64,000 nucleotides of DNA from an uncultured Thermofilaceae archaeon. Its GTDB lineage: Archaea > Thermoproteota > Thermoprotei > Thermofilales > B69-G16. Below, one piece after another: positions 1-64,000 of the stretch; the stretch's first letter is position 1; each line of letters starts with the position of its first letter. The notes beneath the pieces were generated by a model that saw only the letters and a list, made by a program, of their open reading frames with translations, ran no database searches and was not told the DNA's origin. The stretch covers positions 4,311 through 68,310 of the forward strand of contig CAZCTW010000006.1 in the NCBI GenBank assembly GCA_964501905.1. The letters run 5' to 3'. The translations under genes and the position numbers were made by a program.

Positions 1-15
1 TGGAGAAGATTAAGC

Positions 16-396
16 ATGGCTAGCGAAGGCATTAAGGTTTCGTTCAAAGTTTGGTTAGAGTATGGAGGCGAGCCTCTCATAGGGTTGGGAGGAGCCAGAT
101 TGCTCAGGCTTGTTGACGATACTGGTTCTATAAGTAAAGCGGCGGAGATTATGGGAGTTTCTTACAAGTTCGCGTGGAGTTACATTAAATCGGTTGAGAA
201 GAAACTAGGAGTAAAAATAGTTGAGACTCACCGAGGCGGAAGAGGAGGGGGTTACGCGAAGTTAACCGAGGACGGGAGAAAGTTAATCCTCTTTTACGAG
301 AAACTTTTCAAGGAATTCCGAGATCTAGCTCTCATCTTTGAGGAGGAGGGGAGGGGACTCCTCAAAAACACGATCTCTAGTAGCGAGGAACGGTAG
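16..396 (+). CDS. ModE N-terminal-domain-like (LysR-type HTH) transcriptional regulator, no Mop domains
   Basis: ATG-started 126-aa ORF. GGARLLRLVDDTGSISKAAEIMGVSYKFAWSYIK matches the ModE-type N-terminal HTH. The protein ends without molybdate-binding Mop repeats. Confidence 0.8.
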   Translation: MASEGIKVSFKVWLEYGGEPLIGLGGARLLRLVDDTGSISKAAEIMGVSYKFAWSYIKSVEKKLGVKIVETHRGGRGGGYAKLTEDGRKLILFYEKLFKEFRDLALIFEEEGRGLLKNTISSSEER

Positions 397-411
397 GCTT
401 AGCCACGTACT

Positions 412-1482
412 CTAAAAGAAAAAGGATATCCCCCTCTTGGGAATGTAATTCCCTGTTATTGGTATCTCCTTACCGCAATGCCTGCACTTTCCGTCCTCGG
501 TTATGTTATACTTGAGAATAGAGTAACCGTATCTTTTTATCAGTAGTTCACCACACTCGGGACAGTAAGTATTTTCGTAGGGATGACCCGGTACATTTCC
601 TAGGTATGGAAACAGTATACCCTCTTTTCTAGCTTTCTCATAGGCATACTCTAAGATCTCAAGCTTGGTCGGCGGCTTTCTGTATTTATAAGCAGGGTAA
701 TACTTGGTGAAGTGTATAGGCGTTTCCGGCCCTAACCTCTTTAAATGTTCTTCTATAATCCAGTCTATTGTATCCTTGCTGTCGCTTACTCCCGTCACTA
801 ACAGGCAAACTATCTCTACGTGAACCCCCCGTTTTAAAGCATACTCGGCATTCCGCCAAGGGATTCCCCCGTTCGCGTTTAAAAATCTCCTATAAGCTTC
901 ATGGTCTCCTTTAATGTCTATTTTTAAACCGTCTAGTCCTGCTTTTATCAAAAGCTCTAAAGCCTCCAACGTCATGTATCCATTGGAGACATAGGTGTTG
1001 TATAAGCCCTTATCCTTGGCTAGAGGGAACAACTCCAAGGAGTACTCAAAGAGCATGAGAGGTTCGTTAAAGCTTACGCAAGTCCCCTCGTCTCCGTGTT
1101 TTAGAGCTTTCGAAATCACCTGCTCCGGCGGAGTATAGCTAGCGCGCTCGGGGTTGGGGGCAACTTTCGATATATGCCAGTTTTGGCACCAAGGGCAGGG
1201 GAAATTGCAGGACCAAGTAGAGATCGTCATAGCCGTCGAGCCAGGCCAGAAATGGAAAAATGGCTTTATCTCTATAGGCCTGCTCTCCATAGCGCTTAAA
1301 TCTCCATAGGTTAGCGTGTACAGTTCCCCGCCGATATTTACCCTAGTCTTGCAGTATCCTCTGTCGCCTGGAGATAGAACACAACACCTCTCGCACACTT
1401 TACACCTTACCCTATCCGATCTAAGCTTCTCGTACAGGGGCGATTTCCTAACCGTGGGCTTGCCCAAGGGCTCAGCCGACAT
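412..1482 (-). CDS. AmmeMemoRadiSam-system radical SAM enzyme (PflA-like activase family)
   Basis: 356 aa. Radical-SAM CxxxCxxC motif CNFPCPWCQNW, an N-terminal Cys cluster (CKVCERCC...YCKTR) and a C-terminal CPECG...CRHCG ribbon. Confidence 0.85.
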   Translation of the reverse strand: MSAEPLGKPTVRKSPLYEKLRSDRVRCKVCERCCVLSPGDRGYCKTRVNIGGELYTLTYGDLSAMESRPIEIKPFFHFWPGSTAMTISTWSCNFPCPWCQNWHISKVAPNPERASYTPPEQVISKALKHGDEGTCVSFNEPLMLFEYSLELFPLAKDKGLYNTYVSNGYMTLEALELLIKAGLDGLKIDIKGDHEAYRRFLNANGGIPWRNAEYALKRGVHVEIVCLLVTGVSDSKDTIDWIIEEHLKRLGPETPIHFTKYYPAYKYRKPPTKLEILEYAYEKARKEGILFPYLGNVPGHPYENTYCPECGELLIKRYGYSILKYNITEDGKCRHCGKEIPITGNYIPKRGISFFF

Positions 1483-1838
1483 AGAGTATCAACTTATATG
1501 CGGCTCCATAAGGCCGGAATTCGTCACCGCTCAGTCGGTAGCCAAATTTATCATCGCCTAGTTAATATAGAGTCTCCGGAGATTTTAACTTAACTTCAAG
1601 CAGTTTAGCTAATTGTCACTTTTAAAGGCTTTTCTTCATTATTTCTGCGGGTGGCGCCCGTGCTCGAAGAGTATCCCGTTTTAGTTAAATCTGAAAGCGA
1701 AAAAAGGCTTTTTGTCATGGTCTCTGGCGAGTTTCTTGAAATCTCGGTTTTTCTAGCTGAGTTGTGGAAGGAAAATAGCGGCTTCGCTCTATTTTTCGAT
1801 AAAAGCGCTGGCGTAGTCCGAGTGCTAACCCCGGCGAC

Positions 1839-3823
<1,985 letters not shown>

Positions 3824-3860
3824 AATTAAATGAATTATAGCTATGAAGCTACTTTAAAGC

Positions 3861-5438
3861 TTATCGGAGTTCTATCAGCTTTAGCAGCTGGGGGGTTATT
3901 AAGACCTCGACGAGCGCCGCTATTAGGAAGAAAGGCGCTAATCCTACGAGCAGGTAGACAGTTTCTCTTAAGACTTTGCCCGCTTCCTCTCTCCTAGCTA
4001 GCATGTAATAGCCCAATTTTAAGCCTGAGGATGCTGCTATCAAGAAACTCGGCAACTCGATTACTCCGTGAGGCAATACTCCTACGATAAATGTTGTGGG
4101 TGAGATTAAGCCGTAGGCTAAGCCGAGGATTATGCCGTTGAAAAGGCAGTTCGCGGCAGGTAGTACGAAAGTTAAAATGCCAGATAAAGAAGTTAGTATC
4201 GAAACTTGCCAATTATGGGCGAAAACATTACCTGATAAACTGGCTGAGGGAAGCGCTTGGGCGGTTAAGCCTATCTTTTCTGGCGTTAAGAATAAACTGA
4301 AAAACTCGCCTAGAGGCCCTCTGCTATACTCTAAGCCTAGCAGGAAACCTAGGAAGTAAAGGAACGCCGAGGAGGCTATGTAAGGCATGTTTCTGAGGGA
4401 AATGAACTTCTTTAAAGTTGCAAGTCCTTTGTTAAACACCTTTAGGAATGTCTCTGTAAAACTAAAGATTGGCTTAAGGGTAGGAGTTATACTGTAGCCT
4501 ACGGATTGAAGGTAGACTCCGAACAACATAACATCTAGAATTGGAGAAAGAACCGCTATTACGACAAGTTGCATAACCCCTGATACCTCAACGGAAAAGA
4601 GCTGAAACAGCAAGGTTATTAAGACGGCTATTAACACCAAGAGGAATTGAAGAATTATATAGGTCATTACGCTGACAAAGTTTTTCGCAACTAAAATCGC
4701 GCTTTTCGCAATAGCAGCTACTAAACTTAAGTTTTCCACGACTATTATTTGAAATACAAATGTGAAGAGGAATTCAAAGATTAGAGCTATCAACACTAGT
4801 AGGAGGAAAGATGCTATTAGCATCAGAGTAACAGCTATATTTTTAGCGTTAAAGAAAACTTCGGGAACGAAGCCTTCAGCTAAACCCATTTGTATGATTT
4901 CCAGAAATCTATCTAACACTAAGATAAGTATTAGTGTGGGTAAGCCTACGGCTATACTCTCGACTACTAGAGCAGCGGTAAACAGTTTTTTAAAGTAAGA
5001 TAGTGATCCTTTAAAATGCTCGAAAAGGCTTGTCTTTTCCCCTCTTAGCAGTTTGAAAGCGTAAGGGTATAGGAGCATCGAGTAGAGAGCTCTGCTCAGA
5101 ACTCTAGTGACAAAGAGCACTACTACATAGGATTTTAAGAAGAAAGACACATAGCTTAGGAATTCCGGGATTAAGCTCGCTGCATTACCGCCTTTTATCA
5201 ACCCTTTTAACACTTCAAAATCAAGGAAATTCTCCACCATGTAGAAAAAAGTTAGAATAGCCGCTGTACTCTGCACCACATACACACTAAAAGCGACCAA
5301 TGGAGGAACGCTCAATGCTGGATTATTCCTAAAAAGAGCTCCCGCTATAGATAATAGCTCAAAGATTCCTCTCCTCGACTCGCCCTCTAGGCTAGGATAC
5401 TCTGAGGTTTTCATGAAACCCCTCTTAAAAGCGCCCAC
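3861..5438 (-). CDS. Polytopic membrane protein with C-terminal SpoIIM/DUF95-like domain
   Basis: 525 aa with many hydrophobic segments. The C-terminal region (LPHGVIELPSFLIAASSGLKLGYYM) resembles the stage II sporulation protein M family. The start could be Met9. Confidence 0.7.
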   Translation of the reverse strand: MGAFKRGFMKTSEYPSLEGESRRGIFELLSIAGALFRNNPALSVPPLVAFSVYVVQSTAAILTFFYMVENFLDFEVLKGLIKGGNAASLIPEFLSYVSFFLKSYVVVLFVTRVLSRALYSMLLYPYAFKLLRGEKTSLFEHFKGSLSYFKKLFTAALVVESIAVGLPTLILILVLDRFLEIIQMGLAEGFVPEVFFNAKNIAVTLMLIASFLLLVLIALIFEFLFTFVFQIIVVENLSLVAAIAKSAILVAKNFVSVMTYIILQFLLVLIAVLITLLFQLFSVEVSGVMQLVVIAVLSPILDVMLFGVYLQSVGYSITPTLKPIFSFTETFLKVFNKGLATLKKFISLRNMPYIASSAFLYFLGFLLGLEYSRGPLGEFFSLFLTPEKIGLTAQALPSASLSGNVFAHNWQVSILTSLSGILTFVLPAANCLFNGIILGLAYGLISPTTFIVGVLPHGVIELPSFLIAASSGLKLGYYMLARREEAGKVLRETVYLLVGLAPFFLIAALVEVLITPQLLKLIELR

Positions 5439-5474
5439 CAGACTGGTGGGCGCTTTACCATCATCTATAATAAT

Positions 5475-6767
5475 TCATCTATAGAAATATTTTGCCAGTT
5501 CCCACTCTGTAATTTTTAAAGTATCTATGTTTAATCCGTTGCTATTGATATATTCTTCATAGTCTCTCCACTCTTTTAATTTAAGTCTCAGATATTTCTC
5601 TTTGATCTTGCCGTCCATCAAATCGGAGGCTTTAGACAGTTCTATAGCTTCGTAGAGAGATTTAGGCAGAACATTCAACTTGTCCGCGTATTCCTTCTTG
5701 TAGGCGTTATCGTTGAAATTTTCACCTGGCTCCACTTTTTCCTCTATACCCTTTAAACCAGCCCTTAGGATAGCAGCGAAGGTAAGGTAAAGATTTCCGG
5801 AGGAATCCGGTGCCCTATACTCTATCCTAGAATTTTCCGGGTTGAATTTCCTATAAGTCGGCACTCTTATTAAAGCGGACCTGTTACCCCAGTCCCAGAC
5901 TAGGTATACGGGGGCTTCAAACCCGGGCACCAACCTCTTATAAGAGTTTACAGTGGAGTTAGTGTACACGCAGATAAAAGGAGCGTACTTCAGTAACCCC
6001 CCTATAAAGTGTAAGGCTTCCTCGCTTAAACCGTCATCGTAGAATACGTTCTCTCCATCTCTCCATAAGCTTAAGTGTACATGCATTCCGTTTCCTGCTA
6101 ATCCCTCGAAGGGTTTAGGCATGAAAGTTACCTTATAGCCGCGTACATTAAAGAACGTTTTAAGGAACTTCTTATAAAACACCACTAGATCTGCCATTTC
6201 GAGGGGAGTCTTAGCCGGGAAGGTTATCTCGTGTTGTCCCGGCCCTACTTCGTGGTGCATTACCTCTACCTCTATGCCTATTTTAGCTAGTTCGATTAAG
6301 AGCTCCCTTTTCAAAAGCTCTAGAGTATCCTCCGGGTGTGAAGCCATGTAAAAACCGCTGTCCTTCCTCTCTCCCTCGCCTAGAACATAGAACTCTACTT
6401 CAGGTCCCACTAGAGCCTTATAAGGGACTTTTGACTCCATTTTCCTCAACATATAGCGCGGGTATATTTCGAGAGGTTTTCCATCTTTATACAAGTCACA
6501 GTGAAAGAAAGCAATTTTTACTCCGCCTACCTCATACACGTAAAAGGATGAAGGGTCGGGTTTAGCTACTAAGTCGGAATCTTCAATACTGAGGTAGCCG
6601 ACAGAGTACCCATCGAATCCATACCCCTCTTCTAGAACTTTCTCGAATTTTTGTATGGGAAAGGTTCTAGATCTTAGATTCCCGTGAAAATCTAAAAAAC
6701 CAACCTCAACAAATTTTACTCCTTTTTCTTCTAGCTCTTTGATTTCAAACTGCTTAATATCCATCAT
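5475..6767 (-). CDS. glnA: Glutamine synthetase (type I)
   Basis: 430 aa. N-terminal beta-grasp (KFVEVGFLDFHGNLRS) and catalytic-domain motifs (GNGMHVHLSLW, NSYKRLVPGFEAP, IRVP...RIEYRAPD). Confidence 0.95.
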   Translation of the reverse strand: MMDIKQFEIKELEEKGVKFVEVGFLDFHGNLRSRTFPIQKFEKVLEEGYGFDGYSVGYLSIEDSDLVAKPDPSSFYVYEVGGVKIAFFHCDLYKDGKPLEIYPRYMLRKMESKVPYKALVGPEVEFYVLGEGERKDSGFYMASHPEDTLELLKRELLIELAKIGIEVEVMHHEVGPGQHEITFPAKTPLEMADLVVFYKKFLKTFFNVRGYKVTFMPKPFEGLAGNGMHVHLSLWRDGENVFYDDGLSEEALHFIGGLLKYAPFICVYTNSTVNSYKRLVPGFEAPVYLVWDWGNRSALIRVPTYRKFNPENSRIEYRAPDSSGNLYLTFAAILRAGLKGIEEKVEPGENFNDNAYKKEYADKLNVLPKSLYEAIELSKASDLMDGKIKEKYLRLKLKEWRDYEEYINSNGLNIDTLKITEWELAKYFYR

Positions 6768-6934
6768 GAAGACAATGTTTTAAAAATACAAATATAAATT
6801 TTTTCCAGATTTAATAGAGCAAATGTGAAATTATATATTTAAATTATGAACAAACGTAAGAATCCACCCCCTCCGAGTTATTCTCAGGGTTAGAATCAAA
6901 AATATATACCGTAAACGCCGTACCTAAGTTAGGT

Positions 6935-7315
6935 ATGAAAAAAGTTCTACGCGGAGAAGAGAGGTATACCTTTTTTAAGGAAATATATGAAAAGTATGGA
7001 AAACCGATAGATTTCAAATTTAAGCGGAAAAAGCGGCTTTATCTCTTCAAGGATGGAACTGTAATATCGATTACAGATGGGAATGGGGAGTATCTAGTTG
7101 AAGTATTCAAACCTAGCTTCTGGTTTAAAGGGCAGTTTACGAAAATCGCAGTTGTTTATTCCGCCGCTACTATTTTCGTAGCAATAGTTGCGGCGTTAAT
7201 ACACGTTATAAGCGGGGCGGGACCTTTAGTTTTAAGTACGGGGTTGATTTTATTGTCGTGTTTCACTCTAATTGAGTTGGCAAACGCCATTAAAAAATAC
7301 AAGCCTATGCTATAA
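6935..7315 (+). CDS. Hypothetical small membrane protein
   Basis: 126-aa ATG ORF with a soluble N-terminal half and two C-terminal hydrophobic helices. No recognisable family. Confidence 0.55.
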   Translation: MKKVLRGEERYTFFKEIYEKYGKPIDFKFKRKKRLYLFKDGTVISITDGNGEYLVEVFKPSFWFKGQFTKIAVVYSAATIFVAIVAALIHVISGAGPLVLSTGLILLSCFTLIELANAIKKYKPML

Positions 7316-7615
7316 CAGCTCGTAAACCAGCTCACCCTTTTCCTCGTCGAAAAAGGCTTTTATCAAGTTTTGGTTTTGAAGAAGCCTTACACTTTTGTAT
7401 AGTTCAGCTGGAGATATACTTTGTTTTTTAGCCCATTTATAGAGAGAAGACTTGGCTACTCTCCCTGATTTCCTTATAAAGGATAAAATTTTATCCTCGA
7501 GACCTGTAACCTTGACTTCTTCTCTCTGAGGTTTTTCCTCCGGCTCGGGTTTCTCCTCTTCAAAAAAGGATAAAAGATCCTTTGAACTTTCCTCCTTTTT
7601 CCTTTTCCGGGACAT
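7310..7615 (-). CDS. Hypothetical protein with charged N-terminal tail and wHTH-like C-terminal half
   Basis: 101 aa with a K/E-rich tail. The segment LEDKILSFIRKSGRVAKSSLYKWAKKQSISPAELYKSVRLLQNQNLI resembles a winged helix. Confidence 0.55.
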   Translation of the reverse strand: MSRKRKKEESSKDLLSFFEEEKPEPEEKPQREEVKVTGLEDKILSFIRKSGRVAKSSLYKWAKKQSISPAELYKSVRLLQNQNLIKAFFDEEKGELVYELL

Positions 7616-7994
7616 TACCTCCCCGAGACTATATGGATGATTGTGTACTTTAATATGTTCTGTTGGCTAATGCATGCTTTTTTCTTCTTTCTATTGCCAT
7701 GGAAGATAACTATGAAAATACATAGCGGAAGCCGATAGAATCGCTGCTAAGCATTCCACATAAATATTTTACCTTTTTATCCAGTAGAGAGTACAATGTG
7801 AATATTGTCAGTAATGGATTTATGATGGGGTTCACGTCTTCTATTGGTTTAACGTGGATTTTGAAAATTTATTGCGGCTCATTACTACATCAGAGTTATT
7901 TTTATTCTGGCCTGCATGTCTCTTTGTTTTAATCAAAACGATATTATTCCGTGATAGCTGAATAGGTCGATGTTATTTCTGCCTTTTTCTATTT

Positions 7995-8458
7995 TCACCG
8001 GTCTCTGTCGGCTTCAGATGCGACTGAAAGAGCTATGTCGTTTACCGGATCGTAGATTATTTCCGAGATTTCTCCGGTCCACTGGGATTCGTGAGCCATA
8101 GTTTCCTTCCACAAAAGTCTTACCTCGTCCTCTCTTATATCGTAGCGGTGGACGTGGCTGTATTTATTGTAGAGGAGGATTCTACGTTTTTCTTTATCAT
8201 AGACCGCGGGGGCGTGAACCCAACCCCCGAAGAATATATAATCATCACGGCCTCCACGGCATTATAGGTGTCTCCTCCGGATGTAGGCTCTGGTCCTACT
8301 AGGCCGAATTTATAAATATCATCTTCACCGTTTTTTAGAAAATAGGCCTCAGCTTCAAATGCTAAGTTGAAATACAGGACTCCGCGGTGATAACGGAGCC
8401 CAAAAATCCCACCAGAACCCCATTCTGGTCCATACCTAGGCGAGAACCTGTAGAGTTT
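7995..8458 (-). pseudogene. Decayed gene remnant (no start codon, one frameshift), family not identified
   Basis: Two protein-like minus-strand reading frames join only through a frameshift. One reads ...YGPEWGSGGIFGLRYHRGVLYFNLAFEAEAYFLKNGEDDIYKFGLVGPEPTSGGDTYNA. The other reads RGGRDDYIFFGGWVHAPAVYDKEKRRILLYNKYSHVHRYDIREDEVRLLWKETMAHESQWTGEISEIIYDPVNDIALSV. The shift lies between 8138 and 8261. An in-frame stop at 8459-8461 cuts off the N-terminus. Confidence 0.5.
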
Positions 8459-8542
8459 CTATAGCAATAAAACGCACCTCTACGTATTAAAAGCAGGGGT
8501 AGTTAAAATAGTATTGTTATTGTTATATTATTGGGGTAAAGC

Positions 8543-9913
8543 TTGGAGGCTCGCTACGTCTGCGAAAACTGTGGATGGAGTAGAGAAGTAGCCGAAGCTC
8601 TTCACGTCTGCTGTCCTAAATGTGGCGGGACCGTAAATATAGAGTACAGACTAGATTCCATAAAGCCTTTGAGGTTTGACGATAGCGTTGCGGGAATATG
8701 GAGGTATTCCGGTTTATTGCCGGAGTTCTCTGAGAAGCCTACTCTAGGAGAGGGGGGTACGTTCTTAAGCAATGCTAAGAGACTTAGACAAGTTTTCAAA
8801 CTGAATAACCTCTATATTAAAGATGAAAGGAGAAACCCAACCGGAGCTTTTACTGATAGAGGAGCCGCCATAGTAGTCGCCGCCGCCTTATATTATGGCT
8901 ACAAGGAAATATGGTCTCGAGTTGGGGGTAATATAGCGGCTTCTCTTTCGGCTTACGCCGCTGCCTTCGACTTGAAGCTCTTTGTGGATTTTAGAGAATA
9001 CCCCCAACTGGGTAAGCTCTATCAGATAATATTCTTTGGGGGCGAAATAGTCGACCGCGAAAAGCCCGGACAAACAGTCTATAGCGTCACTCCACAAGAC
9101 CCATTCCTCGTCGAAGGCTACAAGACTATAGCTCTCGAGCTCTTCGAAGATTTAGGAAATATCGACGCCTTAATCGTGCCTATGGGCCACGGAGCTTTAG
9201 CGTTTTCTATGTGGAAAGGATTTAAAGAACTTAAAGAAGCCGGCTTTCTAGACGATATACCCCAGATTATCGGGGTGCAGTCTTCAAACTGCCAACCTAT
9301 AGTTGAGGCATTTAGGAAAAGTTTAGACAAGCCCGTTGAGGGCAGGGAGTGCTTTACGATTGCCAGCGAACTGCTGGTGAGGCGTCCTCTGCGGGGGCGG
9401 GACGCCATCAAGGCGTTGAGGGAAACGAGAGGTTACGCTATAGCGGTGAGCGATAGTGAGATAATCGAGGGATTGAAAATGTTGGCCAAGTACGAGGGTT
9501 TACTCGTCGAGACGGCTTCAGCGGCGGCTGTCGCCGCTCTAAAGCGACTAGTGGAGGAGAAGTTCGTCGAAAAAGATGATGTTGTGGTAGTTTTAGCTAC
9601 GGGTGCTGGACTTAAACACCCTCAAACTCTCTTGAGGATTCTCGAAGTGAAGGATTTGAGCGAGACTCCGCGGATAGGCAGGACCGGCTTGACTATACTG
9701 GAGTTCTTAGCTAAAGATGAAATGCACGGGTACGCTATATGGAAGAGACTGGCCCAGGAGAAAAACGTCTCTAAACCTACGGTTTATTACCATTTGAAGA
9801 GATTGGAGGAACTGGGATTAATTAAGAAGCTGTCCTATCCGGATAAGAAAATTTTCACTATTACAGATAGAGGAGTGAAAGTTTTAAGAAAATTGAAATT
9901 CCGCTATTATTAA
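8543..9913 (+). CDS. Threonine-synthase-like fold-type II PLP-family protein lacking the Schiff-base lysine, with N-terminal Zn-ribbon and C-terminal PadR-type wHTH
   Basis: 456 aa with a TTG start. ThrC-type N-terminus (CENCG...CPKCGG, WRYSGLLP, LGEGGT). The canonical NPTGSFKDRG motif reads NPTGAFTDRG, with Thr104 (codon ACT, 8852-8854) in place of the lysine. The C-terminal ~80 aa (LTILEFLAKDEMHGYAIWKRL...VYYHLKRLEELGLIKK) look like a PadR/ArsR winged helix. Confidence 0.9.
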   Translation: MEARYVCENCGWSREVAEALHVCCPKCGGTVNIEYRLDSIKPLRFDDSVAGIWRYSGLLPEFSEKPTLGEGGTFLSNAKRLRQVFKLNNLYIKDERRNPTGAFTDRGAAIVVAAALYYGYKEIWSRVGGNIAASLSAYAAAFDLKLFVDFREYPQLGKLYQIIFFGGEIVDREKPGQTVYSVTPQDPFLVEGYKTIALELFEDLGNIDALIVPMGHGALAFSMWKGFKELKEAGFLDDIPQIIGVQSSNCQPIVEAFRKSLDKPVEGRECFTIASELLVRRPLRGRDAIKALRETRGYAIAVSDSEIIEGLKMLAKYEGLLVETASAAAVAALKRLVEEKFVEKDDVVVVLATGAGLKHPQTLLRILEVKDLSETPRIGRTGLTILEFLAKDEMHGYAIWKRLAQEKNVSKPTVYYHLKRLEELGLIKKLSYPDKKIFTITDRGVKVLRKLKFRYY

Positions 9914-10078
9914 GATTTTAATACTAATTTATTTTGTACATCGGTGTATTTTATTAGGGCGTTAAATGGTTGAAGATGAGATAGCCGTAGTTAAATCTCC
10001 TACAACAGCGTATAAACTTCTAATAGCTACACCGACTTACTCTACCTTTCCTATTTTTAACTGGTAGTCGCTCATCGG

Positions 10079-10810
10079 GTGAGCATGATGCCGAGACTAG
10101 GCTCGAAGATTATCTCTATAGCGGCGGTTTTTACAGCGTTGGTGGCTTTGACGACCGCTGTTTTTCAGATATATATTCCGGAAACTAAGGGGTATTTTAA
10201 CATGGGCGAGATCGTGACGTACACCACGGCATTACTCTTTGGACCCATAGTGAGTTGTATAGCTGGTGGATTAGGCTCGGCTCTAGCTGATGTAATGGCA
10301 GGCTATTACATATATGCTTCCGCAACGCTGGTAATTAAAGGAGTTGAGAGTTTCGTAGTAGGATACTTATCTAGAAAACTCCCAAAGCTTAAGGGTAAAG
10401 CGTTAGGGTCGCTTACAGTTTTCTCGTTGCTCGCTATATTCACCGGGTTATGGATATACTTGTATAGCGGAACGTTCACGTTTACACTTGCTTTAGGACA
10501 GTACGAGATATTTACGCTAACCACGTTGAGCATAGTCGTATACATGCTGGCGGTTATGTTTTTCGTGGTAGCCGCGGTGGTGCTCTATAGATTAGGCGAG
10601 TTAGCGACGCTCGTTGTTTCAACACTTACTGGAGGAGCTGTTATGGTGACGGGATATTACCTCTATGAAAGCTTAGTTTTGAACGTGGTTGCGCTGGCGG
10701 AAATACCGTTTAATATAGGCCAAGCTATTATAGGCGCTATTGGAGCAATACCGCTGTACACTACGTTAAAAAACACGCTTAAACAATACCAAGGTGTCGT
10801 TCTTGATTGA
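10079..10810 (+). CDS. Membrane protein resembling an ECF-transporter S (substrate-capture) component
   Basis: 243 aa with about 6 TM helices and small-residue-rich helices (GPIVSCIAGGLGSALADVMAGY). It overlaps the next gene by 17 nt. Confidence 0.7.
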   Translation: MSMMPRLGSKIISIAAVFTALVALTTAVFQIYIPETKGYFNMGEIVTYTTALLFGPIVSCIAGGLGSALADVMAGYYIYASATLVIKGVESFVVGYLSRKLPKLKGKALGSLTVFSLLAIFTGLWIYLYSGTFTFTLALGQYEIFTLTTLSIVVYMLAVMFFVVAAVVLYRLGELATLVVSTLTGGAVMVTGYYLYESLVLNVVALAEIPFNIGQAIIGAIGAIPLYTTLKNTLKQYQGVVLD

Positions 10811-11779
10811 AGGAAAGCTACCTCCTGACTTATTGGAGAGGTATTTGAGCATTTTAAGAAAGCACGACCCCAGAGTTATTGTGGGAGCTCAAATAGGCGA
10901 GGATGCCGCGCTAATAGATATGGGCGATAGACTGCTCGTCGTACACTCTGATCCTATCACCGGGGCGATAACGAGGATAGGTTGGTACGTGGTCCACATA
11001 GTCGCCAATGATGTAGCGACGAGAGGAGCTAAGCCGAGGTGGTTTTTGCCCGTTGTAATGCTTCCATTGGATTGGGAAGATAGGGCAGGGGAAGTTTTTA
11101 GGGATATGAGAGAGGCGATAGACGAGATAGGAGCGTATATTGTAGGTGGGCATACCGAGTTTACGCCTGGTTTAAATAGACCTATAATATCGATGACCGC
11201 CCTAGGAGAAGTAGAGAAAACAAAATACGTTATGACGAAGAATTGTAGGCCAGGAGATGATATAATTTTAACTAAAGGTGTCGCCATAGAGGGGACTTCG
11301 ATTATAGCGAATGAGCTGTACGATTATTTAAAAGAGAATATTGATGAAGATATCCTTCAAAGGGCGAGAGCCCTCTCAAAACAGATAAGCGTGGTGAAAG
11401 AGGCTTTAATAGCTGTTAAAAGCGGAGAAGTTCACGCGATGCACGATCCTACTGAAGGGGCGTAGCAAATGGATTATTAGAGTTATCGCTTGCATCGGGG
11501 TACGGGTTTATAGCATATGAAGAGAATATGATAATTCTACCGGAGACGGAGGTTATTTTGAATATTGTAAAAGCCGATCCGTTAACGACAATCAGCTCCG
11601 GAAGTTTATTGATAGTATCGCCTCCTAGTTCAACAGAAAAAATATTAAGAAATTTGGAAAAGGCGGGAATAAAAGCCTCAAAAATAGGGGAAATCCTTGA
11701 GGATCCAGAGGAAAGGGTAATTGTCAGGAAGGACGGGAAGAAGATGAGGATATCAGGTTATATAAAGGAGAATTTATGA
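10794..11779 (+). pseudogene. AIR-synthase-related (PurM-fold, HypE/ThiL-like) protein interrupted by a 1-nt frameshift
   Basis: The N-terminal part (10794-11465) reads GEDAALIDMGD...HSDPITG...HDPTEGA*. The expected continuation G-VANGLLELSLASGYGF...SSGSLLIV is in another frame from 11459 to 11779. The switch sits in the G4 run at 11457-11460. Confidence 0.8.
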
Positions 11780-11944
11780 GAGGTACTTGAAAAAGTGTTA
11801 AAATAACACTCTCGAGAAAACTCACTTTAATAGTAGTGAGAAACTATTATAATCTCTAACACATTGTTACTTGAATGGAGGTGAGCGAAGGTAAACCCTT
11901 TTAAGCTCTCGCGTAGGGAAGAGGAGTATCTAGAGGCTATATAC

Positions 11945-12337
11945 TTGCTTCTGGAGAGAAAGAAGGTGGTTAGGGTAAAGGATTTAGCGGAAATATTGGG
12001 GGTAAAGCCTGCTAGCGTGGTGAATTTCTTAGATAGACTTAGAGATAAGGAATTAGTGAGCTACGAGAAATATGGCGCGATACTTCTAACTGAGACTGGT
12101 AGGAGGATAGCACAAAGAATTTACGAGAAGCATGCAACTCTAAAGGAATTCCTAAGGGATATTCTTAAAGTTCCAGAAGATATAGCTGAAAAAGATGCCT
12201 GCTATATAGAGCACGGTATACATGAGGAGACTTTAGATAGGATAGTAAAGTTTATAGAATTCGTAAAGTCGTATTCTAGGGAAAAGGGGGATTTTCTCGA
12301 AGAATTCGAAGCTTTCTTAGGAACTAGTGCTTTTTGA
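11945..12337 (+). CDS. DtxR/MntR-family metal-dependent transcriptional repressor (5' end probably extends to 11875 across a frameshift)
   Basis: VVRVKDLAEILGVKPASVVNFLDRLRDKELV and EKHATLKEFL match the DtxR HTH and dimerisation domains. The conserved first helix (LSRREEEYLEAIY) lies in-frame upstream of the TTG at 11945 but has no start codon of its own. Confidence 0.85.
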   Translation: MLLERKKVVRVKDLAEILGVKPASVVNFLDRLRDKELVSYEKYGAILLTETGRRIAQRIYEKHATLKEFLRDILKVPEDIAEKDACYIEHGIHEETLDRIVKFIEFVKSYSREKGDFLEEFEAFLGTSAF

Positions 12338-12853
12338 TTATTTCAATAGTTCTAGCATTTTCCTCATCATTTCAGGCAACGCAGTGGGGTCAGTAGCTGT
12401 TATGAGATTACTATCTACCTCTACTTTCTCCCCAGTATACCGGGCTCCTGCGTTTACTATATCATCTTTTATAGCGTAAAATCCAGTTACCCTCTTGCCC
12501 TTAACTATACCTGTCGAGATTAAAACCCATGGTCCGTGACAGATAGCTCCGACCGGCTTCTCGCTTTCATATAACTTCTTTACGAAATTCAGTATTTTAA
12601 CGGATCTCCTGAGCCTATCCGGCGCATAGCCGCCTGGTATATAAACTGCGTCGTAATCCTCGGGGCTCACTTCATCGATACTCTTGTTAGCTTTTATGGT
12701 GTAACCCGATTTTCCATGAAAATCTCCTTTCCTAGGTCCTATGAGATCTACCTCGAAGCCCGCTTCGATAAACCTGTAGTAAGGGTATATTAGCTCTCTT
12801 TCATCGAAGTAGTCTTCTACTAAAATCGCGATTTTTCTCAATATAACCCCCAA
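12338..12853 (-). CDS. pfpI: DJ-1/PfpI family intracellular protease/deglycase
   Basis: 171 aa with the nucleophile-elbow motif AICHGPWVLI. Length is typical of PfpI. Confidence 0.9.
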   Translation of the reverse strand: MGVILRKIAILVEDYFDERELIYPYYRFIEAGFEVDLIGPRKGDFHGKSGYTIKANKSIDEVSPEDYDAVYIPGGYAPDRLRRSVKILNFVKKLYESEKPVGAICHGPWVLISTGIVKGKRVTGFYAIKDDIVNAGARYTGEKVEVDSNLITATDPTALPEMMRKMLELLK

Positions 12854-12856
12854 TTA

Positions 12857-14242
12857 CTAAACTCTTATAATCCTTATAATATCTGTCGTGCCCTCCTTAA
12901 GCCCTGCGGTAGCTATAGCCAGATCGCCGTAGGATAGCTCTCCTTGCCTCTTCAATTCTTCGATCATACCCTCCAGTGGTATTCCCTCGAATTCATTTCT
13001 ATATAAATAGGCTTTTAAACCCCATAGGATGCCCAGTTGTCTAATGACTTTAACATCTGGGCTGAAAACGTATACGTCGCTTCTAGGTCTGTAGCGGGAG
13101 ATTCTCCTAGCAGTATTTCCCCTACGGCTGTAGGCGACTATCTTCGCCTGTAGGAGGTCGGATAGTATGACTACTCCTCTAGCGAATTTATCGTATATTT
13201 GCTCTCCCACCATTTCGATTTTAACGGGTTTCTCCTCCTCCGCTTTGCCTATTATCTTCTTTAGCCACATTACGCTCTCTACAGGGTATCTGCCGACCGC
13301 AGTCTCCTCTGCTAAAAGCAGGGCGTCGACCCCTTCTCTCACGGCGTTTATAACATCTAAGACCTCCGGTCTACTGGGCAACGGGTTATTGACCATAGAT
13401 TCCATTATTTGAGTAGCCAATATCACCGGCTTGCCGTACGACCTAGAGGTTCTAACTATCATATCCTGAAGCTCCGGTATTTCCTCGAGCCCAAAGTATA
13501 TGGCTAGGTCTCCTCTAGCCACTAGCACAGCGTCGCTAACTTCAACTATCTCCTTTAAATTCTCCACAGCGCTTTTCGTCTCGATTTTAGCTATTATTTT
13601 TATATGCTCGGCGTTTTTTCTCCTCAAGATACCTCTCAAAGTTTCGACATCTCCCCGATCCCGGACGAAGGAAAGACCTATATAGTCTAGCTTATGCTCT
13701 ATGATGAACTCTATATCCCCCATATCCTTCTCGGTTATGGTAGGCAGAGGTAGATCTCTGCCCTCTATAGCAAATGTCTTTCTTTTACGTATGACTCCAT
13801 CTGTTAAAACTGTACACTTTACACTGTCCTCGCTTACGATGTCTGCTCTTAACCTTATCTTACCTCCCTCGATGAGTAGTACGTCTCCTTCGGATATTTC
13901 GGCGAAAACTCTTTGATCCGGTAGGGGGATTTCCTTAGCTTCAGCGTCTCCCCTTTCCCTATTAACGATATAGACTACTTCTCCTTTAGAAATTTTAAAA
14001 TCCTCAACCTCGCCGAGTCTAACTACAGGTCCTTGAAGATCGCCTATTATCGGGATATAGATATCCTTCTCCTCTAATCTTCTTATAATTTTCAAGGCGT
14101 TCAGTATTTCCTCTCCCCATGCGTGAGAGAAGTTTATCCTAAAACCGTTAACTCCCTCCTTTACTAAGCGTAAAATTACCTGTTCCTTCCAACAGGCCGG
14201 TCCTAAAGTAGCTATTATCTTAGTTTTTCTCACCAATCTCAC
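12857..14242 (-). CDS. pyk: Pyruvate kinase
   Basis: 461 aa. KTKIIATLGP, NFSHA, IIAKIE, MVARGDL and a C-terminal regulatory domain. Confidence 0.95.
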   Translation of the reverse strand: MRLVRKTKIIATLGPACWKEQVILRLVKEGVNGFRINFSHAWGEEILNALKIIRRLEEKDIYIPIIGDLQGPVVRLGEVEDFKISKGEVVYIVNRERGDAEAKEIPLPDQRVFAEISEGDVLLIEGGKIRLRADIVSEDSVKCTVLTDGVIRKRKTFAIEGRDLPLPTITEKDMGDIEFIIEHKLDYIGLSFVRDRGDVETLRGILRRKNAEHIKIIAKIETKSAVENLKEIVEVSDAVLVARGDLAIYFGLEEIPELQDMIVRTSRSYGKPVILATQIMESMVNNPLPSRPEVLDVINAVREGVDALLLAEETAVGRYPVESVMWLKKIIGKAEEEKPVKIEMVGEQIYDKFARGVVILSDLLQAKIVAYSRRGNTARRISRYRPRSDVYVFSPDVKVIRQLGILWGLKAYLYRNEFEGIPLEGMIEELKRQGELSYGDLAIATAGLKEGTTDIIRIIRV

Positions 14243-15202
14243 CTATTCTTGTTTGAAATAGTAAGTCCAGAGTTGGTCATCTAAATTTATATTGCTCTTA
14301 ACCTCCACCAACAGGTTAGAGTTATAGTGGGGCTCTACCCCGACGCTAGCTATAGTATCAAGTATAGCCTCTCGTATGCTCTTTTTCTTAATAAACAGCT
14401 CTTCTAGGAGTTTAGCCCCTACCTTGTCGGCATAGGGAGCCGTTACGTAGCCATCAAAGCCGAAGTAGGCTATAGCGCCCTTTTCTATGAATGCTCTGGC
14501 CATCCCCTCGGTGTAAAGTCCGTGGCAGCCAAGCACTATTATCGTTGCGTTTTTAAGCTCTACTTTTTGGGCTTTTATGAAGTTCTCTGTAAAGGCAAAA
14601 TATCCAAAGCCAAGTGGCGTTCCAGTGGCGTTTAAGGTAAAGCTTGGCAGAAGCTGTTCTAAAATAAACTGCTCCATTACGTATTTAGTCTTGTCATAGC
14701 GTTCCTGCGTGATTATTACGACGCTGCCTTTGGGTATCCTCCATCCCAGCTTGGATAAGTCGGGTGTGTAGGTCGAGTGTACTCTTAGAACTATCACTTG
14801 GTAATCAGAACCTAGGATTTCCTTATAGAAATTCACTGTTATGCTTACTAGCTTAACGTCTACTTTATCGCTCATTCCCTGTTTCTCTACTTCCTTCTTT
14901 AATTCGCGTACATACCTCTTGACTTTCTCCAGAGGTGACCCCACGTTGACCTCGGCTCCTATTCTAACGTCTACTGTGAAACCTGCATTATAGAGAATTT
15001 TTATCATTTTGAAGATTCCTTCCTTATTTGTAAAACCCGAACCGAGGGAATCTACTATAAGTGCTTTAGGAATTGATGTTTCTACTAAGTTACCGGGTTT
15101 TGGAGTAGGAGGCGTGTAAAATATGCTAAGCACAATTACGACTATGAAGAACATGAATAAGCCGAACATGACGGCGTTAAATAGGTTTAATCTCTTAACC
15201 AT
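14243..15202 (-). CDS. Hypothetical N-terminally membrane-anchored protein
   Basis: 319 aa with one N-terminal TM helix followed by a Pro-rich linker (TPPTPKPG) and an alpha/beta-looking ectodomain. Its stop directly abuts the pyk start. Confidence 0.7.
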   Translation of the reverse strand: MVKRLNLFNAVMFGLFMFFIVVIVLSIFYTPPTPKPGNLVETSIPKALIVDSLGSGFTNKEGIFKMIKILYNAGFTVDVRIGAEVNVGSPLEKVKRYVRELKKEVEKQGMSDKVDVKLVSITVNFYKEILGSDYQVIVLRVHSTYTPDLSKLGWRIPKGSVVIITQERYDKTKYVMEQFILEQLLPSFTLNATGTPLGFGYFAFTENFIKAQKVELKNATIIVLGCHGLYTEGMARAFIEKGAIAYFGFDGYVTAPYADKVGAKLLEELFIKKKSIREAILDTIASVGVEPHYNSNLLVEVKSNINLDDQLWTYYFKQE

Positions 15203-15331
15203 CGAAAGTAGTAGGATAAAGAGCCTATATATCTTTACGCTCTACAAATACAATGGTTAAAAGCTGTATAATGTGTAACAAGTAGAGGATGATGACGCGC
15301 TAGGATAGGTAAAGATTCACAATAAAGTCTT

Positions 15332-17446
15332 TTAGGTTTGTAGGACTATTTTAACGTCAACGGCTAGACAACCTTTGCCCTTCTCGTAGACGAAGACGGG
15401 GTTTAAGTCTATATCCATAATCTCGGAAAAGTCCTCCGCTAGCTTAGCTGTTCTTAGTATTATCTCAGCTACCTTGTCTATATCCGCCTCCGGCATTCCT
15501 CTAAATTCTCTCAAAAGCCTATATGCTCTGGTCTCCTGTATCATTTCGTAAACGTCTTCTATAGTTAGCGGGGCCACTCTGAACGATACATCTTTTATTA
15601 ACTCGACTAGTATCCCTCCCGAGCCAAACATTAACATGGGGCCAAAAATAGGGTCTCTATGCATTCCTATTATAACCTCTCTGCTAGGCGGGGCCATTTC
15701 CCTGACGATAATCCCCCTAATTTCGGCATTAGGAGCTTTCTTCGAAACACTGTCAATTATCTCCCTATATGCTTTAACAACCTCCTCTGCGTTCTGTATC
15801 CCTACTTTTACTCCTCCGACCTCCGTCTTGTGGAGTATGTCCGGCGATTCTATAGATAGCACGAGAGGATAGCCTATGCGCTCCGCTATTTTAACAGCTT
15901 CTTCTTCGCTTTTAGCTAGCTCCTGTTCCGGAGCGGGGATTCCATAAGCTTTAGCTACGAGAGCACTCTCATAGGGCGTTAGCGTACTCCTACCCTCTCT
16001 CTCGGCTATCTTTATGATTTCCCTCGCTCTCTCTAAGTTCACGGCAAAGGCGTGAGGCGGAGTTTCTCTCTTCTGTAGAAACCTCCAATAATTGTAGAGT
16101 GTGGCTAAAGCCGTCATAGCCCTCTCAGGGGACTCGTAACAGGGTACTCCCTCAGCCGTTAACCTCTCACATTCCTCGTAGCACTCTTCGCCTCCTATAA
16201 ACGATGCTATTACCGGTTTCTCCTCTCTGATGCTTTTTATAGCTTCTAGTATGGCGTCGCCTATTTCCCTAGGCTCGGTTTGAGCCGTGTGGCAGTAAAT
16301 TACGACTATTGAATGAACTCGGGGATCAGCTAGCAGAACCTCCAACGCGCCCTTATACCATTCCTTTGTAGCCATGCCTGTTAAGTCTATCGGGTTAAAC
16401 ACGCTGCCGAAGGGAGGCATATACTCTCTTATCTTCTCCGCCAAGTCCTCTGGTATATCCATGAGTTTTAACCCCCTCAACTCGGCCTCGTCCGTAGCCA
16501 TTACACCGGCGCCTCCTCCGTTGGTGAGCACTACTATATTCTCTCCTTTAGGCAAGGGAAGTTTCGAGAAAGCTATCGCCCAATCGAATAAGTCTGGAAA
16601 AGTAGGCGCTCGTATGACTCCGGCCTGTTTGAAAACTGCCTCGTATGCTATATCTGACCCCGCTAGAGAGCCTGTGTGCGATTTTATAGCGGCTACAGTC
16701 CTCTCGGCCTTCCCCGCTTTTAGTATTATTATCGGTTTTTTCTTAGACACTTCCCTAGCGACGCAGAAGAACTTTCTCCCCCTCGTTATGCCTTCAAGGT
16801 AGAGAGTTATAACTTTGGTGTACGGATCGTTGCCGAAAAACTCTATTAGATCCACCTCGTCTACGTCCGCCTTGTTCCCTATACTGACTAGGTCTGAAAG
16901 TCCTATGCGCTTAAGCTTGGTCCAACCCACTAGGGCTATGCCTAGAGCCCCACTTTGAGTTATAAAGGCTATATCGCCTCTATAGGGCAGGTCCTGGCAG
17001 AAGCTTGCGTTCATGCTTTTTATAGTGTCGCAGATTCCCACTATGTTAGGGCCTAAAAGCCTCATACCTCCCTTTCTAGCTATTTCTACGATTTTCCTCT
17101 CTTCCTCGACTCTACCTATTTCCTTAAAGCCTGAAGAAATTACAGCTACGGCCTTTACTCCCTTCTCCCCGCACTCTTGTAAAACCTTAGGGACTATCTT
17201 CGCCGGCACTACTATAACAGCCATGTCGACTGGATAGGGTACGTCTTTAACCGAGGGGTAGCATTTAAGCCCTAGTATGTATTCGGCGTGTGGATTAATT
17301 GGGTATATCCTGTTTTTGGGAAAACCTCCCTCCAGCAGGTTCTTCAGTACTTGATGCCCTATCTTATGAGGTTCTCTGGAAGCTCCAATAACAGCTACTG
17401 AGCTGGGCCTCAAGAGATACTTTAACTGTTTGTAGACGCTATTCAT
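15332..17446 (-). CDS. acd: Acetyl-CoA synthetase (ADP-forming), fused alpha-beta
   Basis: 704 aa with an N-terminal CoA-binding/succinyl-CoA-synthetase-like part (SVAVIGAS, ITQSGALG, HTGSLAG) and a C-terminal ATP-grasp part. Confidence 0.9.
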   Translation of the reverse strand: MNSVYKQLKYLLRPSSVAVIGASREPHKIGHQVLKNLLEGGFPKNRIYPINPHAEYILGLKCYPSVKDVPYPVDMAVIVVPAKIVPKVLQECGEKGVKAVAVISSGFKEIGRVEEERKIVEIARKGGMRLLGPNIVGICDTIKSMNASFCQDLPYRGDIAFITQSGALGIALVGWTKLKRIGLSDLVSIGNKADVDEVDLIEFFGNDPYTKVITLYLEGITRGRKFFCVAREVSKKKPIIILKAGKAERTVAAIKSHTGSLAGSDIAYEAVFKQAGVIRAPTFPDLFDWAIAFSKLPLPKGENIVVLTNGGGAGVMATDEAELRGLKLMDIPEDLAEKIREYMPPFGSVFNPIDLTGMATKEWYKGALEVLLADPRVHSIVVIYCHTAQTEPREIGDAILEAIKSIREEKPVIASFIGGEECYEECERLTAEGVPCYESPERAMTALATLYNYWRFLQKRETPPHAFAVNLERAREIIKIAEREGRSTLTPYESALVAKAYGIPAPEQELAKSEEEAVKIAERIGYPLVLSIESPDILHKTEVGGVKVGIQNAEEVVKAYREIIDSVSKKAPNAEIRGIIVREMAPPSREVIIGMHRDPIFGPMLMFGSGGILVELIKDVSFRVAPLTIEDVYEMIQETRAYRLLREFRGMPEADIDKVAEIILRTAKLAEDFSEIMDIDLNPVFVYEKGKGCLAVDVKIVLQT

Positions 17447-17525
17447 GACAACTCCCCGAAGCAGAAGGTAAACTATCTATAAATAGATAACTCATTAGTA
17501 AACGAAATCCGCCTCTCGAGCTCGG

Positions 17526-18116
17526 CTACTTCATATACCTCTCTAATAATCCCATCTTCTCTAAAAAGCCGAGCCAGTCCACTCGCCCCGGTCTATAGTT
17601 CTTCCTCTCTCTTATTATGTATAAAACTTCATCAACTACTTCCTCTAAGCTTTTCTCCGTAGCGTCTAACTCAAAGACTTTCTCTTCTCCAAAATTTGCT
17701 ATAGCGTCCACCAGGCATGAGTCTAAAATTTCGCTTTGAACATTAATTAGTATTTTTTCCTCGCTGTAGCCTCTTCTCCTTAACCTCTCCTCTAACTCTA
17801 GAGGATTCAACCTTAAAACTATGGCAAGCTCTACATATTCTGAGGGTATGACATCTACGACGTGCCCCTCTATTAGAATAAGTTCGCCGGGCTTACACTC
17901 CTCCTTCAAGGCTTTCCTCATGGCTTCGAAATCTACGTCGTAGCTATCTAGATGCTCTATATAGCGCTTTATCAGATTCTTCTCTAAAGCGAATTTGCTC
18001 AAGCTTATAAGCCTGCAACCCAACTTCTCCGCTACTTTCTCAGCTATAGTAGTTTTACCGGTACCCGGAGTCCCCGTGATAACTATTATTTTACACACGT
18101 TTCTCACGCAAGGCAT
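17526..18116 (-). CDS. Fap7/AK6-like adenylate kinase (ribosome-maturation NTPase)
   Basis: P-loop ITGTPGTGKTT near the N-terminus, about 190 aa, and the family-typical RL..RGY motif. Confidence 0.8.
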   Translation of the reverse strand: MPCVRNVCKIIVITGTPGTGKTTIAEKVAEKLGCRLISLSKFALEKNLIKRYIEHLDSYDVDFEAMRKALKEECKPGELILIEGHVVDVIPSEYVELAIVLRLNPLELEERLRRRGYSEEKILINVQSEILDSCLVDAIANFGEEKVFELDATEKSLEEVVDEVLYIIRERKNYRPGRVDWLGFLEKMGLLERYMK

Positions 18117-18223
18117 ACCTATGCTCTCAAGGTTTATATCTATACCCGCGCTGGGCTCTAGGATTATTTTCGGTCTATTCTAACGGCAAGTTTAACAAGG
18201 TTAAGCCGCTATTAGTTACCAGG

Positions 18224-19339
18224 ATGGAGCTTAGAGGCGTAGCTAAACTCCCATTGCATAGAGGCAGAGTGCCTAGGTGGCTATTTGACAGAATGGTTAA
18301 GTTAGCTGGGGCCATAGTCGAAGTTATGGTGATGGAATATGGTAGGCGTGAATTTATAAAACGGCTCTCCGACCCCTTCTGGTTCCAAGCTTTCGGCAAT
18401 GTGCTAGGTTTCGATTGGCATAGCTCGGGCGTCACTACAGTCGTGACGGGGGTTTTGAAAGAAGCTATTAATCCGGAGAAGGCGGGAATAGCCGTTTGCG
18501 GTGGTAAGGGTAAAGCTTCTCTGAGGACTCTAGAGGAGATAGAGATGTTGGCCGACATTATGGGCTTCTCTTCGAGCAAAATCAGGGAGTTTAAGCGGGC
18601 TAGCGTGCTAGCGGCTAAAGTAGACAATGCTGCTATACAGGACGGCTATAGCCTTTATCACCACGCTTTCGTTGTCTCAGAGGAGGGCTATTGGGCTATA
18701 ATTCAGCAGGGGCTTAACGTAGGGGATAAGACCGCTAGACGCTATCACTGGTTGGGCGAGAAGGTAGCGAGTTTCGTCGAAGAGCCTCATGCGTCTATAG
18801 TAGGGGATAAGAGACTAAATAGAGTTTTAAACATGACGGCTAGGGAGAGTAGAGAGGCTAGGAAGGCATCTGTAGATTTAGTTAGAGAGAATCCTTCTAA
18901 GTTAGCTTCTCTTCTCGCTAGATTGAGAGGATTTTCGACCTTGGATAGGTGGATCGGAGAAAAGGCTGAGTTTGAGGTTAAGCTCGTTAAATACTTGGAG
19001 ATGCCTTGGAGGATAAATTGGAAGGTTTTAAAGAAGATCTATGAGATACAACCGAGGAATTATGAGGAGCTTCTACAGATTAAGGGCGTGGGGCCGGCGA
19101 CCGTTAGGGGGTTGGCTCTTGTAGCCGATTTAATATATGGAGAAGAGCCGAGTTGGCGGGATCCAGTGAAGTACTCTTTTGCTTTTGGAGGTAAGGATGG
19201 AGTCCCGTACCCAGTTAATAAGAAAGCTATGGATGAAGCAATAAGCGTCTTAGAGGAAAGCATTAGACTTGCCGAGCTAGGGCACAAACAGAGATTAGAG
19301 GCTTTAAGAAGATTAAGAGCGTTTGCGGGAGAGAAGTAG
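18224..19339 (+). CDS. DUF763-family protein with C-terminal helix-hairpin-helix
   Basis: 371 aa. N-terminus LPLHRGRVPRWLFDRMVKLA...FGNVLGFDWHSSGVTTV is typical of DUF763. The HhH-like segment is LLQIKGVGPATVRGLALVA. Confidence 0.8.
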   Translation: MELRGVAKLPLHRGRVPRWLFDRMVKLAGAIVEVMVMEYGRREFIKRLSDPFWFQAFGNVLGFDWHSSGVTTVVTGVLKEAINPEKAGIAVCGGKGKASLRTLEEIEMLADIMGFSSSKIREFKRASVLAAKVDNAAIQDGYSLYHHAFVVSEEGYWAIIQQGLNVGDKTARRYHWLGEKVASFVEEPHASIVGDKRLNRVLNMTARESREARKASVDLVRENPSKLASLLARLRGFSTLDRWIGEKAEFEVKLVKYLEMPWRINWKVLKKIYEIQPRNYEELLQIKGVGPATVRGLALVADLIYGEEPSWRDPVKYSFAFGGKDGVPYPVNKKAMDEAISVLEESIRLAELGHKQRLEALRRLRAFAGEK

Positions 19340-19540
19340 CTCGGCTTTCCTAGCTATTTTAATTGCTAACCTACGGGATTTTACCTTGACGAATACCTCC
19401 GCTCCAGCATATTCTACAACAACCTCTTTGAAGAAAGCGGGCGTTCTCTCCTTAAGGGCTTCAAAGATTTCCGCCGGGACTACCACTAGGAAATAGCCGT
19501 CCGGAGTTTTCTTAGGCCCGTATTTAATCCTGCCGGCCAT
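19313..19540 (-). CDS. Hypothetical small basic protein
   Basis: 75-aa ATG ORF whose 3' end overlaps the convergent DUF763 gene by 27 nt. Composition is protein-like, but no family was recognised. Confidence 0.35.
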   Translation of the reverse strand: MAGRIKYGPKKTPDGYFLVVVPAEIFEALKERTPAFFKEVVVEYAGAEVFVKVKSRRLAIKIARKAELLLSRKRS

Positions 19541-19879
19541 ACTCCACTACTAGAATTATTACTTTGTAAGGCTCTTTTTAACCCTACCTTTCACTCATTA
19601 TCTAAATTCTTCAATTTTTCTCATTTCTTTAGACAAGTCGACCTTCAAGACACTTAAACACGATCTCGAGAACCGCCCGACTCTATGGATAAAAGCTAAA
19701 TTTAGATTGCGGCTTCAGTCTCTTCCCAATCTAACGGGTGTAAATATTGCTTTAATCTGTCATGCTCCGCTCAGATAGCCTATAGTCGTATATGTTCACT
19801 TTAAATTCTCCTTACCTATAGATATTGGAAAGATTTAATATCGACATATGACGAAAGAATATTCAACTGGTGGTGTAAA

Positions 19880-20899
19880 ATGAGCAAGAGCATTCTCGTT
19901 AAACTCGCTGAAATAGGCTCGTTGGTAGATCCTTATATGGAGAAATACTTGAAATCCACTTGTAGCAACGAATTCGAGGAAGTAGTTCTCTATCAAGTAA
20001 AAGTCGGCGGTAAGAGAGTTAGGCCTGCGCTGGTAATTCTAAGCGCCCAAGCTGCCGGTGGGAAGGTTGAAGATGCTTTGCCAATAGCCGCTGCTATAGA
20101 ACTCATCCACAATTATTCTCTAATCTTGGATGATATAATCGACAGAGGGGAGTTAAGGCGAGGGGCCCCCACAGTCTGGAAGAAGTACGGCTTAAGTATG
20201 GCTATCCTAGCTGCCGTCCATTATAGGGAAGCTGTAGCCGAAGCTATTAATGAGTCCAAACATTCCCTGAAACTACACGATTTGATAGCTAAGACTATAA
20301 AGACTCTAATTGAGGGAGAGAGGCTTGATATTCTCTTTGAACAGACCGGACGAGTGGACGAACCCTACGTTATAGAGAATAGGCGTAAAGTTGTAACTTT
20401 AGACGAATACCTTAAGATGGTTTATGCTAAAACTGGCTCTTTGATAGAAGCTTCGTGCCGCGCGGGTGGCATAGTGGCTGATGCCTCCCCTGAGATCGTG
20501 GATGCCCTCGGCGTGTACGGCAGAAATATAGGAATAGCCTTTCAGATAGCCGACGATATAATAGATATCTTTGGTAAAGAGGAAGAAATGGGCAAGACTA
20601 AAGGGAAAGATATTATTGAGCACAAAATGGGCAACATAGTGATACTTTTATCGCTAAAAGAGTTAAAGAGCAGCGACAGAGAATTTTTATCGTCTCTACT
20701 AAAGAAAGAGCCTATATCCAAGGAGGAATTAAATAAAGCTATAGAGTTAATCTCTAAGACCTCAGCCAGAGATAGAGCCTACGAGATAGGTGAAAAATAT
20801 TTAAATGAAGCTCTTGAAATGCTCGAAAAACTGCCCCAAAACGAAGCTCGCAGAGATTTAGAAGAGCTAGCCAAATTCATACTGTATAGGATGTTTTAA
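19880..20899 (+). CDS. idsA: Geranylgeranyl diphosphate synthase (short-chain trans-prenyltransferase)
   Basis: FARM LILDDIIDRGELRRG and SARM FQIADDIID. Tyr at the fifth residue before FARM (HNYSLILDD) is the chain-length determinant of archaeal type I GGPP synthases. Confidence 0.9.
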   Translation: MSKSILVKLAEIGSLVDPYMEKYLKSTCSNEFEEVVLYQVKVGGKRVRPALVILSAQAAGGKVEDALPIAAAIELIHNYSLILDDIIDRGELRRGAPTVWKKYGLSMAILAAVHYREAVAEAINESKHSLKLHDLIAKTIKTLIEGERLDILFEQTGRVDEPYVIENRRKVVTLDEYLKMVYAKTGSLIEASCRAGGIVADASPEIVDALGVYGRNIGIAFQIADDIIDIFGKEEEMGKTKGKDIIEHKMGNIVILLSLKELKSSDREFLSSLLKKEPISKEELNKAIELISKTSARDRAYEIGEKYLNEALEMLEKLPQNEARRDLEELAKFILYRMF

Positions 20900-20951
20900 A
20901 ACCTCTACTCTAATTTTTAATTGTACAAAAGTCTACGCCAGCGGTGTTTAA

Positions 20952-21734
20952 ATGGAGCTTATAATAGTGAAGCTTGGTGGTTCCGCTATAACCGACAAAA
21001 ATAAAAAATACTCACCTAGACACGATGTAATAGAAAACGTAGCCCGCGACGTTAAAAAATTGAGCGAAAAATACAAGTTAATTCTAATCCACGGAGGCGG
21101 CAGCTTCGGGCACCCGGTAGCTAAAGAATACGAGATACATAGAGGCTACTTCTCCGAAAAGCAACTTTTAGGGTACAGTAAGGTGAGGTATTATATGACT
21201 ATGCTTAATCAGATAATTCTTGAGAAACTAATAAAAGCCGGAGTTCCAGCCGTAACCCTCCATACTTCAAACATAATTACTGCTCGCGGAGGGAAGATAT
21301 ACTCTTTCTATGATGATAAACTTTTAAAGTACATGAACTTGGGCATGGTGCCAGTTTTATACGGAGATGCTGTACTCGATGTAGAGAAAGGCTTCACTAT
21401 AGTTTCGGGAGATCAAATAGCTTCCTATCTAGCTTTAAAATTGAGACCTTGGAAGGTTGTTTTAGGCACTGACGTAGACGGCATCTATTCCGGAGATCCC
21501 AAGAGAGAGCCTCGAGCTAAGCTAATCCCCGTTTTATCAATTTCCGAGATAGAATATATCAAGACTGAATGTCCAGAAGTAGACGTAACAGGGGGGATTT
21601 TAGCTAAGATATTGGAAATGAGGGATGTAGTAGAGGAAGGCATACCTGTAGTGATAGGAAACATAACTGTAGCAGGCGGGCTTTTAAATCTGGTAGAAGG
21701 GGAAATGCCTAAATACACGAGATTAGTACTATAA
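20952..21734 (+). CDS. ipk: Isopentenyl phosphate kinase
   Basis: 260 aa, amino-acid-kinase fold. IVKLGGSAITDK, HGGGSFGH and VSGDQI are typical of archaeal IPK. Confidence 0.9.
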   Translation: MELIIVKLGGSAITDKNKKYSPRHDVIENVARDVKKLSEKYKLILIHGGGSFGHPVAKEYEIHRGYFSEKQLLGYSKVRYYMTMLNQIILEKLIKAGVPAVTLHTSNIITARGGKIYSFYDDKLLKYMNLGMVPVLYGDAVLDVEKGFTIVSGDQIASYLALKLRPWKVVLGTDVDGIYSGDPKREPRAKLIPVLSISEIEYIKTECPEVDVTGGILAKILEMRDVVEEGIPVVIGNITVAGGLLNLVEGEMPKYTRLVL

Positions 21735-21735
21735 C

Positions 21736-21788
21736 CTGTGATGAGGCGAGCAGAAACTGATTAATGATGTCTGCCAAACCGGCTGAAA
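21736..21788 (+). ncRNA. C/D-box sRNA (2'-O-methylation guide)
   Basis: C box GTGATGA 21738-21744, then a 12-nt spacer (ggcgagcagaaa), then D' CTGA 21757-21760. C' ATGATGT 21764-21770, then a 12-nt spacer (ctgccaaaccgg), then D CTGA 21783-21786. It starts 3 nt after the ipk stop. Confidence 0.65.
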
Positions 21789-22160
21789 TGTACGTAAAGT
21801 TTATATATCAGTTATTCACATTAAGTCTTGGATGAAGCGGATAACCTGGTGGTTATCCGCAGAGGGAGATAAATAGATGATCCCGTGGGGTCGGACCCCA
21901 AATCAGTGACGGCGTTGTACAAGGTACAGCGTGCTCAATTCAACGCTAATTCGTGCTCTATTGTTTAATATTGAGCTACTCCGATGATTATTGTAACGAA
22001 GAGTTTACCGGTACCCCCGGGGGTAAGTATTAGAGTAATCGTTAATTAAGTTGGGGAATGTACTGCCGTCAATGCAACTAAAGATTTCAATGAACATTGA
22101 AGCCTACGCCTTCACTGATACAGCGCGTCATTTTTAACGCCCGAGAGGGGTTATCCGACC

Positions 22161-23069
22161 CTATCCTATTTCTTTTATATCTCCCATAACTTCTTGAGCC
22201 CTTTTCCTAACCTCCGACCTACTGGCAAAACCGTTTAAGCCTGGTTTTTCAACTAGAAAAGAGCTCGCAGATGTAGCCATAGCGGCTGCCTCATATATGT
22301 CTCCACTCCTATAGTACTCTATAGTGAAAACCGTAGTGTAAACGTCGCCGCAGCCAGTAGCGTCTACCATCTTTCTAGGTTTTACCGCCGGGACATAGAG
22401 TAATCTTCTCTTCATCGCCACGTAGCTTCCTCTCTCCCCCATGGTTACTAACGCTATACCACACCCCATCTCCACTAGTTTTTTGGCAGCTTCTGCGGGA
22501 TTTTCTACGTTAATTGCTATTTTAGCCTCGTATTCTTCGGCGTGTAGGATATCTACATGTTTTACTATTTCTTTTAGCATAGGATTAGGTTTTAAAGTTA
22601 TAGAACCATCTCTTTCTTTAAACCTTAGGTAGCCCTGTATGTCTAACGCTGTCATGCTGGCTTCCCTAGAAATGTACTTGAGGGTTTCTAAAGGGACTTC
22701 CCCTGCTACGGCCCCTACTAAAACTAGTTTCTTATGGAGCACGGGAGGCAGATTTTCTACGAGTATATCCGGGCTTCTGCTCAGCAAGTAGAGTTTCCTA
22801 TTCATGTGCTCGTCATATAGGAGCCTGAATCGCGTAGTTCTGCCTTTAAAGCGATGTATATAGGCTATATCTATACCGTTTCTGGCAAGAAAAGTGAGGT
22901 ATTCGTCAGGGAAATCCGAACCAACAATAGAGACTATTACCGGCCTAGTTCCGTGCCTTAACGCAGTAAAACTGCCGTATACAACGCTACCCCCCAGCGA
23001 ACGTTTCCTACTGCCATCAGGGTAGATAATGGTGTCCACTACTACGTGCCCTACGAGCACTATGTCCAT
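22161..23069 (-). CDS. PfkB-family carbohydrate/nucleoside kinase
   Basis: 302 aa with an N-terminal GG dipeptide region (SLGGSVVY) and PfkB signature 2 (DATGCGDVYTTVF). Confidence 0.85.
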   Translation of the reverse strand: MDIVLVGHVVVDTIIYPDGSRKRSLGGSVVYGSFTALRHGTRPVIVSIVGSDFPDEYLTFLARNGIDIAYIHRFKGRTTRFRLLYDEHMNRKLYLLSRSPDILVENLPPVLHKKLVLVGAVAGEVPLETLKYISREASMTALDIQGYLRFKERDGSITLKPNPMLKEIVKHVDILHAEEYEAKIAINVENPAEAAKKLVEMGCGIALVTMGERGSYVAMKRRLLYVPAVKPRKMVDATGCGDVYTTVFTIEYYRSGDIYEAAAMATSASSFLVEKPGLNGFASRSEVRKRAQEVMGDIKEIG

Positions 23070-23071
23070 AA

Positions 23072-23485
23072 TTATTCTCCCATAACTTCGATAACTACGC
23101 GTCTGAAACTCCTAGGCCCGTCCATCTCAAGGAGGAATATATTCTGCCAAGTGCCCCTCACTATTCTTCCATCTCGAACTGGGAAAATTCTGGTAGACGA
23201 AATAAAAGCTGAGCCTAGGTGAGCCGCGGCGTTGTCGTCTATTCTGTTGTGGAGCCACCTCCCGTCGCGCGGATAATCTTCTTCCACTTTCGTTAAGATA
23301 TCGCGCATTAGCCCGGATTCATGCTCATTAGCTATTATCGCCGCTGTTGCGTGAGGAGCGTGTATTAAGCATATGCCATTTCTAATTCCGCTCTCCGCTA
23401 CCACACGCTCGACCTCATAGGTTATGTCGACTAGCTCTAATCTCTTGCTCGTGGATAGGGTTAATTCTTTAAAGTATACTTTCAT
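23072..23485 (-). CDS. YjbQ/UPF0047 family protein (secondary thiamine-phosphate synthase)
   Basis: VDITYEV..., HATAAIIANE, AHL and GTWQNIFLLE match the family. Met17 was chosen as start because GGTGAT lies 3 nt upstream. The longest ORF reaches 23533. Confidence 0.85.
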   Translation of the reverse strand: MKVYFKELTLSTSKRLELVDITYEVERVVAESGIRNGICLIHAPHATAAIIANEHESGLMRDILTKVEEDYPRDGRWLHNRIDDNAAAHLGSAFISSTRIFPVRDGRIVRGTWQNIFLLEMDGPRSFRRVVIEVMGE

Positions 23486-23626
23486 AGTATCACCTAGCTT
23501 TAATTCCCCATCAGTAATATATATCTCACTCAATTGAAAAATATTTAATCAAAAATGAAAAGCTCAGATTAATAGGAAAAAGCTTAGATTAAGCTTTTAT
23601 ACCCCCACACAAAATTTAGTTCATAG

Positions 23627-24859
23627 ATGGTTTTTATGTCCGAGATTGTTGATGACATTCTTAGGGGTATTAGGGATGCCCGTAGACTTCTCGCACCTAT
23701 AATCCACAGAACTCCTCTCGATCGCTCGCTTACCTTCTCTAGAATGACTGGCGGCGATATATACCTCAAACTCGAAAATCTGCAAAAAACGGGGGCTTTT
23801 AAGGTACGCGGCGCCTACTACGCTCTCTGGAAGAAAAGGCAGAAAAGAAAGTTTGATGTCTGTGTGGCCGCTTCCTCGGGTAATCATGCTCAAGGAGTAG
23901 CCTTCGCCGCTTCTCGGCTCGGAATTAAATCAATAATAGTCATGCCAGAATACACTTCAGTAGCTAAAATACAGGCGACGCAAGGTTATGGAGCCGAAGT
24001 AGTCCTTCACGGCAGAACCTACGACGACGCCTACGAGAAAGCTGTCCAGATAGCCGAGGATATGAACGCGGTCTTCATCCACCCTTTCGACGATAAACAC
24101 GTTATCGCCGGTCAGGGCACTATAGGAACTGAGATAGAGGAAGATCTGCCGGACGTAGAAGTCGTTATAGTCCCCGTTGGCGGGGGAGGACTTATCTCCG
24201 GCATAGCCGTGGCTTTAAAACATTTAAAGCCTAGAATTAAGATATACGGGGTTCAAGCTAAAGGAGCTCCTTCCATGGTCGAATCCTTCCATAAGAAGAA
24301 GAGAGTTGAAATAGAGAAAGTAGATACAATAGCGGATGGCATAGCCGTTAAAAAGCCGGGAGAACTCACCTTTAAGATAGTCGAAGAATACGTAGATAAT
24401 ATGGTCACAGTAGACGATAACGAAATCATTAGAGCTATGTTCCTATTGCTTGAGAGATCGAAAACCTTAGCCGAGCCTGCGGGCGCCGTTGGGGTCGCCG
24501 CTGTTTTAAGCGGAAAAATAGATGTGAGCGGTAAGAAGACAGCAATTGTAGTCAGCGGGGGCAACGTGGATATGCCCCTGCTATCCCATATAATCCAGAA
24601 AGCCCTGGTAGTTGAGGGGAGGGAGGTGAGATTAAGAGGTGTACTGCCGGACCGCCCAATATTCCTAAAGGAAGTTCTTGAAGTAGTCTCTACTATGCGT
24701 GTTAACATAGTTTCGATAAGCCACGACAGGGTAAATCCGGATTTGCCTCCGGGAAAAGCTGAGGTAGAGCTTACTCTAGAAACGCCGCCAGGTTTCGATC
24801 TTAAACGTTTGCTGAAAGAGCTTAAAAATAAGGGGTTTGAATTTAAAGAGGTAGGGTGA
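23627..24859 (+). CDS. ilvA: Threonine ammonia-lyase (threonine dehydratase) with C-terminal ACT-like domain
   Basis: PLP-lysine motif TGAFKVRGA, SSGNHAQGVAFAA and the glycine loop VPVGGGGLISG. A C-terminal regulatory domain of about 80 aa follows. Confidence 0.9.
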   Translation: MVFMSEIVDDILRGIRDARRLLAPIIHRTPLDRSLTFSRMTGGDIYLKLENLQKTGAFKVRGAYYALWKKRQKRKFDVCVAASSGNHAQGVAFAASRLGIKSIIVMPEYTSVAKIQATQGYGAEVVLHGRTYDDAYEKAVQIAEDMNAVFIHPFDDKHVIAGQGTIGTEIEEDLPDVEVVIVPVGGGGLISGIAVALKHLKPRIKIYGVQAKGAPSMVESFHKKKRVEIEKVDTIADGIAVKKPGELTFKIVEEYVDNMVTVDDNEIIRAMFLLLERSKTLAEPAGAVGVAAVLSGKIDVSGKKTAIVVSGGNVDMPLLSHIIQKALVVEGREVRLRGVLPDRPIFLKEVLEVVSTMRVNIVSISHDRVNPDLPPGKAEVELTLETPPGFDLKRLLKELKNKGFEFKEVG

Positions 24860-24865
24860 CCGCTT

Positions 24866-25249
24866 ATGACTAAGGAAATTGTGTATACGGAAAAGGCGCC
24901 TAAACCTATAGGTCCTTACTCTCAGGCGGTAAAAGCCGGTCCTTTCCTCTTCGGCTCCGGGCAAATACCGATAAACCCGGAGACCGGCGAAATAGTAAAA
25001 GGGGGTATTAGGGAGCAGACTAGGAGAGTTATGGAGAATATAAAAGCAGTGTTGGAGGCGGGCGGTTACAGCTTAGAGGACGTGGTCTCTGTCTTCGTAT
25101 TTTTAAGTGATTTGAAAAATTTTAAGGAATTTAACGAGGTCTACGGTGAATATTTTAAGGAAGCTCCCCCGGCGAGGACTACGGTTCAAGTTGCTCGCTT
25201 GCCTAAAGATGTGCTTCTCGAAGTTAGCTTTATCGCCTATAAAGAATAG
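24866..25249 (+). CDS. ridA: RidA (YjgF/UK114) enamine/imine deaminase
   Basis: 127 aa. GPYSQAV...GQIP...[12 protein letters not shown] is typical of RidA. It lies 6 nt downstream of ilvA. Confidence 0.9.
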
Positions 25250-25260
25250 GAATTAGTAGT

Positions 25261-25929
25261 ATGGAGTGGTTGGTAGACTGGCTTTACGATCTAGCGTTGA
25301 AGTACGGGTATTTAGGAGCTTTCATAGTATCAGTGCTAGGCAATTTGCTGCCTTTTATGCCTATACCCTATCTAGCAGCTATATTTCTGTTTACCGCGAA
25401 TGTGCCCGGAGTAGATCCCCTTTTGGTCGGGCTAGTCAGCGGTATAGGTGGGGGCGTAGGTAAGCTAATAGTTTTCTTTACGGGATGGGGGATCTCGAAG
25501 TTTTTAAGCGATGAGCAAGAGAAGCAGATGGAGGCTTTTAAAAAACTCTTGGGGAACTACGGTGCTTTAGCGGCATTTCTTTTCGCGGCGACGCCTTCGC
25601 CGGACGATATAGTCATAATTCCTTTGGGCTTAATTAGATATAATGCATGGAAGTTTTTCGCGGCTATAACAGCCGGTAAAATAGTGATTAGCATCGCTAC
25701 CTCTTATTTCGGCTTATTCTTCGGCGAAATTTTCGGCGAGTGGGGCGTAACGGGTAGCCTAATCGCCTCTGTTCTCTTCCTAGCGATCTTTACCTGGGTT
25801 CTATTTAAGATAGACTGGGTCAAGGTCATGCTCGTGATAAATGAAAAGGGTTGGATAGGATTTCTGAAAATTATTCGTAGCGGCGATTGGCATATTTTTT
25901 TAGTAAAAAAATCTAAGTCCTCGAAATAG
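25261..25929 (+). CDS. DedA/VTT-domain-like membrane protein
   Basis: 222 aa, multi-TM, with loose similarity to the SNARE-associated/DedA family. The family call is tentative. Confidence 0.6.
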   Translation: MEWLVDWLYDLALKYGYLGAFIVSVLGNLLPFMPIPYLAAIFLFTANVPGVDPLLVGLVSGIGGGVGKLIVFFTGWGISKFLSDEQEKQMEAFKKLLGNYGALAAFLFAATPSPDDIVIIPLGLIRYNAWKFFAAITAGKIVISIATSYFGLFFGEIFGEWGVTGSLIASVLFLAIFTWVLFKIDWVKVMLVINEKGWIGFLKIIRSGDWHIFLVKKSKSSK

Positions 25930-26089
25930 TCCACTTCAAATATTTTGATCCTTTTTACTGAAAGCAACTACGGGTATAAGACCTCATATTAACGCCATTC
26001 TCTTTCTGGAGGAGGAACTAGAGTCTTCGCCGGCATTCTCACTACCTAACAGGTTTGATAAGTATCGCTGAAATTTTATTGACGAACTC

Positions 26090-26425
26090 TTGAAGACTGT
26101 GACTGCTTTTATACAACTTAATCCTGTTATGAAATTGTTAAATAGGGCCTTATGTTATCCTTCTGCGATGACAGAGCGTAAAGACTGGAAGTATGAAGTT
26201 CCAGTAGTGAAGCTACCTCGGGCAATGAAGGTGCCGAAGAGTATCACAGAGCAGTTGAAGGGTTTAGGATCTAGGAAATTTATTAGTCAATTAAAGAAGG
26301 AAGCTGTCGACTGTCCGGTGCTCGGCAAAAGGAGATCCTTCTTAGAATGTTATGTCTGTAGCAATTTCGTTAGGAGGATTAGGGGGGTAGTATACTGTAG
26401 AGGCCTTCCCCTAAAAGAACAATAA
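26090..26425 (+). CDS. Hypothetical Cys-containing small protein
   Basis: ORF with a TTG start; internal Met starts are possible. Cys residues (CPV...CYVC...C) suggest a small metal-binding domain. No family was recognised. Confidence 0.4.
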   Translation: MKTVTAFIQLNPVMKLLNRALCYPSAMTERKDWKYEVPVVKLPRAMKVPKSITEQLKGLGSRKFISQLKKEAVDCPVLGKRRSFLECYVCSNFVRRIRGVVYCRGLPLKEQ

Positions 26426-26442
26426 TTTAACTTTTTTAATGT

Positions 26443-27156
26443 TTAATAATACACTGGGACGTAGTAGTATCGGTATATTATCCTCCGCCTTTTAGGCCTT
26501 ATTCTCAATAGCTTCACTATCAATACTCCCGTTATGAAGCCCCCTATGTGCGCCCAGAAAGCTACGTTAGAGAATAACCCAGTCAAGGACCATACACCCA
26601 TTAGGAACTGATATAGAAACCACATGCCTATATAGTAATAGGCGGGGATGGTTACTATAGTTATTATCCAAGTCATTACGAGAGTTCTTATCCTAGCACG
26701 CGGGTAAAGAACCATATAGGCTCCTAAAACCCCCGAAATTGCTCCCGAAGCCCCCACTGCCGGTATTCTTAGGTTTAGTGTTCTCACGGTAGGGAGGGAT
26801 ACCATTATGGACATTATGTGGAAGAAGGATGCTCCAAGCCCGCATAACAGGTAGAATAATAGGTATTTTATTCTTCCGAAGGCATCTTCCACATTATCTC
26901 CAAAGATGTAGAGGTAGAGCATGTTGCCCCCTAAGTGTAGAATATCTGCGTGCATGAACATGCTTGTTATTAAAGTCCATAGTCTACGCCCGTGTACGAT
27001 GTATATGGGTATTACGCCTAGCGTTTCTATAGCATTTTCCAAAGAGGTTATTCCTTGGAGGAAGAAGTAGAAGAAAACTATCACGTTTATTATTATAAGT
27101 ATATAGGTTATTATTGGAGTAGTGTAAGATCGATTTTCATCGTAAAGCGGTAACAC
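26443..27156 (-). CDS. Rhomboid-family intramembrane serine protease
   Basis: 237 aa with 6-7 TM helices. Catalytic GASGAISGVLGAY (GxSG) and the downstream HIGGFITG histidine. The HxxxN-region equivalent reads FMHADILHLGGNML. Confidence 0.85.
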   Translation of the reverse strand: MLPLYDENRSYTTPIITYILIIINVIVFFYFFLQGITSLENAIETLGVIPIYIVHGRRLWTLITSMFMHADILHLGGNMLYLYIFGDNVEDAFGRIKYLLFYLLCGLGASFFHIMSIMVSLPTVRTLNLRIPAVGASGAISGVLGAYMVLYPRARIRTLVMTWIITIVTIPAYYYIGMWFLYQFLMGVWSLTGLFSNVAFWAHIGGFITGVLIVKLLRIRPKRRRIIYRYYYVPVYY

Positions 27157-27311
27157 GTGAATCCCTCTCCATAACTTTGTTAGCTCGTATATATTATTGT
27201 CTCAGTTTTCCGCCATGCTTATATTTGTTAACGTACTACGTGGATGGTATAGTGATATGGTTTCAGGAAAAGTTAAATTAGATGATTTAAAAAGTTGGAT
27301 GAATTTGCTAC

Positions 27312-27848
27312 GTGGTTAAAATGCCGCGTGGGGATGAGTTTAAAATCTTAGTTGTAGGTCCCTTTAACAGCGGCAAAACCACCCTAATAAACACCGTATG
27401 TGAGGGCAAGGTTGTTAAGACAGAAGCGCCTACGCACGGCTTGTATAGGATGATTAAGGAGATGACTACGGTGGCTCTCGACTATGGCAGGTTTATGTTG
27501 AGAAGCAAGAAGATACACCTCTTTGGAACGCCGGGACAGGAGCGTTTTAGTTTTATGTGGCATGTTTTAGCTAGGGGATTGAACGGGTTTATAATGTTGA
27601 TAGACGGAAATGACCCGGAGAGCTTACCGAAGGCAAGGAAGATGTACGAGCTTTTAGCGTCGCTTTACAGCGTGCCTCACATTATAGTTGTGAACAACAA
27701 AAATGGCAAAACATCGGTTAAAGAAGAAGATATTAGAAAAATCTTAAAGACTAGTGCTCCAGTTAGAATAGCCTCCGCTTTAAATAAAGAAGACGTAGAG
27801 AAGGTAATAGAAGAACTGGTAGAAATGTTAGAACGAGAGCATAAATAA
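27312..27848 (+). CDS. Small P-loop GTPase of the COG2229 (CvnD/MglA-like) type
   Basis: G1 GPFNSGKTT, switch region TTVALDYGR and G3 FGTPGQERF. The start may be ATG 27321. Confidence 0.8.
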   Translation: MVKMPRGDEFKILVVGPFNSGKTTLINTVCEGKVVKTEAPTHGLYRMIKEMTTVALDYGRFMLRSKKIHLFGTPGQERFSFMWHVLARGLNGFIMLIDGNDPESLPKARKMYELLASLYSVPHIIVVNNKNGKTSVKEEDIRKILKTSAPVRIASALNKEDVEKVIEELVEMLEREHK

Positions 27849-27872
27849 GACAGCTCACATACCCTCTACCTA

Positions 27873-29681
27873 ATGGAAAACATAAACTGCCTATTGCTGG
27901 CAGTTATATTACTCTTAGCGCTGCTCTCGCTTAACAGTCCCACTCATTTTGCTGAAAACACCGTTAGGAAATACTCGTTAACTGCCGTGCTGTACCCTCA
28001 AAATTTCACTCTTGATGTATCGCTTGATTTCCATTACACTAACGATAAGCGGGTTTCTTTTACCAAACTATACTTTCATTTTTACCCGAACTCCGCCTAC
28101 TTTCGCGACTATGGCGGACGCCTGGTAAAGATTTCAGTATCTAGCCGAGGAAAGCCTTTGAATTTTAAGTTTAAAAACTACGATGGATCCGTGCTCGAGG
28201 TGGATTTAGCGAGAAAATTGGAGTATCTAGAGAGTGTAGAATTACACATCGAATATCAAGTGGTTATTCCTAAGATGAGAGGACGCTATGGATATTGCAA
28301 CGGAGTTTTTGCCTTTGGAAATTGGTATCCCATACTAGCGGTGTACGACAAGAGAGGATGGAATTTATACCCTTACGTTGCCTATGGCGAATCCTTCTAC
28401 TCAGAAGTTGCATCCTACGACGTTACGATATTGGTGCCTAAGAGCTACGTGGTAGCGGCTACTGGAGAGCTGGTCGAGAAGTATATCAGCGACGACTACG
28501 CCATTTACCACTGGAAAGTAGACTTGGCTAGGGATTTTGCGTGGACTGCTAGCGAAAGCTATGTAGTCAAAAACGCGACTCTAGACTTAAACGGTAGAGA
28601 AGTAAAAGTTTCCGCTTATGTTCTCGAGGTAGATTTCGAGGATTACGAGGACGAAATTCTAACATTTGCATCTAAAGCTTTGAAGATATATTCCAATCTT
28701 TTCGGAGAATATTCATATTCTTATTTTAGACTCTGCCAAGTTTTCGGGGATTTCGCGGGAATGGAGTATCCCGCTCTCGTCATGATATCTGATAACGCTC
28801 TTTCCTCGAGGGAATTCCTTGAAGTTGTAATTGCTCACGAAACTGCCCATCAGTGGTGGTATAACGTGGTCGGCAATGACCAGGCTAGCGAGCCTTGGCT
28901 CGACGAAGCTTTAGCTGAGTATTCTCAAATTCTTTATTTCGAGTATGCCTATGGCCCCGAGAGTTTTAGGGAAATCTATAAGAAATACGTACTTGAACCC
29001 TACTACTCTAACTTTTTGGAAAGATTCTCCCCGCCGATAAGTAGTATTTGGAACTTTAGTGAGGAGAGAGAGTACGTCGTCATGGTATACCTTAGAGGAG
29101 CCGCTACTCTGCACATGCTCCGCTTTCTCATAGGAGACGATAACTTCTTCTACGGCTTAAGAGTTTACTACTCAAGATTTTACTTTAAAACTGCTAAAAT
29201 AGAGGACTTAATCTCTGTATTTGAAGAGATCAGCGGATTAGAACTCGACTGGTTTTTCGAACAGTGGTTGGAAAAAAGCGAAACTCCTGGGCTTGAACTT
29301 GTCTACGCCAGAGCCTACTGGAAAAACGGCGTTTATAGTCTACATCTTCATATCCGCCAACTTAACACTACTCAACCTTACAGGCTATTCGTACCCATCA
29401 CGGTGACTACTACAGCGGGCAGAGTGGAGAAAGTGATAGAACTCCAGAACTTTGAAGAAGAGGTAACGTTAAATATCGAGGAAAAGCCTATAGCTGTGGA
29501 GCTGGATCCTCTAGACGACGTGCTAGGCAGAGATTATAAATCCTTCAGAAAAGTTGAATTTGCAGCTCCCATTAACATCAACGAATCTATCATAGCGGTT
29601 TTTCTACTATGCATTACAGCGTTGTTTATTTTGGTGCGAAAAAGTGCTTTAAGGCGGGTAGTAGAGAATCACGCCAGTTAA
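27873..29681 (+). CDS. M1-family zinc metallopeptidase (aminopeptidase N-like), secreted and C-terminally membrane-anchored
   Basis: HETAHQWWYNVVGND...EPWLDEALAEY is the HEXXH-X18-E motif. There is an N-terminal signal-like helix and a C-terminal TM helix (IIAVFLLCITALFILV). Confidence 0.9.
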   Translation: MENINCLLLAVILLLALLSLNSPTHFAENTVRKYSLTAVLYPQNFTLDVSLDFHYTNDKRVSFTKLYFHFYPNSAYFRDYGGRLVKISVSSRGKPLNFKFKNYDGSVLEVDLARKLEYLESVELHIEYQVVIPKMRGRYGYCNGVFAFGNWYPILAVYDKRGWNLYPYVAYGESFYSEVASYDVTILVPKSYVVAATGELVEKYISDDYAIYHWKVDLARDFAWTASESYVVKNATLDLNGREVKVSAYVLEVDFEDYEDEILTFASKALKIYSNLFGEYSYSYFRLCQVFGDFAGMEYPALVMISDNALSSREFLEVVIAHETAHQWWYNVVGNDQASEPWLDEALAEYSQILYFEYAYGPESFREIYKKYVLEPYYSNFLERFSPPISSIWNFSEEREYVVMVYLRGAATLHMLRFLIGDDNFFYGLRVYYSRFYFKTAKIEDLISVFEEISGLELDWFFEQWLEKSETPGLELVYARAYWKNGVYSLHLHIRQLNTTQPYRLFVPITVTTTAGRVEKVIELQNFEEEVTLNIEEKPIAVELDPLDDVLGRDYKSFRKVEFAAPININESIIAVFLLCITALFILVRKSALRRVVENHAS

Positions 29682-30774
29682 TCCAGTTATGCCCCTGGTT
29701 TACTTTAAGTTTTTCAACATTAAATCCTTCCAACTTCAGTTTTTCGAAAACTTCCATGTTCCGTTCTGCGAGATCTATTCCCAGCACGTGCTCGTATATT
29801 CCCCACTCGAGGAAGACTTTTAGAGACGGACCTGCATATTTTTCCAAGACATCAAAAATATCCTCTTCTACTCGAATGCCTAAACGCCTAAACTCTTCTT
29901 TTTTCAGAAAAACTCCTGACTGACTTATGACTAAACTGAAAATATCTGGATATAGGAGACTTGAGAAGAGAGAAGCTAGGCCTCCTAGGGAGGCTCCTAA
30001 TATACAAATATCCTCGTGATCGACTCTGTAACTCGAGGTTACATGCGGTGTTACTCTGTAGGCTAAAAACTCAGTGTATTCACGATTCATTACGTACTCT
30101 TTTTTGTCAGCGTCTACTAACACAGCTAGAATTGGCGCTATTTCTCCGCTCAATATCGCGTAATCTAGCATTTCGCGTAGCTTAACGTGATTTAAGTAGC
30201 CTATACCTTCGTTAACTATTAATAGTGGGTATTTTCTCCTAGAATACTCATAGCCGGGCGGAGTGTATATGATTACCCGCCTTCCCTCAAAGGCATGGCT
30301 AATGTCTCTAAGGTTTCCGCGGATTCCATAGGCCTCTACGATGTCTGAACGGAGAAATTCCGGCGGTTTATACAGGGGCATTCTAAGTTCTGAGCACGCC
30401 CCGCTCTTTAAGGGGTTATACGGGTCTAAAACTCGCTTGTTGTCGACGACTAGTTTATACTCGAGCCTAGCGTTTAAAGGAAACTCCTTCACTAAGTAGA
30501 AAACGGGGGTTATGCCTACTCTCTCCATAGGGTTTGACTTTGGATCCCATCCGTTCCAGTCTCCGATTACGCTAACCTTGGTGGCAAAGCCTACGTAGGC
30601 GAATACTACTTTGTTTTTGTAGATTATAGGCGATCCATACTTCTTTAGGTAATCGCCTAGTTTTATAGCTAAAGTTTCTTGATCGATTTTCCCCTCTTCA
30701 TACTTCCTTATGTATTCGATTATTTCAGCGGCTTCCTTTCTACACGTCATGCTCCTCAAACCACTTTTCGCCAA
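29626..30774 (-). CDS. Alpha/beta-hydrolase esterase (enterochelin-esterase-like) with N-terminal CBM48/E-set-like domain
   Basis: The N-terminal module is VSVIGDWNGWDP...YKLVVDNKRVLDPYNP. The nucleophile elbow is GASLGGLAS. Confidence 0.8.
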   Translation of the reverse strand: MAKSGLRSMTCRKEAAEIIEYIRKYEEGKIDQETLAIKLGDYLKKYGSPIIYKNKVVFAYVGFATKVSVIGDWNGWDPKSNPMERVGITPVFYLVKEFPLNARLEYKLVVDNKRVLDPYNPLKSGACSELRMPLYKPPEFLRSDIVEAYGIRGNLRDISHAFEGRRVIIYTPPGYEYSRRKYPLLIVNEGIGYLNHVKLREMLDYAILSGEIAPILAVLVDADKKEYVMNREYTEFLAYRVTPHVTSSYRVDHEDICILGASLGGLASLFSSLLYPDIFSLVISQSGVFLKKEEFRRLGIRVEEDIFDVLEKYAGPSLKVFLEWGIYEHVLGIDLAERNMEVFEKLKLEGFNVEKLKVNQGHNWINWRDSLLPALKHFFAPK

Positions 30775-31237
30775 GTTTCATATACGATATTCTAGTTTTT
30801 AATCCTACGTTCTCCTCTACAACTTTCTCTAAGTCCTTTAGACGTATATAACAACGAGTTTTCTCAAGCTTAGAAAAACTGTTAGCAATAGTGGATATTA
30901 TGCTGGCTATCGCCCCAGGAAAATCAGATGGGCGACTATCCCATCTCGCGATTTCAGCTCTTATTGCAGGAAGTAATTTATCCGAGGTTTTAAATTTAGA
31001 GGCAATGAACATCACCGCGTATAGGTACGTGTCCTCTCTCTCCTTTACCGCGTGAACCCAAACTTCTACCTTAAAATTCCTATCCTCAGTGTAAAGTCCT
31101 GAGTAAACATCCATAAAGGCTTTAGATGATACAAAAAGTGGTTTACTTACTAGTCTGTATCCCTTTAACTCAAGCTTATGGGTGCACTCTAAAAGCTTGT
31201 CTAAAAGTACGCTCTTAATATCATCTTCACGATTCAT
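30740..31237 (-). CDS. Hypothetical protein
   Basis: 165-aa ATG ORF co-directional with the esterase gene and overlapping it by 35 nt. No recognisable family. Confidence 0.5.
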   Translation of the reverse strand: MNREDDIKSVLLDKLLECTHKLELKGYRLVSKPLFVSSKAFMDVYSGLYTEDRNFKVEVWVHAVKEREDTYLYAVMFIASKFKTSDKLLPAIRAEIARWDSRPSDFPGAIASIISTIANSFSKLEKTRCYIRLKDLEKVVEENVGLKTRISYMKLGEKWFEEHDV

Positions 31238-31356
31238 TTAGCAGAAAGATAAAGAAAAATAAAATTAAAATTTTGTGCATTAAAGGTATAAGTTAAAGTA
31301 TATGGAAAATGAATTTCTTCGAATATTAAAGTGCCGCTAACTAGAAAACTTAGATG

Positions 31357-31473
31357 TGGTGGACCGGGCGGGATTTGAACCCGCGTCTTTGGGCCCCGTG
31401 TGTGTTGCGGGGACTCCCGCTTGCGATTCCCGCCGGCAAGGTAGCGGGCGCTCTTCCCCTGAGCTACCGGCCC
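31357..31473 (-). tRNA. tRNA gene, most plausibly tRNA-Ala(CGC), with two intervening sequences and encoded CCA
   Basis: The minus strand reads GGGCCGG-TA-GCTC-AGGGGAA-GAGC-G-CCCGC...GCGGG...GCGGG-TTCAAAT-CCCGC-CCGGTCC-A-CCA. It has a 7-bp acceptor stem with G3:U70 (the Ala identity pair). The gene is 117 nt, against about 75 nt expected. Removing 16 nt (31427-31442) yields anticodon loop TTCGCAA. About 26 further extra nt lie between the anticodon stem and the T stem (within 31385-31415). Confidence 0.8.
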
Positions 31474-31497
31474 GTCGTAATATTAAACTCTAATTGC

Positions 31498-31505
31498 AAT
31501 ATAAA
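31498..31505 (-). promoter_or_regulatory. TATA-box-like element upstream of the tRNA gene
   Basis: The minus strand reads TTTATATT, 25-32 nt upstream of tRNA position 1. This is the usual archaeal TATA-to-TSS spacing. Confidence 0.35.
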
Positions 31506-31597
31506 TCTCTCGTTTTATTGTTTTAAATCTTTAGAATCTCTTAAAGGATACTAAGTTATTCTACTGGTACAGCGGTAATGTGGGAGCGTGACGCTGC

Positions 31598-32677
31598 TTA
31601 TAGGATTCCTATACTTATCAGTTTTTCTTTTAATCTTTTTATTCTCATGTCAACTATGTCCATGACTTGTTTGGGGCTAATAGTTCCCTCTAGTTTATCT
31701 TTAAGCTCTGTATAGATTCTCTCTCTTAGATTTTCTGGTAGGTCAAATATTTCGCTAATCATTATCATCCACATTCTAGATGTATTATCAGGGTCGTAAC
31801 CTCCTCCCCCTAATCCTAGAACTCTACCTCCCGCGTATTTAGCCGCTATATCCCTGAGAAAACGCCCAAATCTCCTATAGCTTTTAGATGTAAGCCTTAA
31901 GTCGACTAGGGGGTCTCCGAGATGAGCATCTACTCCCATCTGGGCTACAATGAATTCAGGCTTGTACTTCTCTAGGAGAGGGATTACGAGTTCTTCAAGG
32001 GCTTTTTCGAAGGCGTCGTCGCCAGCGCCTGAGGGTAAGGGTATGTTAACCGAGTAGCCGTATCCCTCTTTTTCTCCAAGCTCATCCACATCTCCTGTGC
32101 CGGGGTAAAAATAGCCATACCTATGGAAGGATATTTTGAGTATCGGCTTATCGTAGAGTATAAACTGAGTCCCGTCGCCATGATGCCCATCTATGTCGAC
32201 GATTGCAACCCGCAGTTTCTCTTTGCTGGCTAGAGCAGCGGCGAGCGCTACGTCGTTAAAAACGCAGAAGCCAGCGGCAGAATCCCTACGAGCATGATGA
32301 AAGCCTCCCTGAGAATTAAAACCTGATTTATACTGACCTTCTATTATAAGCCTTGTCAGCTTCGCGGTGCCTCCTACTACCAGAATGGCATCTTCATAGA
32401 CGCCTTTATATGCTGGAGTATCGCCGTAATCGAGATACCCCACTCCTGTCTTGCCCTTTTCTTTCACATATTCTATGAAGCTCGAGTCGTGAATTAGGAG
32501 CAAATCCTCTTCCCTCACGGGTTCGGGCTCGACCACATCCACGTAACTATTTAAACCATATTTATCGAATAATTCTTTGAACATTTTATTTCTTATTTTC
32601 CAATTCCATGTTAAACTTAGAGGAGTAAAGGCGATATCTAAGTATTTCTCAGAAAAGGTTACAGCACTTTTCGCCAT
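31598..32677 (-). CDS. Histone-deacetylase-family amidohydrolase (AcuC/acetylpolyamine deacetylase-like)
   Basis: GGFHHARRDSAAGFCVFNDVA and DIDGHHGDGTQ are class I/II HDAC active-site motifs. Confidence 0.85.
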   Translation of the reverse strand: MAKSAVTFSEKYLDIAFTPLSLTWNWKIRNKMFKELFDKYGLNSYVDVVEPEPVREEDLLLIHDSSFIEYVKEKGKTGVGYLDYGDTPAYKGVYEDAILVVGGTAKLTRLIIEGQYKSGFNSQGGFHHARRDSAAGFCVFNDVALAAALASKEKLRVAIVDIDGHHGDGTQFILYDKPILKISFHRYGYFYPGTGDVDELGEKEGYGYSVNIPLPSGAGDDAFEKALEELVIPLLEKYKPEFIVAQMGVDAHLGDPLVDLRLTSKSYRRFGRFLRDIAAKYAGGRVLGLGGGGYDPDNTSRMWMIMISEIFDLPENLRERIYTELKDKLEGTISPKQVMDIVDMRIKRLKEKLISIGIL

Positions 32678-32983
32678 AACATCCCTCTGCGAAAACCGAA
32701 TTTTTCGTCTTCAACCTTTTATAATACTTATCGCCCTTATATTCATTGCGACGCATATTTTCCGAAAATTTAAGTATTAAGGTAGAGCTTAAGTCAAGTC
32801 TTCTTAGTCACTTTAAGTTCTCCGTAATCCTGCTTCCCTTCGAAAGAACAACGCGCTTAAGAGTTTCTTAAAAGTGGACAACCTAGGTTTATTTAACTCA
32901 CAGGATAGGGCTTCGCTAGTACTTGAGGTAACGAGATTTTTTAATATTTGTCTAGTTCTAAATATGTGTAGCTGGTGATATAA

Positions 32984-33736
32984 TTGAATGTTAAAGGAGT
33001 TATCCTCTGCGGAGGCAGGGGGACTAGGCTACGCCCCCTGACTTATTACTTCCAGAAAGTAATGATACCTGTTGGCTCTCGCCAGAAGCCCCTGCTCGAG
33101 TATATAATCAGGCTTTTAAAATTTCACGATATTAAAGACGTCATCTTCCTTGTAAACTATAAAGCTGAACAGATAATTAACTACTTTGACAACGGATCTA
33201 GATTTGGCGTAAAAATTGAGTACATCTACGATGACCCCAAATACAAGGGCAACGCTGGGGCTTTATATAATGCTTATCTAAAAGGCTTGTTTAGAAAAGA
33301 CGAAACTTTGCTAGTTTATTACGGCGATATATTGTCTAACTTGGATCTTAGCAAACTAGTTGAAACTCACTTAGATAAAAAAGCCGCAGCTACCTTAGCT
33401 CTTTCTACGAACTATGAGGTTACAGTTGGAGTGGTGGAAGTCGACGAGAAAGGACAAGTTGTTAACATAAAAGAGAAACCTCCTTTAGGCAAGCCTGTCT
33501 TTATAGGAATCCTAGTTTTGGAAGGCAGGTATGTGCCTCTGATAGGGGACTTATACGACGAGGGTAGAAAGTCCGTCGACATAATGGGCGATTTAATACC
33601 GCTACTAGTGGCGAAAAGGGAACCGGTCTACGGCTATTTAACTGACGCTTTCTGGTATGACGTGGGCAGTACAGAGAAATACGAAAAACTGGAACCTAAA
33701 CTCGTGGATAAAGAGTTAAAATTCCTACTCGAGTAG
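32984..33736 (+). CDS. Sugar-1-phosphate nucleotidyltransferase
   Basis: N-terminal [16 protein letters not shown] pyrophosphorylase motif in a 250-aa single-domain protein. TTG start preceded by GGTGAT. Confidence 0.85.
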   Translation: MNVKGVILCGGRGTRLRPLTYYFQKVMIPVGSRQKPLLEYIIRLLKFHDIKDVIFLVNYKAEQIINYFDNGSRFGVKIEYIYDDPKYKGNAGALYNAYLKGLFRKDETLLVYYGDILSNLDLSKLVETHLDKKAAATLALSTNYEVTVGVVEVDEKGQVVNIKEKPPLGKPVFIGILVLEGRYVPLIGDLYDEGRKSVDIMGDLIPLLVAKREPVYGYLTDAFWYDVGSTEKYEKLEPKLVDKELKFLLE

Positions 33737-33795
33737 CTATTTTAAGAGATTACTATTATAAACCTCTTGAACTTTTTCTTTAAGGCTTCGCGGAT

Positions 33796-36450
33796 ATGCG
33801 CGAAATAGCGTATGCCACTAAGAGTTACGGGAAAGAGGAAATATTGAAAATACTTAATCCATTTGTAGCTGAGTGGTTTAATGCAAAGTTCGAAAAGCTA
33901 ACTCCTCCTCAAAGCTACGGAATAGTCCCAATCTACCAGGGCAAGAATGTACTGATATCCAGTCCGACTGGTACTGGAAAGACTTTAACAGCTTTTCTAA
34001 GCATTATAAGCAAACTATTCGACTTAGCACAGAAAAACAAGCTCGAGGATAAAGTTTACTGCATTTACGTGTCTCCTCTAAGGGCTTTAAATAACGACAT
34101 CTATAGGAACCTGGAAGAACCCTTAAGGGAAATTAGGGAAATAGTTGAGAACAGAGGGCTAGAACTACCGGAAATTAGGCATGTCGTCAGAACAGGAGAT
34201 ACCCCTCCCCATGAAAAACAGAAAATGCTGAGAAAACCTCCCCACATACTCATAACAACTCCCGAGTCTCTAGCGATAATTCTCAACGCTCCAAAATTTA
34301 AGAAAAAGCTGGTCAGCGTTGAATACGTTATAGTAGACGAAATCCACAGCCTGGCTGAAAGTAAGAGAGGCGTGCACCTGACGCTCTCTCTTGAAAGGCT
34401 CCAGGAGCTATCGGAGAAAAAGTTCTCTAGAATAGGTTTATCAGCTACGATAAACCCGCTGGAAGAAGTTGCCCAGTTCCTGGTGGGTTATGAGAATGGG
34501 AAACCTAGGCCCTGTATCATCGTCGACACCAGGTACGTGAAGAGGAAGGATATCAAGGTGCTGTGCCCAGTCAGTGATTTAATTCACACTCCTAGCGATG
34601 TGGTAAACAGGAAAATGTACGAGCTCTTGGCAGATTTGATAAGGAAGCATAGAACTACGCTAATATTCACTAACACAAGGAGCGGCACCGAGAGAGTAGT
34701 ATTCCACCTTAAACAGGTACTGCTCAGAAATAACGTAGAGGGGTTCGGCGAGGATAGCATCGCGGCTCACCACGGGTCTCTCTCGAGATATGTAAGGCAT
34801 GGCGTCGAGGAAAAACTGAAGAAGGGATTGCTTAGAGCTATAGTGAGCTCTACAAGCCTTGAGCTTGGCATAGATATAGGCTACATAGACCTAGTTGTCC
34901 AAATAGGATCCCCAAAATCGGTTACGAGGTGTCTGCAGAGGATAGGCAGGAGCGGGCATAGGTTACACGAGGTTAGCAAGGGCAGACTCGTCTGCGTAGA
35001 TAGAGACGATATAGTTGAGTGCTCGGTTATGGTTAAAGAGGCTTATCGGGGACACTTAGATAAGATCCGTATACCCAAGAACTGTTTAGACGTTTTAGCC
35101 CAGCACATCTTAGGCATGGCTATAGAGAAGAAGTGGCGTGTTGACGAAGCGTACGAGCTCATTAAGAGATCCTACTGCTATAAAGACTTGCCTAAAAGTG
35201 ATTTTCTCCGAGTTCTCCAATATTTATCCGGTAACTACTCCGTCCTAGAGCACTACAAGGTCTACGGGAAGATATGGTTCGATCCGGAGGAAGGAGTTTT
35301 CGGAAGGCGGGGTAAATATGCAAGGGTTATCTACGCGTTGAATATAGGCACCATACCTGATGAAGTAAGCGTTAAGGTATTTACGGTAAACGGCAGGTAT
35401 GTAGGTAATATAGAGGAGGAGTTCCTAGAGCGTTTAATGCCTGGAGACCGCTTCATACTGGGCGGAAAGGTATACGAGTTTGTTAAAAGCCGAGGGTTCA
35501 GCGCCTACGTAAAGCCTGCTTTTGATATGAAGCCTACCGTTCCGAGCTGGTTTAGCGAAATGCTACCGTTAAGCTTCGATTTAGGGCTTAAAATCGGCGA
35601 GTTTAGGAGAAAAATGTTTAAGTGGTTAGAGGAGGGAGTGTCGAAGGAGAAGATTACGAAATACATAAGAAAATACTGCCGCGCTGACGAGAACTCTGCC
35701 AACTCTATATATGAGTATTTCTTAGAGGAATATCTCTACCTAAAATATCTCGGGATAAACGATTATCCATCGGATAAAGTTATCCTAGTCGAGTACTATT
35801 TATCCGAGGAGGGTAGGATATACCAGGTACACCACACGCTTTACGGAAGAAGGGTAAACGACGCTTTATCCAGAGCATTGGGCTATCTAGCGAGCAAGAA
35901 GGCTAGGAGGAATATAGGAATAGCTGTACACGATAACGGCTTTGCCTTAATTTATCCACCAGGAGTAAAGCCTGAGCTTACTCTGAGGGATTTGAAAAGC
36001 CGTGAGCTCAGAAAGGTTTTGGCTAGGGCTATTAGAAATACCGAGATGTTTAAGCGGAGGTTTAGACACGTAGCTGCCAGGGGATTGATGATTTTGAGGA
36101 ACTACAAGGGGCATGAGATAAGCGTGAATAAACAACAGTTGAACGCGAACACGCTACTGAAAGTAGTGGAGGAGTTAGAGGAGTTCCCGTTATTAAAGGA
36201 GACCTATCGAGAGATAATGGAGGACGTTATGGACGTGGAGAACGCGGAAAAGGTATTGCGGTGGATCGAGAAAGGCAAAGTTAAGGTTGTGGAAATCCCC
36301 CTCCAGACGATACCTTCACCCTTTGCCCACAATATCGTACTTGAAGGATTAAGCGATGTTGTGTTGATGGAGGATAAGAGAGCGCTTATAGAAAGATTCC
36401 ACAGAGCAATTATGGGGAGAATAGCCGGGCTAATTCATGCTAGATCTTAG
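33796..36450 (+). CDS. lhr: Lhr-type superfamily 2 ATP-dependent helicase with DEAD/H-associated C-terminal domain
   Basis: 884 aa. Motif I SPTGTGKT, motif II VDEIHS, SAT, and motif VI QRIGRSGH. The long C-terminal domain is typical of Lhr-core proteins. Confidence 0.9.
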   Translation: MREIAYATKSYGKEEILKILNPFVAEWFNAKFEKLTPPQSYGIVPIYQGKNVLISSPTGTGKTLTAFLSIISKLFDLAQKNKLEDKVYCIYVSPLRALNNDIYRNLEEPLREIREIVENRGLELPEIRHVVRTGDTPPHEKQKMLRKPPHILITTPESLAIILNAPKFKKKLVSVEYVIVDEIHSLAESKRGVHLTLSLERLQELSEKKFSRIGLSATINPLEEVAQFLVGYENGKPRPCIIVDTRYVKRKDIKVLCPVSDLIHTPSDVVNRKMYELLADLIRKHRTTLIFTNTRSGTERVVFHLKQVLLRNNVEGFGEDSIAAHHGSLSRYVRHGVEEKLKKGLLRAIVSSTSLELGIDIGYIDLVVQIGSPKSVTRCLQRIGRSGHRLHEVSKGRLVCVDRDDIVECSVMVKEAYRGHLDKIRIPKNCLDVLAQHILGMAIEKKWRVDEAYELIKRSYCYKDLPKSDFLRVLQYLSGNYSVLEHYKVYGKIWFDPEEGVFGRRGKYARVIYALNIGTIPDEVSVKVFTVNGRYVGNIEEEFLERLMPGDRFILGGKVYEFVKSRGFSAYVKPAFDMKPTVPSWFSEMLPLSFDLGLKIGEFRRKMFKWLEEGVSKEKITKYIRKYCRADENSANSIYEYFLEEYLYLKYLGINDYPSDKVILVEYYLSEEGRIYQVHHTLYGRRVNDALSRALGYLASKKARRNIGIAVHDNGFALIYPPGVKPELTLRDLKSRELRKVLARAIRNTEMFKRRFRHVAARGLMILRNYKGHEISVNKQQLNANTLLKVVEELEEFPLLKETYREIMEDVMDVENAEKVLRWIEKGKVKVVEIPLQTIPSPFAHNIVLEGLSDVVLMEDKRALIERFHRAIMGRIAGLIHARS

Positions 36451-36530
36451 CCGGGCAATTGCCTGTTTTCCTTTAACTGCTTTATTCTATTATCCGTTAA
36501 CCTGTATTAAGACTGCAGTTGGCTAGGAGA

Positions 36531-36544
36531 AAAAATATATTTTC
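36531..36544 (+). promoter_or_regulatory. TATA-like element upstream of pheS (plus GGAGGT Shine-Dalgarno at 36578-36583)
   Basis: AAAAATATATTTT lies about 45 nt upstream of the TTG start. GGAGGT lies 5 nt upstream of the start. Confidence 0.3.
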
Positions 36545-36588
36545 AATTAGTGCTTTTACTTTAGTTCGCTGCTACGGGGAGGTTAACC

Positions 36589-38115
36589 TTGCTTCTACCG
36601 GAGAAACAGTACGAGATAGTAGCTAAAACCGTGGAAAACGGAGGTAGGATAAACACCGATATTTTAGCCGAAAAGCTAGGAGTAAAAGCGTCTGATATTA
36701 TGAGAGATTTAGCTGAGCTCCAGTCTAAAAAGCTAGTTGAAATAAAGAGAAGAACTGTTCAGAAGGCTTTTCTAACGGAGGAGGCTATCAGCTATTTAGA
36801 AAGGGGATTCCCTGAGGAAAGGCTTTTAGAAAAGCTCGCTGAGTATGGAGAGCTCGAAATAAAGGATCTACGCAGACGAGCCGGAGAATTCGGTTTAAAC
36901 GAGAAAGAGGTTCAGATAGCGATTCAACACCTAATAAGGCGTGGCGTGGCCAAGGTTGAAGAGGGTAAAATAAAATTAAAAATTTCAAAAGAGGAAATCG
37001 AGAAGGTCTTCGAGAGCTTTAAAGAATCCCGAGATGCCCTCTCAGGTTTACATGGTAGCGTAGTGGAAGATTTAGAATCTATTCGCGAATTCTCTAGAAG
37101 AGGGTTGGTAAAGCTTAAGAAATACTCTCTTATCTCCGTGGTGGCACCTGAGGAGACTATTAGGCTGTACGAGAAAGGAGAGTTAAAGCCCGCGGTTGTA
37201 GTGACGGTGGTATCCCCCGAGTTAATCACCTCGGGAAGATGGAGGGAAGTTATCTTTAAGAAGTTCGATTTAAGGGTGGAGCCTCCGACTATTTATCCCT
37301 ACAGGAAACACCCGTACATGGAGTTGCTAGACGAGATTAGGGAAATCTTAGAGGTTATGGGTTTTGAGGAAATGAAAGGACCTCATGTCGAATTGGAGTT
37401 GTGGAATTTCGATGCTTTATTCCAAGCTCAAGATCACCCTGCCAGGGAAATACATGACACATTTTTCCTCAAATACCCTAGACAGGGTAAGTTCGAGGAT
37501 AAAGACTTGATGGATAAAATCGGGAAAACGCATGAGAACGGTTGGATAACTGGCTCGAAAGGGTGGAGGTATAAATGGGATCCCCAGCGAGCCCTCAGGC
37601 TTATACTTAGAACCCAGACAACTGCCGTTTCGATGAGAACCATATATAAGAGAGGGGAGGGAGAGTATAGGTGCTTTGCCCTTGATAGAGTTTTTAGGCC
37701 CGAGACTCTTGACCCTAAGCATGCCATGGAGTTTTACCAGCTGGAGGGGATTATAGTCGGCGAGAAAGTTACCTTCAGGCACTTGCTTGGATTTTTCGAA
37801 GAATTTGCGAGAAGGTTGGGATTAGGCAAGGTGAAGATTAAACCCGGCTACTTCCCATTCACGGAGCCCAGCGTGGAGGGCTTTATAAAGCACCCGGAAC
37901 TTGGGTGGATAGAAGTTTTCCCCGGAGGCATGTTTAGGCCTGAAGTTTTAAGGCCTTTAGGCGTGGAGAAGAGTAACGTGGCGGCTTGGGGAATAGGAAT
38001 AGATAGGATAGCTATGACGATTTTAGGCATAGACGATATCAGAGATTTATTCTCGCCTAGCATAGAGTTTTTGAGGAGTAGGAAAATCCCGATTATAGAG
38101 GGCATGTACAGGTGA
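36589..38115 (+). CDS. pheS: Phenylalanine--tRNA ligase alpha subunit
   Basis: 508 aa with archaeal N-terminal wHTH repeats and a class II core (HPARE..DTFF, FRPE, GFGIDR-like WGIGIDRIAM). Confidence 0.95.
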   Translation: MLLPEKQYEIVAKTVENGGRINTDILAEKLGVKASDIMRDLAELQSKKLVEIKRRTVQKAFLTEEAISYLERGFPEERLLEKLAEYGELEIKDLRRRAGEFGLNEKEVQIAIQHLIRRGVAKVEEGKIKLKISKEEIEKVFESFKESRDALSGLHGSVVEDLESIREFSRRGLVKLKKYSLISVVAPEETIRLYEKGELKPAVVVTVVSPELITSGRWREVIFKKFDLRVEPPTIYPYRKHPYMELLDEIREILEVMGFEEMKGPHVELELWNFDALFQAQDHPAREIHDTFFLKYPRQGKFEDKDLMDKIGKTHENGWITGSKGWRYKWDPQRALRLILRTQTTAVSMRTIYKRGEGEYRCFALDRVFRPETLDPKHAMEFYQLEGIIVGEKVTFRHLLGFFEEFARRLGLGKVKIKPGYFPFTEPSVEGFIKHPELGWIEVFPGGMFRPEVLRPLGVEKSNVAAWGIGIDRIAMTILGIDDIRDLFSPSIEFLRSRKIPIIEGMYR

Positions 38116-38119
38116 TGGA

Positions 38120-39784
38120 ATGCCTGTTATAGATGTAGCTAGGTGGGATTTGGAGAGACTCGTCGGGAGGATGTTGGAGGACTCAGAGGTGGAGAAATAC
38201 CTCCCCATGCTCAAGTGCGAGATAGAGGAACTAGACGATACCGTAATATCTTACGAGGCGACCCACGATAGGCCAGACCTTTTCTCCGCAGAGGGATTAG
38301 CCAGAGCGCTTAGAGGACTTTTAGGAATTGAAGTCGGCCTTAGAGAATACCGCGTTAAAAAAACTGGTATAGACTTATACGCTCGAGGTCCTAGCTATAG
38401 GCCCTACATAGTAGCCGCTGTCGTAGAAGGATTGGAGTTAGACGGTGAGGCCGTAAGGCAGTTAATGAATCTTCAAGAAAAACTCCACACGACGTACTGT
38501 AGAAACAGACGGAAGGCTTCCATTGGCCTATACGACTTGGATAAGGTCACCCCGCCTCTCAAGTATATACACGTTGACCCGGATTCTGTGAGTTTCGTGC
38601 CCTTAGAAGAAACTAGAGAAATGAGCTTGAAGGAGATATTAGAGCGGACGGAGAAAGGGCGCCTCTACGCCCACCTGATCAAAAGCTACGATACCTACCC
38701 GCTTCTGGTGGATTCTAAAGGCACTGTTTTGTCGATGCCTCCTATAATAAACAGCGAAGATACTAAAGTTACCGAAGATACCCGTAGGGTAATTATCGAC
38801 GTTACAGGCGTCGATTTAGATGCAATTATCGATGTATTAAACATAGTGACGACAAACACTGCTGAGCGCGGAGAGGGAGCCGCCATAGGTTTAGTAAATG
38901 TACGCTATGGCGGCGATGTGATCGTCACGCCTAGACTTAAGCCTTCTAAAATATCCTTTGACCCCTCCCTATTGGAGAAATTAGTGGGTATAAGGCTTGG
39001 GAAAGAGGAGATAGTGAATCTCTTAGAAAAGATGAGGTTTAAAGCCGAAGTCTCCGGAGATAAGGTGGAAATTTGGGTGCCCCCATATAGAGTCGATATC
39101 CTACACCCCGTGGATGTAGCCGAGGATATAGCTATGGCTTATGGCTACGAGAATATAGGCTTTGAAACTCTGCCTCCTACCGGTGTTGGGAGAATAGATC
39201 CTATAGAGAGATTCTCTAGGAGAATCAGGGATCTCATGATTGGGCTTCAGTTTCAAGAAGTCGCCAACTATATGATGAGTAATCCTAAAACGTTAGTGGA
39301 GATGATGAGGCTAAAGGATATCAAGGTTGTAGAGGTTGAAAACCCGAAGATGGAGAAGTATACAGCGTTGAGGAACTGGCTTTTGCCCGGACTTCTGGAA
39401 GTCCTATCTTACAATAAACATCTCGGATATCCCTTGAGAATATTCGAAATAGGTGATATCGCCATAGTAGACGAGAGAGAAGACGTTGGCGTTAGAATTG
39501 AACGCCACCTTTGCGCTGCCGTTTATTCCGAGAACGTAACTTTGACGGATATAATGGTCTATGTTAAAGCTCTGTTAAAAAGCCTAGGGTTGAAGTATGA
39601 AGTAGTGGAGCATTCTCATCCTAGCTTTATAGAGGGACGGTGCGGCAGGATTCTAGTAGGTGGCGAAGAGCTCGGATTAGTGGGGGAGCTACACCCGGAG
39701 GTTATAGTGAAATTCGACCTGGAAGCTCCTGTAGCGGCTTTCGAGCTAGACCTAGGCAGCATTCTACGCCAAATGTTAGGTTAG
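38120..39784 (+). CDS. pheT: Phenylalanine--tRNA ligase beta subunit
   Basis: 554 aa starting 4 nt after pheS. B3/4 and B5 domain-like sequence typical of archaeal PheT. Confidence 0.95.
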   Translation: MPVIDVARWDLERLVGRMLEDSEVEKYLPMLKCEIEELDDTVISYEATHDRPDLFSAEGLARALRGLLGIEVGLREYRVKKTGIDLYARGPSYRPYIVAAVVEGLELDGEAVRQLMNLQEKLHTTYCRNRRKASIGLYDLDKVTPPLKYIHVDPDSVSFVPLEETREMSLKEILERTEKGRLYAHLIKSYDTYPLLVDSKGTVLSMPPIINSEDTKVTEDTRRVIIDVTGVDLDAIIDVLNIVTTNTAERGEGAAIGLVNVRYGGDVIVTPRLKPSKISFDPSLLEKLVGIRLGKEEIVNLLEKMRFKAEVSGDKVEIWVPPYRVDILHPVDVAEDIAMAYGYENIGFETLPPTGVGRIDPIERFSRRIRDLMIGLQFQEVANYMMSNPKTLVEMMRLKDIKVVEVENPKMEKYTALRNWLLPGLLEVLSYNKHLGYPLRIFEIGDIAIVDEREDVGVRIERHLCAAVYSENVTLTDIMVYVKALLKSLGLKYEVVEHSHPSFIEGRCGRILVGGEELGLVGELHPEVIVKFDLEAPVAAFELDLGSILRQMLG

Positions 39785-39818
39785 TAAATTTATAGCTTTT
39801 CTTCCTTTATCTATTGAA

Positions 39819-40604
39819 ATGTCTAAAATGAACAGAATTTTCAGGATGCAGTTAGATAAAAAAGTTGAACTGGTAGCTCTGGGACTCTATCTTAGAGATT
39901 TAGGGGCTTTAGCTATTTCTGATCTACACATAGGGTATGAGGAGGCCTTAGCCGCTCAAGGTATACATATTCCAGTTAGCCAGTATCCTAAAATGAAGAA
40001 GTTGATAGACAGGATGATAGAGACTGTTCAACCCGAGAAAATAATTATTGTCGGTGACGTAAAGCACGAGTTTGGGTCTGCATTGAGGCAGGAGTGGGTC
40101 GAGACCCTCGACCTACTTGATTTCCTAAAGGAGAGAGTTGGAGAAGTTATCGTAGTTAGAGGTAATCACGATAACTTCCTCATACCTATTTTAAGGAAAA
40201 AGGAGGTACCACTGTACGATCCCAGTTATCTATTGGAAAACGTGTTGTTTTTCCATGGACATAAAAACGTCGAGATGGACTTGTACAGTCGAGACGTAGA
40301 CGTTATAATTATGGGGCACGAACATCCAGCTATAGCTCTCAGAGACGAGATTGGTGTGAAGATGAAGTTTAAGTGCTTTCTTGAGGGAGTATTCGAAGGT
40401 AGGAAATTCTATGTTTTGCCGGTATTCTCACCATTGATGACTGGGACGGAAGTGAACTTAATTGATAAGGAGCAGCTATTATCTCCATTCTTGAAGATGG
40501 TAGATCTAGACGAGGCAGAAGTTTACGTCACGGATTTGGAAGCTGGCATATACTATTTCGGGACTCTTAATCTTTTAAGAAATTACGGTCTCTCTAGAAT
40601 TTAA
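39819..40604 (+). CDS. Calcineurin-like metallophosphoesterase
   Basis: Motifs ISDLHIG, VGDVKHE, VRGNHDN, HGH and GHEHP. Confidence 0.8.
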
Positions 40605-41208
40605 GTTCTCGCTCTCTTAACATCCGCTCGTAATCCTCTCTATTAATTGAAACCTCTGCGCCGCAGCACCCACACTTGTAGATCACTTTTTCTCCGTCTT
40701 CAGCTATAATATTCTCTAATGGCCTCCCACAAAAACAGACAAAACCTCTAAGCCTAGCGGGATTTCCGTAAACTAGGCCGTGACTGGGCACATCTTTGGT
40801 TACAACCGCGCCGGCGCCGACCATAGCATACTCTCCTATAGTGACGCCGCAGACTATAGTGGCGTTCGCCCCAATAGACGCTCCCTTCTTTATTCTAGTA
40901 GGCACAATCTCCCAATCTCTCGAGAAGGAGCGAGGATAGAGGTCGTTGGTGAAAACGGCATAGGGTCCTATGAAGACATCGTCTTCCACGACTACCCCCC
41001 TATAGAGCGAGACCCCATTTTGAATTTTCACGTTATCCCCTATGATCACGCCAACGTCTATGTAAACATCTTTCCCTATATTGCAGTTTTTACCTATTTT
41101 AGCTCCTTTGCGGACGTGGACAAAATGCCATATCCTAGTTCCTTCTCCTATTTCAGCTCCATCCTCAACTATAGCCGTCGGATGCACGAAAAAGCTTTTC
41201 TTCGCCAT
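40594..41208 (-). CDS. Left-handed beta-helix (hexapeptide) sugar N-acetyltransferase (WxcM/QdtC-like) with C-terminal Cys4 ribbon
   Basis: [26 protein letters not shown]...[10 protein letters not shown]...FTND hexapeptide repeats. C-terminal CFCG...CGCCG. Confidence 0.85.
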
Positions 41209-41287
41209 CGGGTAAATAACATCTCCATAAATATATCTGTTTATGGGGTTAGGTATAAAAGCGGGAATTATTCCTAATAGGTTATAA

Positions 41288-42484
41288 ATGCAGGCAGGGA
41301 GTAGTTTGGTTAGGAAAGCCGTAGTTTTCGCCGCCGGTGAGGGGACTAGGCTTAGACCTTTAACTTTGAATAGGCCTAAACACTTACTGCCCTTAGCTGG
41401 TAAGCCTCTGATCTACTGGATTTTAAAAGCCGTCGAGTATGCGGGAGTGAGAGAGGTTGGCGTCGTCGTGCATTATAAGGCAGAGATGATAGCCTCTTAC
41501 CTAAAAAAACTCGATACAGAGTTAAAGATACGCTGCATCCTCCAGCACAAACCCAACGGAACGGCAGGGGCTCTAGAAGCAGCTCGAAATTACATCGACG
41601 GTGAGGAATTTCTACTGGTGTACGGGGACGTAGTGGTCGATCGTGGAGACCTTAAGGAGATGATTTCACTGTTCAGGAGGGGGATCTACGATGCTGTAGT
41701 GCTGGGAGTTCAAGTGGAGAATCCGTGGGACTATGGCGTATTCAGGCTTAAGGAAGGGAAGCTGATGGAAAGCGTTGTCGAGAAACCCCCTAGGGGGCAG
41801 GAACCTTCTAACTTGATTAATGGCGGCGTTTACGTCTTCTCCTCTAGGATACTGAAGTTCCTGGACAAAGTCGGGTTCTCAGTTAGGGGCGAAAAAGAGC
41901 TTACTGATGCCCTGCAGATGCTGGCTTCCCGAGGCAAGGTTTTCGTCTATCAAACCGAGAGACGGAAATGGCGGGATATAGGCAAGCCTTGGGATTTGCT
42001 TGAAGCTAACGGCTACCTGTTGCGCGCATATCCGCCTTTAATCCCTAAAGGTGGATTTAGTCGGGGGGTCGTAATTAGAGAGCCCGTTTACATAGGGAAG
42101 GGGGTTGAGATAGGGGATTATTCAATCATAGGACCTAACGTATCTATTTATGATGACGTTAAAATTGGGAGATTTTCTAGAGTAAGTAACTCTATAATAA
42201 TGGCGGGAACTAAGATTGGCGATCGAACATCTGTCAACTATAGCATTGTAGGAGAAAACGTAGTCTTAGGGGATAAGGTAACCGTGCTATTTAGGAGCGA
42301 GGATAGAGGAAATGTGAAAATGGTGGTTAAGGGTAGGAGAGTGGATACCGGCAGGAAGGAGATGGGTTGTGTTATAGGAGACGAGGCTATAGTGGGTAGT
42401 GGGTCGCTGATCAAGGCGGGAGCTGTTATATTCAATAAAGCCGTTATACCTCCTGGCTCTGTTGTTGAAGGAGTACTTAAGTAA
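41288..42484 (+). CDS. Bifunctional-type sugar-1-phosphate nucleotidyltransferase with C-terminal LbH domain (GlmU-like architecture)
   Basis: [16 protein letters not shown], then a Rossmann-like domain, then C-terminal hexapeptide repeats ([20 protein letters not shown]...). Confidence 0.85.
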
Positions 42485-42498
42485 TACGAGGTGACGGA

Positions 42499-44805
42499 GT
42501 GAAGGCTTTAAGGGTAAGAGTTTCGGGGATAGTACAGGGGGTCGGTTTTAGACCATTTATTTACAGAATAGCCGTGAAAAATGGGCTAAAAGGCTACGTT
42601 TTAAACCTAGGAGGCTCAGAAGTCGAGATATGGGTTGAGGGAGAACCGAGCAACTTAAAGAAGTTTCTAGAAGATTTAGAGAAGGAAAAACCCCCTCCTG
42701 CTATACTAGACGAAGTAGAGGTTGTGGAAGCTAAACCCGTTGGGTACAGCGATTTTAAGATTTTAAAAAGCGGAAACGTAATCTCGAAATATTCTATGAT
42801 TCCTCCTGACATAGGCATTTGTGACTACTGCCTCGAAGAAATTCTAGATCCTAATAGCAGATGGTACCGCTACCCATTCAATTCGTGCGCGTGGTGTGGA
42901 CCTAGATTTACCATTATGAAGAGGGTTCCTTACGACAGGGAAAATACTTCAATGATCGACTTTCCCCTCTGCGAGGAATGTTTGAGAGAATACAACGACT
43001 CCAGTAATATAAGGCGCCATCATGTTCAAGGGATAAGCTGTCCAAAATGTGGCCCTAAAGTCTTCCTGTTAGATAAAGATGGGGTTAAGATAGAGGTTAA
43101 TGATCCGATAGCCGAGGCAGCTAAAGCGATTGATGAAGGAGGTATAGTTGCTGTAAAGGGACTGGGGGGTTTTCATATAGCGGCTTTAGCCAGCGATGAC
43201 GATGTCGTAGCTTTGCTTAGAGAGAGGAAGAGAAGACCTCAAAAACCTTTTGCTTTAATGGCTTTAGATTTATCCATTGTACAGGAAATTTCGTCCCCAA
43301 CACCGGCCCATATCGAGCTTTTAAAATCTCCTCAAAAGCCGATAGTGCTTGTGCCTAAAAAGGAAGATTCTCCAGTCTCTCCTTTAGTGGCGCCGGGTTT
43401 ATCTACTCTTGGGATAATGTTACCCTATACAGGGCTCCACTACCTTCTCCTTAAGGAGACTAGGGATAAATATCTCATAATGACCAGCGGCAATAAGAAA
43501 AATCTGCCTATATCGAGGACCACCGAGGACGCTTTGAGGGAGCTTAGAGATTTTGTAGACTACTTCCTCATCCACAACAGGGAGATAGTTAACAGAGCTG
43601 ACGACAGCGTAGTTAGGATATCGATGGGCGAGCCTATGTTTTTGAGGAGGAGTAGAGGTTACGCGCCTAAATGGATTAAGACGCCTTTTAAATTTGAACG
43701 AGTAATCGTCGCCATGGGTGCTCAAATAGCTAATGTAGGAGCCGTGGCTTTCAGCAACTACATAGTCCCTACTCAATATATCGGCGATATGGAAAATTAT
43801 CAAGCTCTCAAATACTTAGAAGAAGCCCTGAATTTTTTGATAAAATCTTATAAGCTAGATTTAAAAAATGCCGTCTTCGTCTCCGATATACATCCAGTCT
43901 ATGATACCACGAGGCTCGCAGAGGAGTGGGCCTTAAAGTATGGGGGAGAACACGTTAAAGTTCAGCACCATCACGCTCACATAGCCTCTGTCATGGCTTC
44001 CCTAGGCTTAAAACCGGGTTTAGGAGCTATAGGAATAGCTATAGACGGCGTGGGCTATGGCGCCGATGGCAATATTTGGGGAGGAGAAATCATGTACGTG
44101 GAATACAACAAGTATAAACGTCTTGGACATCTTGAATACCAACCTATGCCCGGAGGAGATAGAGCTACTCGCTACCCTTCTAGGATAGCAGTTGGAATTA
44201 TAGCGGAGAGAATGGGAGATTACTACGCGGTTAAGTACGCAGAAAAACTGGGCTTGTACAAGGGCTTGCCGTATGGGAATGAAGAGTTAAAAGTTATCTT
44301 ATCTCAACTTTCAAGGAGCCCTAGAGCGTCAAGTATAGGTAGGTTTTTAGACGCGGTGTCCGCCCTGCTAGGCGTCTGCTACGAGCGAACATATGAAGGA
44401 GAGCCCGCTATGAAGCTAGAGGATTACGCATTAGGTGGGCGTATATTGGATAATTTAGATATCGAAATCGAGGAAAGGAAAGGCCGGCACATAATCTTAA
44501 CTGGGGATTTACTTTTGGACTTGCTCGAGAAGATAGGTAGAGAAGATAGACGGAGTTTGGCGTTTACAGTACAATACCGGCTTGGCTATGCCCTAGGAAT
44601 CATTGCAAAAGATCTTCTTAAGGATTATAATGCCGAGAAGATTATAGTTTCGGGAGGCGCCGCCGTGAACGAGATAATAATGAAAGGGGTATGTGATGGC
44701 GTAGGGCTTAGAAAGCTAGTAGTCAGACCGCAATCCTTACCTCCGGGCGATGGCGGTTTATCAACTGGCCAAGCAGCTATTGCGAACATGTTAAGGACGT
44801 TTTAA
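42499..44805 (+). CDS. hypF: Carbamoyltransferase HypF ([NiFe]-hydrogenase maturation)
   Basis: 768 aa with a GTG start. Acylphosphatase domain (VSGIVQGVGFRPF), two Zn-finger pairs (CDYC...CAWCGPRFT; CEEC...CPKCGP), a YrdC-like domain (VKGLGGFHIA) and a Kae1-like C-terminal domain. Confidence 0.9.
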   Translation: MKALRVRVSGIVQGVGFRPFIYRIAVKNGLKGYVLNLGGSEVEIWVEGEPSNLKKFLEDLEKEKPPPAILDEVEVVEAKPVGYSDFKILKSGNVISKYSMIPPDIGICDYCLEEILDPNSRWYRYPFNSCAWCGPRFTIMKRVPYDRENTSMIDFPLCEECLREYNDSSNIRRHHVQGISCPKCGPKVFLLDKDGVKIEVNDPIAEAAKAIDEGGIVAVKGLGGFHIAALASDDDVVALLRERKRRPQKPFALMALDLSIVQEISSPTPAHIELLKSPQKPIVLVPKKEDSPVSPLVAPGLSTLGIMLPYTGLHYLLLKETRDKYLIMTSGNKKNLPISRTTEDALRELRDFVDYFLIHNREIVNRADDSVVRISMGEPMFLRRSRGYAPKWIKTPFKFERVIVAMGAQIANVGAVAFSNYIVPTQYIGDMENYQALKYLEEALNFLIKSYKLDLKNAVFVSDIHPVYDTTRLAEEWALKYGGEHVKVQHHHAHIASVMASLGLKPGLGAIGIAIDGVGYGADGNIWGGEIMYVEYNKYKRLGHLEYQPMPGGDRATRYPSRIAVGIIAERMGDYYAVKYAEKLGLYKGLPYGNEELKVILSQLSRSPRASSIGRFLDAVSALLGVCYERTYEGEPAMKLEDYALGGRILDNLDIEIEERKGRHIILTGDLLLDLLEKIGREDRRSLAFTVQYRLGYALGIIAKDLLKDYNAEKIIVSGGAAVNEIIMKGVCDGVGLRKLVVRPQSLPPGDGGLSTGQAAIANMLRTF

Positions 44806-44976
44806 TGAGCGCCAACTATACAACTAGGCTTTCCGATTTTGAAATTCCTAGCACGATCAAAATCACGGCTCGATGTATTAGAGAAGTTATATCAACATTT
44901 TATCCGAAAGACTCTTAAAACAGATAAGTGACGATGTCATCCTATACGTCTATAGGGTAAAAGTGAAGAGATAAAA

Positions 44977-45687
44977 CTATGTGGATAATTCTATACCTGC
45001 TCTACTTTTCTCGACGAGTTCGGCTTTTAAAATTCTAAGTGTGTAGGAAAACTCCCCGGTTTTCTCAATTTTCCCCTTTACTCTTAGCCCCTTCTCGAAA
45101 AGAGGGGCGTCCAGCACTAGGGTTTCCGCTTCTCCCCCTTCGAAAGCCGGGTTAAAGCCGTACTTTTCCGCTAACGATATTATCTCCTCCACATCTTGTG
45201 GAGAAATTATTTTGCCCAGGAATCTGCCAGGGAGGCCGAGGACGCTGATAGAAGTTATTATGAATTTAAAACCCTCTCTTACTATAAACCTCATGTATTT
45301 GGCTTGATTTTTCCTCCATAGGGGCGAAAAAGTTCTTAATCCAAGTTCTTCACAGAGTAAATTTATCATCATACGCTGATAATCTGAAAGTAGGGCTCCC
45401 GTCACTATTCCTTCAATTTCGTACTTTTCCACCGCTTTTTCAAATCCACGTTTTAAATCCTCCAATTCTCTATCTTTAACCCCGCTGGTGTAAGCGTATA
45501 TTAGCGGAATCTTCATAGCCTTAGCTTGCAACTTGGTTAGCTCCACTCCAGGTCTGTGAAACATCCAGGAGTCTACGCGCTCTGGTTGGAAAGTTAAAAG
45601 GCAAACTACTTGGAAACCTTTTAAAACTGCCCAGTGGAGAGCATACGTGCTATCCTTTCCTCCTGAAAAAAGAGAACATATCCTCAC
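44977..45687 (-). CDS. dph6: Diphthine--ammonia ligase-like N-type ATP pyrophosphatase (Dph6/MJ0570 family)
   Basis: N-terminal PP-loop LFSGGKDST. Length of about 230 aa is typical of the family. Confidence 0.8.
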   Translation of the reverse strand: MRICSLFSGGKDSTYALHWAVLKGFQVVCLLTFQPERVDSWMFHRPGVELTKLQAKAMKIPLIYAYTSGVKDRELEDLKRGFEKAVEKYEIEGIVTGALLSDYQRMMINLLCEELGLRTFSPLWRKNQAKYMRFIVREGFKFIITSISVLGLPGRFLGKIISPQDVEEIISLAEKYGFNPAFEGGEAETLVLDAPLFEKGLRVKGKIEKTGEFSYTLRILKAELVEKSRAGIELST

Positions 45688-45688
45688 T

Positions 45689-46282
45689 TTACTGCCCGCC
45701 TCGACCAGCTAAAATAGAGGCTTTTAAACCCCCAATTATAGCCTTACCTAATTCCTCCGAGTAAGCGAAAATTATGAAATCTCCGTCTAGAGTTTCAAAA
45801 CTCTCTTTAAGTTTTTTAGCGAGCAGGGGAAAGTAACTTTCTATCTTTCCTAAGTTCGGTGGTAGGACAAAGTCTCCCTTTTTAACTTCAATAATTAGCG
45901 CGCCTTTAGCTCCTCCTCTGACAGCTTCATCCCTCACTTCTACAATTTTAAAAGGAGAGGTATTTCTAATGAGAAAACCGACTCCTTCACATAAAGAGCA
46001 TACTTCTTCGGCGTTAAAGGCATTTACAGAAACTATCTTAAATTGGGATAACTTATCCCTTAAAAGTTTTAAACCCTTCTCGCTTAGGGTAGTTCCTCCA
46101 CGCTTAGTTTCCACTAAGCTTCTATTACTAAGGTTTTTTAGTATTCTCTTCACTACTCCTTCTCCGATATCTAAATAGCTACTTATCTGTCTCCTTCCCA
46201 ATCTTCCTCGAAGGAATAGTAGTAATAGTAGGGAAACTTCCTCGAAATTTATATCACCATCTCTAGGCGACACGCCCCTCAC
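45689..46282 (-). CDS. Putative wHTH transcriptional regulator with uncharacterised C-terminal domain
   Basis: The segment LGRRQISSYLDIGEGVVKRILKNLSNRSLVETKRGGTTLSEKGLKLL resembles a winged helix. Its stop lies 1 nt from the dph6 start. Confidence 0.6.
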   Translation of the reverse strand: MRGVSPRDGDINFEEVSLLLLLFLRGRLGRRQISSYLDIGEGVVKRILKNLSNRSLVETKRGGTTLSEKGLKLLRDKLSQFKIVSVNAFNAEEVCSLCEGVGFLIRNTSPFKIVEVRDEAVRGGAKGALIIEVKKGDFVLPPNLGKIESYFPLLAKKLKESFETLDGDFIIFAYSEELGKAIIGGLKASILAGRGGQ

Positions 46283-46389
46283 TCGGCTAAATGTGCTCTA
46301 TTCTAGAGATACGAAGATTTGCTTATTTATCTTAAGTTTGTCGTGATTGTTAAACTTTATCGGTAAATAAAATTAGAGATTGGTTTAGG

Positions 46390-46848
46390 TTAAAAACGCC
46401 AATGTGTATACTTCCACACTATAGTATCCCCGTTTGCCAAGACATATTTATCCGCCGCCACTGGACCCATCTCTAAATTACCACTCGTGACGTTATAAAT
46501 GTACCAAAGCCAGGAGTATCCTTCGCGCTTAGATATTATATTTTCTTTAACGTTATTAACCGCGGTTACATAAGCTCCGTATTCGCCGTAGATGTACTCT
46601 ACTTGTGAGACTGAAGTCAGTGCTGAGAGGACTGTAGCGCCTGCGGGGAGAACAGTGCTGTTGAACCATTGTAGCGTGCCGTTTCCATAGTCGATTCCTA
46701 TGTTAACCACGATGGTTTTGCTCGTTAGGCTATCGTAGAGTTTTTTGATAGTCGAGTATTCGTTGTAGTAGTAGGCGGCCAAGGACGTAGCTAGCAGAGA
46801 CCACACTAACAATATTCCTATGAGAAGAGATTTAGAAGACGCCTTCAT
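46390..46848 (-). CDS. Secreted DUF4430-like (transcobalamin-C-terminal-like) protein
   Basis: N-terminal signal/anchor helix. GATVLSALT...ANGDTIVWKY is reminiscent of DUF4430. Confidence 0.7.
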   Translation of the reverse strand: MKASSKSLLIGILLVWSLLATSLAAYYYNEYSTIKKLYDSLTSKTIVVNIGIDYGNGTLQWFNSTVLPAGATVLSALTSVSQVEYIYGEYGAYVTAVNNVKENIISKREGYSWLWYIYNVTSGNLEMGPVAADKYVLANGDTIVWKYTHWRF

Positions 46849-47374
46849 AAAACACCCCCCTTTTCTCCAATTCTCGGAATAAAACGTAAGTTAGTAGAGA
46901 TGTACACAACTCGGTTATGGGCCCAACCCCTATTAAACTCCCTCCGAAAACCGGGAGAAACAAGCCTACAATACCCCAAGTTAAAGCGTCTAGCGGTTTA
47001 AAGCCTATTGCCACATAGAGAATAAAAGACGATAGTATGTCGAAGAAAAATATGCTCAAATACAACCACGCAAAAAGTTCTACTCCGCTCCACTTACGCC
47101 TTCTCGCTAAACCCCAAAGAAAACCCATAAACCCGGCTAGAAGAGAATTTACTATCGTCCATATTCCAGGGAATATCAATAAATCGGAAATCGTATAGGA
47201 TAGAAGACCTACGAAAAAGCCCGCTCTGGATCCGAGGAAAAGACTAGATAATATCGTGAATAGGAGGGGGAAATTAACAAATTGCACTGCCGTAACTGCA
47301 TTTTTAACATATCTAAATAATACTGCAAGGCTTGCAAATAATGCGATTGTACTCACTTCGTAGCTACGCACCAT
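46832..47374 (-). CDS. Small polytopic membrane protein, ECF S-component-like
   Basis: 180 aa with 5-6 TM helices. It overlaps the downstream DUF4430-like gene by 17 nt (same operon). Confidence 0.6.
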   Translation of the reverse strand: MVRSYEVSTIALFASLAVLFRYVKNAVTAVQFVNFPLLFTILSSLFLGSRAGFFVGLLSYTISDLLIFPGIWTIVNSLLAGFMGFLWGLARRRKWSGVELFAWLYLSIFFFDILSSFILYVAIGFKPLDALTWGIVGLFLPVFGGSLIGVGPITELCTSLLTYVLFRELEKRGVFYEGVF

Positions 47375-47475
47375 TATTTAAATGGTACAATTATCCCATA
47401 TTTAAATATTATTATTATCACAGAATATCAATTCTTGCTTATAAATTATAAAATAGATTATATAAAATTTAGAAT

Positions 47476-50400
47476 TTACTCTTCTTCGGCTTGGAAAATT
47501 TCAAAGATTCCCCCTTCTTCTTTAATTTCCCTTCCCGAGGCTTCTATTTCTTCTCGTTTGGACTCTTCTTTGGGCGGAGGAGGAGGCAGTTTCTTCTTTC
47601 TACGTTTAATATAGAACGCGAAGATAAGGAAAGCTATGGTAATTATTGCGATTATAATTAGGAGTACTATCTTCCAGAATGCTAGTTTAACTCTTACTTT
47701 TATCTCGTTACTTCTAGCAGTTGAAAATACTCTCGTTTCTTCCAGAGTTACCCTATATTTGTAAACTCCAGTTGACTCCTCCACTACTCTGAAGACTGCC
47801 GTCCCGTCTTCTCTTGTAGTATTCGTTGCTAAAGGTATGAACTCTCTATTTGTCGATTTTTCTAAGACAACGGTAACGCCAGCTACCGGGTCGCCCGTAG
47901 AATCTACAGCTGAGACTACTACGTAAAATGGTCTTCCTTCTTCAGGAGTGCCTCTTACTTCAACATTTAGCGTTACGCTCTTCTTTCTAATAATAGCCGT
48001 TGCAGTGGCGACTGCTGGAGCCCTAAGCCCATCACCTTCAAACATAACCGATATTTCATGGGTGCCCGAGGAGTCGAAGATAATTTCACCGGTCATGATA
48101 CCCATGCTATTAGTTACGCCCGAATCGATTAGGAAGCCGTCTGCGTAGTAGTATAGCGTTAACCCCCCTATAGGCGTCATGTTGGCGTAGGTCGCAGAAA
48201 CGCTGAAGCTTAGCGGTTCATCTACAAATGATTCTAAAACGGTTCGTTGAATTCTCAATCTAACTGAAAGCTTATAAACTGTTAGAGGCAAAACTTCGGA
48301 ATCCGATCCTGCGTAGACATCGTCGCCTTCAAAGTGGGCAGAGTACTCGTAATTTCCCGGAGTTACCTCTCTGATAGTACAAGAAACTGTTCCTGATGCG
48401 CTTGTTAACTGCTCGCAGATAACCTCTGTGCCCTTTAAAAAGACTATGTTTCTTCCGCTTATGGGATTTCCCTCGTCGTCGACGAGAGTAGCTGTGAGAG
48501 TGAAGGGTATGGTTACGTTAGCTAGTTCGGGAGCCTCTAACGTCAAAGTGGTGGGTATTAAGCCTATTTCTATGCTAACCACATTGCTCGTAGTCCTATA
48601 ATATTCATCATCGCCTGCGAACCTCGCCCTGTAGTAGAAAACTCCACGCCCTTCTTCCGATAGCTCAAATATAGCGATACCCCCGTCGCTGGTAATTTTT
48701 ACATCGACGAGAGCCCACTCTTCCATGTCGACACTCTTCTCCAATATAACGGTTTTACCCTCTAAAGGCTCTCCTTCATACGTTAACGTGGCTAAAAGTT
48801 GGAAAACACGGCCGATACCCACATATGAAGGACCAGTGAGCTCAAGGTTTGGAACCGGCAGTACTTCGACCGTTATGGGAGCGCTTACAGAACTGGTATA
48901 GTATACTGAGCCCGTGTATACAACCCTAAACGAGTAAAGCCCCGGTTCTGGAGGCGTATATGCGATCTCTGCATAGCCAGAGACATCTGTTATATCTGTC
49001 CCTATCGTAGACCACGAGCTTCCAGTCCATACTTGGAACTCAACTGTTTGCCCGCTTATTCCAACGGAGCCGGAGTAGAGGTAGGCAGTTAAAATTAATG
49101 GTATTCCAGAGCCTGAAATGGGTGGTCCTGTTAGGGTTAGAGCAGTTTCAAGTTTTAGTTCGTAAACCCTTAAACCAAAATACCACTCCGTGCCCAGCGG
49201 GGAATAGTAGGCTAGGGTTAAAATAGCCGTACTCGCCCCCGGGTAGTTGAAATCGAATTCCACTTCGCCTAATGTGTTAGATACTCTATTTCTAACTTCG
49301 ATGATTGATCCGCTTACTCTATTCTTTAACTGTAACTGTACGTTTGCTCCTTCTAGCGGGTCTACGCCATCGGTTATTTTAACGTCAACCCGAAAAGCGT
49401 CGCCAGGCCAACCGTGTGTAGAATCTGGCGTGCCACCCCTATAAACGGTGAGGGAGTCTATGATATTCGGGGTTTTGAGGTAGAGTAGCATTTCGTCAAC
49501 TTCTACTGTACCGCTTAGGGGGAAATCCGCTAAGTTAAGGTCTCCTAGCGCGTCAATTGAAGCGGGCTCGTAAGCTGTTCTCGTGGAGCCTGACACTATC
49601 GTTAGGTTGATAACTTCTGCTCGGGGCGGGATAGTCCAGAAGACTTCTGACATAGAGACGGGGGGAGAGAAGCGTTTACGGTATATTATAACTCCGTAGT
49701 CGCTATCTGATTTCACTATCGAGGTTCCGAGCCCCCAACCGCTATGGAAGCCTGGGAGGTAAAGGAAAGTGCATGGGGGAATAACTATTCTCATTTTCCA
49801 ATTTCTTAGTGGAATTATATAGTCTGCTAGGTTAAGCGTGACTATCCCGGGAGAGGATGCCATAACACTTTTCCTCACTTCATTACCTTCAATGAGCTCT
49901 ACTACGGCTCCCGGAGGAAGATCTTTTACAACGATACCTAGTGACCGGTAAACTCTAATATTATCAAATAAAACAGGCGATTCAGGCGTATAGGCAGTAA
50001 GCCTTAGAACGACTGAATAGGCATCGGTTGACTGGTGGGCTACTACAGTCTCCCATTCATCGTCCATACGCAGATACCCGCTATAATATGCGGTTCCACC
50101 ACCTCCTCCATAATATTGTATTCTTAAATGGAAAACCTGATCTATTGGCGGAGCTATAGGATTTACGGAGTTTGGGGGCGGATTGTAGACTGTTCCCGCT
50201 GAAATTTTTACGGAGAGGGAAGCTATACTTGTAGTAGAGGATAAGGGATTTGAAGTGTCGCCGCTGTATCGCGATAAACTAAGGCCTAGCATATTATAGC
50301 CCGGCGATTTTAAAGTAACTTCATAAATAGCGTATCCTAGTAGATCATTGAACTCTAAAAAGCCCCAATCCGCTGCGCTTTCCGCTACTAGCCATCCGTC

Positions 50401-50676
50401 TTCGATTGCCCAACCGCCGCTGAGAGCTGTCCACCTCGTGGAGTCAAGCGTATTGAATTCATCATATAGTATTAAGCCAGAGGATTCTAGGATGATGTCG
50501 TCTCCTGTGAATTCGTATATATCTCCGCCCCAGATATATTCGAAACTTTTTTCGATAGTTCTAGGTCTAAAGTCTTGCACCCAAGTGGAGCTTGGAGTCC
50601 CCCTCGCTATCTCCAAATTTATAAAGATTAAAATAACCAGAAGCGCAATGAAGGTTCTCTTATATTTAATATGCAT
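47476..50676 (-). CDS. Large cell-surface protein: signal peptide, lectin/LamG-like N-terminal region, tandem Ig-like domains, C-terminal TM anchor and charged tail
   Basis: 1066 aa. N-terminal hydrophobic signal (FIALLVILIFINLEIARG). At least five repeats of about 95-100 aa, each ending in an F/Y-x-G-D-x-x-Y...S-x-x-(V/I)-x-(V/I) pattern. C-terminal TM helix (aa 998-1023), then KRRKKKLPPPPPKEE... Confidence 0.85.
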   Translation of the reverse strand: MHIKYKRTFIALLVILIFINLEIARGTPSSTWVQDFRPRTIEKSFEYIWGGDIYEFTGDDIILESSGLILYDEFNTLDSTRWTALSGGWAIEDGWLVAESAADWGFLEFNDLLGYAIYEVTLKSPGYNMLGLSLSRYSGDTSNPLSSTTSIASLSVKISAGTVYNPPPNSVNPIAPPIDQVFHLRIQYYGGGGGTAYYSGYLRMDDEWETVVAHQSTDAYSVVLRLTAYTPESPVLFDNIRVYRSLGIVVKDLPPGAVVELIEGNEVRKSVMASSPGIVTLNLADYIIPLRNWKMRIVIPPCTFLYLPGFHSGWGLGTSIVKSDSDYGVIIYRKRFSPPVSMSEVFWTIPPRAEVINLTIVSGSTRTAYEPASIDALGDLNLADFPLSGTVEVDEMLLYLKTPNIIDSLTVYRGGTPDSTHGWPGDAFRVDVKITDGVDPLEGANVQLQLKNRVSGSIIEVRNRVSNTLGEVEFDFNYPGASTAILTLAYYSPLGTEWYFGLRVYELKLETALTLTGPPISGSGIPLILTAYLYSGSVGISGQTVEFQVWTGSSWSTIGTDITDVSGYAEIAYTPPEPGLYSFRVVYTGSVYYTSSVSAPITVEVLPVPNLELTGPSYVGIGRVFQLLATLTYEGEPLEGKTVILEKSVDMEEWALVDVKITSDGGIAIFELSEEGRGVFYYRARFAGDDEYYRTTSNVVSIEIGLIPTTLTLEAPELANVTIPFTLTATLVDDEGNPISGRNIVFLKGTEVICEQLTSASGTVSCTIREVTPGNYEYSAHFEGDDVYAGSDSEVLPLTVYKLSVRLRIQRTVLESFVDEPLSFSVSATYANMTPIGGLTLYYYADGFLIDSGVTNSMGIMTGEIIFDSSGTHEISVMFEGDGLRAPAVATATAIIRKKSVTLNVEVRGTPEEGRPFYVVVSAVDSTGDPVAGVTVVLEKSTNREFIPLATNTTREDGTAVFRVVEESTGVYKYRVTLEETRVFSTARSNEIKVRVKLAFWKIVLLIIIAIITIAFLIFAFYIKRRKKKLPPPPPKEESKREEIEASGREIKEEGGIFEIFQAEEE
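47686..49152 (-). repeat. Five tandem Ig-like domain repeats inside the surface-protein gene (protein-level repeat)
   Basis: Repeat ends at the protein level are VVYTGSVYYTSSVSAPITVEV, RFAGDDEYYRTTSNVVSIEI, HFEGDDVYAGSDSEVLPLTV, MFEGDGLRAPAVATATAIIRK and VTLEETRVFSTARSNEIKVRV. They are diverged at the DNA level. Confidence 0.6.
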
Positions 50677-50952
50677 TAACTCACCTCATTAATGGTAGTA
50701 TAGAATACTTTGAGTATATATTTATTTAGAGTTTCAATTTTAACCTGCTAGTTAAAGATTTTACACGCGGTTCTTTTCGTAACCCAAATATTTTCAAAGA
50801 CTTCTCATCACTTTAACCTATTATTTAGGTCACATTTCGGAGCTTCCTTTATAGGATGTGTGAATCAAAATGAAAAACTAAAATAAACTCTTAGATTTTC
50901 GTATCGAATCTTTTAGAAAACTATTTCAATAATAGAGTTTATAACCCATTAT

Positions 50953-51810
50953 ATGTATAGGAATAGATTGGTTACACTATCTCTCCTAGTGGTTTTTCTG
51001 CTAGCCTTTCTACACTTAATAACCTATTTCTTGCCTAGCGGAGGAGCTACTGAAGATTTTAATAATATTCCAGAGTTTTTCGTTGAGGCTATAAGGTACA
51101 GAAACGAGACTAACTATATCTTGGATAGAGCTGGCAGGGGGCTTGAACCCGAAAATTACACCATATCCGAGATACATTCTAAGTGTACCTATATTTCGAA
51201 GGTAATCAGCGAATTTCGTGAAACATTGAGAGAAGGAGATTTGGCAGAAAAATTAAGGAAAGCGTCTATATCGTATGAAAAAGCAGCGGAGAGCGCGGCT
51301 TTAACGGCTAATTCCTCCCGTATCATTGCTTTGGCTTTTAAGAAAACTGAAAAGGCATTAACTTTAGCTGCTTCCTGCGAAATAGATGCATCTTTAGATG
51401 TTTGGAAAGAGGCTGAACCCATAGTTTTAGAAGCTATAGCTGAGCTCGAGTCCATGTATAATATCTTGGAAGAAGATAACTCTGATTATCTTCTCTCCGA
51501 GAAACACGTGGAAATTTACGACAGAGCTGTGGAGTTAACGTCTAAGCTTTTATCGTCTCTTAGAGAAGCCTATAAAACGATGGAACTAGTTGAAGAATAC
51601 AGCGCGGAGCTAAAGGAGTTGTGTAAAGGAGGAGTTCCCTGCGGTAAGTTAAAGACTGCGGCTATAGGCTTAAACCCGGGGGCTGGAGGCAGATTTGGCT
51701 ATTTAATAGCCTCTATTAAATCTAAAATTTTAAGTTACGGAGCACGCGGGAACGGTGGTAATGGTGTTGGAGGAGGGGCAGGCTATACTCCTCCTTCAAG
51801 CGATGATTAA
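50953..51810 (+). CDS. Hypothetical secreted/anchored helical protein with Gly-rich C-terminus
   Basis: 285 aa with an N-terminal hydrophobic helix, a predominantly helical A/E/L/K-rich body and a GARGNGGNGVGGGAGYTPPSSDD tail. Its stop overlaps the next start (ATGATTAA). Confidence 0.6.
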   Translation: MYRNRLVTLSLLVVFLLAFLHLITYFLPSGGATEDFNNIPEFFVEAIRYRNETNYILDRAGRGLEPENYTISEIHSKCTYISKVISEFRETLREGDLAEKLRKASISYEKAAESAALTANSSRIIALAFKKTEKALTLAASCEIDASLDVWKEAEPIVLEAIAELESMYNILEEDNSDYLLSEKHVEIYDRAVELTSKLLSSLREAYKTMELVEEYSAELKELCKGGVPCGKLKTAAIGLNPGAGGRFGYLIASIKSKILSYGARGNGGNGVGGGAGYTPPSSDD

Positions 51811-52708
51811 ACTTGAACGTCCGGAGTATGCCCTGCTTTTTATACCTACTGTTTTAGCTTACATTCTTTTCCTAATTTTCGCGGAGAGGAACTATTCTAA
51901 ACTTTTGAAAATTCTCATCCCTGCTGGAAGGAAGAGATGGATTAGGAAGTTGATAATTTTTTCTAAAATTTTTTTGATCCTGTTACTAACTTTTTCTTTA
52001 TGTCAACCCTATATAGAGAAAAGGGAGGTAAAACCTTTAGAAAAGGGAGATTTAGAGGCCATGAGGGAGAAAAAAGCTGCTCTAATTCTTCTAGTCGATG
52101 TTTCGAAGAGTATGTCTTATGAAGATAGGATAGGTAAAACGGAGTCTTTCCTTTCGAGTTTCCTATCTCAACTAGGGAATCTAGATGAGATGGTCGTAGC
52201 GGTTTTCGCTAAAGACGTCGAAGTAGTCTATAAGGGGCCTCCCTCTAATTTTAGCTTGTCGCTACACGCGGGACGGCGTTACAGCGCGATAGGAGATGCT
52301 CTTTCTTTCGCTTTTTCCTACGCTAAAGCAAGCGGCTTACCGGCGGGGGTGGTGCTGGTCACCGATGGCGGTTGGAATTATGGCTCTAACCCCGTTCACA
52401 TCGCTAAACTTTATGGGAAAATTCCTTTAGCAGTAGTTCATGTAGGTTATGGCGCCAGTAGCGATCCCGAGCTTTTAATGGAGGTTGCTGAAGCGGCGGG
52501 AGGGTGGTATTACGAAATTAACGAGGTGACTTTAGAAGTTCTTGAATCTCTGTCTGAGAACTTGTATAGTGAAGTTAAATATGCAGCTTTAACATCTAGC
52601 GGAGAAAGCCACGTAGAGTACGTAGTTAAAGATGATTCTTCGCCTCAGGCATTTATATGGGCGGTTTTCGCGCTGTTTTTAATTATATCATTGGCTGATG
52701 GTGTCTGA
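51803..52708 (+). CDS. vWA-domain membrane protein (BatA-like)
   Basis: N-terminus MIKLERPEYALLFIP... followed by TM helices, as in BatA-type proteins. MIDAS motif DVSKS in LILLVDVSKSMSYED. C-terminal TM helix. The longest ORF starts at 51755. Confidence 0.8.
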   Translation: MIKLERPEYALLFIPTVLAYILFLIFAERNYSKLLKILIPAGRKRWIRKLIIFSKIFLILLLTFSLCQPYIEKREVKPLEKGDLEAMREKKAALILLVDVSKSMSYEDRIGKTESFLSSFLSQLGNLDEMVVAVFAKDVEVVYKGPPSNFSLSLHAGRRYSAIGDALSFAFSYAKASGLPAGVVLVTDGGWNYGSNPVHIAKLYGKIPLAVVHVGYGASSDPELLMEVAEAAGGWYYEINEVTLEVLESLSENLYSEVKYAALTSSGESHVEYVVKDDSSPQAFIWAVFALFLIISLADGV

Positions 52709-53675
52709 GATGTTCTACTTTGAGAAAATTGAACTTCTGTGGGTTTTCCCGCTTCTAGCTCTGATTTTAGTGCTTCTCCATATTAAAGGCTATGAAATCT
52801 TCCTAGAGTACTCAAGGTTTTATCATCCTCTTGCCCGTTTTTTAAAGAAGAAGGGGAAAAGAGACAGGAGGTATTCTACTTTAATATTAAAGATTCTACT
52901 AGCGCTAATCATTTCAATGGCGATGGCTAACCCTTACGTATTAGAGGAGAAGAGAATTGAAGCGGAAGGATCAGAGGGTGAGCTCAAGTTAGAGGCTAGA
53001 CCTGCTGTTGTTTTAGTTTTAGATTCTTCGGGGAGTATGGGGGAATTTATAGATGGCGTCGTAAAGATGGAAGCTGCTAAGAAAGCGGTAGAAAGACTTT
53101 TGGAGGTAGCCCCGGAGGAAATAGATTTTGGGCTAGTGGTATTTGAGAGCAGAATTAAACTAGCAGTGCCTATAACGGGAAATAGGTCTAGGATACTCGG
53201 AGAAATGGGTAAGATCGAGGCTGGAGGAGGGACGGGCTACGGACCCGCTCTTTCCACGGCTCTCGTCTGGCTTAAACCCTATAGAGTTTTTAACGTTAGC
53301 TGTGCCGCTGTTTTGGTTTCTGATGGCATGCCGGGGGATAAGCCTGGCTATGAGAGAGTATTGGAGGAATACGTTAAATACGGAATTCCCATACACACGA
53401 TTTACATAGGGCGGGAGGGGGAGGCGGGCGAGAGAGAGGCGGCTATGATAGCGGAAAAGACAGGTGGCGGGCACTATACGGCTACTAGCGTGGATGGGCT
53501 AGTTAAGGCTTTTGAAAATATAGGAGAAAGAGTAAGCGAGTTAAAAGTTGAGACTAAAGTGTACACAAAAGTGAAAATTAAAAAATCTCTATCAAACTTT
53601 CTAGTCTTCATAGCTTTAATTCTTTTATTTTCGCTTTGGCTTGCTAGGTTTTACCACGCTAGAATATCTTTTTAA
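52698..53675 (+). CDS. vWA-domain membrane protein (BatB-like)
   Basis: N-terminus FYFEKIELLWVFPLL followed by TM helices. MIDAS motif DSSGS in VVLVLDSSGSMGE. GGGTGYGPAL. C-terminal TM helix. The start may be ATG 52710. Confidence 0.8.
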   Translation: MVSEMFYFEKIELLWVFPLLALILVLLHIKGYEIFLEYSRFYHPLARFLKKKGKRDRRYSTLILKILLALIISMAMANPYVLEEKRIEAEGSEGELKLEARPAVVLVLDSSGSMGEFIDGVVKMEAAKKAVERLLEVAPEEIDFGLVVFESRIKLAVPITGNRSRILGEMGKIEAGGGTGYGPALSTALVWLKPYRVFNVSCAAVLVSDGMPGDKPGYERVLEEYVKYGIPIHTIYIGREGEAGEREAAMIAEKTGGGHYTATSVDGLVKAFENIGERVSELKVETKVYTKVKIKKSLSNFLVFIALILLFSLWLARFYHARISF

Positions 53676-54329
53676 TCTCCTTAACCATGAATCCTCGCTT
53701 CTTAAATCTCCTAGAACAAAAAGAGCTAAGCCTATAACTGCTACATCAATTACTCTAGCTAGCTGTTCTCCCCCTATTTTAACTTTAGCTTTTATATTGA
53801 AACAGGCATTAAAGTAGAGAGGCGGGGGTGGTGGTACTGAGGGAGGCGGTGCTGGCGTAATGTTTTGAGACACCCCTGCTGTGCTTGAAAAATCGCCCTC
53901 TAGGTATGCTATGAGTATAAGAGACTCCTCTAACGCTAAATCCTGTATAACAACTTCTAGACTTTGAGGAGCTGTCCGTCTCGCTGGTTCAGCCCGTATA
54001 GAAATTTTCTTCAACAATTTTAAGACTTCTTCTCTTTCTAAATTATAAATTATTTTCTCCTTTCGAAGGTATTCTTTCTCCGGTATCACGAATAGAATAG
54101 CTTGATCGACTTGGGGGACGTTGTACGCGGTCATTTTAATATCAGCCGAAATCTCTACGTTTAGATTTCTCCGTAAGAGAATAGCCTCGCTCAAGCCCCA
54201 GTCTCCTTTCACAATGCTAAATCCATACGCGCACGTCGTCTGGTGGGGAGTTAAAAATGGTAGATGGAATAGCGTTAAAGAGGCGAAGAGTAGAGAAATA
54301 ATCACGAATAACCCAAACTCTCTCAACAT
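53625..54329 (-). CDS. Hypothetical bitopic membrane protein with Pro-rich segment
   Basis: 234 aa with N- and C-terminal hydrophobic helices and PAPPPSVPPPPP. It is the last gene of the MoxR-ABC operon; its start overlaps the permease stop by 1 nt. Confidence 0.55.
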   Translation of the reverse strand: MLREFGLFVIISLLFASLTLFHLPFLTPHQTTCAYGFSIVKGDWGLSEAILLRRNLNVEISADIKMTAYNVPQVDQAILFVIPEKEYLRKEKIIYNLEREEVLKLLKKISIRAEPARRTAPQSLEVVIQDLALEESLILIAYLEGDFSSTAGVSQNITPAPPPSVPPPPPLYFNACFNIKAKVKIGGEQLARVIDVAVIGLALFVLGDLRSEDSWLRRLKRYSSVVKPSKPKRK

Positions 54330-55114
54330 TATCCCACCTCTAACCTCCGTTTAGCATAGAGTATAACGAAGACGATTAACGCTAAGAGCACGGGTATATT
54401 CGCCGCTGCCGCTTCAATCCATCTGGCCCCAAGGTGGTTGAACATCACGAGGTAGTTGTAGGGGTAGAGTATCGCGAGCCATAAAACGTCTCTAGCGGAG
54501 GGTGTTACGTTATGGACTAGGGAGAAAAATATGGCTAAAGCTATGGTCATGATTAGCGGCAGTATAAGGTATTCGAAGAAGCCGGATGCGAGGGCTAAGC
54601 TTCTCTTCTTAAAGAGTAGGGACGCCGCTAAAACTATGAAACCGCCCGTGAGGACTTGGAGAACTAATAGGAGCATTTCTTCTCCGCTAACCCCAAATAA
54701 GAGGCGGGGCTCTACAACCAGTAATGGTATAGCCAGAGATATGAAGAACATTGTAGATGGGATTATTAGCGAGGCTATAATCCAAGATAACACGTAGGAG
54801 GAGCGGGAAATTGGATGGGAAAGATAGATTGTGGCGTCGCCTCTTTCAAGCTCCAACCCTAGCTGAGCCGCGGCGATCAACGTCACAATAGCATATAGAA
54901 ATCCTGTTATTCCTAGAACTGGCGCTAGTATTAGCCGTATTTGCGGCGTAACGAAGCCGCCAGTGTAATAGGGAGTGGCTTCCACGGCTATGTTTGGGAG
55001 CATCATCGAGAGGAAGACGGTCTGTACTATGGATAGCGCCGCCATGGCTATAAGCAACTCCTTTGACAGCATGCTCACTATGTAGGTGGAGTGGAGTAAA
55101 GCTTTAGAACGCAT
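54329..55114 (-). CDS. ABC-2-type transporter permease
   Basis: 261 aa with about 6 TM helices. Its start overlaps the 3' end of the ATPase gene by 11 nt. Confidence 0.7.
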   Translation of the reverse strand: MRSKALLHSTYIVSMLSKELLIAMAALSIVQTVFLSMMLPNIAVEATPYYTGGFVTPQIRLILAPVLGITGFLYAIVTLIAAAQLGLELERGDATIYLSHPISRSSYVLSWIIASLIIPSTMFFISLAIPLLVVEPRLLFGVSGEEMLLLVLQVLTGGFIVLAASLLFKKRSLALASGFFEYLILPLIMTIALAIFFSLVHNVTPSARDVLWLAILYPYNYLVMFNHLGARWIEAAAANIPVLLALIVFVILYAKRRLEVG

Positions 55115-56012
55115 ACCTCGACACCACTGCCTTATACATATCCTCTAGGTTGGCCGTCGTCAACTCTACGTTTTCTGCTCCAAGTTCGAACGCCTTATCT
55201 TCTATATTTTTCCAGTAGCCCGACTGAGTTCTAACGATTAAGTAGGAATCATGTATTTCGATTGCCTCCACGTACTCCTCGCGGACTAGGATGGAGGCTA
55301 GGCGCCTAGGCTTGACTGAGTATATTTTAAGTATTGCCTCTACTCCGTATCGTCCGGCTAAATCTCTCATCGAGCCGTAATCTAATATTCTGCCAACGCC
55401 GATGAATACTGCATAGTCGCAGACTTTCTGAAGCTCGAGCAGGATATGGCTTGAAATGATTATAGTCACGTCTAGCTCCTTCCTCAAATTTTTTATTAAA
55501 TTAAGTATTTCCATTCGAGCTAGAGGGTCTAGGTTGGCGGTCGGCTCGTCTAAGAGCAGCATCTCGGGATCTCCCAGCAAGGCTTGTGCCAACCCGAGTC
55601 TCTGCAAGTAACCTCTTGAAAGCGCGCGTATTTTTGCTTCTAGGTATTTCTCTAGACCAGTTATTGTCGCTACTCTTTTAACTTCTCTCAAATTTCTCCC
55701 TCTTAGTTTTGCTAGGTGAAGTAGGAGCTTGGATACTCTAACGTTTGGAGGATAAGCGGGTTTTTCGTGTAAAACTCCTATTTTCATTCTTGCTTCAACG
55801 CCGTTATTCCATGGGTCTAAGCCCAAAACCTCTACTTTCCCCCGGTTGCATTTCAGTAAGCCTGTAGCTATTTTTATCGAAGTTGTTTTCCCAGCTCCGT
55901 TGGGGCCTAAAAGCCCGGCTACTACTTTACGAGGTATTTCGAACGTAGCTCCTTGTAGAGCATAAGTTCTTCCAAACTTTTTGTATACATCTTCGAAGTA
56001 CAGAGCTCTCAT
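55104..56012 (-). CDS. ABC transporter ATP-binding protein (ABC-2/CcmA-like)
   Basis: Walker A GPNGAGKTT, signature LSRGYLQR and Walker B LLLDEPTANLD. Confidence 0.9.
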   Translation of the reverse strand: MRALYFEDVYKKFGRTYALQGATFEIPRKVVAGLLGPNGAGKTTSIKIATGLLKCNRGKVEVLGLDPWNNGVEARMKIGVLHEKPAYPPNVRVSKLLLHLAKLRGRNLREVKRVATITGLEKYLEAKIRALSRGYLQRLGLAQALLGDPEMLLLDEPTANLDPLARMEILNLIKNLRKELDVTIIISSHILLELQKVCDYAVFIGVGRILDYGSMRDLAGRYGVEAILKIYSVKPRRLASILVREEYVEAIEIHDSYLIVRTQSGYWKNIEDKAFELGAENVELTTANLEDMYKAVVSRYAF

Positions 56013-57094
56013 AGGGACACCCCTCGGGGTATGCTTACATTTAAACCAGCTACCTGCCCCGCGAATTTCAATCCCTCGGCTACTACCCTATAGCGGACTT
56101 CGTAACGCGCTGTTGACTCTACGGCTTCGGCGATTTTCTCTAAGCTAGGTAGAAGTCTATGATTTAAAACCGGGAAAGCCACGGCTTCTATATCGCCTTT
56201 TTCCACTTCATCCGAGCCTCGTATAGCGGCGTATGCTTTAGCTACTCTGAGAAGGGTGATGCCAGCTCTAGGGCTAGCTCCCAATTCAAAGTATTTAGCT
56301 GCTGATTCTAGAACTTGTGGCCTAGTGCAGGAGATAAAGCGTACGACGATCTCTAGAATTTCCTCAGATACATTCACTTTCTCCGCTATCGTTTCCTGTG
56401 CTTCTACTACCCAGCTAGGCTCTACGATAGGATTTAGATCTTCTACAGGTTCTGTAATCCGGGAGAGGTGTAGCCTATAGACGTGTTTCTCGACTTCTAA
56501 CCCTTTAGGGTAGCCTATTAGAATTCTAGTGGCAAATCTGTCAAGCTGCGCCTCAGGGAGGGGGTAGGTCCCTTCCTGCTCTACCGGGTTCTGAGTGGCT
56601 ATGACGAAAAAGAACTTTGACCTGCTTCTATCCTCGAGAGGGTATGTCTTACCCCCTATTGTTACCGAGCGCTCCTGCATTGCTTGGAGGAGAGCACTTT
56701 GAGTTCTGGGTATGGCTCTGTTTATCTCATCGGCTAGCAGTACATATGTGAATATTGGACCGAAGCGGGGCTCGAATTCTCTCGTCATGGGATTAAATAT
56801 TAGACTACCAGTTATGTCGCTTGGAAGCAGGTCAGGGGTGAATTGGATTCTACTCCATCCTTTAAAACCTACTCCATCTATACTCATCACGACATCTTCT
56901 CCTAATCCCATTAGGTAGGATAACCCCCTCGCGATGGTCGTCTTCGCGACTCCAGGAACTCCCTCGAGAAGTACGTGTCCGTTAGCGAGTAGAGTAGCTA
57001 GTAATATTTTAAGTTCCTCGTCTAAGCCCAAGACAACGCTACCTAAACTGTCTAGGAGTTCTGCTGTTTTTTCGGATATCTCTTGTATCTCCAA
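56009..57094 (-). CDS. moxR: MoxR-family AAA+ ATPase
   Basis: Walker A GVPGVAKTT and Walker B LLADEINRA. The QNPVEQEGTYPLPEAQLDRF motif is typical of MoxR. Its stop overlaps the ABC ATPase start (ATGA). Confidence 0.9.
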   Translation of the reverse strand: MEIQEISEKTAELLDSLGSVVLGLDEELKILLATLLANGHVLLEGVPGVAKTTIARGLSYLMGLGEDVVMSIDGVGFKGWSRIQFTPDLLPSDITGSLIFNPMTREFEPRFGPIFTYVLLADEINRAIPRTQSALLQAMQERSVTIGGKTYPLEDRSRSKFFFVIATQNPVEQEGTYPLPEAQLDRFATRILIGYPKGLEVEKHVYRLHLSRITEPVEDLNPIVEPSWVVEAQETIAEKVNVSEEILEIVVRFISCTRPQVLESAAKYFELGASPRAGITLLRVAKAYAAIRGSDEVEKGDIEAVAFPVLNHRLLPSLEKIAEAVESTARYEVRYRVVAEGLKFAGQVAGLNVSIPRGVSL

Positions 57095-57102
57095 ATTCCC
57101 AC

Positions 57103-57909
57103 CTACTCTAAAATCACGACGTCTCCCACTTTAAGCACCTGTCTCCACGGGACATGCACATACTCGCCCCATTCCATACACTCGCGTAATAACTCGTTTA
57201 CTTCCTTAGGTGCGTTCTCCATAACTTCCTTAACTTTAGATAGTTCTCTCACATCGATTTTAGGGTTTTTGTAAGGGTTTATCAACTCTGAGAACTTTTC
57301 CTCGAGCCGCCCATATCCGCGCCTTCTCAATTCCGCCGTAAACTTAAGCCAGTTTATCATAGAGGGGCTAGGACTTACCCTGATGGCCAGCTCTCCTGGA
57401 CCTATAGCAACTCCAACTACCACTCCAAAAAACCCCCTAGAAATGCTTAGAGCCAGTTTGTTTTTCACTTCTCTATAAGAGGGCTTCCTATGTTCTTTTA
57501 TCCCCCTGTACTTAGCTTCTCTAGGCGTCGAGAGCAATATAATGTACTCGTCAAATCCCTTATCTATCCAAGCTATTTCCTCTACTGGGAAAAATCCCTT
57601 TACTATTTTCTCCCGCCGCTCAGCTTTTTTCCTCGGCGGAGTCAAGCCTTCTTCTCTTGCCAAGGAAACGAGCTCCTGAAGATTTAAGCTGTGGACATTA
57701 AAACCCCTCTCAGCTAACCGCCTCCTCAACGCATCCTCGTCGACTACTTCGTCGCCCACGTCTACTTCTATAGAGGCCGCGAGCGTCACTTTATTGCCTT
57801 CAACTTTAACTTCTTCAACTCTCCCGTAGACATAACCTTCTGAATCCACCACTAGAGCCCCTACTATCTCTTCAGGAAGCAAGTAGAGCGATCTCCTAGA
57901 TACCATCAC
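57103..57909 (-). CDS. Hypothetical protein with PRC-barrel-like segments
   Basis: 268 aa. IVGALVVDSEGYVYGRVEEVKVEGNKVTL and C-terminal HVPWRQVLKVGDVVILE resemble PRC-barrel strands. It is the first gene of the operon, 8 nt upstream of moxR. Confidence 0.6.
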   Translation of the reverse strand: MMVSRRSLYLLPEEIVGALVVDSEGYVYGRVEEVKVEGNKVTLAASIEVDVGDEVVDEDALRRRLAERGFNVHSLNLQELVSLAREEGLTPPRKKAERREKIVKGFFPVEEIAWIDKGFDEYIILLSTPREAKYRGIKEHRKPSYREVKNKLALSISRGFFGVVVGVAIGPGELAIRVSPSPSMINWLKFTAELRRRGYGRLEEKFSELINPYKNPKIDVRELSKVKEVMENAPKEVNELLRECMEWGEYVHVPWRQVLKVGDVVILE

Positions 57910-57941
57910 TTTAAAAATAGCATAAAATATAATAAACTACT

Positions 57942-58799
57942 GTGGATGACCCCTGCAAGCGCTACTACAACCTAGTGAAAACAGCTTCCCTGAAAGCCGC
58001 TACTACTTTAGCCGGCTCATCTCCACTTCGTCGAATTGGTATAGGAGTTGAAGTAGAGGATTTTAGGAAATTCGCAGAAGGAGATGATGCTAGACGGATA
58101 GACTGGAGGATAACAGCTAGGAAGCCCTCTCCAAGCGGAGATTATGAACTTTTCGTTAAAGAGTATAGAGCTGAGAGGAATTTAAAGCCTATAGTTATTG
58201 TAGACGCAACTGCCTCTATGAACTTTTGGAATAAAGCTCTGACAGCGCTTTACGCAGCCTCGTTCATTCTCAACATACTCTCAGCTTTTGGCGATAAACC
58301 CTCGCTTCTCCTATTATCTGATAAAGTAGAAGTTTTTAGGAATATAAGCGCCGACGCGCTACCCTACCTACTGGCGAAGAAACTCTGTGAGGCTGAACCC
58401 AAGGGGGGTCTTACATTAACCGAGTGTACACAGTATGTGGGTTTGGAAAAACCCATCTTCGTTATCACCGACTACGCTCATTCCCTAGATGAATTAAAAG
58501 ACTTTCTCCGCTTCATCAAAGCGTCTAATACTCCAACAATGTTCATTCTAGTATCAGCTATAGAAGAAAAAACGGATTATGGATTGGCTAACATAACCTT
58601 CGTGGATCCCGAGAAAGGGTATTTCTTCACCTCTAAAGGATCCGTCTTCCAGAAGGAAGTAAACTTACACGTGAAAACCATAAAAAATATCCTTTCACTA
58701 CACAGCATATTTGTGGAGATCGAAGGACTAAAAAGCTTTACAGCTAAAAGCAATAAAATACTCCTCTGTATTGTAAAAGTTAGAGAAAAGTGTTACTAG
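57942..58799 (+). CDS. DUF58-family protein (vWA-like, MoxR-associated)
   Basis: DUF58 signature FRKFAEGDDARRIDWRITAR, followed by the vWA-like IVIVDATASM. GTG start. Confidence 0.8.
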   Translation: MDDPCKRYYNLVKTASLKAATTLAGSSPLRRIGIGVEVEDFRKFAEGDDARRIDWRITARKPSPSGDYELFVKEYRAERNLKPIVIVDATASMNFWNKALTALYAASFILNILSAFGDKPSLLLLSDKVEVFRNISADALPYLLAKKLCEAEPKGGLTLTECTQYVGLEKPIFVITDYAHSLDELKDFLRFIKASNTPTMFILVSAIEEKTDYGLANITFVDPEKGYFFTSKGSVFQKEVNLHVKTIKNILSLHSIFVEIEGLKSFTAKSNKILLCIVKVREKCY

Positions 58800-59180
58800 A
58801 CCTCACAATGTCTTTTGTAAGTCCATAGCCAATTCAAACTCCAATTATCTGGATAGCTATGTATGCCGCGTTTTACAGTGCTCGTGCCTTATTGACAATA
58901 AAATATTTTAAATCTGAATAAACAGGCTTCTACCAAGGGCTAGGTTAAAATGAATAAAATATTGATAAACGCATATTTATCCGAAATTAGAATATAGTAA
59001 TGGAAGCCCACGATATTGATAAAATCGAGAAGAGGGAGTAGTGAATAATTTATCTATTCAAACTCTCTTACATATAAGCAAGGTCATAGAGGTGAGAAGG
59101 GTATCAGCTAAAAATATGAATCCCCGATACTGATAATATATCCTCTAAGTTATCCTTAAAATGAGTCTCGCTGTGATCCT

Positions 59181-59936
59181 ATGCCGAGGGAATGGGGCGA
59201 TACGATAGAAAAACTGAGATTAATAGACGGTATAGTAGACTTTGCCCGCGGCTATATACAACTTTCCGTGATGTTAACAGTTATAAATGGAGAGAAAATA
59301 ATACCGGATTATACTGCTGAAAAATTAAAACTTCCTAGAAAAAGTGTAATAGATGCTATACAAAAACTTAAAAGAAAGGGGTTAATATGCAAAAAAGGTA
59401 ATATATACATGTTAACAGAAAAGGGGAAAAAATTCTCAAAGTTGCTCCAAGATATAGTGGGCTCTCTCTCCTCAATAAATTCGATAGATAAAATAATGGA
59501 ATCGTATAGGATAAGCGAAGCCGTACTGCTTATAGGAACGTCAACTAAAGAGTGGGTAGATATTAGAAGCGTCGCTAAACAGCTAGATTTAAAGCCCGAG
59601 CAACTTGAAAAATTAATAAAAACTCGAGCCGCAAATCTGGTAAAAATTAGAAAAATAGCTGACAGCACTCTCCTGGCTCTAACCTATGAAGGCGCCGAAC
59701 TATACGATTTATTGCTAGAAAGCATTAAATTGGGACCTCTCACCGCAAGAACTCTCTCCCTCTTAACGGGAACTCTAGACCCTAGGAATGCCCTGAGAAG
59801 GTTTATGGTAGCCTATCTTCTGGTATCAATACTAGTATTCCTAGAATTAACCCAGCCCCCCTACGGGCTCATCTCCGCCGTCGCCTGGGTCATAGCCTCA
59901 TTCTACTTAGCCTTCTTAATATACTCTAAAAAATAG
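59181..59936 (+). CDS. Putative membrane-tethered DNA-binding protein (two wHTH-like modules plus C-terminal TM helices)
   Basis: One wHTH-like segment is YTAEKLKLPRKSVIDAIQKLKRKGLICKKGNIYMLTEKG. A second is IRSVAKQLDLKPEQLEKLI.... The C-terminal hydrophobic segments are VAYLLVSILVFL and LISAVAWVIASFYLAFLIY. Confidence 0.6.
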   Translation: MPREWGDTIEKLRLIDGIVDFARGYIQLSVMLTVINGEKIIPDYTAEKLKLPRKSVIDAIQKLKRKGLICKKGNIYMLTEKGKKFSKLLQDIVGSLSSINSIDKIMESYRISEAVLLIGTSTKEWVDIRSVAKQLDLKPEQLEKLIKTRAANLVKIRKIADSTLLALTYEGAELYDLLLESIKLGPLTARTLSLLTGTLDPRNALRRFMVAYLLVSILVFLELTQPPYGLISAVAWVIASFYLAFLIYSKK

Positions 59937-59954
59937 ATAAAATGCGACGATATC

Positions 59955-61097
59955 ATGGCTGAAGAAAGGATCCTACTTAAAGCCAGTATTCTATACCTGA
60001 TATTCTACACGTGCCGCTTTAACTTCTTCTCAATAATGCCTATAGTAGCTAAAGACCTAAAATTAACTTACGAAAGTCTAGCCTTCATATCTTCAACTCT
60101 CTTCATTGGATACGCGCTTACTCTGATACCCTCAGGTTTCCTCGCCGATAAATACGGTCCAAGTATTATTTTATTATCTGGATCGATCATCTCTTCGTTG
60201 GCAAATATTCTTATAGCAATAACCGGTGACGAATTTTTACTGAGAGGCTTAATGTTTATAAATGGACTGGGGCAAGGCATGGGGTGGGCTCCGTTAGTAA
60301 AGTTAATTTCATTAAAGATAGATAAAAGCAGAGTCGGCTTAGCTATAGGAATTCTGATGAGTTCGGCTATGATAGGTCCATCTATAGCCTATATAGTAGC
60401 CAGTTTTATCGCATCCTTCCTAAATTGGCGATTTTCCTTAATAATACCAGCAATAATTTTCTTAATGTACAGCTTTACCTTTAGAAAGATAAAAGCATCT
60501 ATTCACTCTTCAAAATTAAGGATTGAGGTAGTTAAAGATTTAAATCTGTGGCTTATAGGACTTTCATACTTTTTCTTCTACGCGGTATATAGAGGATTTT
60601 TAGTGTGGATGCCGACTTTTGCATATGAAAAATTAGGCTTACACTTCTTAACTGCCTCGCTCTACTCCAGCGGCTTGTCGGCAATAGGTGCTATAATAGG
60701 CTACGCCGGATATTATATATCCCTGAAGTTTTTTAACGGAGAAATGAAAAGAGTAATAGCATACTCAATGTTATCCGCTATTCCACCATGTATAATACTG
60801 GCTTATACTGGGGGGAATGCCTTAATTTGGCTAACCTTGTTATACTCAATACTTAGCTTACCTCTCTGGCTTTTCTTCATATATCCTCCTAAAATATTCC
60901 CGGCAAACGCCGTCGGAACAGCCACAGGAGTCATAGACACTCTGGGATATATAGGAAATTTTGCAGGTACGCTTATCCTAGGTATACTTTATAACAGTTC
61001 AGAAAGCGGAAGGGAAATCTTCCCCTCAATAATTTTGGCGTTACTTGCCGGTGCCTTAACCTCACTATTTATCAAGGAACAGGGCACAAAAGCTTAA
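59955..61097 (+). CDS. MFS transporter
   Basis: 380 aa with about 12 TM helices. Motif-A-like GFLADKYGPS. The N-terminal YTCRFNFFSIMPIVAKDL resembles organophosphate:Pi antiporter-type MFS proteins. Confidence 0.85.
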   Translation: MAEERILLKASILYLIFYTCRFNFFSIMPIVAKDLKLTYESLAFISSTLFIGYALTLIPSGFLADKYGPSIILLSGSIISSLANILIAITGDEFLLRGLMFINGLGQGMGWAPLVKLISLKIDKSRVGLAIGILMSSAMIGPSIAYIVASFIASFLNWRFSLIIPAIIFLMYSFTFRKIKASIHSSKLRIEVVKDLNLWLIGLSYFFFYAVYRGFLVWMPTFAYEKLGLHFLTASLYSSGLSAIGAIIGYAGYYISLKFFNGEMKRVIAYSMLSAIPPCIILAYTGGNALIWLTLLYSILSLPLWLFFIYPPKIFPANAVGTATGVIDTLGYIGNFAGTLILGILYNSSESGREIFPSIILALLAGALTSLFIKEQGTKA

Positions 61098-61414
61098 ACA
61101 GCATTCCGGTGCACTTGTGCATTCTTTAAGCACCGCCTTCTCTATACGGCGAATTAAAAACTTGTTCGATAAAATCCGAGTTAAAGCATGCGTGGTCATC
61201 TAACAGCGATAATTAAACACCTAGGTTACAAAATTAAAAAACGGAAAAATCAACTCAATTATACTGAACATGAATAGTTAGCCGATTGGTATTTCCCACA
61301 AGTTTTACTTAATAAATAAATTTAACTAATTTACGGAAACATACGAATTCTTTTTATCGAAGGATAGAATTTTCGGAAAATATTGAAAATAAGAAACACG
61401 GCTGACGGCTTTTT

Positions 61415-62494
61415 TTGAGAGTAAAAATTTTATTGGAGTTACGCGGGGTCGAACTTGAGGGCTCCCCCGTGTCTAGGGGAAAACCCCTAGCTATAAAAGT
61501 CGAGGATAACTCCGATCTAATTTTCGCCAATAGAGTTTCAACGCTAAAACTGCGAGTAAAAAACCTGTCTGGAAGAGTTCTAAGAAACATCTACCTAGCC
61601 CCGCCCCCCGATTACCGAGAAGAAAGAGAAGTAAAGGGAAAGTACGGCGATCTACAGCTAATGTGGGGAGGAGGAATTGTAAAAGGCTGCCTAATCATGC
61701 TGCCAAAGGATAGAACCGAGCTAAAACCTGGCGAAGAAGGCATAGCATACTTCTTCGCGTATCCTGAAGGGAGAAAATCGGAGGAAATTCAAACCCCCCT
61801 AGACATCTACATAGAAGACGAAATCGTGGATTGTGAAATAATCAATGTAAAGATAATAAAGGGAGATATTCGAGCCTACGTCTACAGGCCACGCTACGTT
61901 CCACGCATAAACGAGTCAATTCTACCCTTAGTCAAGAAAGTTATAGAGGATTATGGAGTGCCAGACGTAGAGACTCGTGTATGGCCTGTAGGCATGACAA
62001 CCGGAGTTCCAGGTCCTAAGGTTGAAATATTCTTTGAGGATAAGAAAGTAGCGGAAATAACGGGTGATATAGGTAGCGGCTTCATGCACATAGCCAAGAT
62101 AAAAGTCCATAGGAACGTGTTTATAGCCGAAGCCCTGAGCCCCAAGGGGGGACGGAGATGGTACTGGGTTGCTAGAATATGGTTCTTCTGGCTAGATAAA
62201 AACGTTTTCGACGAAGTGCCTGACGGAGAGAGGGTAGAACTGTGGATAAACCCGGAGACAGAGGAAGTAGACTGGCTAATAACAGACGCTCACTGGAAAG
62301 AAGTAGCGTATAGAGGACCGGTGGAATGCGCAGAAGTAAAGATTACAGGAGGTTTACACAAAACTCTCAAATCTAAGCTCACTGGCCTAGTAAAATCCTA
62401 TCATGCGCCTAGAGTAGAAAACATGGAAAGGTATATGATATCGTCCGACAGCCGAGATCCAAGGAAGATTCCTCTCACAGTCCAAGGTATGTAA
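61415..62494 (+). CDS. Hypothetical soluble protein with N-terminal Ig/CARDB-like strand pattern
   Basis: 359-aa ORF with a TTG start directly after a T7 run. STLKLRVKNLSGRVLRNIYL resembles CARDB-type beta-sandwich strands. No signal peptide and no family assignment. Confidence 0.6.
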   Translation: MRVKILLELRGVELEGSPVSRGKPLAIKVEDNSDLIFANRVSTLKLRVKNLSGRVLRNIYLAPPPDYREEREVKGKYGDLQLMWGGGIVKGCLIMLPKDRTELKPGEEGIAYFFAYPEGRKSEEIQTPLDIYIEDEIVDCEIINVKIIKGDIRAYVYRPRYVPRINESILPLVKKVIEDYGVPDVETRVWPVGMTTGVPGPKVEIFFEDKKVAEITGDIGSGFMHIAKIKVHRNVFIAEALSPKGGRRWYWVARIWFFWLDKNVFDEVPDGERVELWINPETEEVDWLITDAHWKEVAYRGPVECAEVKITGGLHKTLKSKLTGLVKSYHAPRVENMERYMISSDSRDPRKIPLTVQGM

Positions 62495-62753
62495 TTGCTC
62501 TATAACGGAAACCGATATTTTCACACATTAAGCCACATATCACAAATATTTTTAGATTAAGAAAATATTTCACTCATTACATAGTGATAATAAAAATCTA
62601 GACCCAGAACTCTAGCCAATTTTTATGATTTCTTTTTTTAATCAAAATGCCTATGTTTATCGCCTATATCTGTAGACAAGTCGTCTACGAACCCCTTATA
62701 ATTTTCAACAATATGCTTTAATATTGATAGAAGATTTTTATCCTGGTGAGAAT

Positions 62754-63221
62754 ATGAATAAAAAAGGTATAAGCCCTGTAATAGCAACCGTAATAATTGT
62801 CGCAGTGGCAATAGCAATAGCCATCGCCGTAGCATTCTGGATGACAGGCATCGTAACGATATTCACAGGACAAGTAGAACAACTACAAGTAGTATCAGCA
62901 ACACCCTCAGGAACGGCCGATAACTATAAAATTGAAATAATAGTTAAAAATGCTGGCACAACATCTGTTACAGTGGACGGAGTATTTGTCACACCCTCGG
63001 ATCTTGCTAGTGGCGCATCGATTAAATGTACTATAGATTCAACTGAGTACACGCCTCCAAGCATAAACGATATAAATACAGGCTCCCAATGTACTATATC
63101 TCCGGGAGGAAGCGCTAAGATAACAATCGAATCCTTAAAAGGCAAGCCAGGTCAAAGTGTTGAAGTAAAGTTGCATACTGCAGCTGGTAAAGAGTACCCG
63201 AAACTGCTAGTTTTACCTTAA
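62754..63221 (+). CDS. Archaeal type IV pilin-like protein (class III signal peptide)
   Basis: MNKKGISPVIATVIIVAVAIAIAIAVAFW is the canonical class III signal and hydrophobic N-terminal pilin domain. A beta-rich body follows (KIEIIVKNAGTTSVTVDGVFV). GGTGAG lies 4 nt upstream of ATG 62754. Confidence 0.75.
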   Translation: MNKKGISPVIATVIIVAVAIAIAIAVAFWMTGIVTIFTGQVEQLQVVSATPSGTADNYKIEIIVKNAGTTSVTVDGVFVTPSDLASGASIKCTIDSTEYTPPSINDINTGSQCTISPGGSAKITIESLKGKPGQSVEVKLHTAAGKEYPKLLVLP

Positions 63222-63234
63222 AATTCCCTCTTTT

Positions 63235-63987
63235 TCAATATTTACCCCTAATACTTACTTTTACCAATATTGCTAATGTCTCATTTCTTGATACAATAAT
63301 TTTTAGAGTATAATCTCCGGCTGTAAGAAATACACACTCGTGTGGGTTAATTTCCTTATTATCTATGAATACTTCATAATTAGGTGTAGTTTTAGTTAAA
63401 AGACCTAGTTCGGAAAAATTAAGTGTGATATTATAGCATCCAGGTTTCTTTATCCTTAAAGTTTGAATTATTTCGACTGAATAATTCATCTTTACTTTTT
63501 TAACAATTAATAATTTTGTTGGTTTGCTTATTGGATAAGGGTATACTCCTTCTGGCATATCTACAATCTCGCCACCAGTTTCTATAGTTAGAAGTTCTGG
63601 ATGAATCGCCGTAACTAAATAGGGATTTTTCTTAATGAACGTATTATGGAGTATTTTTTTATTATTTTTGTAATAAAATACTGTTGTGGATCCATTAAGT
63701 AAATTTACTATTATTCCATTGTAACCTCTTTTTAGCAGGAGTACATTCTCGCCTACCGCATAAGTGCCATAATCGGGTGCGTAAATATATAGGCTACCTT
63801 GTCTCCAGACATGGTACATAGGAAGAGTATCTATAAGTATATAGTCTACGTTTTCTACTTTCCATGCTATGAGTTTCAGGCCTTTCTTTAATTCCGTTTC
63901 ATAGGAATCAGTTCTTATAAGTATATTCTTTCTGGTAATTTCTACTTCAACAGTATGTACTGGCTTTTTATCTAACATTGAATACAT
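63235..63987 (-). CDS. Hypothetical protein (very AT-rich gene, may extend beyond the window)
   Basis: 250-aa ORF convergent with the pilin-like gene. No in-frame stop lies between 63987 and the window end, so the N-terminus is uncertain. Confidence 0.5.
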   Translation of the reverse strand: MYSMLDKKPVHTVEVEITRKNILIRTDSYETELKKGLKLIAWKVENVDYILIDTLPMYHVWRQGSLYIYAPDYGTYAVGENVLLLKRGYNGIIVNLLNGSTTVFYYKNNKKILHNTFIKKNPYLVTAIHPELLTIETGGEIVDMPEGVYPYPISKPTKLLIVKKVKMNYSVEIIQTLRIKKPGCYNITLNFSELGLLTKTTPNYEVFIDNKEINPHECVFLTAGDYTLKIIVSRNETLAILVKVSIRGKY

Positions 63988-64000
63988 AAATATTGTCTCT

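Follow-up and report, generated by a model that had tools for sequence, protein, structure and literature searches.

A widespread archaeal family of lysine-less threonine synthase-PadR fusion proteins, candidate regulators of vitamin B6 uptake and synthesis

Introduction

PdxR and other MocR proteins (GabR, TauR) consist of a sensor derived from a PLP enzyme joined to a winged helix; the winged helix is N-terminal and of the GntR type, the sensor is a fold-type I aminotransferase-like domain, and its lysine is kept. Bacterial PdxR controls pdxST, pdxK and pdxU, often binding a region shared with a divergent target, and MocR regulators have been reported to be absent from Archaea (PMC5320631). 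A survey from 2023 that dealt with the synthesis and salvage of PLP left regulators aside (PMC9997740). Two archaeal regulators, ThiR and RbkR, carry an enzyme domain of a vitamin pathway next to a DNA-binding domain and act on the synthesis and uptake genes of that vitamin. ThiR, a thiamine regulator, reportedly contains a ThiN-like domain, and RbkR, a riboflavin kinase with an HTH, is still catalytically active. The literature search turned up no comparable regulator for B6.

The protein described here, encoded in a window of 64,000 nucleotides (the whole stretch of DNA analysed), belongs to an archaeal family in which a domain derived from threonine synthase (ThrC) is fused to a PadR-type winged helix. 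As in the MocR proteins, a PLP-enzyme-derived sensor is joined to a winged helix, but the winged helix is C-terminal and of the PadR type, the sensor is of fold-type II and without its lysine, and the carriers are archaeal; the family arose independently of MocR. An earlier note on this DNA, made without database searches, had described the protein as analogous to but distinct from MocR/GabR, and these differences agree with it. With PdxR the family has pdx gene partners and a divergent layout in common (PF07155 in 52/89 carriers, pdxS in 6/89), which is a functional analogy only. The proposed role would place it beside ThiR and RbkR, with another enzyme fold and another vitamin. A classical PadR is a small protein of about 110-180 aa, and it senses its ligand either where its two subunits meet or through its C-terminal helix, whereas here a 370-aa enzyme-derived domain lies N-terminal to the PadR part. 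The author of the earlier note knew of no characterised ThrC-derived regulator, and a full-text literature search likewise found no paper describing this architecture or family.

Gene and protein structure

The features of the locus are as follows.

8471..8542, no strand assigned: promoter region of 72 bp between the fusion gene and a divergent DUF2139 remnant
8543..9913, + strand: fusion gene, 456 aa, TTG start; Zn-ribbon, lysine-less ThrC fold, linker and PadR winged helix
8561..8626, + strand: N-terminal Zn-ribbon, CxxC...CxxC, residues 7-28, as in archaeal ThrC
8741..9604, + strand: PALP/ThrC domain of the fold-type II PLP-enzyme type, residues 67-354; proposed ligand sensor
8852..8854, + strand: ACT codon of Thr104, at the Schiff-base lysine position
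9617..9658, + strand: disordered interdomain linker, residues 359-372, pLDDT <50
9695..9889, + strand: PadR-type winged helix-turn-helix, residues 385-449; recognition helix VYYHLKRLEELG
10079..10810, + strand: PF07155 membrane protein, ECF-type S-component-like (PdxU/PdxU2-HmpT family); proposed regulated B6 importer
10794..11803, + strand: AIR-synthase-family gene (ThiL/HypE/SelD-like), overlapping the end of the S-component gene

The architecture is established from domain models and from a predicted structure. Pfam PALP matched residues 67-354 (E 1.2e-51) and Pfam PadR (PF03551) matched residues 385-449 (E 2e-12; 47.4 bits against a cut-off of 27). An AlphaFold2 model of the protein had a mean pLDDT of 89.8, and every one of its best Foldseek matches was a threonine synthase (for 2zsj, E 7e-28 and target TM-score 0.84). 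The fold is shared with ThrC structures 2zsj, 1uim, 2d1f and 6cgq (E 1e-28 to 1e-25, about 30% identity), as are the Zn-ribbon and most PLP-pocket motifs; the window protein differs from ThrC in lacking the Schiff-base lysine, in its added DNA-binding domain, and in scoring below the curated cut-offs. The C-terminus of the model has the topology H-H-H-beta-beta-H (helices 380-391, 396-407 and 411-423, strands 427-431 and 436-440, helix 442-455; pLDDT about 90), which is that of a winged helix, as in PadR and LmrR. The Zn-ribbon pattern and the C-terminal PadR-type domain read from the letters alone in the earlier note were both recovered.

Loss of the lysine and retention of the PLP pocket

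A phmmer search against the PDB paired NPTGAFTDRG of the window protein with NPTGSFKDRG of threonine synthases 2zsj, 2d1f and 1uim, so Thr104 occupies the Schiff-base lysine position. Two nucleotide changes separate its ACT codon from AAA or AAG. The alignment combined 130 homologues of this architecture and 139 relatives without the winged helix; the lysine was missing in 127/130 of the former and present in 135/139 of the latter. The residues found instead in the fusion proteins were L (40), I (29), R (22), V (12), T (11), M (5), F (4) and others. Judged from this alignment, the loss is neither chance nor error, being common to nearly the whole family. The substitution at Thr104 and the improbability of a simple sequencing error had both been put forward on the letters alone, and both are borne out. 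A pseudogene is likewise ruled out by the intact frame, by end-to-end alignment to homologues of 75% identity, and by the family-wide loss.

The rest of the pocket is retained. Motifs kept in the fusion family include NPTG(S/A)F-x-DR, G129-N130, E191-G-x-K194-T195, the G215-x-G217 loop (Gly 100%) and T353-G-x-G-L-K358, and conservation was 98% for T353, 100% for G217, 96-98% for N98-P99 and 99% for D105-R106. These residues are conserved as much as in active relatives, or more. The phosphate loop PMGHGAL, which had been called degenerate, still has the G-x-G glycines of the family, and that description does not hold. No conserved lysine specific to the fusion proteins was found in the family alignment. 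K93, K158, K194, K225 and K358 were considered as substitutes for the active-site lysine and set aside, as they are equally conserved in lysine-bearing relatives (conservation only, no 3D check). The substrate-phosphate Arg position, taken here to be Arg160 of Thermus ThrC, has Arg in 0/130 fusion proteins; since only 27% of the lysine-bearing comparison set has Arg there, its loss is a weak argument.

Family distribution and database names

The earlier note had proposed a survey of phyletic distribution, and the fusion is not a singleton: about 130 homologues were aligned and 89 carrier genomes were counted. In a tree, all fusion tips fall in one clade (support 0.86), within which the window protein belongs to a 15-tip T/I subclade (support 0.996). 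Six lysine-bearing non-fusion proteins nest inside the fusion clade, so one or two origins of the family are both possible.

In source databases the homologues are named "threonine synthase". The best NCBIfam model for the window protein is NF004170 "threonine synthase" (PRK05638), matched over its full length, and the top-scoring loci against this model are also lysine-less (NPTGSFRDR). The window protein misses every curated cut-off (NF004170, 292.4 against 421; NF006050, 224.8 against 303; TIGR00260, 134.9 against 167.1). The lysine-less ThrC-PadR fusion is a widespread, undescribed family that is modelled in NCBIfam as threonine synthase.

A separate, canonical thrC (372 aa, NPTGSFKDRG), also with an N-terminal Zn-ribbon, is present in the same genome on contig C4, which is not the contig of the fusion gene; a search for such a gene had been suggested in the earlier note.

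Neighbouring genes and vitamin B6

The S-component gene lies 165 bp downstream of the fusion gene on the same strand. PF07155/COG4720 includes the known B6 S-components PdxU and PdxU2/HmpT (PMC9997740), and HmpT binds pyridoxamine (PMC4860826). The only PDB match of the window S-component was HmpT (4hzu_S, E 6e-11), with no RibU chain matched; HmpT His84 is Lys in the window protein. PF07155 also includes riboflavin carriers (RibU), and Pfam calls it "riboflavin transporter S component". In the window's clade the module has a third gene, the AIR-synthase-family gene; it is intact in relatives (for example at 5502-6515 of L026), where it encodes 337 aa, and reads frameshifted near 11460 in the window. 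A second apparent frameshift of the window lies at 8246.

The genomic linkage is established across carriers. A PF07155 gene lies near the fusion gene (about 1 kb, maximum 2.5 kb) in 52/89 carrier genomes of many families, the window's included (chance, about 1%), and likewise in the window's relatives L026, L028, L030, L033 and L056. In 6/89 carriers (G270, G127, G055, G079, G135 and G157) the fusion gene is divergent from an adjacent pdxS; 31/89 have neither linkage. PdxS was found in 14/89 carriers versus 126/212 non-carriers (Fisher p = 1e-12). These genome counts are phylogenetically non-independent, and PdxS is also missing in many non-carriers, among them the greater part of the order to which the window belongs. 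Neither PdxS nor a PF08543 (PdxK-type) kinase was found in the window's own genome. The genomic context points to vitamin B6, not threonine.

Proposed function and alternatives

The reading preferred here, with a probability of about 0.6, is that the fusion protein is a non-catalytic PLP/B6-sensing transcription regulator, an archaeal analogue of bacterial PdxR, in which ligand binding and DNA binding are both inferred. With the Schiff-base lysine lost from the ThrC-derived domain and the remaining pocket retained, PLP could not be held covalently and catalysis would not occur. The domain can probably still bind, reversibly, PLP or a phosphorylated B6 vitamer akin to it; this inference from the retained pocket residues extends to the fusion family as a whole. 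The domain would thereby report the cellular B6 level. Both ThrC enzymes and PadR proteins are dimers, and an operator with two-fold symmetry is therefore expected for the fused protein. Whether the ligand is bound would be relayed by way of the linker to the winged helices, altering DNA binding and thereby setting transcription of the gene itself and of the adjacent PdxU/PdxU2-like importer gene, or of pdxS as the partner in other genomes. Without PdxS and a PdxK-type kinase the organism would have to obtain B6 from outside, so that the module would tune B6 uptake. Ligand identity, direction of regulation and DNA binding by the window protein remain inferred.

The central proposal of the earlier note, that a dead ThrC fold with a PadR-type winged helix is a ligand-sensing transcription factor, is supported by the co-occurrence of lysine loss and fusion, by the separate thrC, and by a palindrome in the sister subclade (below). 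Its suggested ligands (O-phosphohomoserine, threonine or homoserine) and targets (amino-acid biosynthesis promoters) fare less well: B6 (PLP) is the likelier ligand, given the PF07155/pdxS linkage and the rarity of PdxS, and B6 uptake or synthesis genes are the likelier targets, given the PF07155/pdxS neighbours.

A regulator whose effector is not free B6, and which responds to an amino acid or phospho-metabolite of ThrC chemistry (those three compounds) or to a PLP-amino-acid aldimine with PLP as a permanently bound, non-covalent co-sensor, is unlikely but has some support. The sensor domain is of ThrC descent, and a lysine-bearing thrC-like gene lies divergently beside the fusion gene in some genomes (G021, G101, L030), Bathyarchaeia-type ones among them, an arrangement that would fit a link to threonine. 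PLP enzymes with the lysine mutated indicate that a lysine-less PLP site can form external aldimines with amino acids, and in GabR PLP and GABA act together. The recurrent neighbours, however, are a PdxU/HmpT-family carrier and pdxS and not threonine-pathway genes, and thrC of the same genome is on a different contig; the absence of the substrate-phosphate Arg adds little for the reason given above.

It is improbable that the ThrC-like domain binds no small molecule and serves only as a dimerisation or scaffold module for a PadR repressor of a riboflavin or other vitamin importer. The dimeric nature of ThrC enzymes, the Pfam name of the neighbour, and flavin-related genes (FMN reductase, UbiX/UbiD) after the S-component in two relatives, L030 and L033, would be accommodated. 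High conservation of the PLP-pocket residues would be unexpected in a mere scaffold, however, the link to pdxS and the scarcity of PdxS among carriers are specific to B6, and the S-component of the window resembles HmpT and not RibU in the PDB search.

A more far-reaching version, in which the three co-directional genes of the window's clade form a complete, undescribed B6 salvage unit, is speculative and quite doubtful. The regulator would use its lysine-less ThrC fold as a reversible PLP gauge, the PdxU2-like S-component would import the vitamer, and the ATP-using AIRS-fold enzyme would trap it as a non-orthologous pyridoxal kinase in an organism that lacks both PdxS and a PdxK/ThiD-type kinase.

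That the protein is a functional threonine synthase carrying one more domain, which is what the database names and the full-length NF004170 match suggest, can hardly be maintained when the window protein and 127/130 members (NF004170 top scorers included) lack the Schiff-base lysine, no conserved lysine replaces it, every curated cut-off is missed, and a canonical thrC lies elsewhere in the genome.

If the B6-sensing reading is true, the family fills a gap in archaeal vitamin B6 regulation, and an enzyme with a covalent cofactor has become a reversible sensor of that cofactor through loss of one residue, independently of MocR and in another PLP fold. Genes named "threonine synthase" through NF004170/PRK05638 would be mis-named in Thermoproteota, Bathyarchaeia, Nitrososphaeria and Asgard genomes, distorting metabolic reconstructions. 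The linked PF07155 genes would be candidates for B6 importers of Archaea, and the low frequency of PdxS among carriers would identify many such archaea as B6 auxotrophs, which is helpful for cultivation.

Promoter and candidate operators

PadR dimers bind palindromic operators, and the candidate operators of the sister subclade are palindromic too. There, a 12-bp palindrome, CCTATATATAGG, lies between the TATA box (centre about 27 nt upstream of the ATG) and the start codon. The pattern ATATATAAG-N6/7-CCTAnATATAGG has its 3' end 2-10 nt ahead of the start codon in 16/20 sister-subclade loci, and in six genomes the exact palindrome is present as a single copy, at the fusion promoter. This operator is a prediction, established as a recurrent element without binding data, and one example is listed below.

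CCTACATATAGG: candidate operator sequence of a sister-subclade protein, e.g. P0016 (putative, no binding data)

The 72-bp promoter region of the window contains a TATA-like ATTAAAAG and a GTAGTTAAAATAGT block, common to the 74%-identical relative L026. The CCTATATATAGG operator was not found upstream of the window's gene or of its closest relatives (G174, G292, L026); the CCTAnATATAGG operator was not found in 8283-8542, and its sole match in the window's own genome (C1:128) is unrelated. The recognition helix of the window protein is VYYHLKRLEELG versus VYQHLxELExxG in the rest of the family. A search for a clade operator upstream of the fusion and S-component genes (window, L026/L027, L028, G174, G292, L056) defined none, yielding short shared GTAGTTAAAATAGT blocks and AT-rich palindromes, such as TTAAAGTACTTTAA in L026 and ATTTAAGTCTTAAAT in G174, that are indistinguishable from TATA elements.

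In an exact pattern scan the perfect palindrome marked the fusion promoter only; no wider regulon was obtained, since the other perfect copies lie within ORFs or between convergent genes. In one genus, whose genomes are such close relatives that they are not independent cases, a related element, CCTTAATATAAGG, occurs at distant S-component genes.

The fusion protein and its family

Features of the fusion gene, its product, and its downstream neighbour.
8543-9913, forward strand: fusion ORF, TTG start, 456 aa
8852-8854: codon ACT for Thr104, two substitutions from either Lys codon
Residues 67-354: PALP (PLP-enzyme) domain, Pfam, E 1.2e-51
Residues 385-449: PadR winged helix, Pfam, 47.4 bits against a cut-off of 27
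10079-10810, forward strand: PF07155 "ECF S-component" membrane protein gene, directly downstream of the fusion gene

Residues 52-373 were aligned by phmmer with the PDB threonine synthases of Aquifex (2zsj, E 2.6e-42), Mycobacterium (2d1f), and Thermus (1uim), with NPTGAFTDRG set opposite NPTGSFKDRG. The observation in the earlier note that Thr104 replaces the Schiff-base lysine of a threonine synthase (ThrC) homologue stands on this alignment and on the two-substitution codon. The AlphaFold2 model (50 homologues as input) had a mean pLDDT of 89.8, and all its top Foldseek PDB matches were threonine synthases (E 7e-28 to 1e-24, target TM-score ~0.84), which bears out the ThrC fold. In the model, residues 359-372 form a disordered linker and the C-terminus is helix-helix-helix-hairpin-helix; with the Pfam score, this upholds the PadR-type winged helix.

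About 50 PALP + PadR homologues, several labelled "threonine synthase," were recovered from 5.8 billion proteins; they come from Thermoproteales, Bathyarchaeia, Odinarchaeia, and Nitrososphaerota assemblies. Further members came from 1.84 billion cluster representatives searched with a profile. A total of 269 sequences were aligned to the family profile, 130 with the winged helix and 139 without. Lysine occupied the Schiff-base position in just 2/130 winged-helix proteins and in 135/139 relatives without the helix, the four exceptions being mostly truncated fragments. The fusion, noted earlier in one protein, thus belongs to a family and is no singleton; as far as the alignment goes, loss of the lysine is its defining trait.

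Residues at the Schiff-base position in the other winged-helix proteins.
L 40, I 29, R 22, V 12, T 11, M 5, F 4
A, N, S, and Y, one each; one gap

The two winged-helix proteins with lysine, P0152 and P0162 (cluster representatives reading NPTSSFKDRS and NPTNSFKDRA), are nested within an Arg-type subclade and could be Arg-to-Lys reversions or retain the ancestral state.

The other PLP-pocket residues are no less conserved in the fusion family than among Lys-bearing relatives. No lysine conserved specifically in the fusion family was found in this comparison, so no substitute Schiff-base residue is apparent.

Conserved pocket residues of the fusion family.
N98-P-T-G-S-F, then D105-R106 (99%)
G129-N130
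E191-G-x-K194-T195
Glycine loop G215-x-G217 (Gly217 100%)
T353-G-x-G-L-K358 (T353 98%)

A maximum-likelihood tree built from the PALP domain placed 129/129 fusion tips in one clade (support 0.86), which splits into "Arg-type" and "hydrophobic-type" subclades; the window protein belongs to a 15-tip T/I group (support 0.996). The fusion clade also contains six Lys-bearing proteins that lack the fusion, so one or two origins are both possible.

The best NCBIfam model, NF004170 (PRK05638, "threonine synthase," 442 positions), covers the full length of the fusion protein including the winged helix (score 292, under the cut-off of 421). The top-scoring loci against this model encode winged-helix proteins reading NPTGSFRDR; two of them (L006 and L007, in genomes G198 and G046) reach 700 bits against the curated "equivalog," with the winged helix at the end. 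The model itself therefore describes Lys-less proteins, and for the family as a whole it is probably misnamed. Separately, a distinct bacterial family (P0067-P0120; Anaerolineae, Phototrophicaceae, and others) has a response-regulator receiver domain (PF00072) fused C-terminally to a ThrC-like domain and retains the Schiff-base lysine.

Neighbouring genes and vitamin B6

The PF07155 neighbour also occurs in the 74%- and 63%-identical relatives, in a 44%-identical relative (divergent), in a Bathyarchaeia relative, and in a Nitrososphaerota relative (divergent). Of 301 genomes sampled evenly across the phylum, 89 carried a full-length fusion gene (carriers) and 212 did not. A PF07155 gene lay within ~1 kb (2.5 kb in one case), co-directional downstream or divergent, in 52/89 carriers, against a chance expectation of ~1% (about three PF07155 genes per 1.6-Mb genome). 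Six further carriers, G270 and five from genus g19, have pdxS and the fusion gene in divergent orientation, 155-190 bp apart. PdxS was found in 14/89 carriers versus 126/212 non-carriers (Fisher p = 1e-12, without correction for phylogeny).

The only characterised prokaryotic B6 carriers in a 2023 survey were PdxU, PdxU2/HmpT (both COG4720/PF07155), and P5PA (PMC9997740), and HmpT binds pyridoxamine (PMC4860826). HmpT was the only PDB chain matched by the window S-component (4hzu_S, E 6e-11), with Glu41 kept and His84 replaced by Lys. The neighbours of the fusion gene point to vitamin B6. In G101 (contig C17) and G063 (C24), additional PF07155 genes lie 2-5 kb from pdxS with the fusion gene elsewhere in the genome, a second, weaker tie of the carrier family to B6.

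The window genome (2.0 Mb, 30 contigs, 98.7% complete) was searched for a second, canonical thrC, which is present on a different contig (372 aa, own Zn-ribbon, NPTGSFKDRG); the fusion protein is thus not the threonine synthase of the cell. The genome also encodes IlvA and a TrpB-like PLP-dependent enzyme (PRK12391). Neither PdxS (PF01680) nor a PF08543 (PdxK/ThiD-type) kinase, the latter present in 14/14 control genomes, was found in this genome. Several PLP enzymes are nevertheless encoded, so B6 must come from outside; the organism is probably auxotrophic for B6, with a salvage route that is not known. The genome has eight PF07155 paralogues.

Proposed mechanism

We favour, at a probability of about 0.6, a B6-sensing regulator, with ligand and DNA binding both inferred. 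Without the lysine, the cofactor would no longer be held covalently but would become a ligand that binds reversibly; the dimeric ThrC-like domain would signal occupancy by PLP (or PMP/PNP) to two PadR winged helices, and these would bind or release a symmetric operator, both at the promoter of the regulator gene itself and at the promoter of the importer gene or of pdxS. An effector other than B6, either a ThrC-type metabolite or a PLP-amino-acid adduct, is unlikely beside the B6-related neighbours but remains in view, as some genomes have a Lys-bearing thrC-like gene in divergent orientation to the fusion gene, a hint of such a link. It is more doubtful still that the ThrC-like domain senses no ligand and merely serves as a scaffold in a regulator that controls the importer of another vitamin, a reading that draws on flavin genes near the locus in two relatives and has to be set beside the conserved pocket. 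That this Lys-less protein is a working enzyme is very improbable.

The proposed B6-sensing mechanism resembles that of bacterial PdxR, which binds between pdxR and pdxST, has PLP as effector, and counts pdxU among its targets; PdxR is a member of the MocR subfamily, which is reported to be lacking in Archaea (PMC5320631). In principle, enzyme-derived sensors joined to a DNA-binding domain are already known from MocR/PdxR and, in Archaea, from ThiR and RbkR. The Lys-less ThrC-PadR architecture is a variant of which full-text literature searches gave no description.

Putative operator

Operators were sought at 20 fusion loci of the sister subclade, from diverse genomes. At 16/20 loci, ATATATAAG-N6/7-CCTAnATATAGG ends 2-10 nt ahead of the start codon, and an AT-rich box is centred ~27 nt upstream of the ATG. 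This is the usual distance of an archaeal TATA box from the start of a leaderless transcript, and the 12-bp palindrome would therefore lie between TATA box and transcription start. Judged from sequence alone and without binding data, this is the classic archaeal repressor position. The exact palindrome has a single genomic copy, at the fusion promoter, in six genomes. Loci with a divergent partner gene have an intergenic region of just 60-190 bp, in which this AT-rich box could act in both directions. In locus L072 (G272:C1:30393), a perfect CCTATATATAGG stands 22 nt upstream of a gene for a 201-aa predicted membrane protein without a PF07155 match, a possible additional member of the regulon.

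In genus g19, the best PF07155 gene is distant from the fusion gene, which adjoins pdxS where pdxS is present. A related element, CCTTAATATAAGG, sometimes doubled, is conserved just upstream of the TATA-like box of that PF07155 gene (L058-L066) and may be a second type of operator; the evidence is suggestive only because these genomes are close relatives. The recognition helix of the window's clade differs (VYYHLKRLEELG), and the sister-subclade palindrome was not found upstream of the fusion gene or S-component in that clade, where no operator is defined.

Other genes around the locus

Further features of the window.
7310-7615, reverse strand: 101-aa protein, lysine/glutamate-rich N-terminus, weak MarR-like winged-helix match (E 9e-4)
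7891-8470, reverse strand: DUF2139 gene remnant
10794-11803, forward strand: AIR-synthase-family (ThiL/HypE/SelD-like) gene

In L026, the locus of the 74%-identical relative, the DUF2139 gene is complete at 472 aa and runs divergently from the fusion gene. In the window, only aa 1-157 (frameshift at 8246) and 435-470 are left, with ~280 codons deleted, and this decay explains the 0.9-kb ORF-free gap at 7616-8542. The AIR-synthase-family gene is intact (337 aa) in L026 and in locus L028. In the window, a frameshift near 11460, which may be real or an error of assembly, breaks it into two ORFs, 10794-11465 and 11528-11779. Its first 17 nt are shared with the end of the S-component gene, an arrangement suggestive of co-translation. 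The 101-aa protein is conserved in L026, where it adjoins glutamine synthetase.

Follow-up and report, generated by a model that had tools for sequence, protein, structure and literature searches.

The window, the whole 64,000-nucleotide stretch of archaeal DNA that was analysed, contains a locus of ten genes organized into four transcription units and surrounded by housekeeping genes (Table 1). Domains were assigned by Pfam and NCBIfam profile searches of the window ORFs. The preliminary description of the locus gave exact ORF coordinates, and its domain calls are borne out by these searches. Its count of eleven genes is wrong, since its own account lists ten, and its three transcription units are in fact four. 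The runs containing the locus are exclusively of DNA metagenomes.

Table 1. Genes and intergenic features of the locus, in window positions
Feature	Position	Strand	Characteristics
Ig1066	47476-50676	-	Big_3_5 and Big_1 domains (Pfam), C-terminal TM segment; non-conserved neighbour
X	50953-51810	+	Signal anchor, helical body, Gly-rich tail; no Pfam or NCBIfam family
vWA-A	51755-52708	+	Pfam VWA and VWA_2; MIDAS DVSKS at residue 115
vWA-B	52698-53675	+	VWA_2, 58.8 bits; MIDAS DSSGS at residue 109; weakly BatA-like
Y/vWA-B convergent 3' overlap	53625-53675		51 nt
Y	53625-54329	-	Pro-rich; no family; third gene of the ABC module
ABC-2 permease	54329-55114	-	ABC2_membrane_2, 30 bits (cutoff 27.2); six TM segments
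ABC ATPase	55104-56012	-	ABC_tran, 79.9 bits; NBD and C-terminal domain, NosF/GldA-like
MoxR	56009-57094	-	AAA_3, 176 bits; AAA_lid_2, 62 bits
PRC protein	57103-57909	-	Pfam PRC, 20.4 bits, just below the 21.2 cutoff
PRC-DUF58 divergent spacer	57910-57941		32 bp, AT-rich
DUF58	57942-58799	+	Pfam DUF58, 56.6 bits

Conservation and rearrangement of the cluster

Nine of the ten genes (X, vWA-A, vWA-B, Y, permease, ABC ATPase, MoxR, PRC and DUF58) constitute a real conserved system. All nine families were recovered together from 33 different lineages within the Thermoproteota and Korarchaeota, cultured Thermofilum among them. They are found together on every sufficiently long contig of these lineages, at least eight of the nine lie on a single contig in 12 lineages, and no informative contig contradicts the linkage. 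In a control set of 79 MoxR loci, DUF58 is present in 61, and the permease, PRC, X and Y families are present in none. Because the nine-family set recurs in the 33 lineages and is absent around the control MoxR genes, the genes cluster far more than chance would produce.

The lineages carrying the cluster display four different gene arrangements, and protein identity between lineages is 20–60%, dropping to 20–40%. The genes have been kept together through these rearrangements and this divergence, and are probably functionally linked. This supports the linkage of MoxR, DUF58, the twin vWA proteins, the ABC-2 transporter, PRC, X and Y proposed in the preliminary description, which had named chance juxtaposition as the alternative; with the orthologues still linked across related genomes, the proposal is not refuted.

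The arrangements are built from three modules of fixed internal order: DUF58/PRC/MoxR, ABC-permease-Y, and X-vWA-vWA. The X-vWA-vWA module converges on Y in every arrangement, with the Y/vWA-B junction as the invariant centre. The two genes overlap at their 3' ends by 11–68 nt in 12 of the 13 lineages with a recognisable Y. X is located directly 5' of vWA-A, and Y directly 3' of the permease gene, in every arrangement. The PRC gene lies between DUF58 and MoxR in every Tier 1 locus.

MoxR shares one operon with the ABC genes in two arrangements. In the window, the stop codon of MoxR overlaps the start codon of the ABC ATPase gene in the sequence ATGA, and the translational coupling of MoxR to the exporter noted earlier is therefore real; the permease gene likewise begins within the ABC ATPase gene, with an 11-nt overlap. 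In some other lineages, the order is DUF58-X-vWA-vWA, as in bacterial Bat operons, and MoxR lies away from the ABC genes. The earlier picture of a dispersed MoxR, DUF58 and vWA triad with MoxR coupled to the exporter therefore holds for the window lineage but not as a general rule. A sister group (Tier 2) has the order PRC-MoxR-DUF58-transglutaminase-X-like-vWA-vWA. Its loci have no ABC module alongside, and the acidic tail described below is missing from its X analogue, so neither the module nor the tail is needed by every PRC/MoxR system. The cluster is rare, conserved and repeatedly rearranged in heat-loving archaea.

The tenth gene encodes Ig1066, the giant Ig-repeat protein that had been regarded as part of the system. 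A tblastn search over 166 related loci retrieved no homologue, and the large flanking proteins of other lineages are either unrelated to Ig1066 or missing. The contigs of the closest relatives of the window end before reaching past X, which leaves a small chance of a link restricted to the window lineage. Ig1066 is not supported as a component or cargo; it is most probably a chance neighbour and not part of the system.

Sequence features of the nine proteins

The Walker A, Walker B, sensor 1 and Arg motifs of MoxR are invariant in 35 homologues, and its sequence places it in the AAA_3, or MoxR-proper, type. An insertion of ~14 residues follows the Walker A helix in Tier 1 and is 4 residues long in Tier 2. 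It is missing from all 10 control MoxRs compared and is subfamily-specific. DUF58 proteins conserve the GDDxRxIDW, D-x-[TS]-x-S (MIDAS-like) and TD motifs across 40 homologues. Five of six seed sequences have no TM segment, and DUF58 is presumed to be a cytoplasmic vWA-type adaptor of MoxR.

The AlphaFold2 model of the PRC protein has a pLDDT of 83. Its best Foldseek matches in the PDB are CdpB1/CdpB2 (8qzo; E 1.6e-5, probability 1.0), followed by RimM, MTH1859 and reaction-centre H. The model and these matches confirm the presence of PRC barrels, of which this cytoplasmic protein has several. The family carries an invariant L.TPREA.YRG motif and is very small, with 98 representatives among 1.84 billion proteins; the protein is a marker of the nine-gene system. 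The divergent spacer separating PRC from DUF58, TTTAAAAATAGCATAAAATATAATAAACTACT, contains candidate archaeal TATA boxes arranged back to back.

The Walker A, signature, Walker B and H-loop motifs of the ABC ATPase are invariant in 28 homologues. Among NCBIfam profiles it scores highest against GldA, with 168.6 bits, short of the cutoff of 402.6. Of the solved structures, the nearest full-length relative is NosF (7o0y), which aligns over residues 1–297 with an E value of 3e-38. The permease model has a pLDDT of 46, and the permease family profile matches PmtD weakly in the PDB (E 7e-4), with no match to NosY at E <= 1.

Y consists of an N-terminal TM segment, a fast-evolving Pro-rich ectodomain, a C-terminal TM segment, and a basic cytoplasmic tail with 7–10 Lys and Arg among the last 30 residues, a feature consistent across lineages. 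It had been called bitopic, but TM segments flank the ectodomain at both ends. Across six aligned lineages, one column is invariant, and neither a Cys nor a His is conserved. When 5.8 billion proteins were searched with Y, the window's own sequence was the sole match, and Pfam gave none even with the threshold relaxed to E = 5.

X begins with a basic N-terminus followed by a TM segment, consistently across lineages, and contains an internal LLSExH motif. Its Gly-rich tail ends in an invariant acidic C-terminus, ...GGGAGYTPPSSDD-stop, and every complete Tier 1 homologue retains the pattern G[GS]GAG[YRW]..P..D-stop. vWA-A has two N-terminal TM segments, the vWA domain and one C-terminal TM segment; its true start is probably downstream of the first GTG. 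The loop between TM1 and TM2 contains 6–8 Lys and Arg versus 0–3 Asp and Glu. This basic character places the vWA domain outside the cell. The corresponding loop of vWA-B contains 7–11 Lys and Arg, and in both proteins the loop is consistently basic from lineage to lineage. In BB0173, a BatA-like protein with the same topology as vWA-B, the vWA domain faces the periplasm (PMC5700661). The MIDAS residues are invariant in both proteins: D-x-S-x-S, S/T and D in 21 homologues of vWA-A, and DxSxS, T and D in 23 homologues of vWA-B. vWA-B matches the NCBIfam BatA profile weakly (38.8 bits versus a cutoff of 380). Both are BatA/BatB-type membrane vWA proteins with an intact MIDAS.

A proposed model of an envelope system and its alternatives

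The cluster shares the MoxR-DUF58-BatA/B core of Bat-type operons, a MoxR/DUF58/vWA ('Bat') module that has long been mysterious, and adds an ABC-2 transporter and a PRC-barrel protein. It is also related to an archaeal complex of MoxR, vWA and GldG-like proteins, predicted by Makarova, Galperin and Koonin in 2015 to act in secretion or membrane remodelling (PMC5898192). The literature search found no account of the nine-gene composite with its ABC-2 and PRC-barrel proteins, nor of the acidic C-terminus that is invariant in the tail of X. The earlier statement that this is not a described system thus applies to the composite, but not to its core, a known Bat-type operon with a relative predicted in 2015.

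We propose, with a probability of about 0.6, that the nine genes encode a three-module envelope machine of hyperthermophilic Thermoproteota and Korarchaeota, an elaborated Bat-type MoxR-DUF58-vWA system. In the cytoplasmic module, a MoxR AAA+ hexamer would be joined by DUF58, its vWA-like partner, and by the multi-PRC-barrel protein. The membrane module would be an ABC-2 transporter composed of the NosF-like ATPase, the six-TM permease, and the double-anchored, fast-evolving ectoprotein Y. The two three-TM vWA proteins with intact MIDAS and the signal-anchored helical X would make up the outer-face module.

MoxR-vWA pairs act on membrane-protein targets: the MIDAS engages an acidic residue of the target, and remodelling of the target by the ATPase follows (PMC9976466). 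The extracytoplasmic MIDAS sites of the cluster may similarly capture an acidic ligand, the best candidate being the invariant C-terminal Asp of the flexible Gly-rich tail of X. Such capture could build a membrane-anchored scaffold beneath the S-layer. MoxR-DUF58, positioned by the PRC-barrel protein, would spend ATP on remodelling membrane-embedded partners from the cytoplasmic side, in the way that NorQ/NorD acts on NorB. The ABC-2 module might either export a small or lipidic factor, or pass ATP-driven movement to the Y ectodomain, in the manner of NosFY, an ABC-2 pair whose working partner lies outside the cytoplasm (PMC8457098). Overall, the machine would assemble or maintain an envelope complex. 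Both the surface assembly or remodelling role suggested in the preliminary description, with which the topology agrees, and the ATP-driven envelope-assembly mechanism are inferences.

A rather unlikely alternative is a metal-centre maturation machine like NosDFY, NorQD or CoxDEF, which would deliver a metal or cofactor to, or insert it into, a metalloprotein in the membrane or outside the cytoplasm. In this reading, an external partner would draw its energy from the NosF-like ABC-2 pair, and the target would be opened by MoxR-DUF58. The similarity of the ATPase to NosF is consistent with this reading, as are characterised MoxR-vWA pairs such as NorQ/NorD, which mature metalloenzymes (PMC9976466). 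In one arrangement, the gene immediately upstream of the ABC genes encodes a DtxR-family metal regulator, and NosD-like β-helix proteins adjoin the cluster in Thermofilum-type loci and one Tier 2 locus. However, these two kinds of neighbour are each limited to one or two lineages, and no metalloenzyme or chaperone gene is kept in the neighbourhoods examined. The single invariant residue of Y, its lack of conserved Cys or His, and the missing NosY match of the permease also argue against metal maturation.

It is improbable that the locus merely juxtaposes two independent systems, an ordinary ABC-2 efflux pump for drugs, lipids or peptides with an accessory protein, and a Bat-like MoxR operon. 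The Tier 2 relative, with PRC, MoxR, DUF58 and vWA genes but no adjacent ABC module, would fit such a separation, and the ATPase and permease also resemble the exporters ABCA, Rv1218c and PmtCD. Yet ABC-permease-Y abuts vWA-B, 3' end against 3' end, in every Tier 1 lineage although other genes are repeatedly rearranged. The operons uniting MoxR with the ABC genes, and the ATGA overlap in the window, further tie the two together, and MoxR is paired with this permease family in none of the 79 control loci.

The preliminary version, in which an exporter assisted by a chaperone serves specifically the neighbouring giant Ig-repeat adhesin, or whichever large surface protein lies next door, is very unlikely. 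A large anchored surface protein does adjoin the cluster in the window, a β-helix neighbour anchored at both termini occurs in Thermofilum-type loci, a 727–739-residue protein lies near the cluster in another lineage, and the system predicted in 2015 also contained Ig-like surface proteins (PMC5898192). But the large neighbours are mutually unrelated, several lineages have none within 3–5 kb, and the neighbour in locus L001 is an ordinary solute-binding protein. Ig1066, absent from all 166 loci searched, has a signal peptide and a membrane anchor of its own and would seem to need no dedicated ABC-2 exporter.

A conflict or defence system akin to MoxR-vWA ternary or ABC-ATPase defence, with Y as an arms-race interface at the surface, would account for the extremely fast evolution of Y and recalls the MoxR-vWA modules of some conflict systems (PMC7159879), but is highly improbable: PADLOC matches are generic to the ABC fold and limited to the ATPase, a Pfam search of the locus finds no effector, nuclease, protease or β-propeller domain, the vWA proteins are of the membrane BatA/B type, and the cluster lies among housekeeping genes with a composition that is stable across lineages.

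Gene content and borders of the locus

The locus extends from position 47476 to 58799 of the window. The ORF list agrees exactly with the gene layout of the preliminary description, and Pfam and NCBIfam bear out the domains proposed there; eleven genes were announced in that description, but its own list contains ten. Nine of them encode a helical protein with a Gly-rich tail (X), two vWA proteins (vWA-A and vWA-B), a Pro-rich ectoprotein (Y), a permease, an ABC ATPase, MoxR, a PRC-barrel protein (PRC protein) and a DUF58 protein. The adjoining tenth gene encodes an Ig-repeat protein of 1066 residues (Ig1066). On the plus strand, the genes for X, vWA-A and vWA-B overlap one another. On the minus strand, those for the PRC protein, MoxR, the ABC ATPase, the permease and Y are tightly packed: PRC and MoxR lie 8 nt apart, MoxR and the ABC ATPase share an ATGA, and the permease gene overlaps the ABC ATPase gene by 11 nt and the Y gene by 1 nt.

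The locus is flanked on one side by a diphthamide-synthase-like gene, a gene for a DUF4443 regulator and a pair encoding a DUF4430 protein and an ECF S-component, and on the other side by genes for a wHTH membrane protein and an MFS transporter. These flanking genes are unrelated to the cluster, and the borders of the system are therefore placed at X and DUF58. The ECF S-component-like/DUF4430 pair is probably a vitamin-uptake module with no relation to the cluster. The winged-helix protein encoded directly past DUF58 is a possible local regulator, and the operons of a sister group (Tier 2, see below) likewise close with a small wHTH protein. The window also contains what we take, from its sequence, to be a full-length gene for a HypF-like carbamoyltransferase, which points to [NiFe]-hydrogenase maturation in the host organism. 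The sequencing runs that contain the locus are exclusively DNA metagenomes. A promoter and terminator scan, using a bacterial sigma-70 model on this archaeal host, gave 24 hits against 20.2 in shuffles, without enrichment.

Positions and annotation of features in the window and in related loci (L numbers)
Feature	Locus	Position	Length	Annotation
Ig1066	window	47476-50676	1066 aa	Big_3_5 and Big_1 Ig-like domains (Pfam), C-terminal anchor
X	window		285 aa	no family (Pfam, NCBIfam)
vWA-A and vWA-B	window			MIDAS motifs DVSKS and DSSGS
Y	window		234 aa	Pro-rich membrane protein, no family
Permease	window			ABC2_membrane_2
MoxR	window			AAA_3 176 bits, AAA_lid_2 62 bits (Pfam)
MoxR insertion	window	about 56852-56905		residues about 64-81
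PRC protein	window	57103-57909	268 aa	Pfam PRC 20.4 bits, below the cutoff of 21.2
DUF58 protein	window			DUF58 56.6 bits (Pfam)
Y/vWA-B overlap	window	53625-53675
Y/vWA-B overlap	L001	7199-7209
Y/vWA-B overlap	L083	6189-6241
Y/vWA-B overlap	L085	6072-6114
Y/vWA-B overlap	L086	6239-6273
Winged-helix protein past DUF58	window	59181-59936	251 aa	HTH_45, C-terminal TM
Overlapping gene pair	window	46390-47374		ECF-type S-component-like membrane protein; secreted DUF4430 protein
Presumed HypF-like gene	window	42499-44805	768 aa
ORF	window	61415-62494	359 aa	no Pfam match
Tier 2 operon	L155	9956-17846		transglutaminase-like protein 461 aa, X-like protein 372 aa
Small wHTH regulator	L155	17499-17846		terminal gene of the operon
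Regulator upstream of ABC genes	L081/L082	3276-3695
Regulator upstream of ABC genes	L083	3275-3694
Regulator upstream of ABC genes	L085	3399-3686
Cdc48-type AAA ATPase	L081/L082	16815-20402	1195 aa	with intein (Intein_splicing match)
Cdc48-type AAA ATPase	L083	17380-19656	758 aa	intein-free
NosD-like parallel beta-helix gene	L086	11832-13826		equivalents in L107 and L110
NosD-like parallel beta-helix gene	L147 (Tier 2)	152-1840
Split DUF58 and PRC genes	L095	1-2799		short contig

Conservation of the nine-gene cluster

Scanning a genome collection with MoxR returned predominantly bacterial MoxRs of approximately 40-45% identity, 79 mostly bacterial loci of which served as controls, and a single orthologous locus. 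This locus, L001 from a Staphylothermus MAG, shares all nine genes and their order with the window, at identities of only 27-61%, but has no Ig protein. The cluster is marked most specifically by the PRC-like protein, which forms only 17 clusters at 90% identity among 5.8 billion proteins. An exhaustive profile search of 1.84 billion proteins yielded 98 representatives of its family. According to source names, the hosts are Thermofilum (including T. adornatum and one complete chromosome), Thermoprotei and Thermoproteales MAGs, and Korarchaeota.

The PRC-family loci and 80 metagenome loci fetched by family alignment were scored for neighbourhood with HMMs of the nine families. The lineages with a linked ABC module, including that of the window (Tier 1), number 33 after de-duplication. 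At least eight of the nine families lie on one contig in 12 of these; in the others the cluster is truncated where the contig ends, and no lineage is at odds with the pattern. The linkage proposed in the preliminary description therefore withstood a check for unlinked orthologues, as the nine families stay linked across the 33 lineages. The nine genes very probably constitute a real functional system.

Arrangements of the nine genes in Tier 1 (vA, vWA-A; vB, vWA-B; perm, permease)
Arrangement	Gene order	Remarks
1	DUF58< PRC> MoxR> ABC> perm> Y> <vB <vA <X	window, L001
2	as arrangement 1, with PRC inverted	Thermofilum type
3	ABC> perm> Y> <vB <vA <X <DUF58 PRC> MoxR>	unrelated gene inserted before MoxR
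4	ABC> perm> Y> <vB <vA <X <DUF58 PRC> MoxR>	without the inserted gene

Three units are unbroken in all four arrangements: ABC ATPase-permease-Y, X-vWA-A-vWA-B, and the trio of DUF58, PRC and MoxR, with PRC in the middle. The genes for Y and vWA-B are always convergent, and their 3' ends overlap by 11-68 nt in 12 of 13 lineages. Since the overlap leaves no space for terminators, the transcript ends would be mutually antisense. The overlap may be a regulatory feature or plain compaction.

The sister group (Tier 2) consists of loci without an adjacent ABC module. Their PRC homologues come from sediment metagenomes and share 24-29% identity. The genes are co-directional and encode, in order, the PRC protein, MoxR, DUF58, a transglutaminase-like membrane protein, an X-like signal-anchored helical protein and two vWA proteins, followed by a terminal small wHTH regulator in L155 and likewise in L147, L150, L157 and L164. 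The X analogue contains no acidic tail. The PRC-MoxR-DUF58-vWA link is present in Tier 2 without the ABC module, and is therefore older and broader than the ABC addition. DUF58 is linked to MoxR in every locus of both tiers. The Tier 2 operons contain the same MoxR-DUF58-transglutaminase triad as, for example, the bifidobacterial PFNA cluster, continued by the X-like gene and two vWA genes. In contrast, the Tier 1 system of the window has no transglutaminase-like gene and possesses the ABC-2 module instead.

Several local variations were also observed. In arrangements whose ABC genes open an operon of their own, the gene immediately ahead of them encodes a small regulator. This regulator belongs to the DtxR/Fe_dep_repress family in one lineage, which hints at metal-dependent control, and consists of a stand-alone AsnC ligand-binding domain in another. 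A Cdc48-type AAA ATPase gene is found downstream of the cluster in L081/L082, where it is interrupted by an intein, and its counterpart in a related lineage (L083) is intein-free. In L095, the DUF58 and PRC genes are each split in two frames and an X fragment directly follows PRC; this contig may represent a decaying copy, a rearranged copy, or an artefact of assembly or sequencing.

Predicted architecture of the components

Hydropathy analysis finds no TM segment in the PRC protein, MoxR, DUF58 or the ABC ATPase, which are therefore assigned to the cytoplasm. The Walker, sensor and Arg motifs of MoxR are invariant across divergent homologues, as is the MIDAS-like D-x-[ST]-x-S...TD motif across DUF58 homologues. 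MoxR contains an insertion after the Walker A helix, which measures about 14 residues in Tier 1 (consensus G[VI]P[YF][KR]G) and 4 residues in Tier 2, and is found in none of 10 controls. The insertion could be where the PRC or ABC partner binds.

The AlphaFold2 model of the PRC protein (pLDDT 83) displays a PRC beta-barrel fold, in line with source annotations, and appears to hold several barrels. Its best Foldseek matches are CdpB1/CdpB2 (8qzo, E 1.6e-5, 12% identity), followed by RimM, MTH1859 and the reaction-centre H subunit. An L.TPREA.YRG motif (residues 126-136) is invariant and adjoins the one loop that is disordered in the model (residues 131-143, pLDDT below 50). The motif looks like a short linear interaction motif. 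CdpB1/CdpB2 and CdvA, which function in cell division, are likewise cytoplasmic beta-barrel adaptors acting at the membrane. The PRC protein differs from them in its apparent tandem barrels with helical inserts and in forming its own tiny family; its gene always accompanies MoxR and DUF58 and not FtsZ, SepF or ESCRT (CdvB/CdvC) genes. A published survey of archaeal PRC-barrel proteins describes only translation, Cdc48 and EngB neighbourhoods, with no mention of MoxR. A function in the present system would extend the roles of archaeal PRC-barrel proteins past cell division.

Both vWA proteins are composed of two N-terminal TMs, the vWA domain and one C-terminal TM, as judged by hydropathy. The loop between TM1 and TM2 is strongly basic, with 6-11 Lys and Arg against 0-4 Asp and Glu. 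The positive-inside rule therefore places the vWA domain outside, as does BB0173, a BatA-like protein whose 2+1 TM layout was mapped experimentally (PMC5700661). The MIDAS residues of both proteins are invariant across divergent homologues. Together with the invariant motifs of MoxR, DUF58 and the ABC ATPase, this suggests that purifying selection maintains every component in an active form.

In X, a basic N-terminus and a single TM precede a helical body, in which an LLSExH motif is conserved. All complete Tier 1 homologues terminate in a Gly-rich tail, G[GS]GAG[YRW]..P..D-stop. The X gene is always located immediately upstream of the vWA genes.

Relation to known systems and proposed role

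The core of the cluster is a Bat-type operon, of which the ABC-2 module, the dedicated PRC-barrel partner and the candidate MIDAS ligand are elaborations. Bat operons (Bacteroides-type aerotolerance) of Bacteroidota, spirochaetes and others encode MoxR, DUF58, a small membrane protein, BatA and BatB, with BatC-E in addition. The two systems share an AAA_3-type MoxR, DUF58, and tandem vWA proteins of 2+1 TM layout with MIDAS domains that are predicted to be extracytoplasmic. In both, a gene for a signal-anchored protein lies just ahead of the first vWA gene, and the bacterial order DUF58-X-vWA-vWA recurs in two of the four arrangements. The differences are equally clear. No gene of the locus encodes a TPR or SH3 domain (Pfam), so BatC-E equivalents are absent. 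Both vWA proteins are devoid of the Pfam BatA N-terminal domain, and VWA_BatA_Lepto of NCBIfam scores 38.8 bits against a cutoff of 380. The ABC-2 ATPase, the permease, Y and the PRC-barrel protein are added here, and the MoxR insertion, the acidic tail of X and the archaeal host are further distinctions.

The closest published prediction is an archaeal "novel secretion or membrane-remodelling complex" of arCOG01314 (DUF4350, GldG-like), MoxR and vWA proteins (Makarova, Galperin and Koonin 2015, PMC5898192). It resembles the present system in combining a MoxR/COG0714 ATPase and a vWA-type partner in one archaeal neighbourhood, in its several membrane-anchored extracytoplasmic proteins, in a conceptual tie to GldAFG-type ABC-2 transporters, and in its predicted envelope role. 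However, no protein of the window locus matches DUF4350 or ABC_transp_aux in Pfam. Ig-like or S-layer-like proteins (arCOG02884, pfam07760) are conserved in the predicted complex, whereas Ig1066 contains only Big_3_5 and Big_1 domains and is not conserved. The ABC ATPase, permease and PRC-barrel protein are not described in that study. A literature search that covered part of the journals found no paper containing both "PRC barrel" and "MoxR", and no matching cluster. The view that the locus is not a described system thus holds, within that search, for the ABC-2/PRC composite but not for its Bat-type core, nor does it allow for the related complex already predicted.

The composition of the cluster, its conservation, its intact active sites and its consistent topology are observed; the steps of the mechanism are modelled on the established MoxR-vWA paradigm. 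In MoxR-vWA pairs, the MIDAS grips an acidic residue of the target, which the AAA+ ring remodels; the targets are often membrane proteins (PMC9976466). NorQ/NorD, CbbQ/CbbO and RavA/ViaA each comprise a hexameric MoxR-class ATPase and a MIDAS-bearing partner, and provide the working model for MoxR-DUF58 here; they belong to another MoxR subfamily, while the present pair consists of AAA_3 and DUF58, with extra extracytoplasmic vWA proteins. MoxR-DUF58, organised by the PRC-barrel protein, would work on the cytoplasmic face of a membrane complex. The two outward-facing MIDAS domains would bind an acidic ligand, for which the best candidate is the invariant C-terminal Asp of X, whose gene always directly precedes the vWA genes. 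The ABC-2 module would export a small or lipidic factor, or serve the Y ectodomain as a mechanotransducer in the manner of NosFY and NosD. The net role would be the assembly or maintenance of a complex where the membrane meets the S-layer. We assign this envelope machine, taken as a whole, a probability of about 0.6; the specific X-tail/MIDAS and dual-motor steps are tentative and less likely than not. More speculative still is an unrecognised type of trans-envelope machine, in which two unrelated motors on one membrane complex, a MoxR ring with DUF58 adaptor and PRC scaffold and an ABC-2 mechanotransducer, would jointly drive MIDAS capture and release of the C-terminal Asp of tethered X on the outer face. 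If true, such a two-motor MIDAS machine would for the first time provide the Bat/MoxR-DUF58-vWA class as a whole with a concrete mechanism.

MoxR-DUF58-vWA operons of the Bat type are widespread in bacteria and archaea, and for over twenty years they have been connected with virulence, tolerance of stress and the integrity of the envelope. To our knowledge, their targets and mode of action are still unknown. The present system is not a new category, but offers testable handles on this old open question in a cultivable thermophile: an ABC-2 transporter that is tied, both physically and in evolution, to the extracytoplasmic vWA pair; a dedicated PRC-barrel partner, whose gene always sits between those for MoxR and DUF58; and the invariant acidic tail of X as a candidate ligand of the MIDAS. 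With cultured Thermofilum and thermostable proteins, it is well suited to structural work, and structures could reveal how the energy of cytoplasmic ATPases reaches MIDAS domains outside the membrane.

All ABC motifs of the ABC ATPase are invariant across divergent homologues. Its best full-length match in the PDB is NosF, aligned over the entire length including the C-terminal domain (E 3e-38), with ABCA, GldA and DrrA-type ATPases scoring close to NosF. The best NCBIfam match is GldA (TIGR03522), at 168.6 bits against an equivalog cutoff of 402.6; the window locus also encodes no GldG-like domain and differs in both respects from the gliding-motility transporter GldAFG. The permease contains six TM segments, and its family profile weakly matches PmtD and finds no NosY in the PDB at E <= 1; four homologues were found, and its AlphaFold2 model reaches a pLDDT of only 46. 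In Y, an N-terminal and a C-terminal TM enclose an ectodomain of which a single alignment column is invariant, and the second TM is followed by a basic tail. A search of 5.8 billion proteins returned no Y homologue past the window's own sequence, and six Y sequences gave no family signal for a GldG/DUF4350-like auxiliary subunit at E <= 5.

In NosDFY, the ABC-2 pair NosFY acts with periplasmic NosD in maturing N2O reductase. The module resembles this system in the full-length alignment of its ATPase with NosF, in its six-TM permease and in the adjacent gene for an extracytoplasmic partner. The NosDFY structures of 2022 reportedly support a mechanotransduction view of NosFY acting with NosD. 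Y, however, is small, matches neither NosD nor Beta_helix and is unrelated to the NosD beta-helix, and the window contains no nos genes (nosZ, nosL). Maturation of a metal centre would accord with the NosF-like ATPase, with MoxR precedents, with the DtxR-like regulator that lies ahead of the ABC genes in one of the arrangements, and with NosD-like neighbours in two lineages. It is nevertheless rather unlikely, because no target gene is conserved and neither X nor Y contains conserved metal ligands.

The ABC module could instead be an efflux pump that acts independently beside a Bat operon. The convergent junction with the vWA genes is invariant across rearrangements, and the controls also contradict such independence. 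DUF58 accompanies MoxR in 61 of the 79 control loci, and BatA/B-like vWA genes do so in about 25. None of the 79 contains a member of the permease, PRC, X or Y families, and generic ABC ATPase matches occur in only eight, distant and non-adjacent. An independent pump is accordingly improbable.

The preliminary description suggested a chaperone-assisted system for export, assembly or remodelling of a surface structure, with the adhesin-like Ig protein at its flank. Nine of the genes stand as a conserved system, but the Ig protein does not belong to it: tblastn detected no Ig1066 homologue in any of 166 related loci. Ig1066 is a bystander, and export of this adhesin is very unlikely. A lineage-specific link is not supported either, though the contigs of the window's closest relatives all end by X and none reaches beyond it. 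A defence system is hardly credible given the housekeeping context, the absence of an effector domain and a negative PADLOC result, in which the ABC ATPase gave generic ABC-fold matches, MoxR two marginal ones (E about 5e-4 to 9e-4) and the other eight proteins of the locus none.

Large proteins also flank the cluster elsewhere. They comprise a solute-binding protein, an anchored NosD-like beta-helix protein and a family-less protein of 727-739 residues, which are mutually unrelated, and several lineages have no large flanking protein within 3-5 kb. A variable large surface cargo encoded at the cluster borders thus finds little support. The NosD-like parallel beta-helix genes adjoin the cluster in L086, L107 and L110, and in L147 of Tier 2; the Thermofilum-type proteins carry hydrophobic anchors at both the N- and C-terminus. 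Their presence beside a NosF-like ABC ATPase is worth recording, yet they are missing from the other lineages. In Ig1066 itself, the N-terminal half (residues 1 to about 500) has no family match, and its first 250 or so residues have, by eye, a lectin/LamG-type look. The cytoplasmic tail past the TM is Pro/Lys-rich and then acidic.
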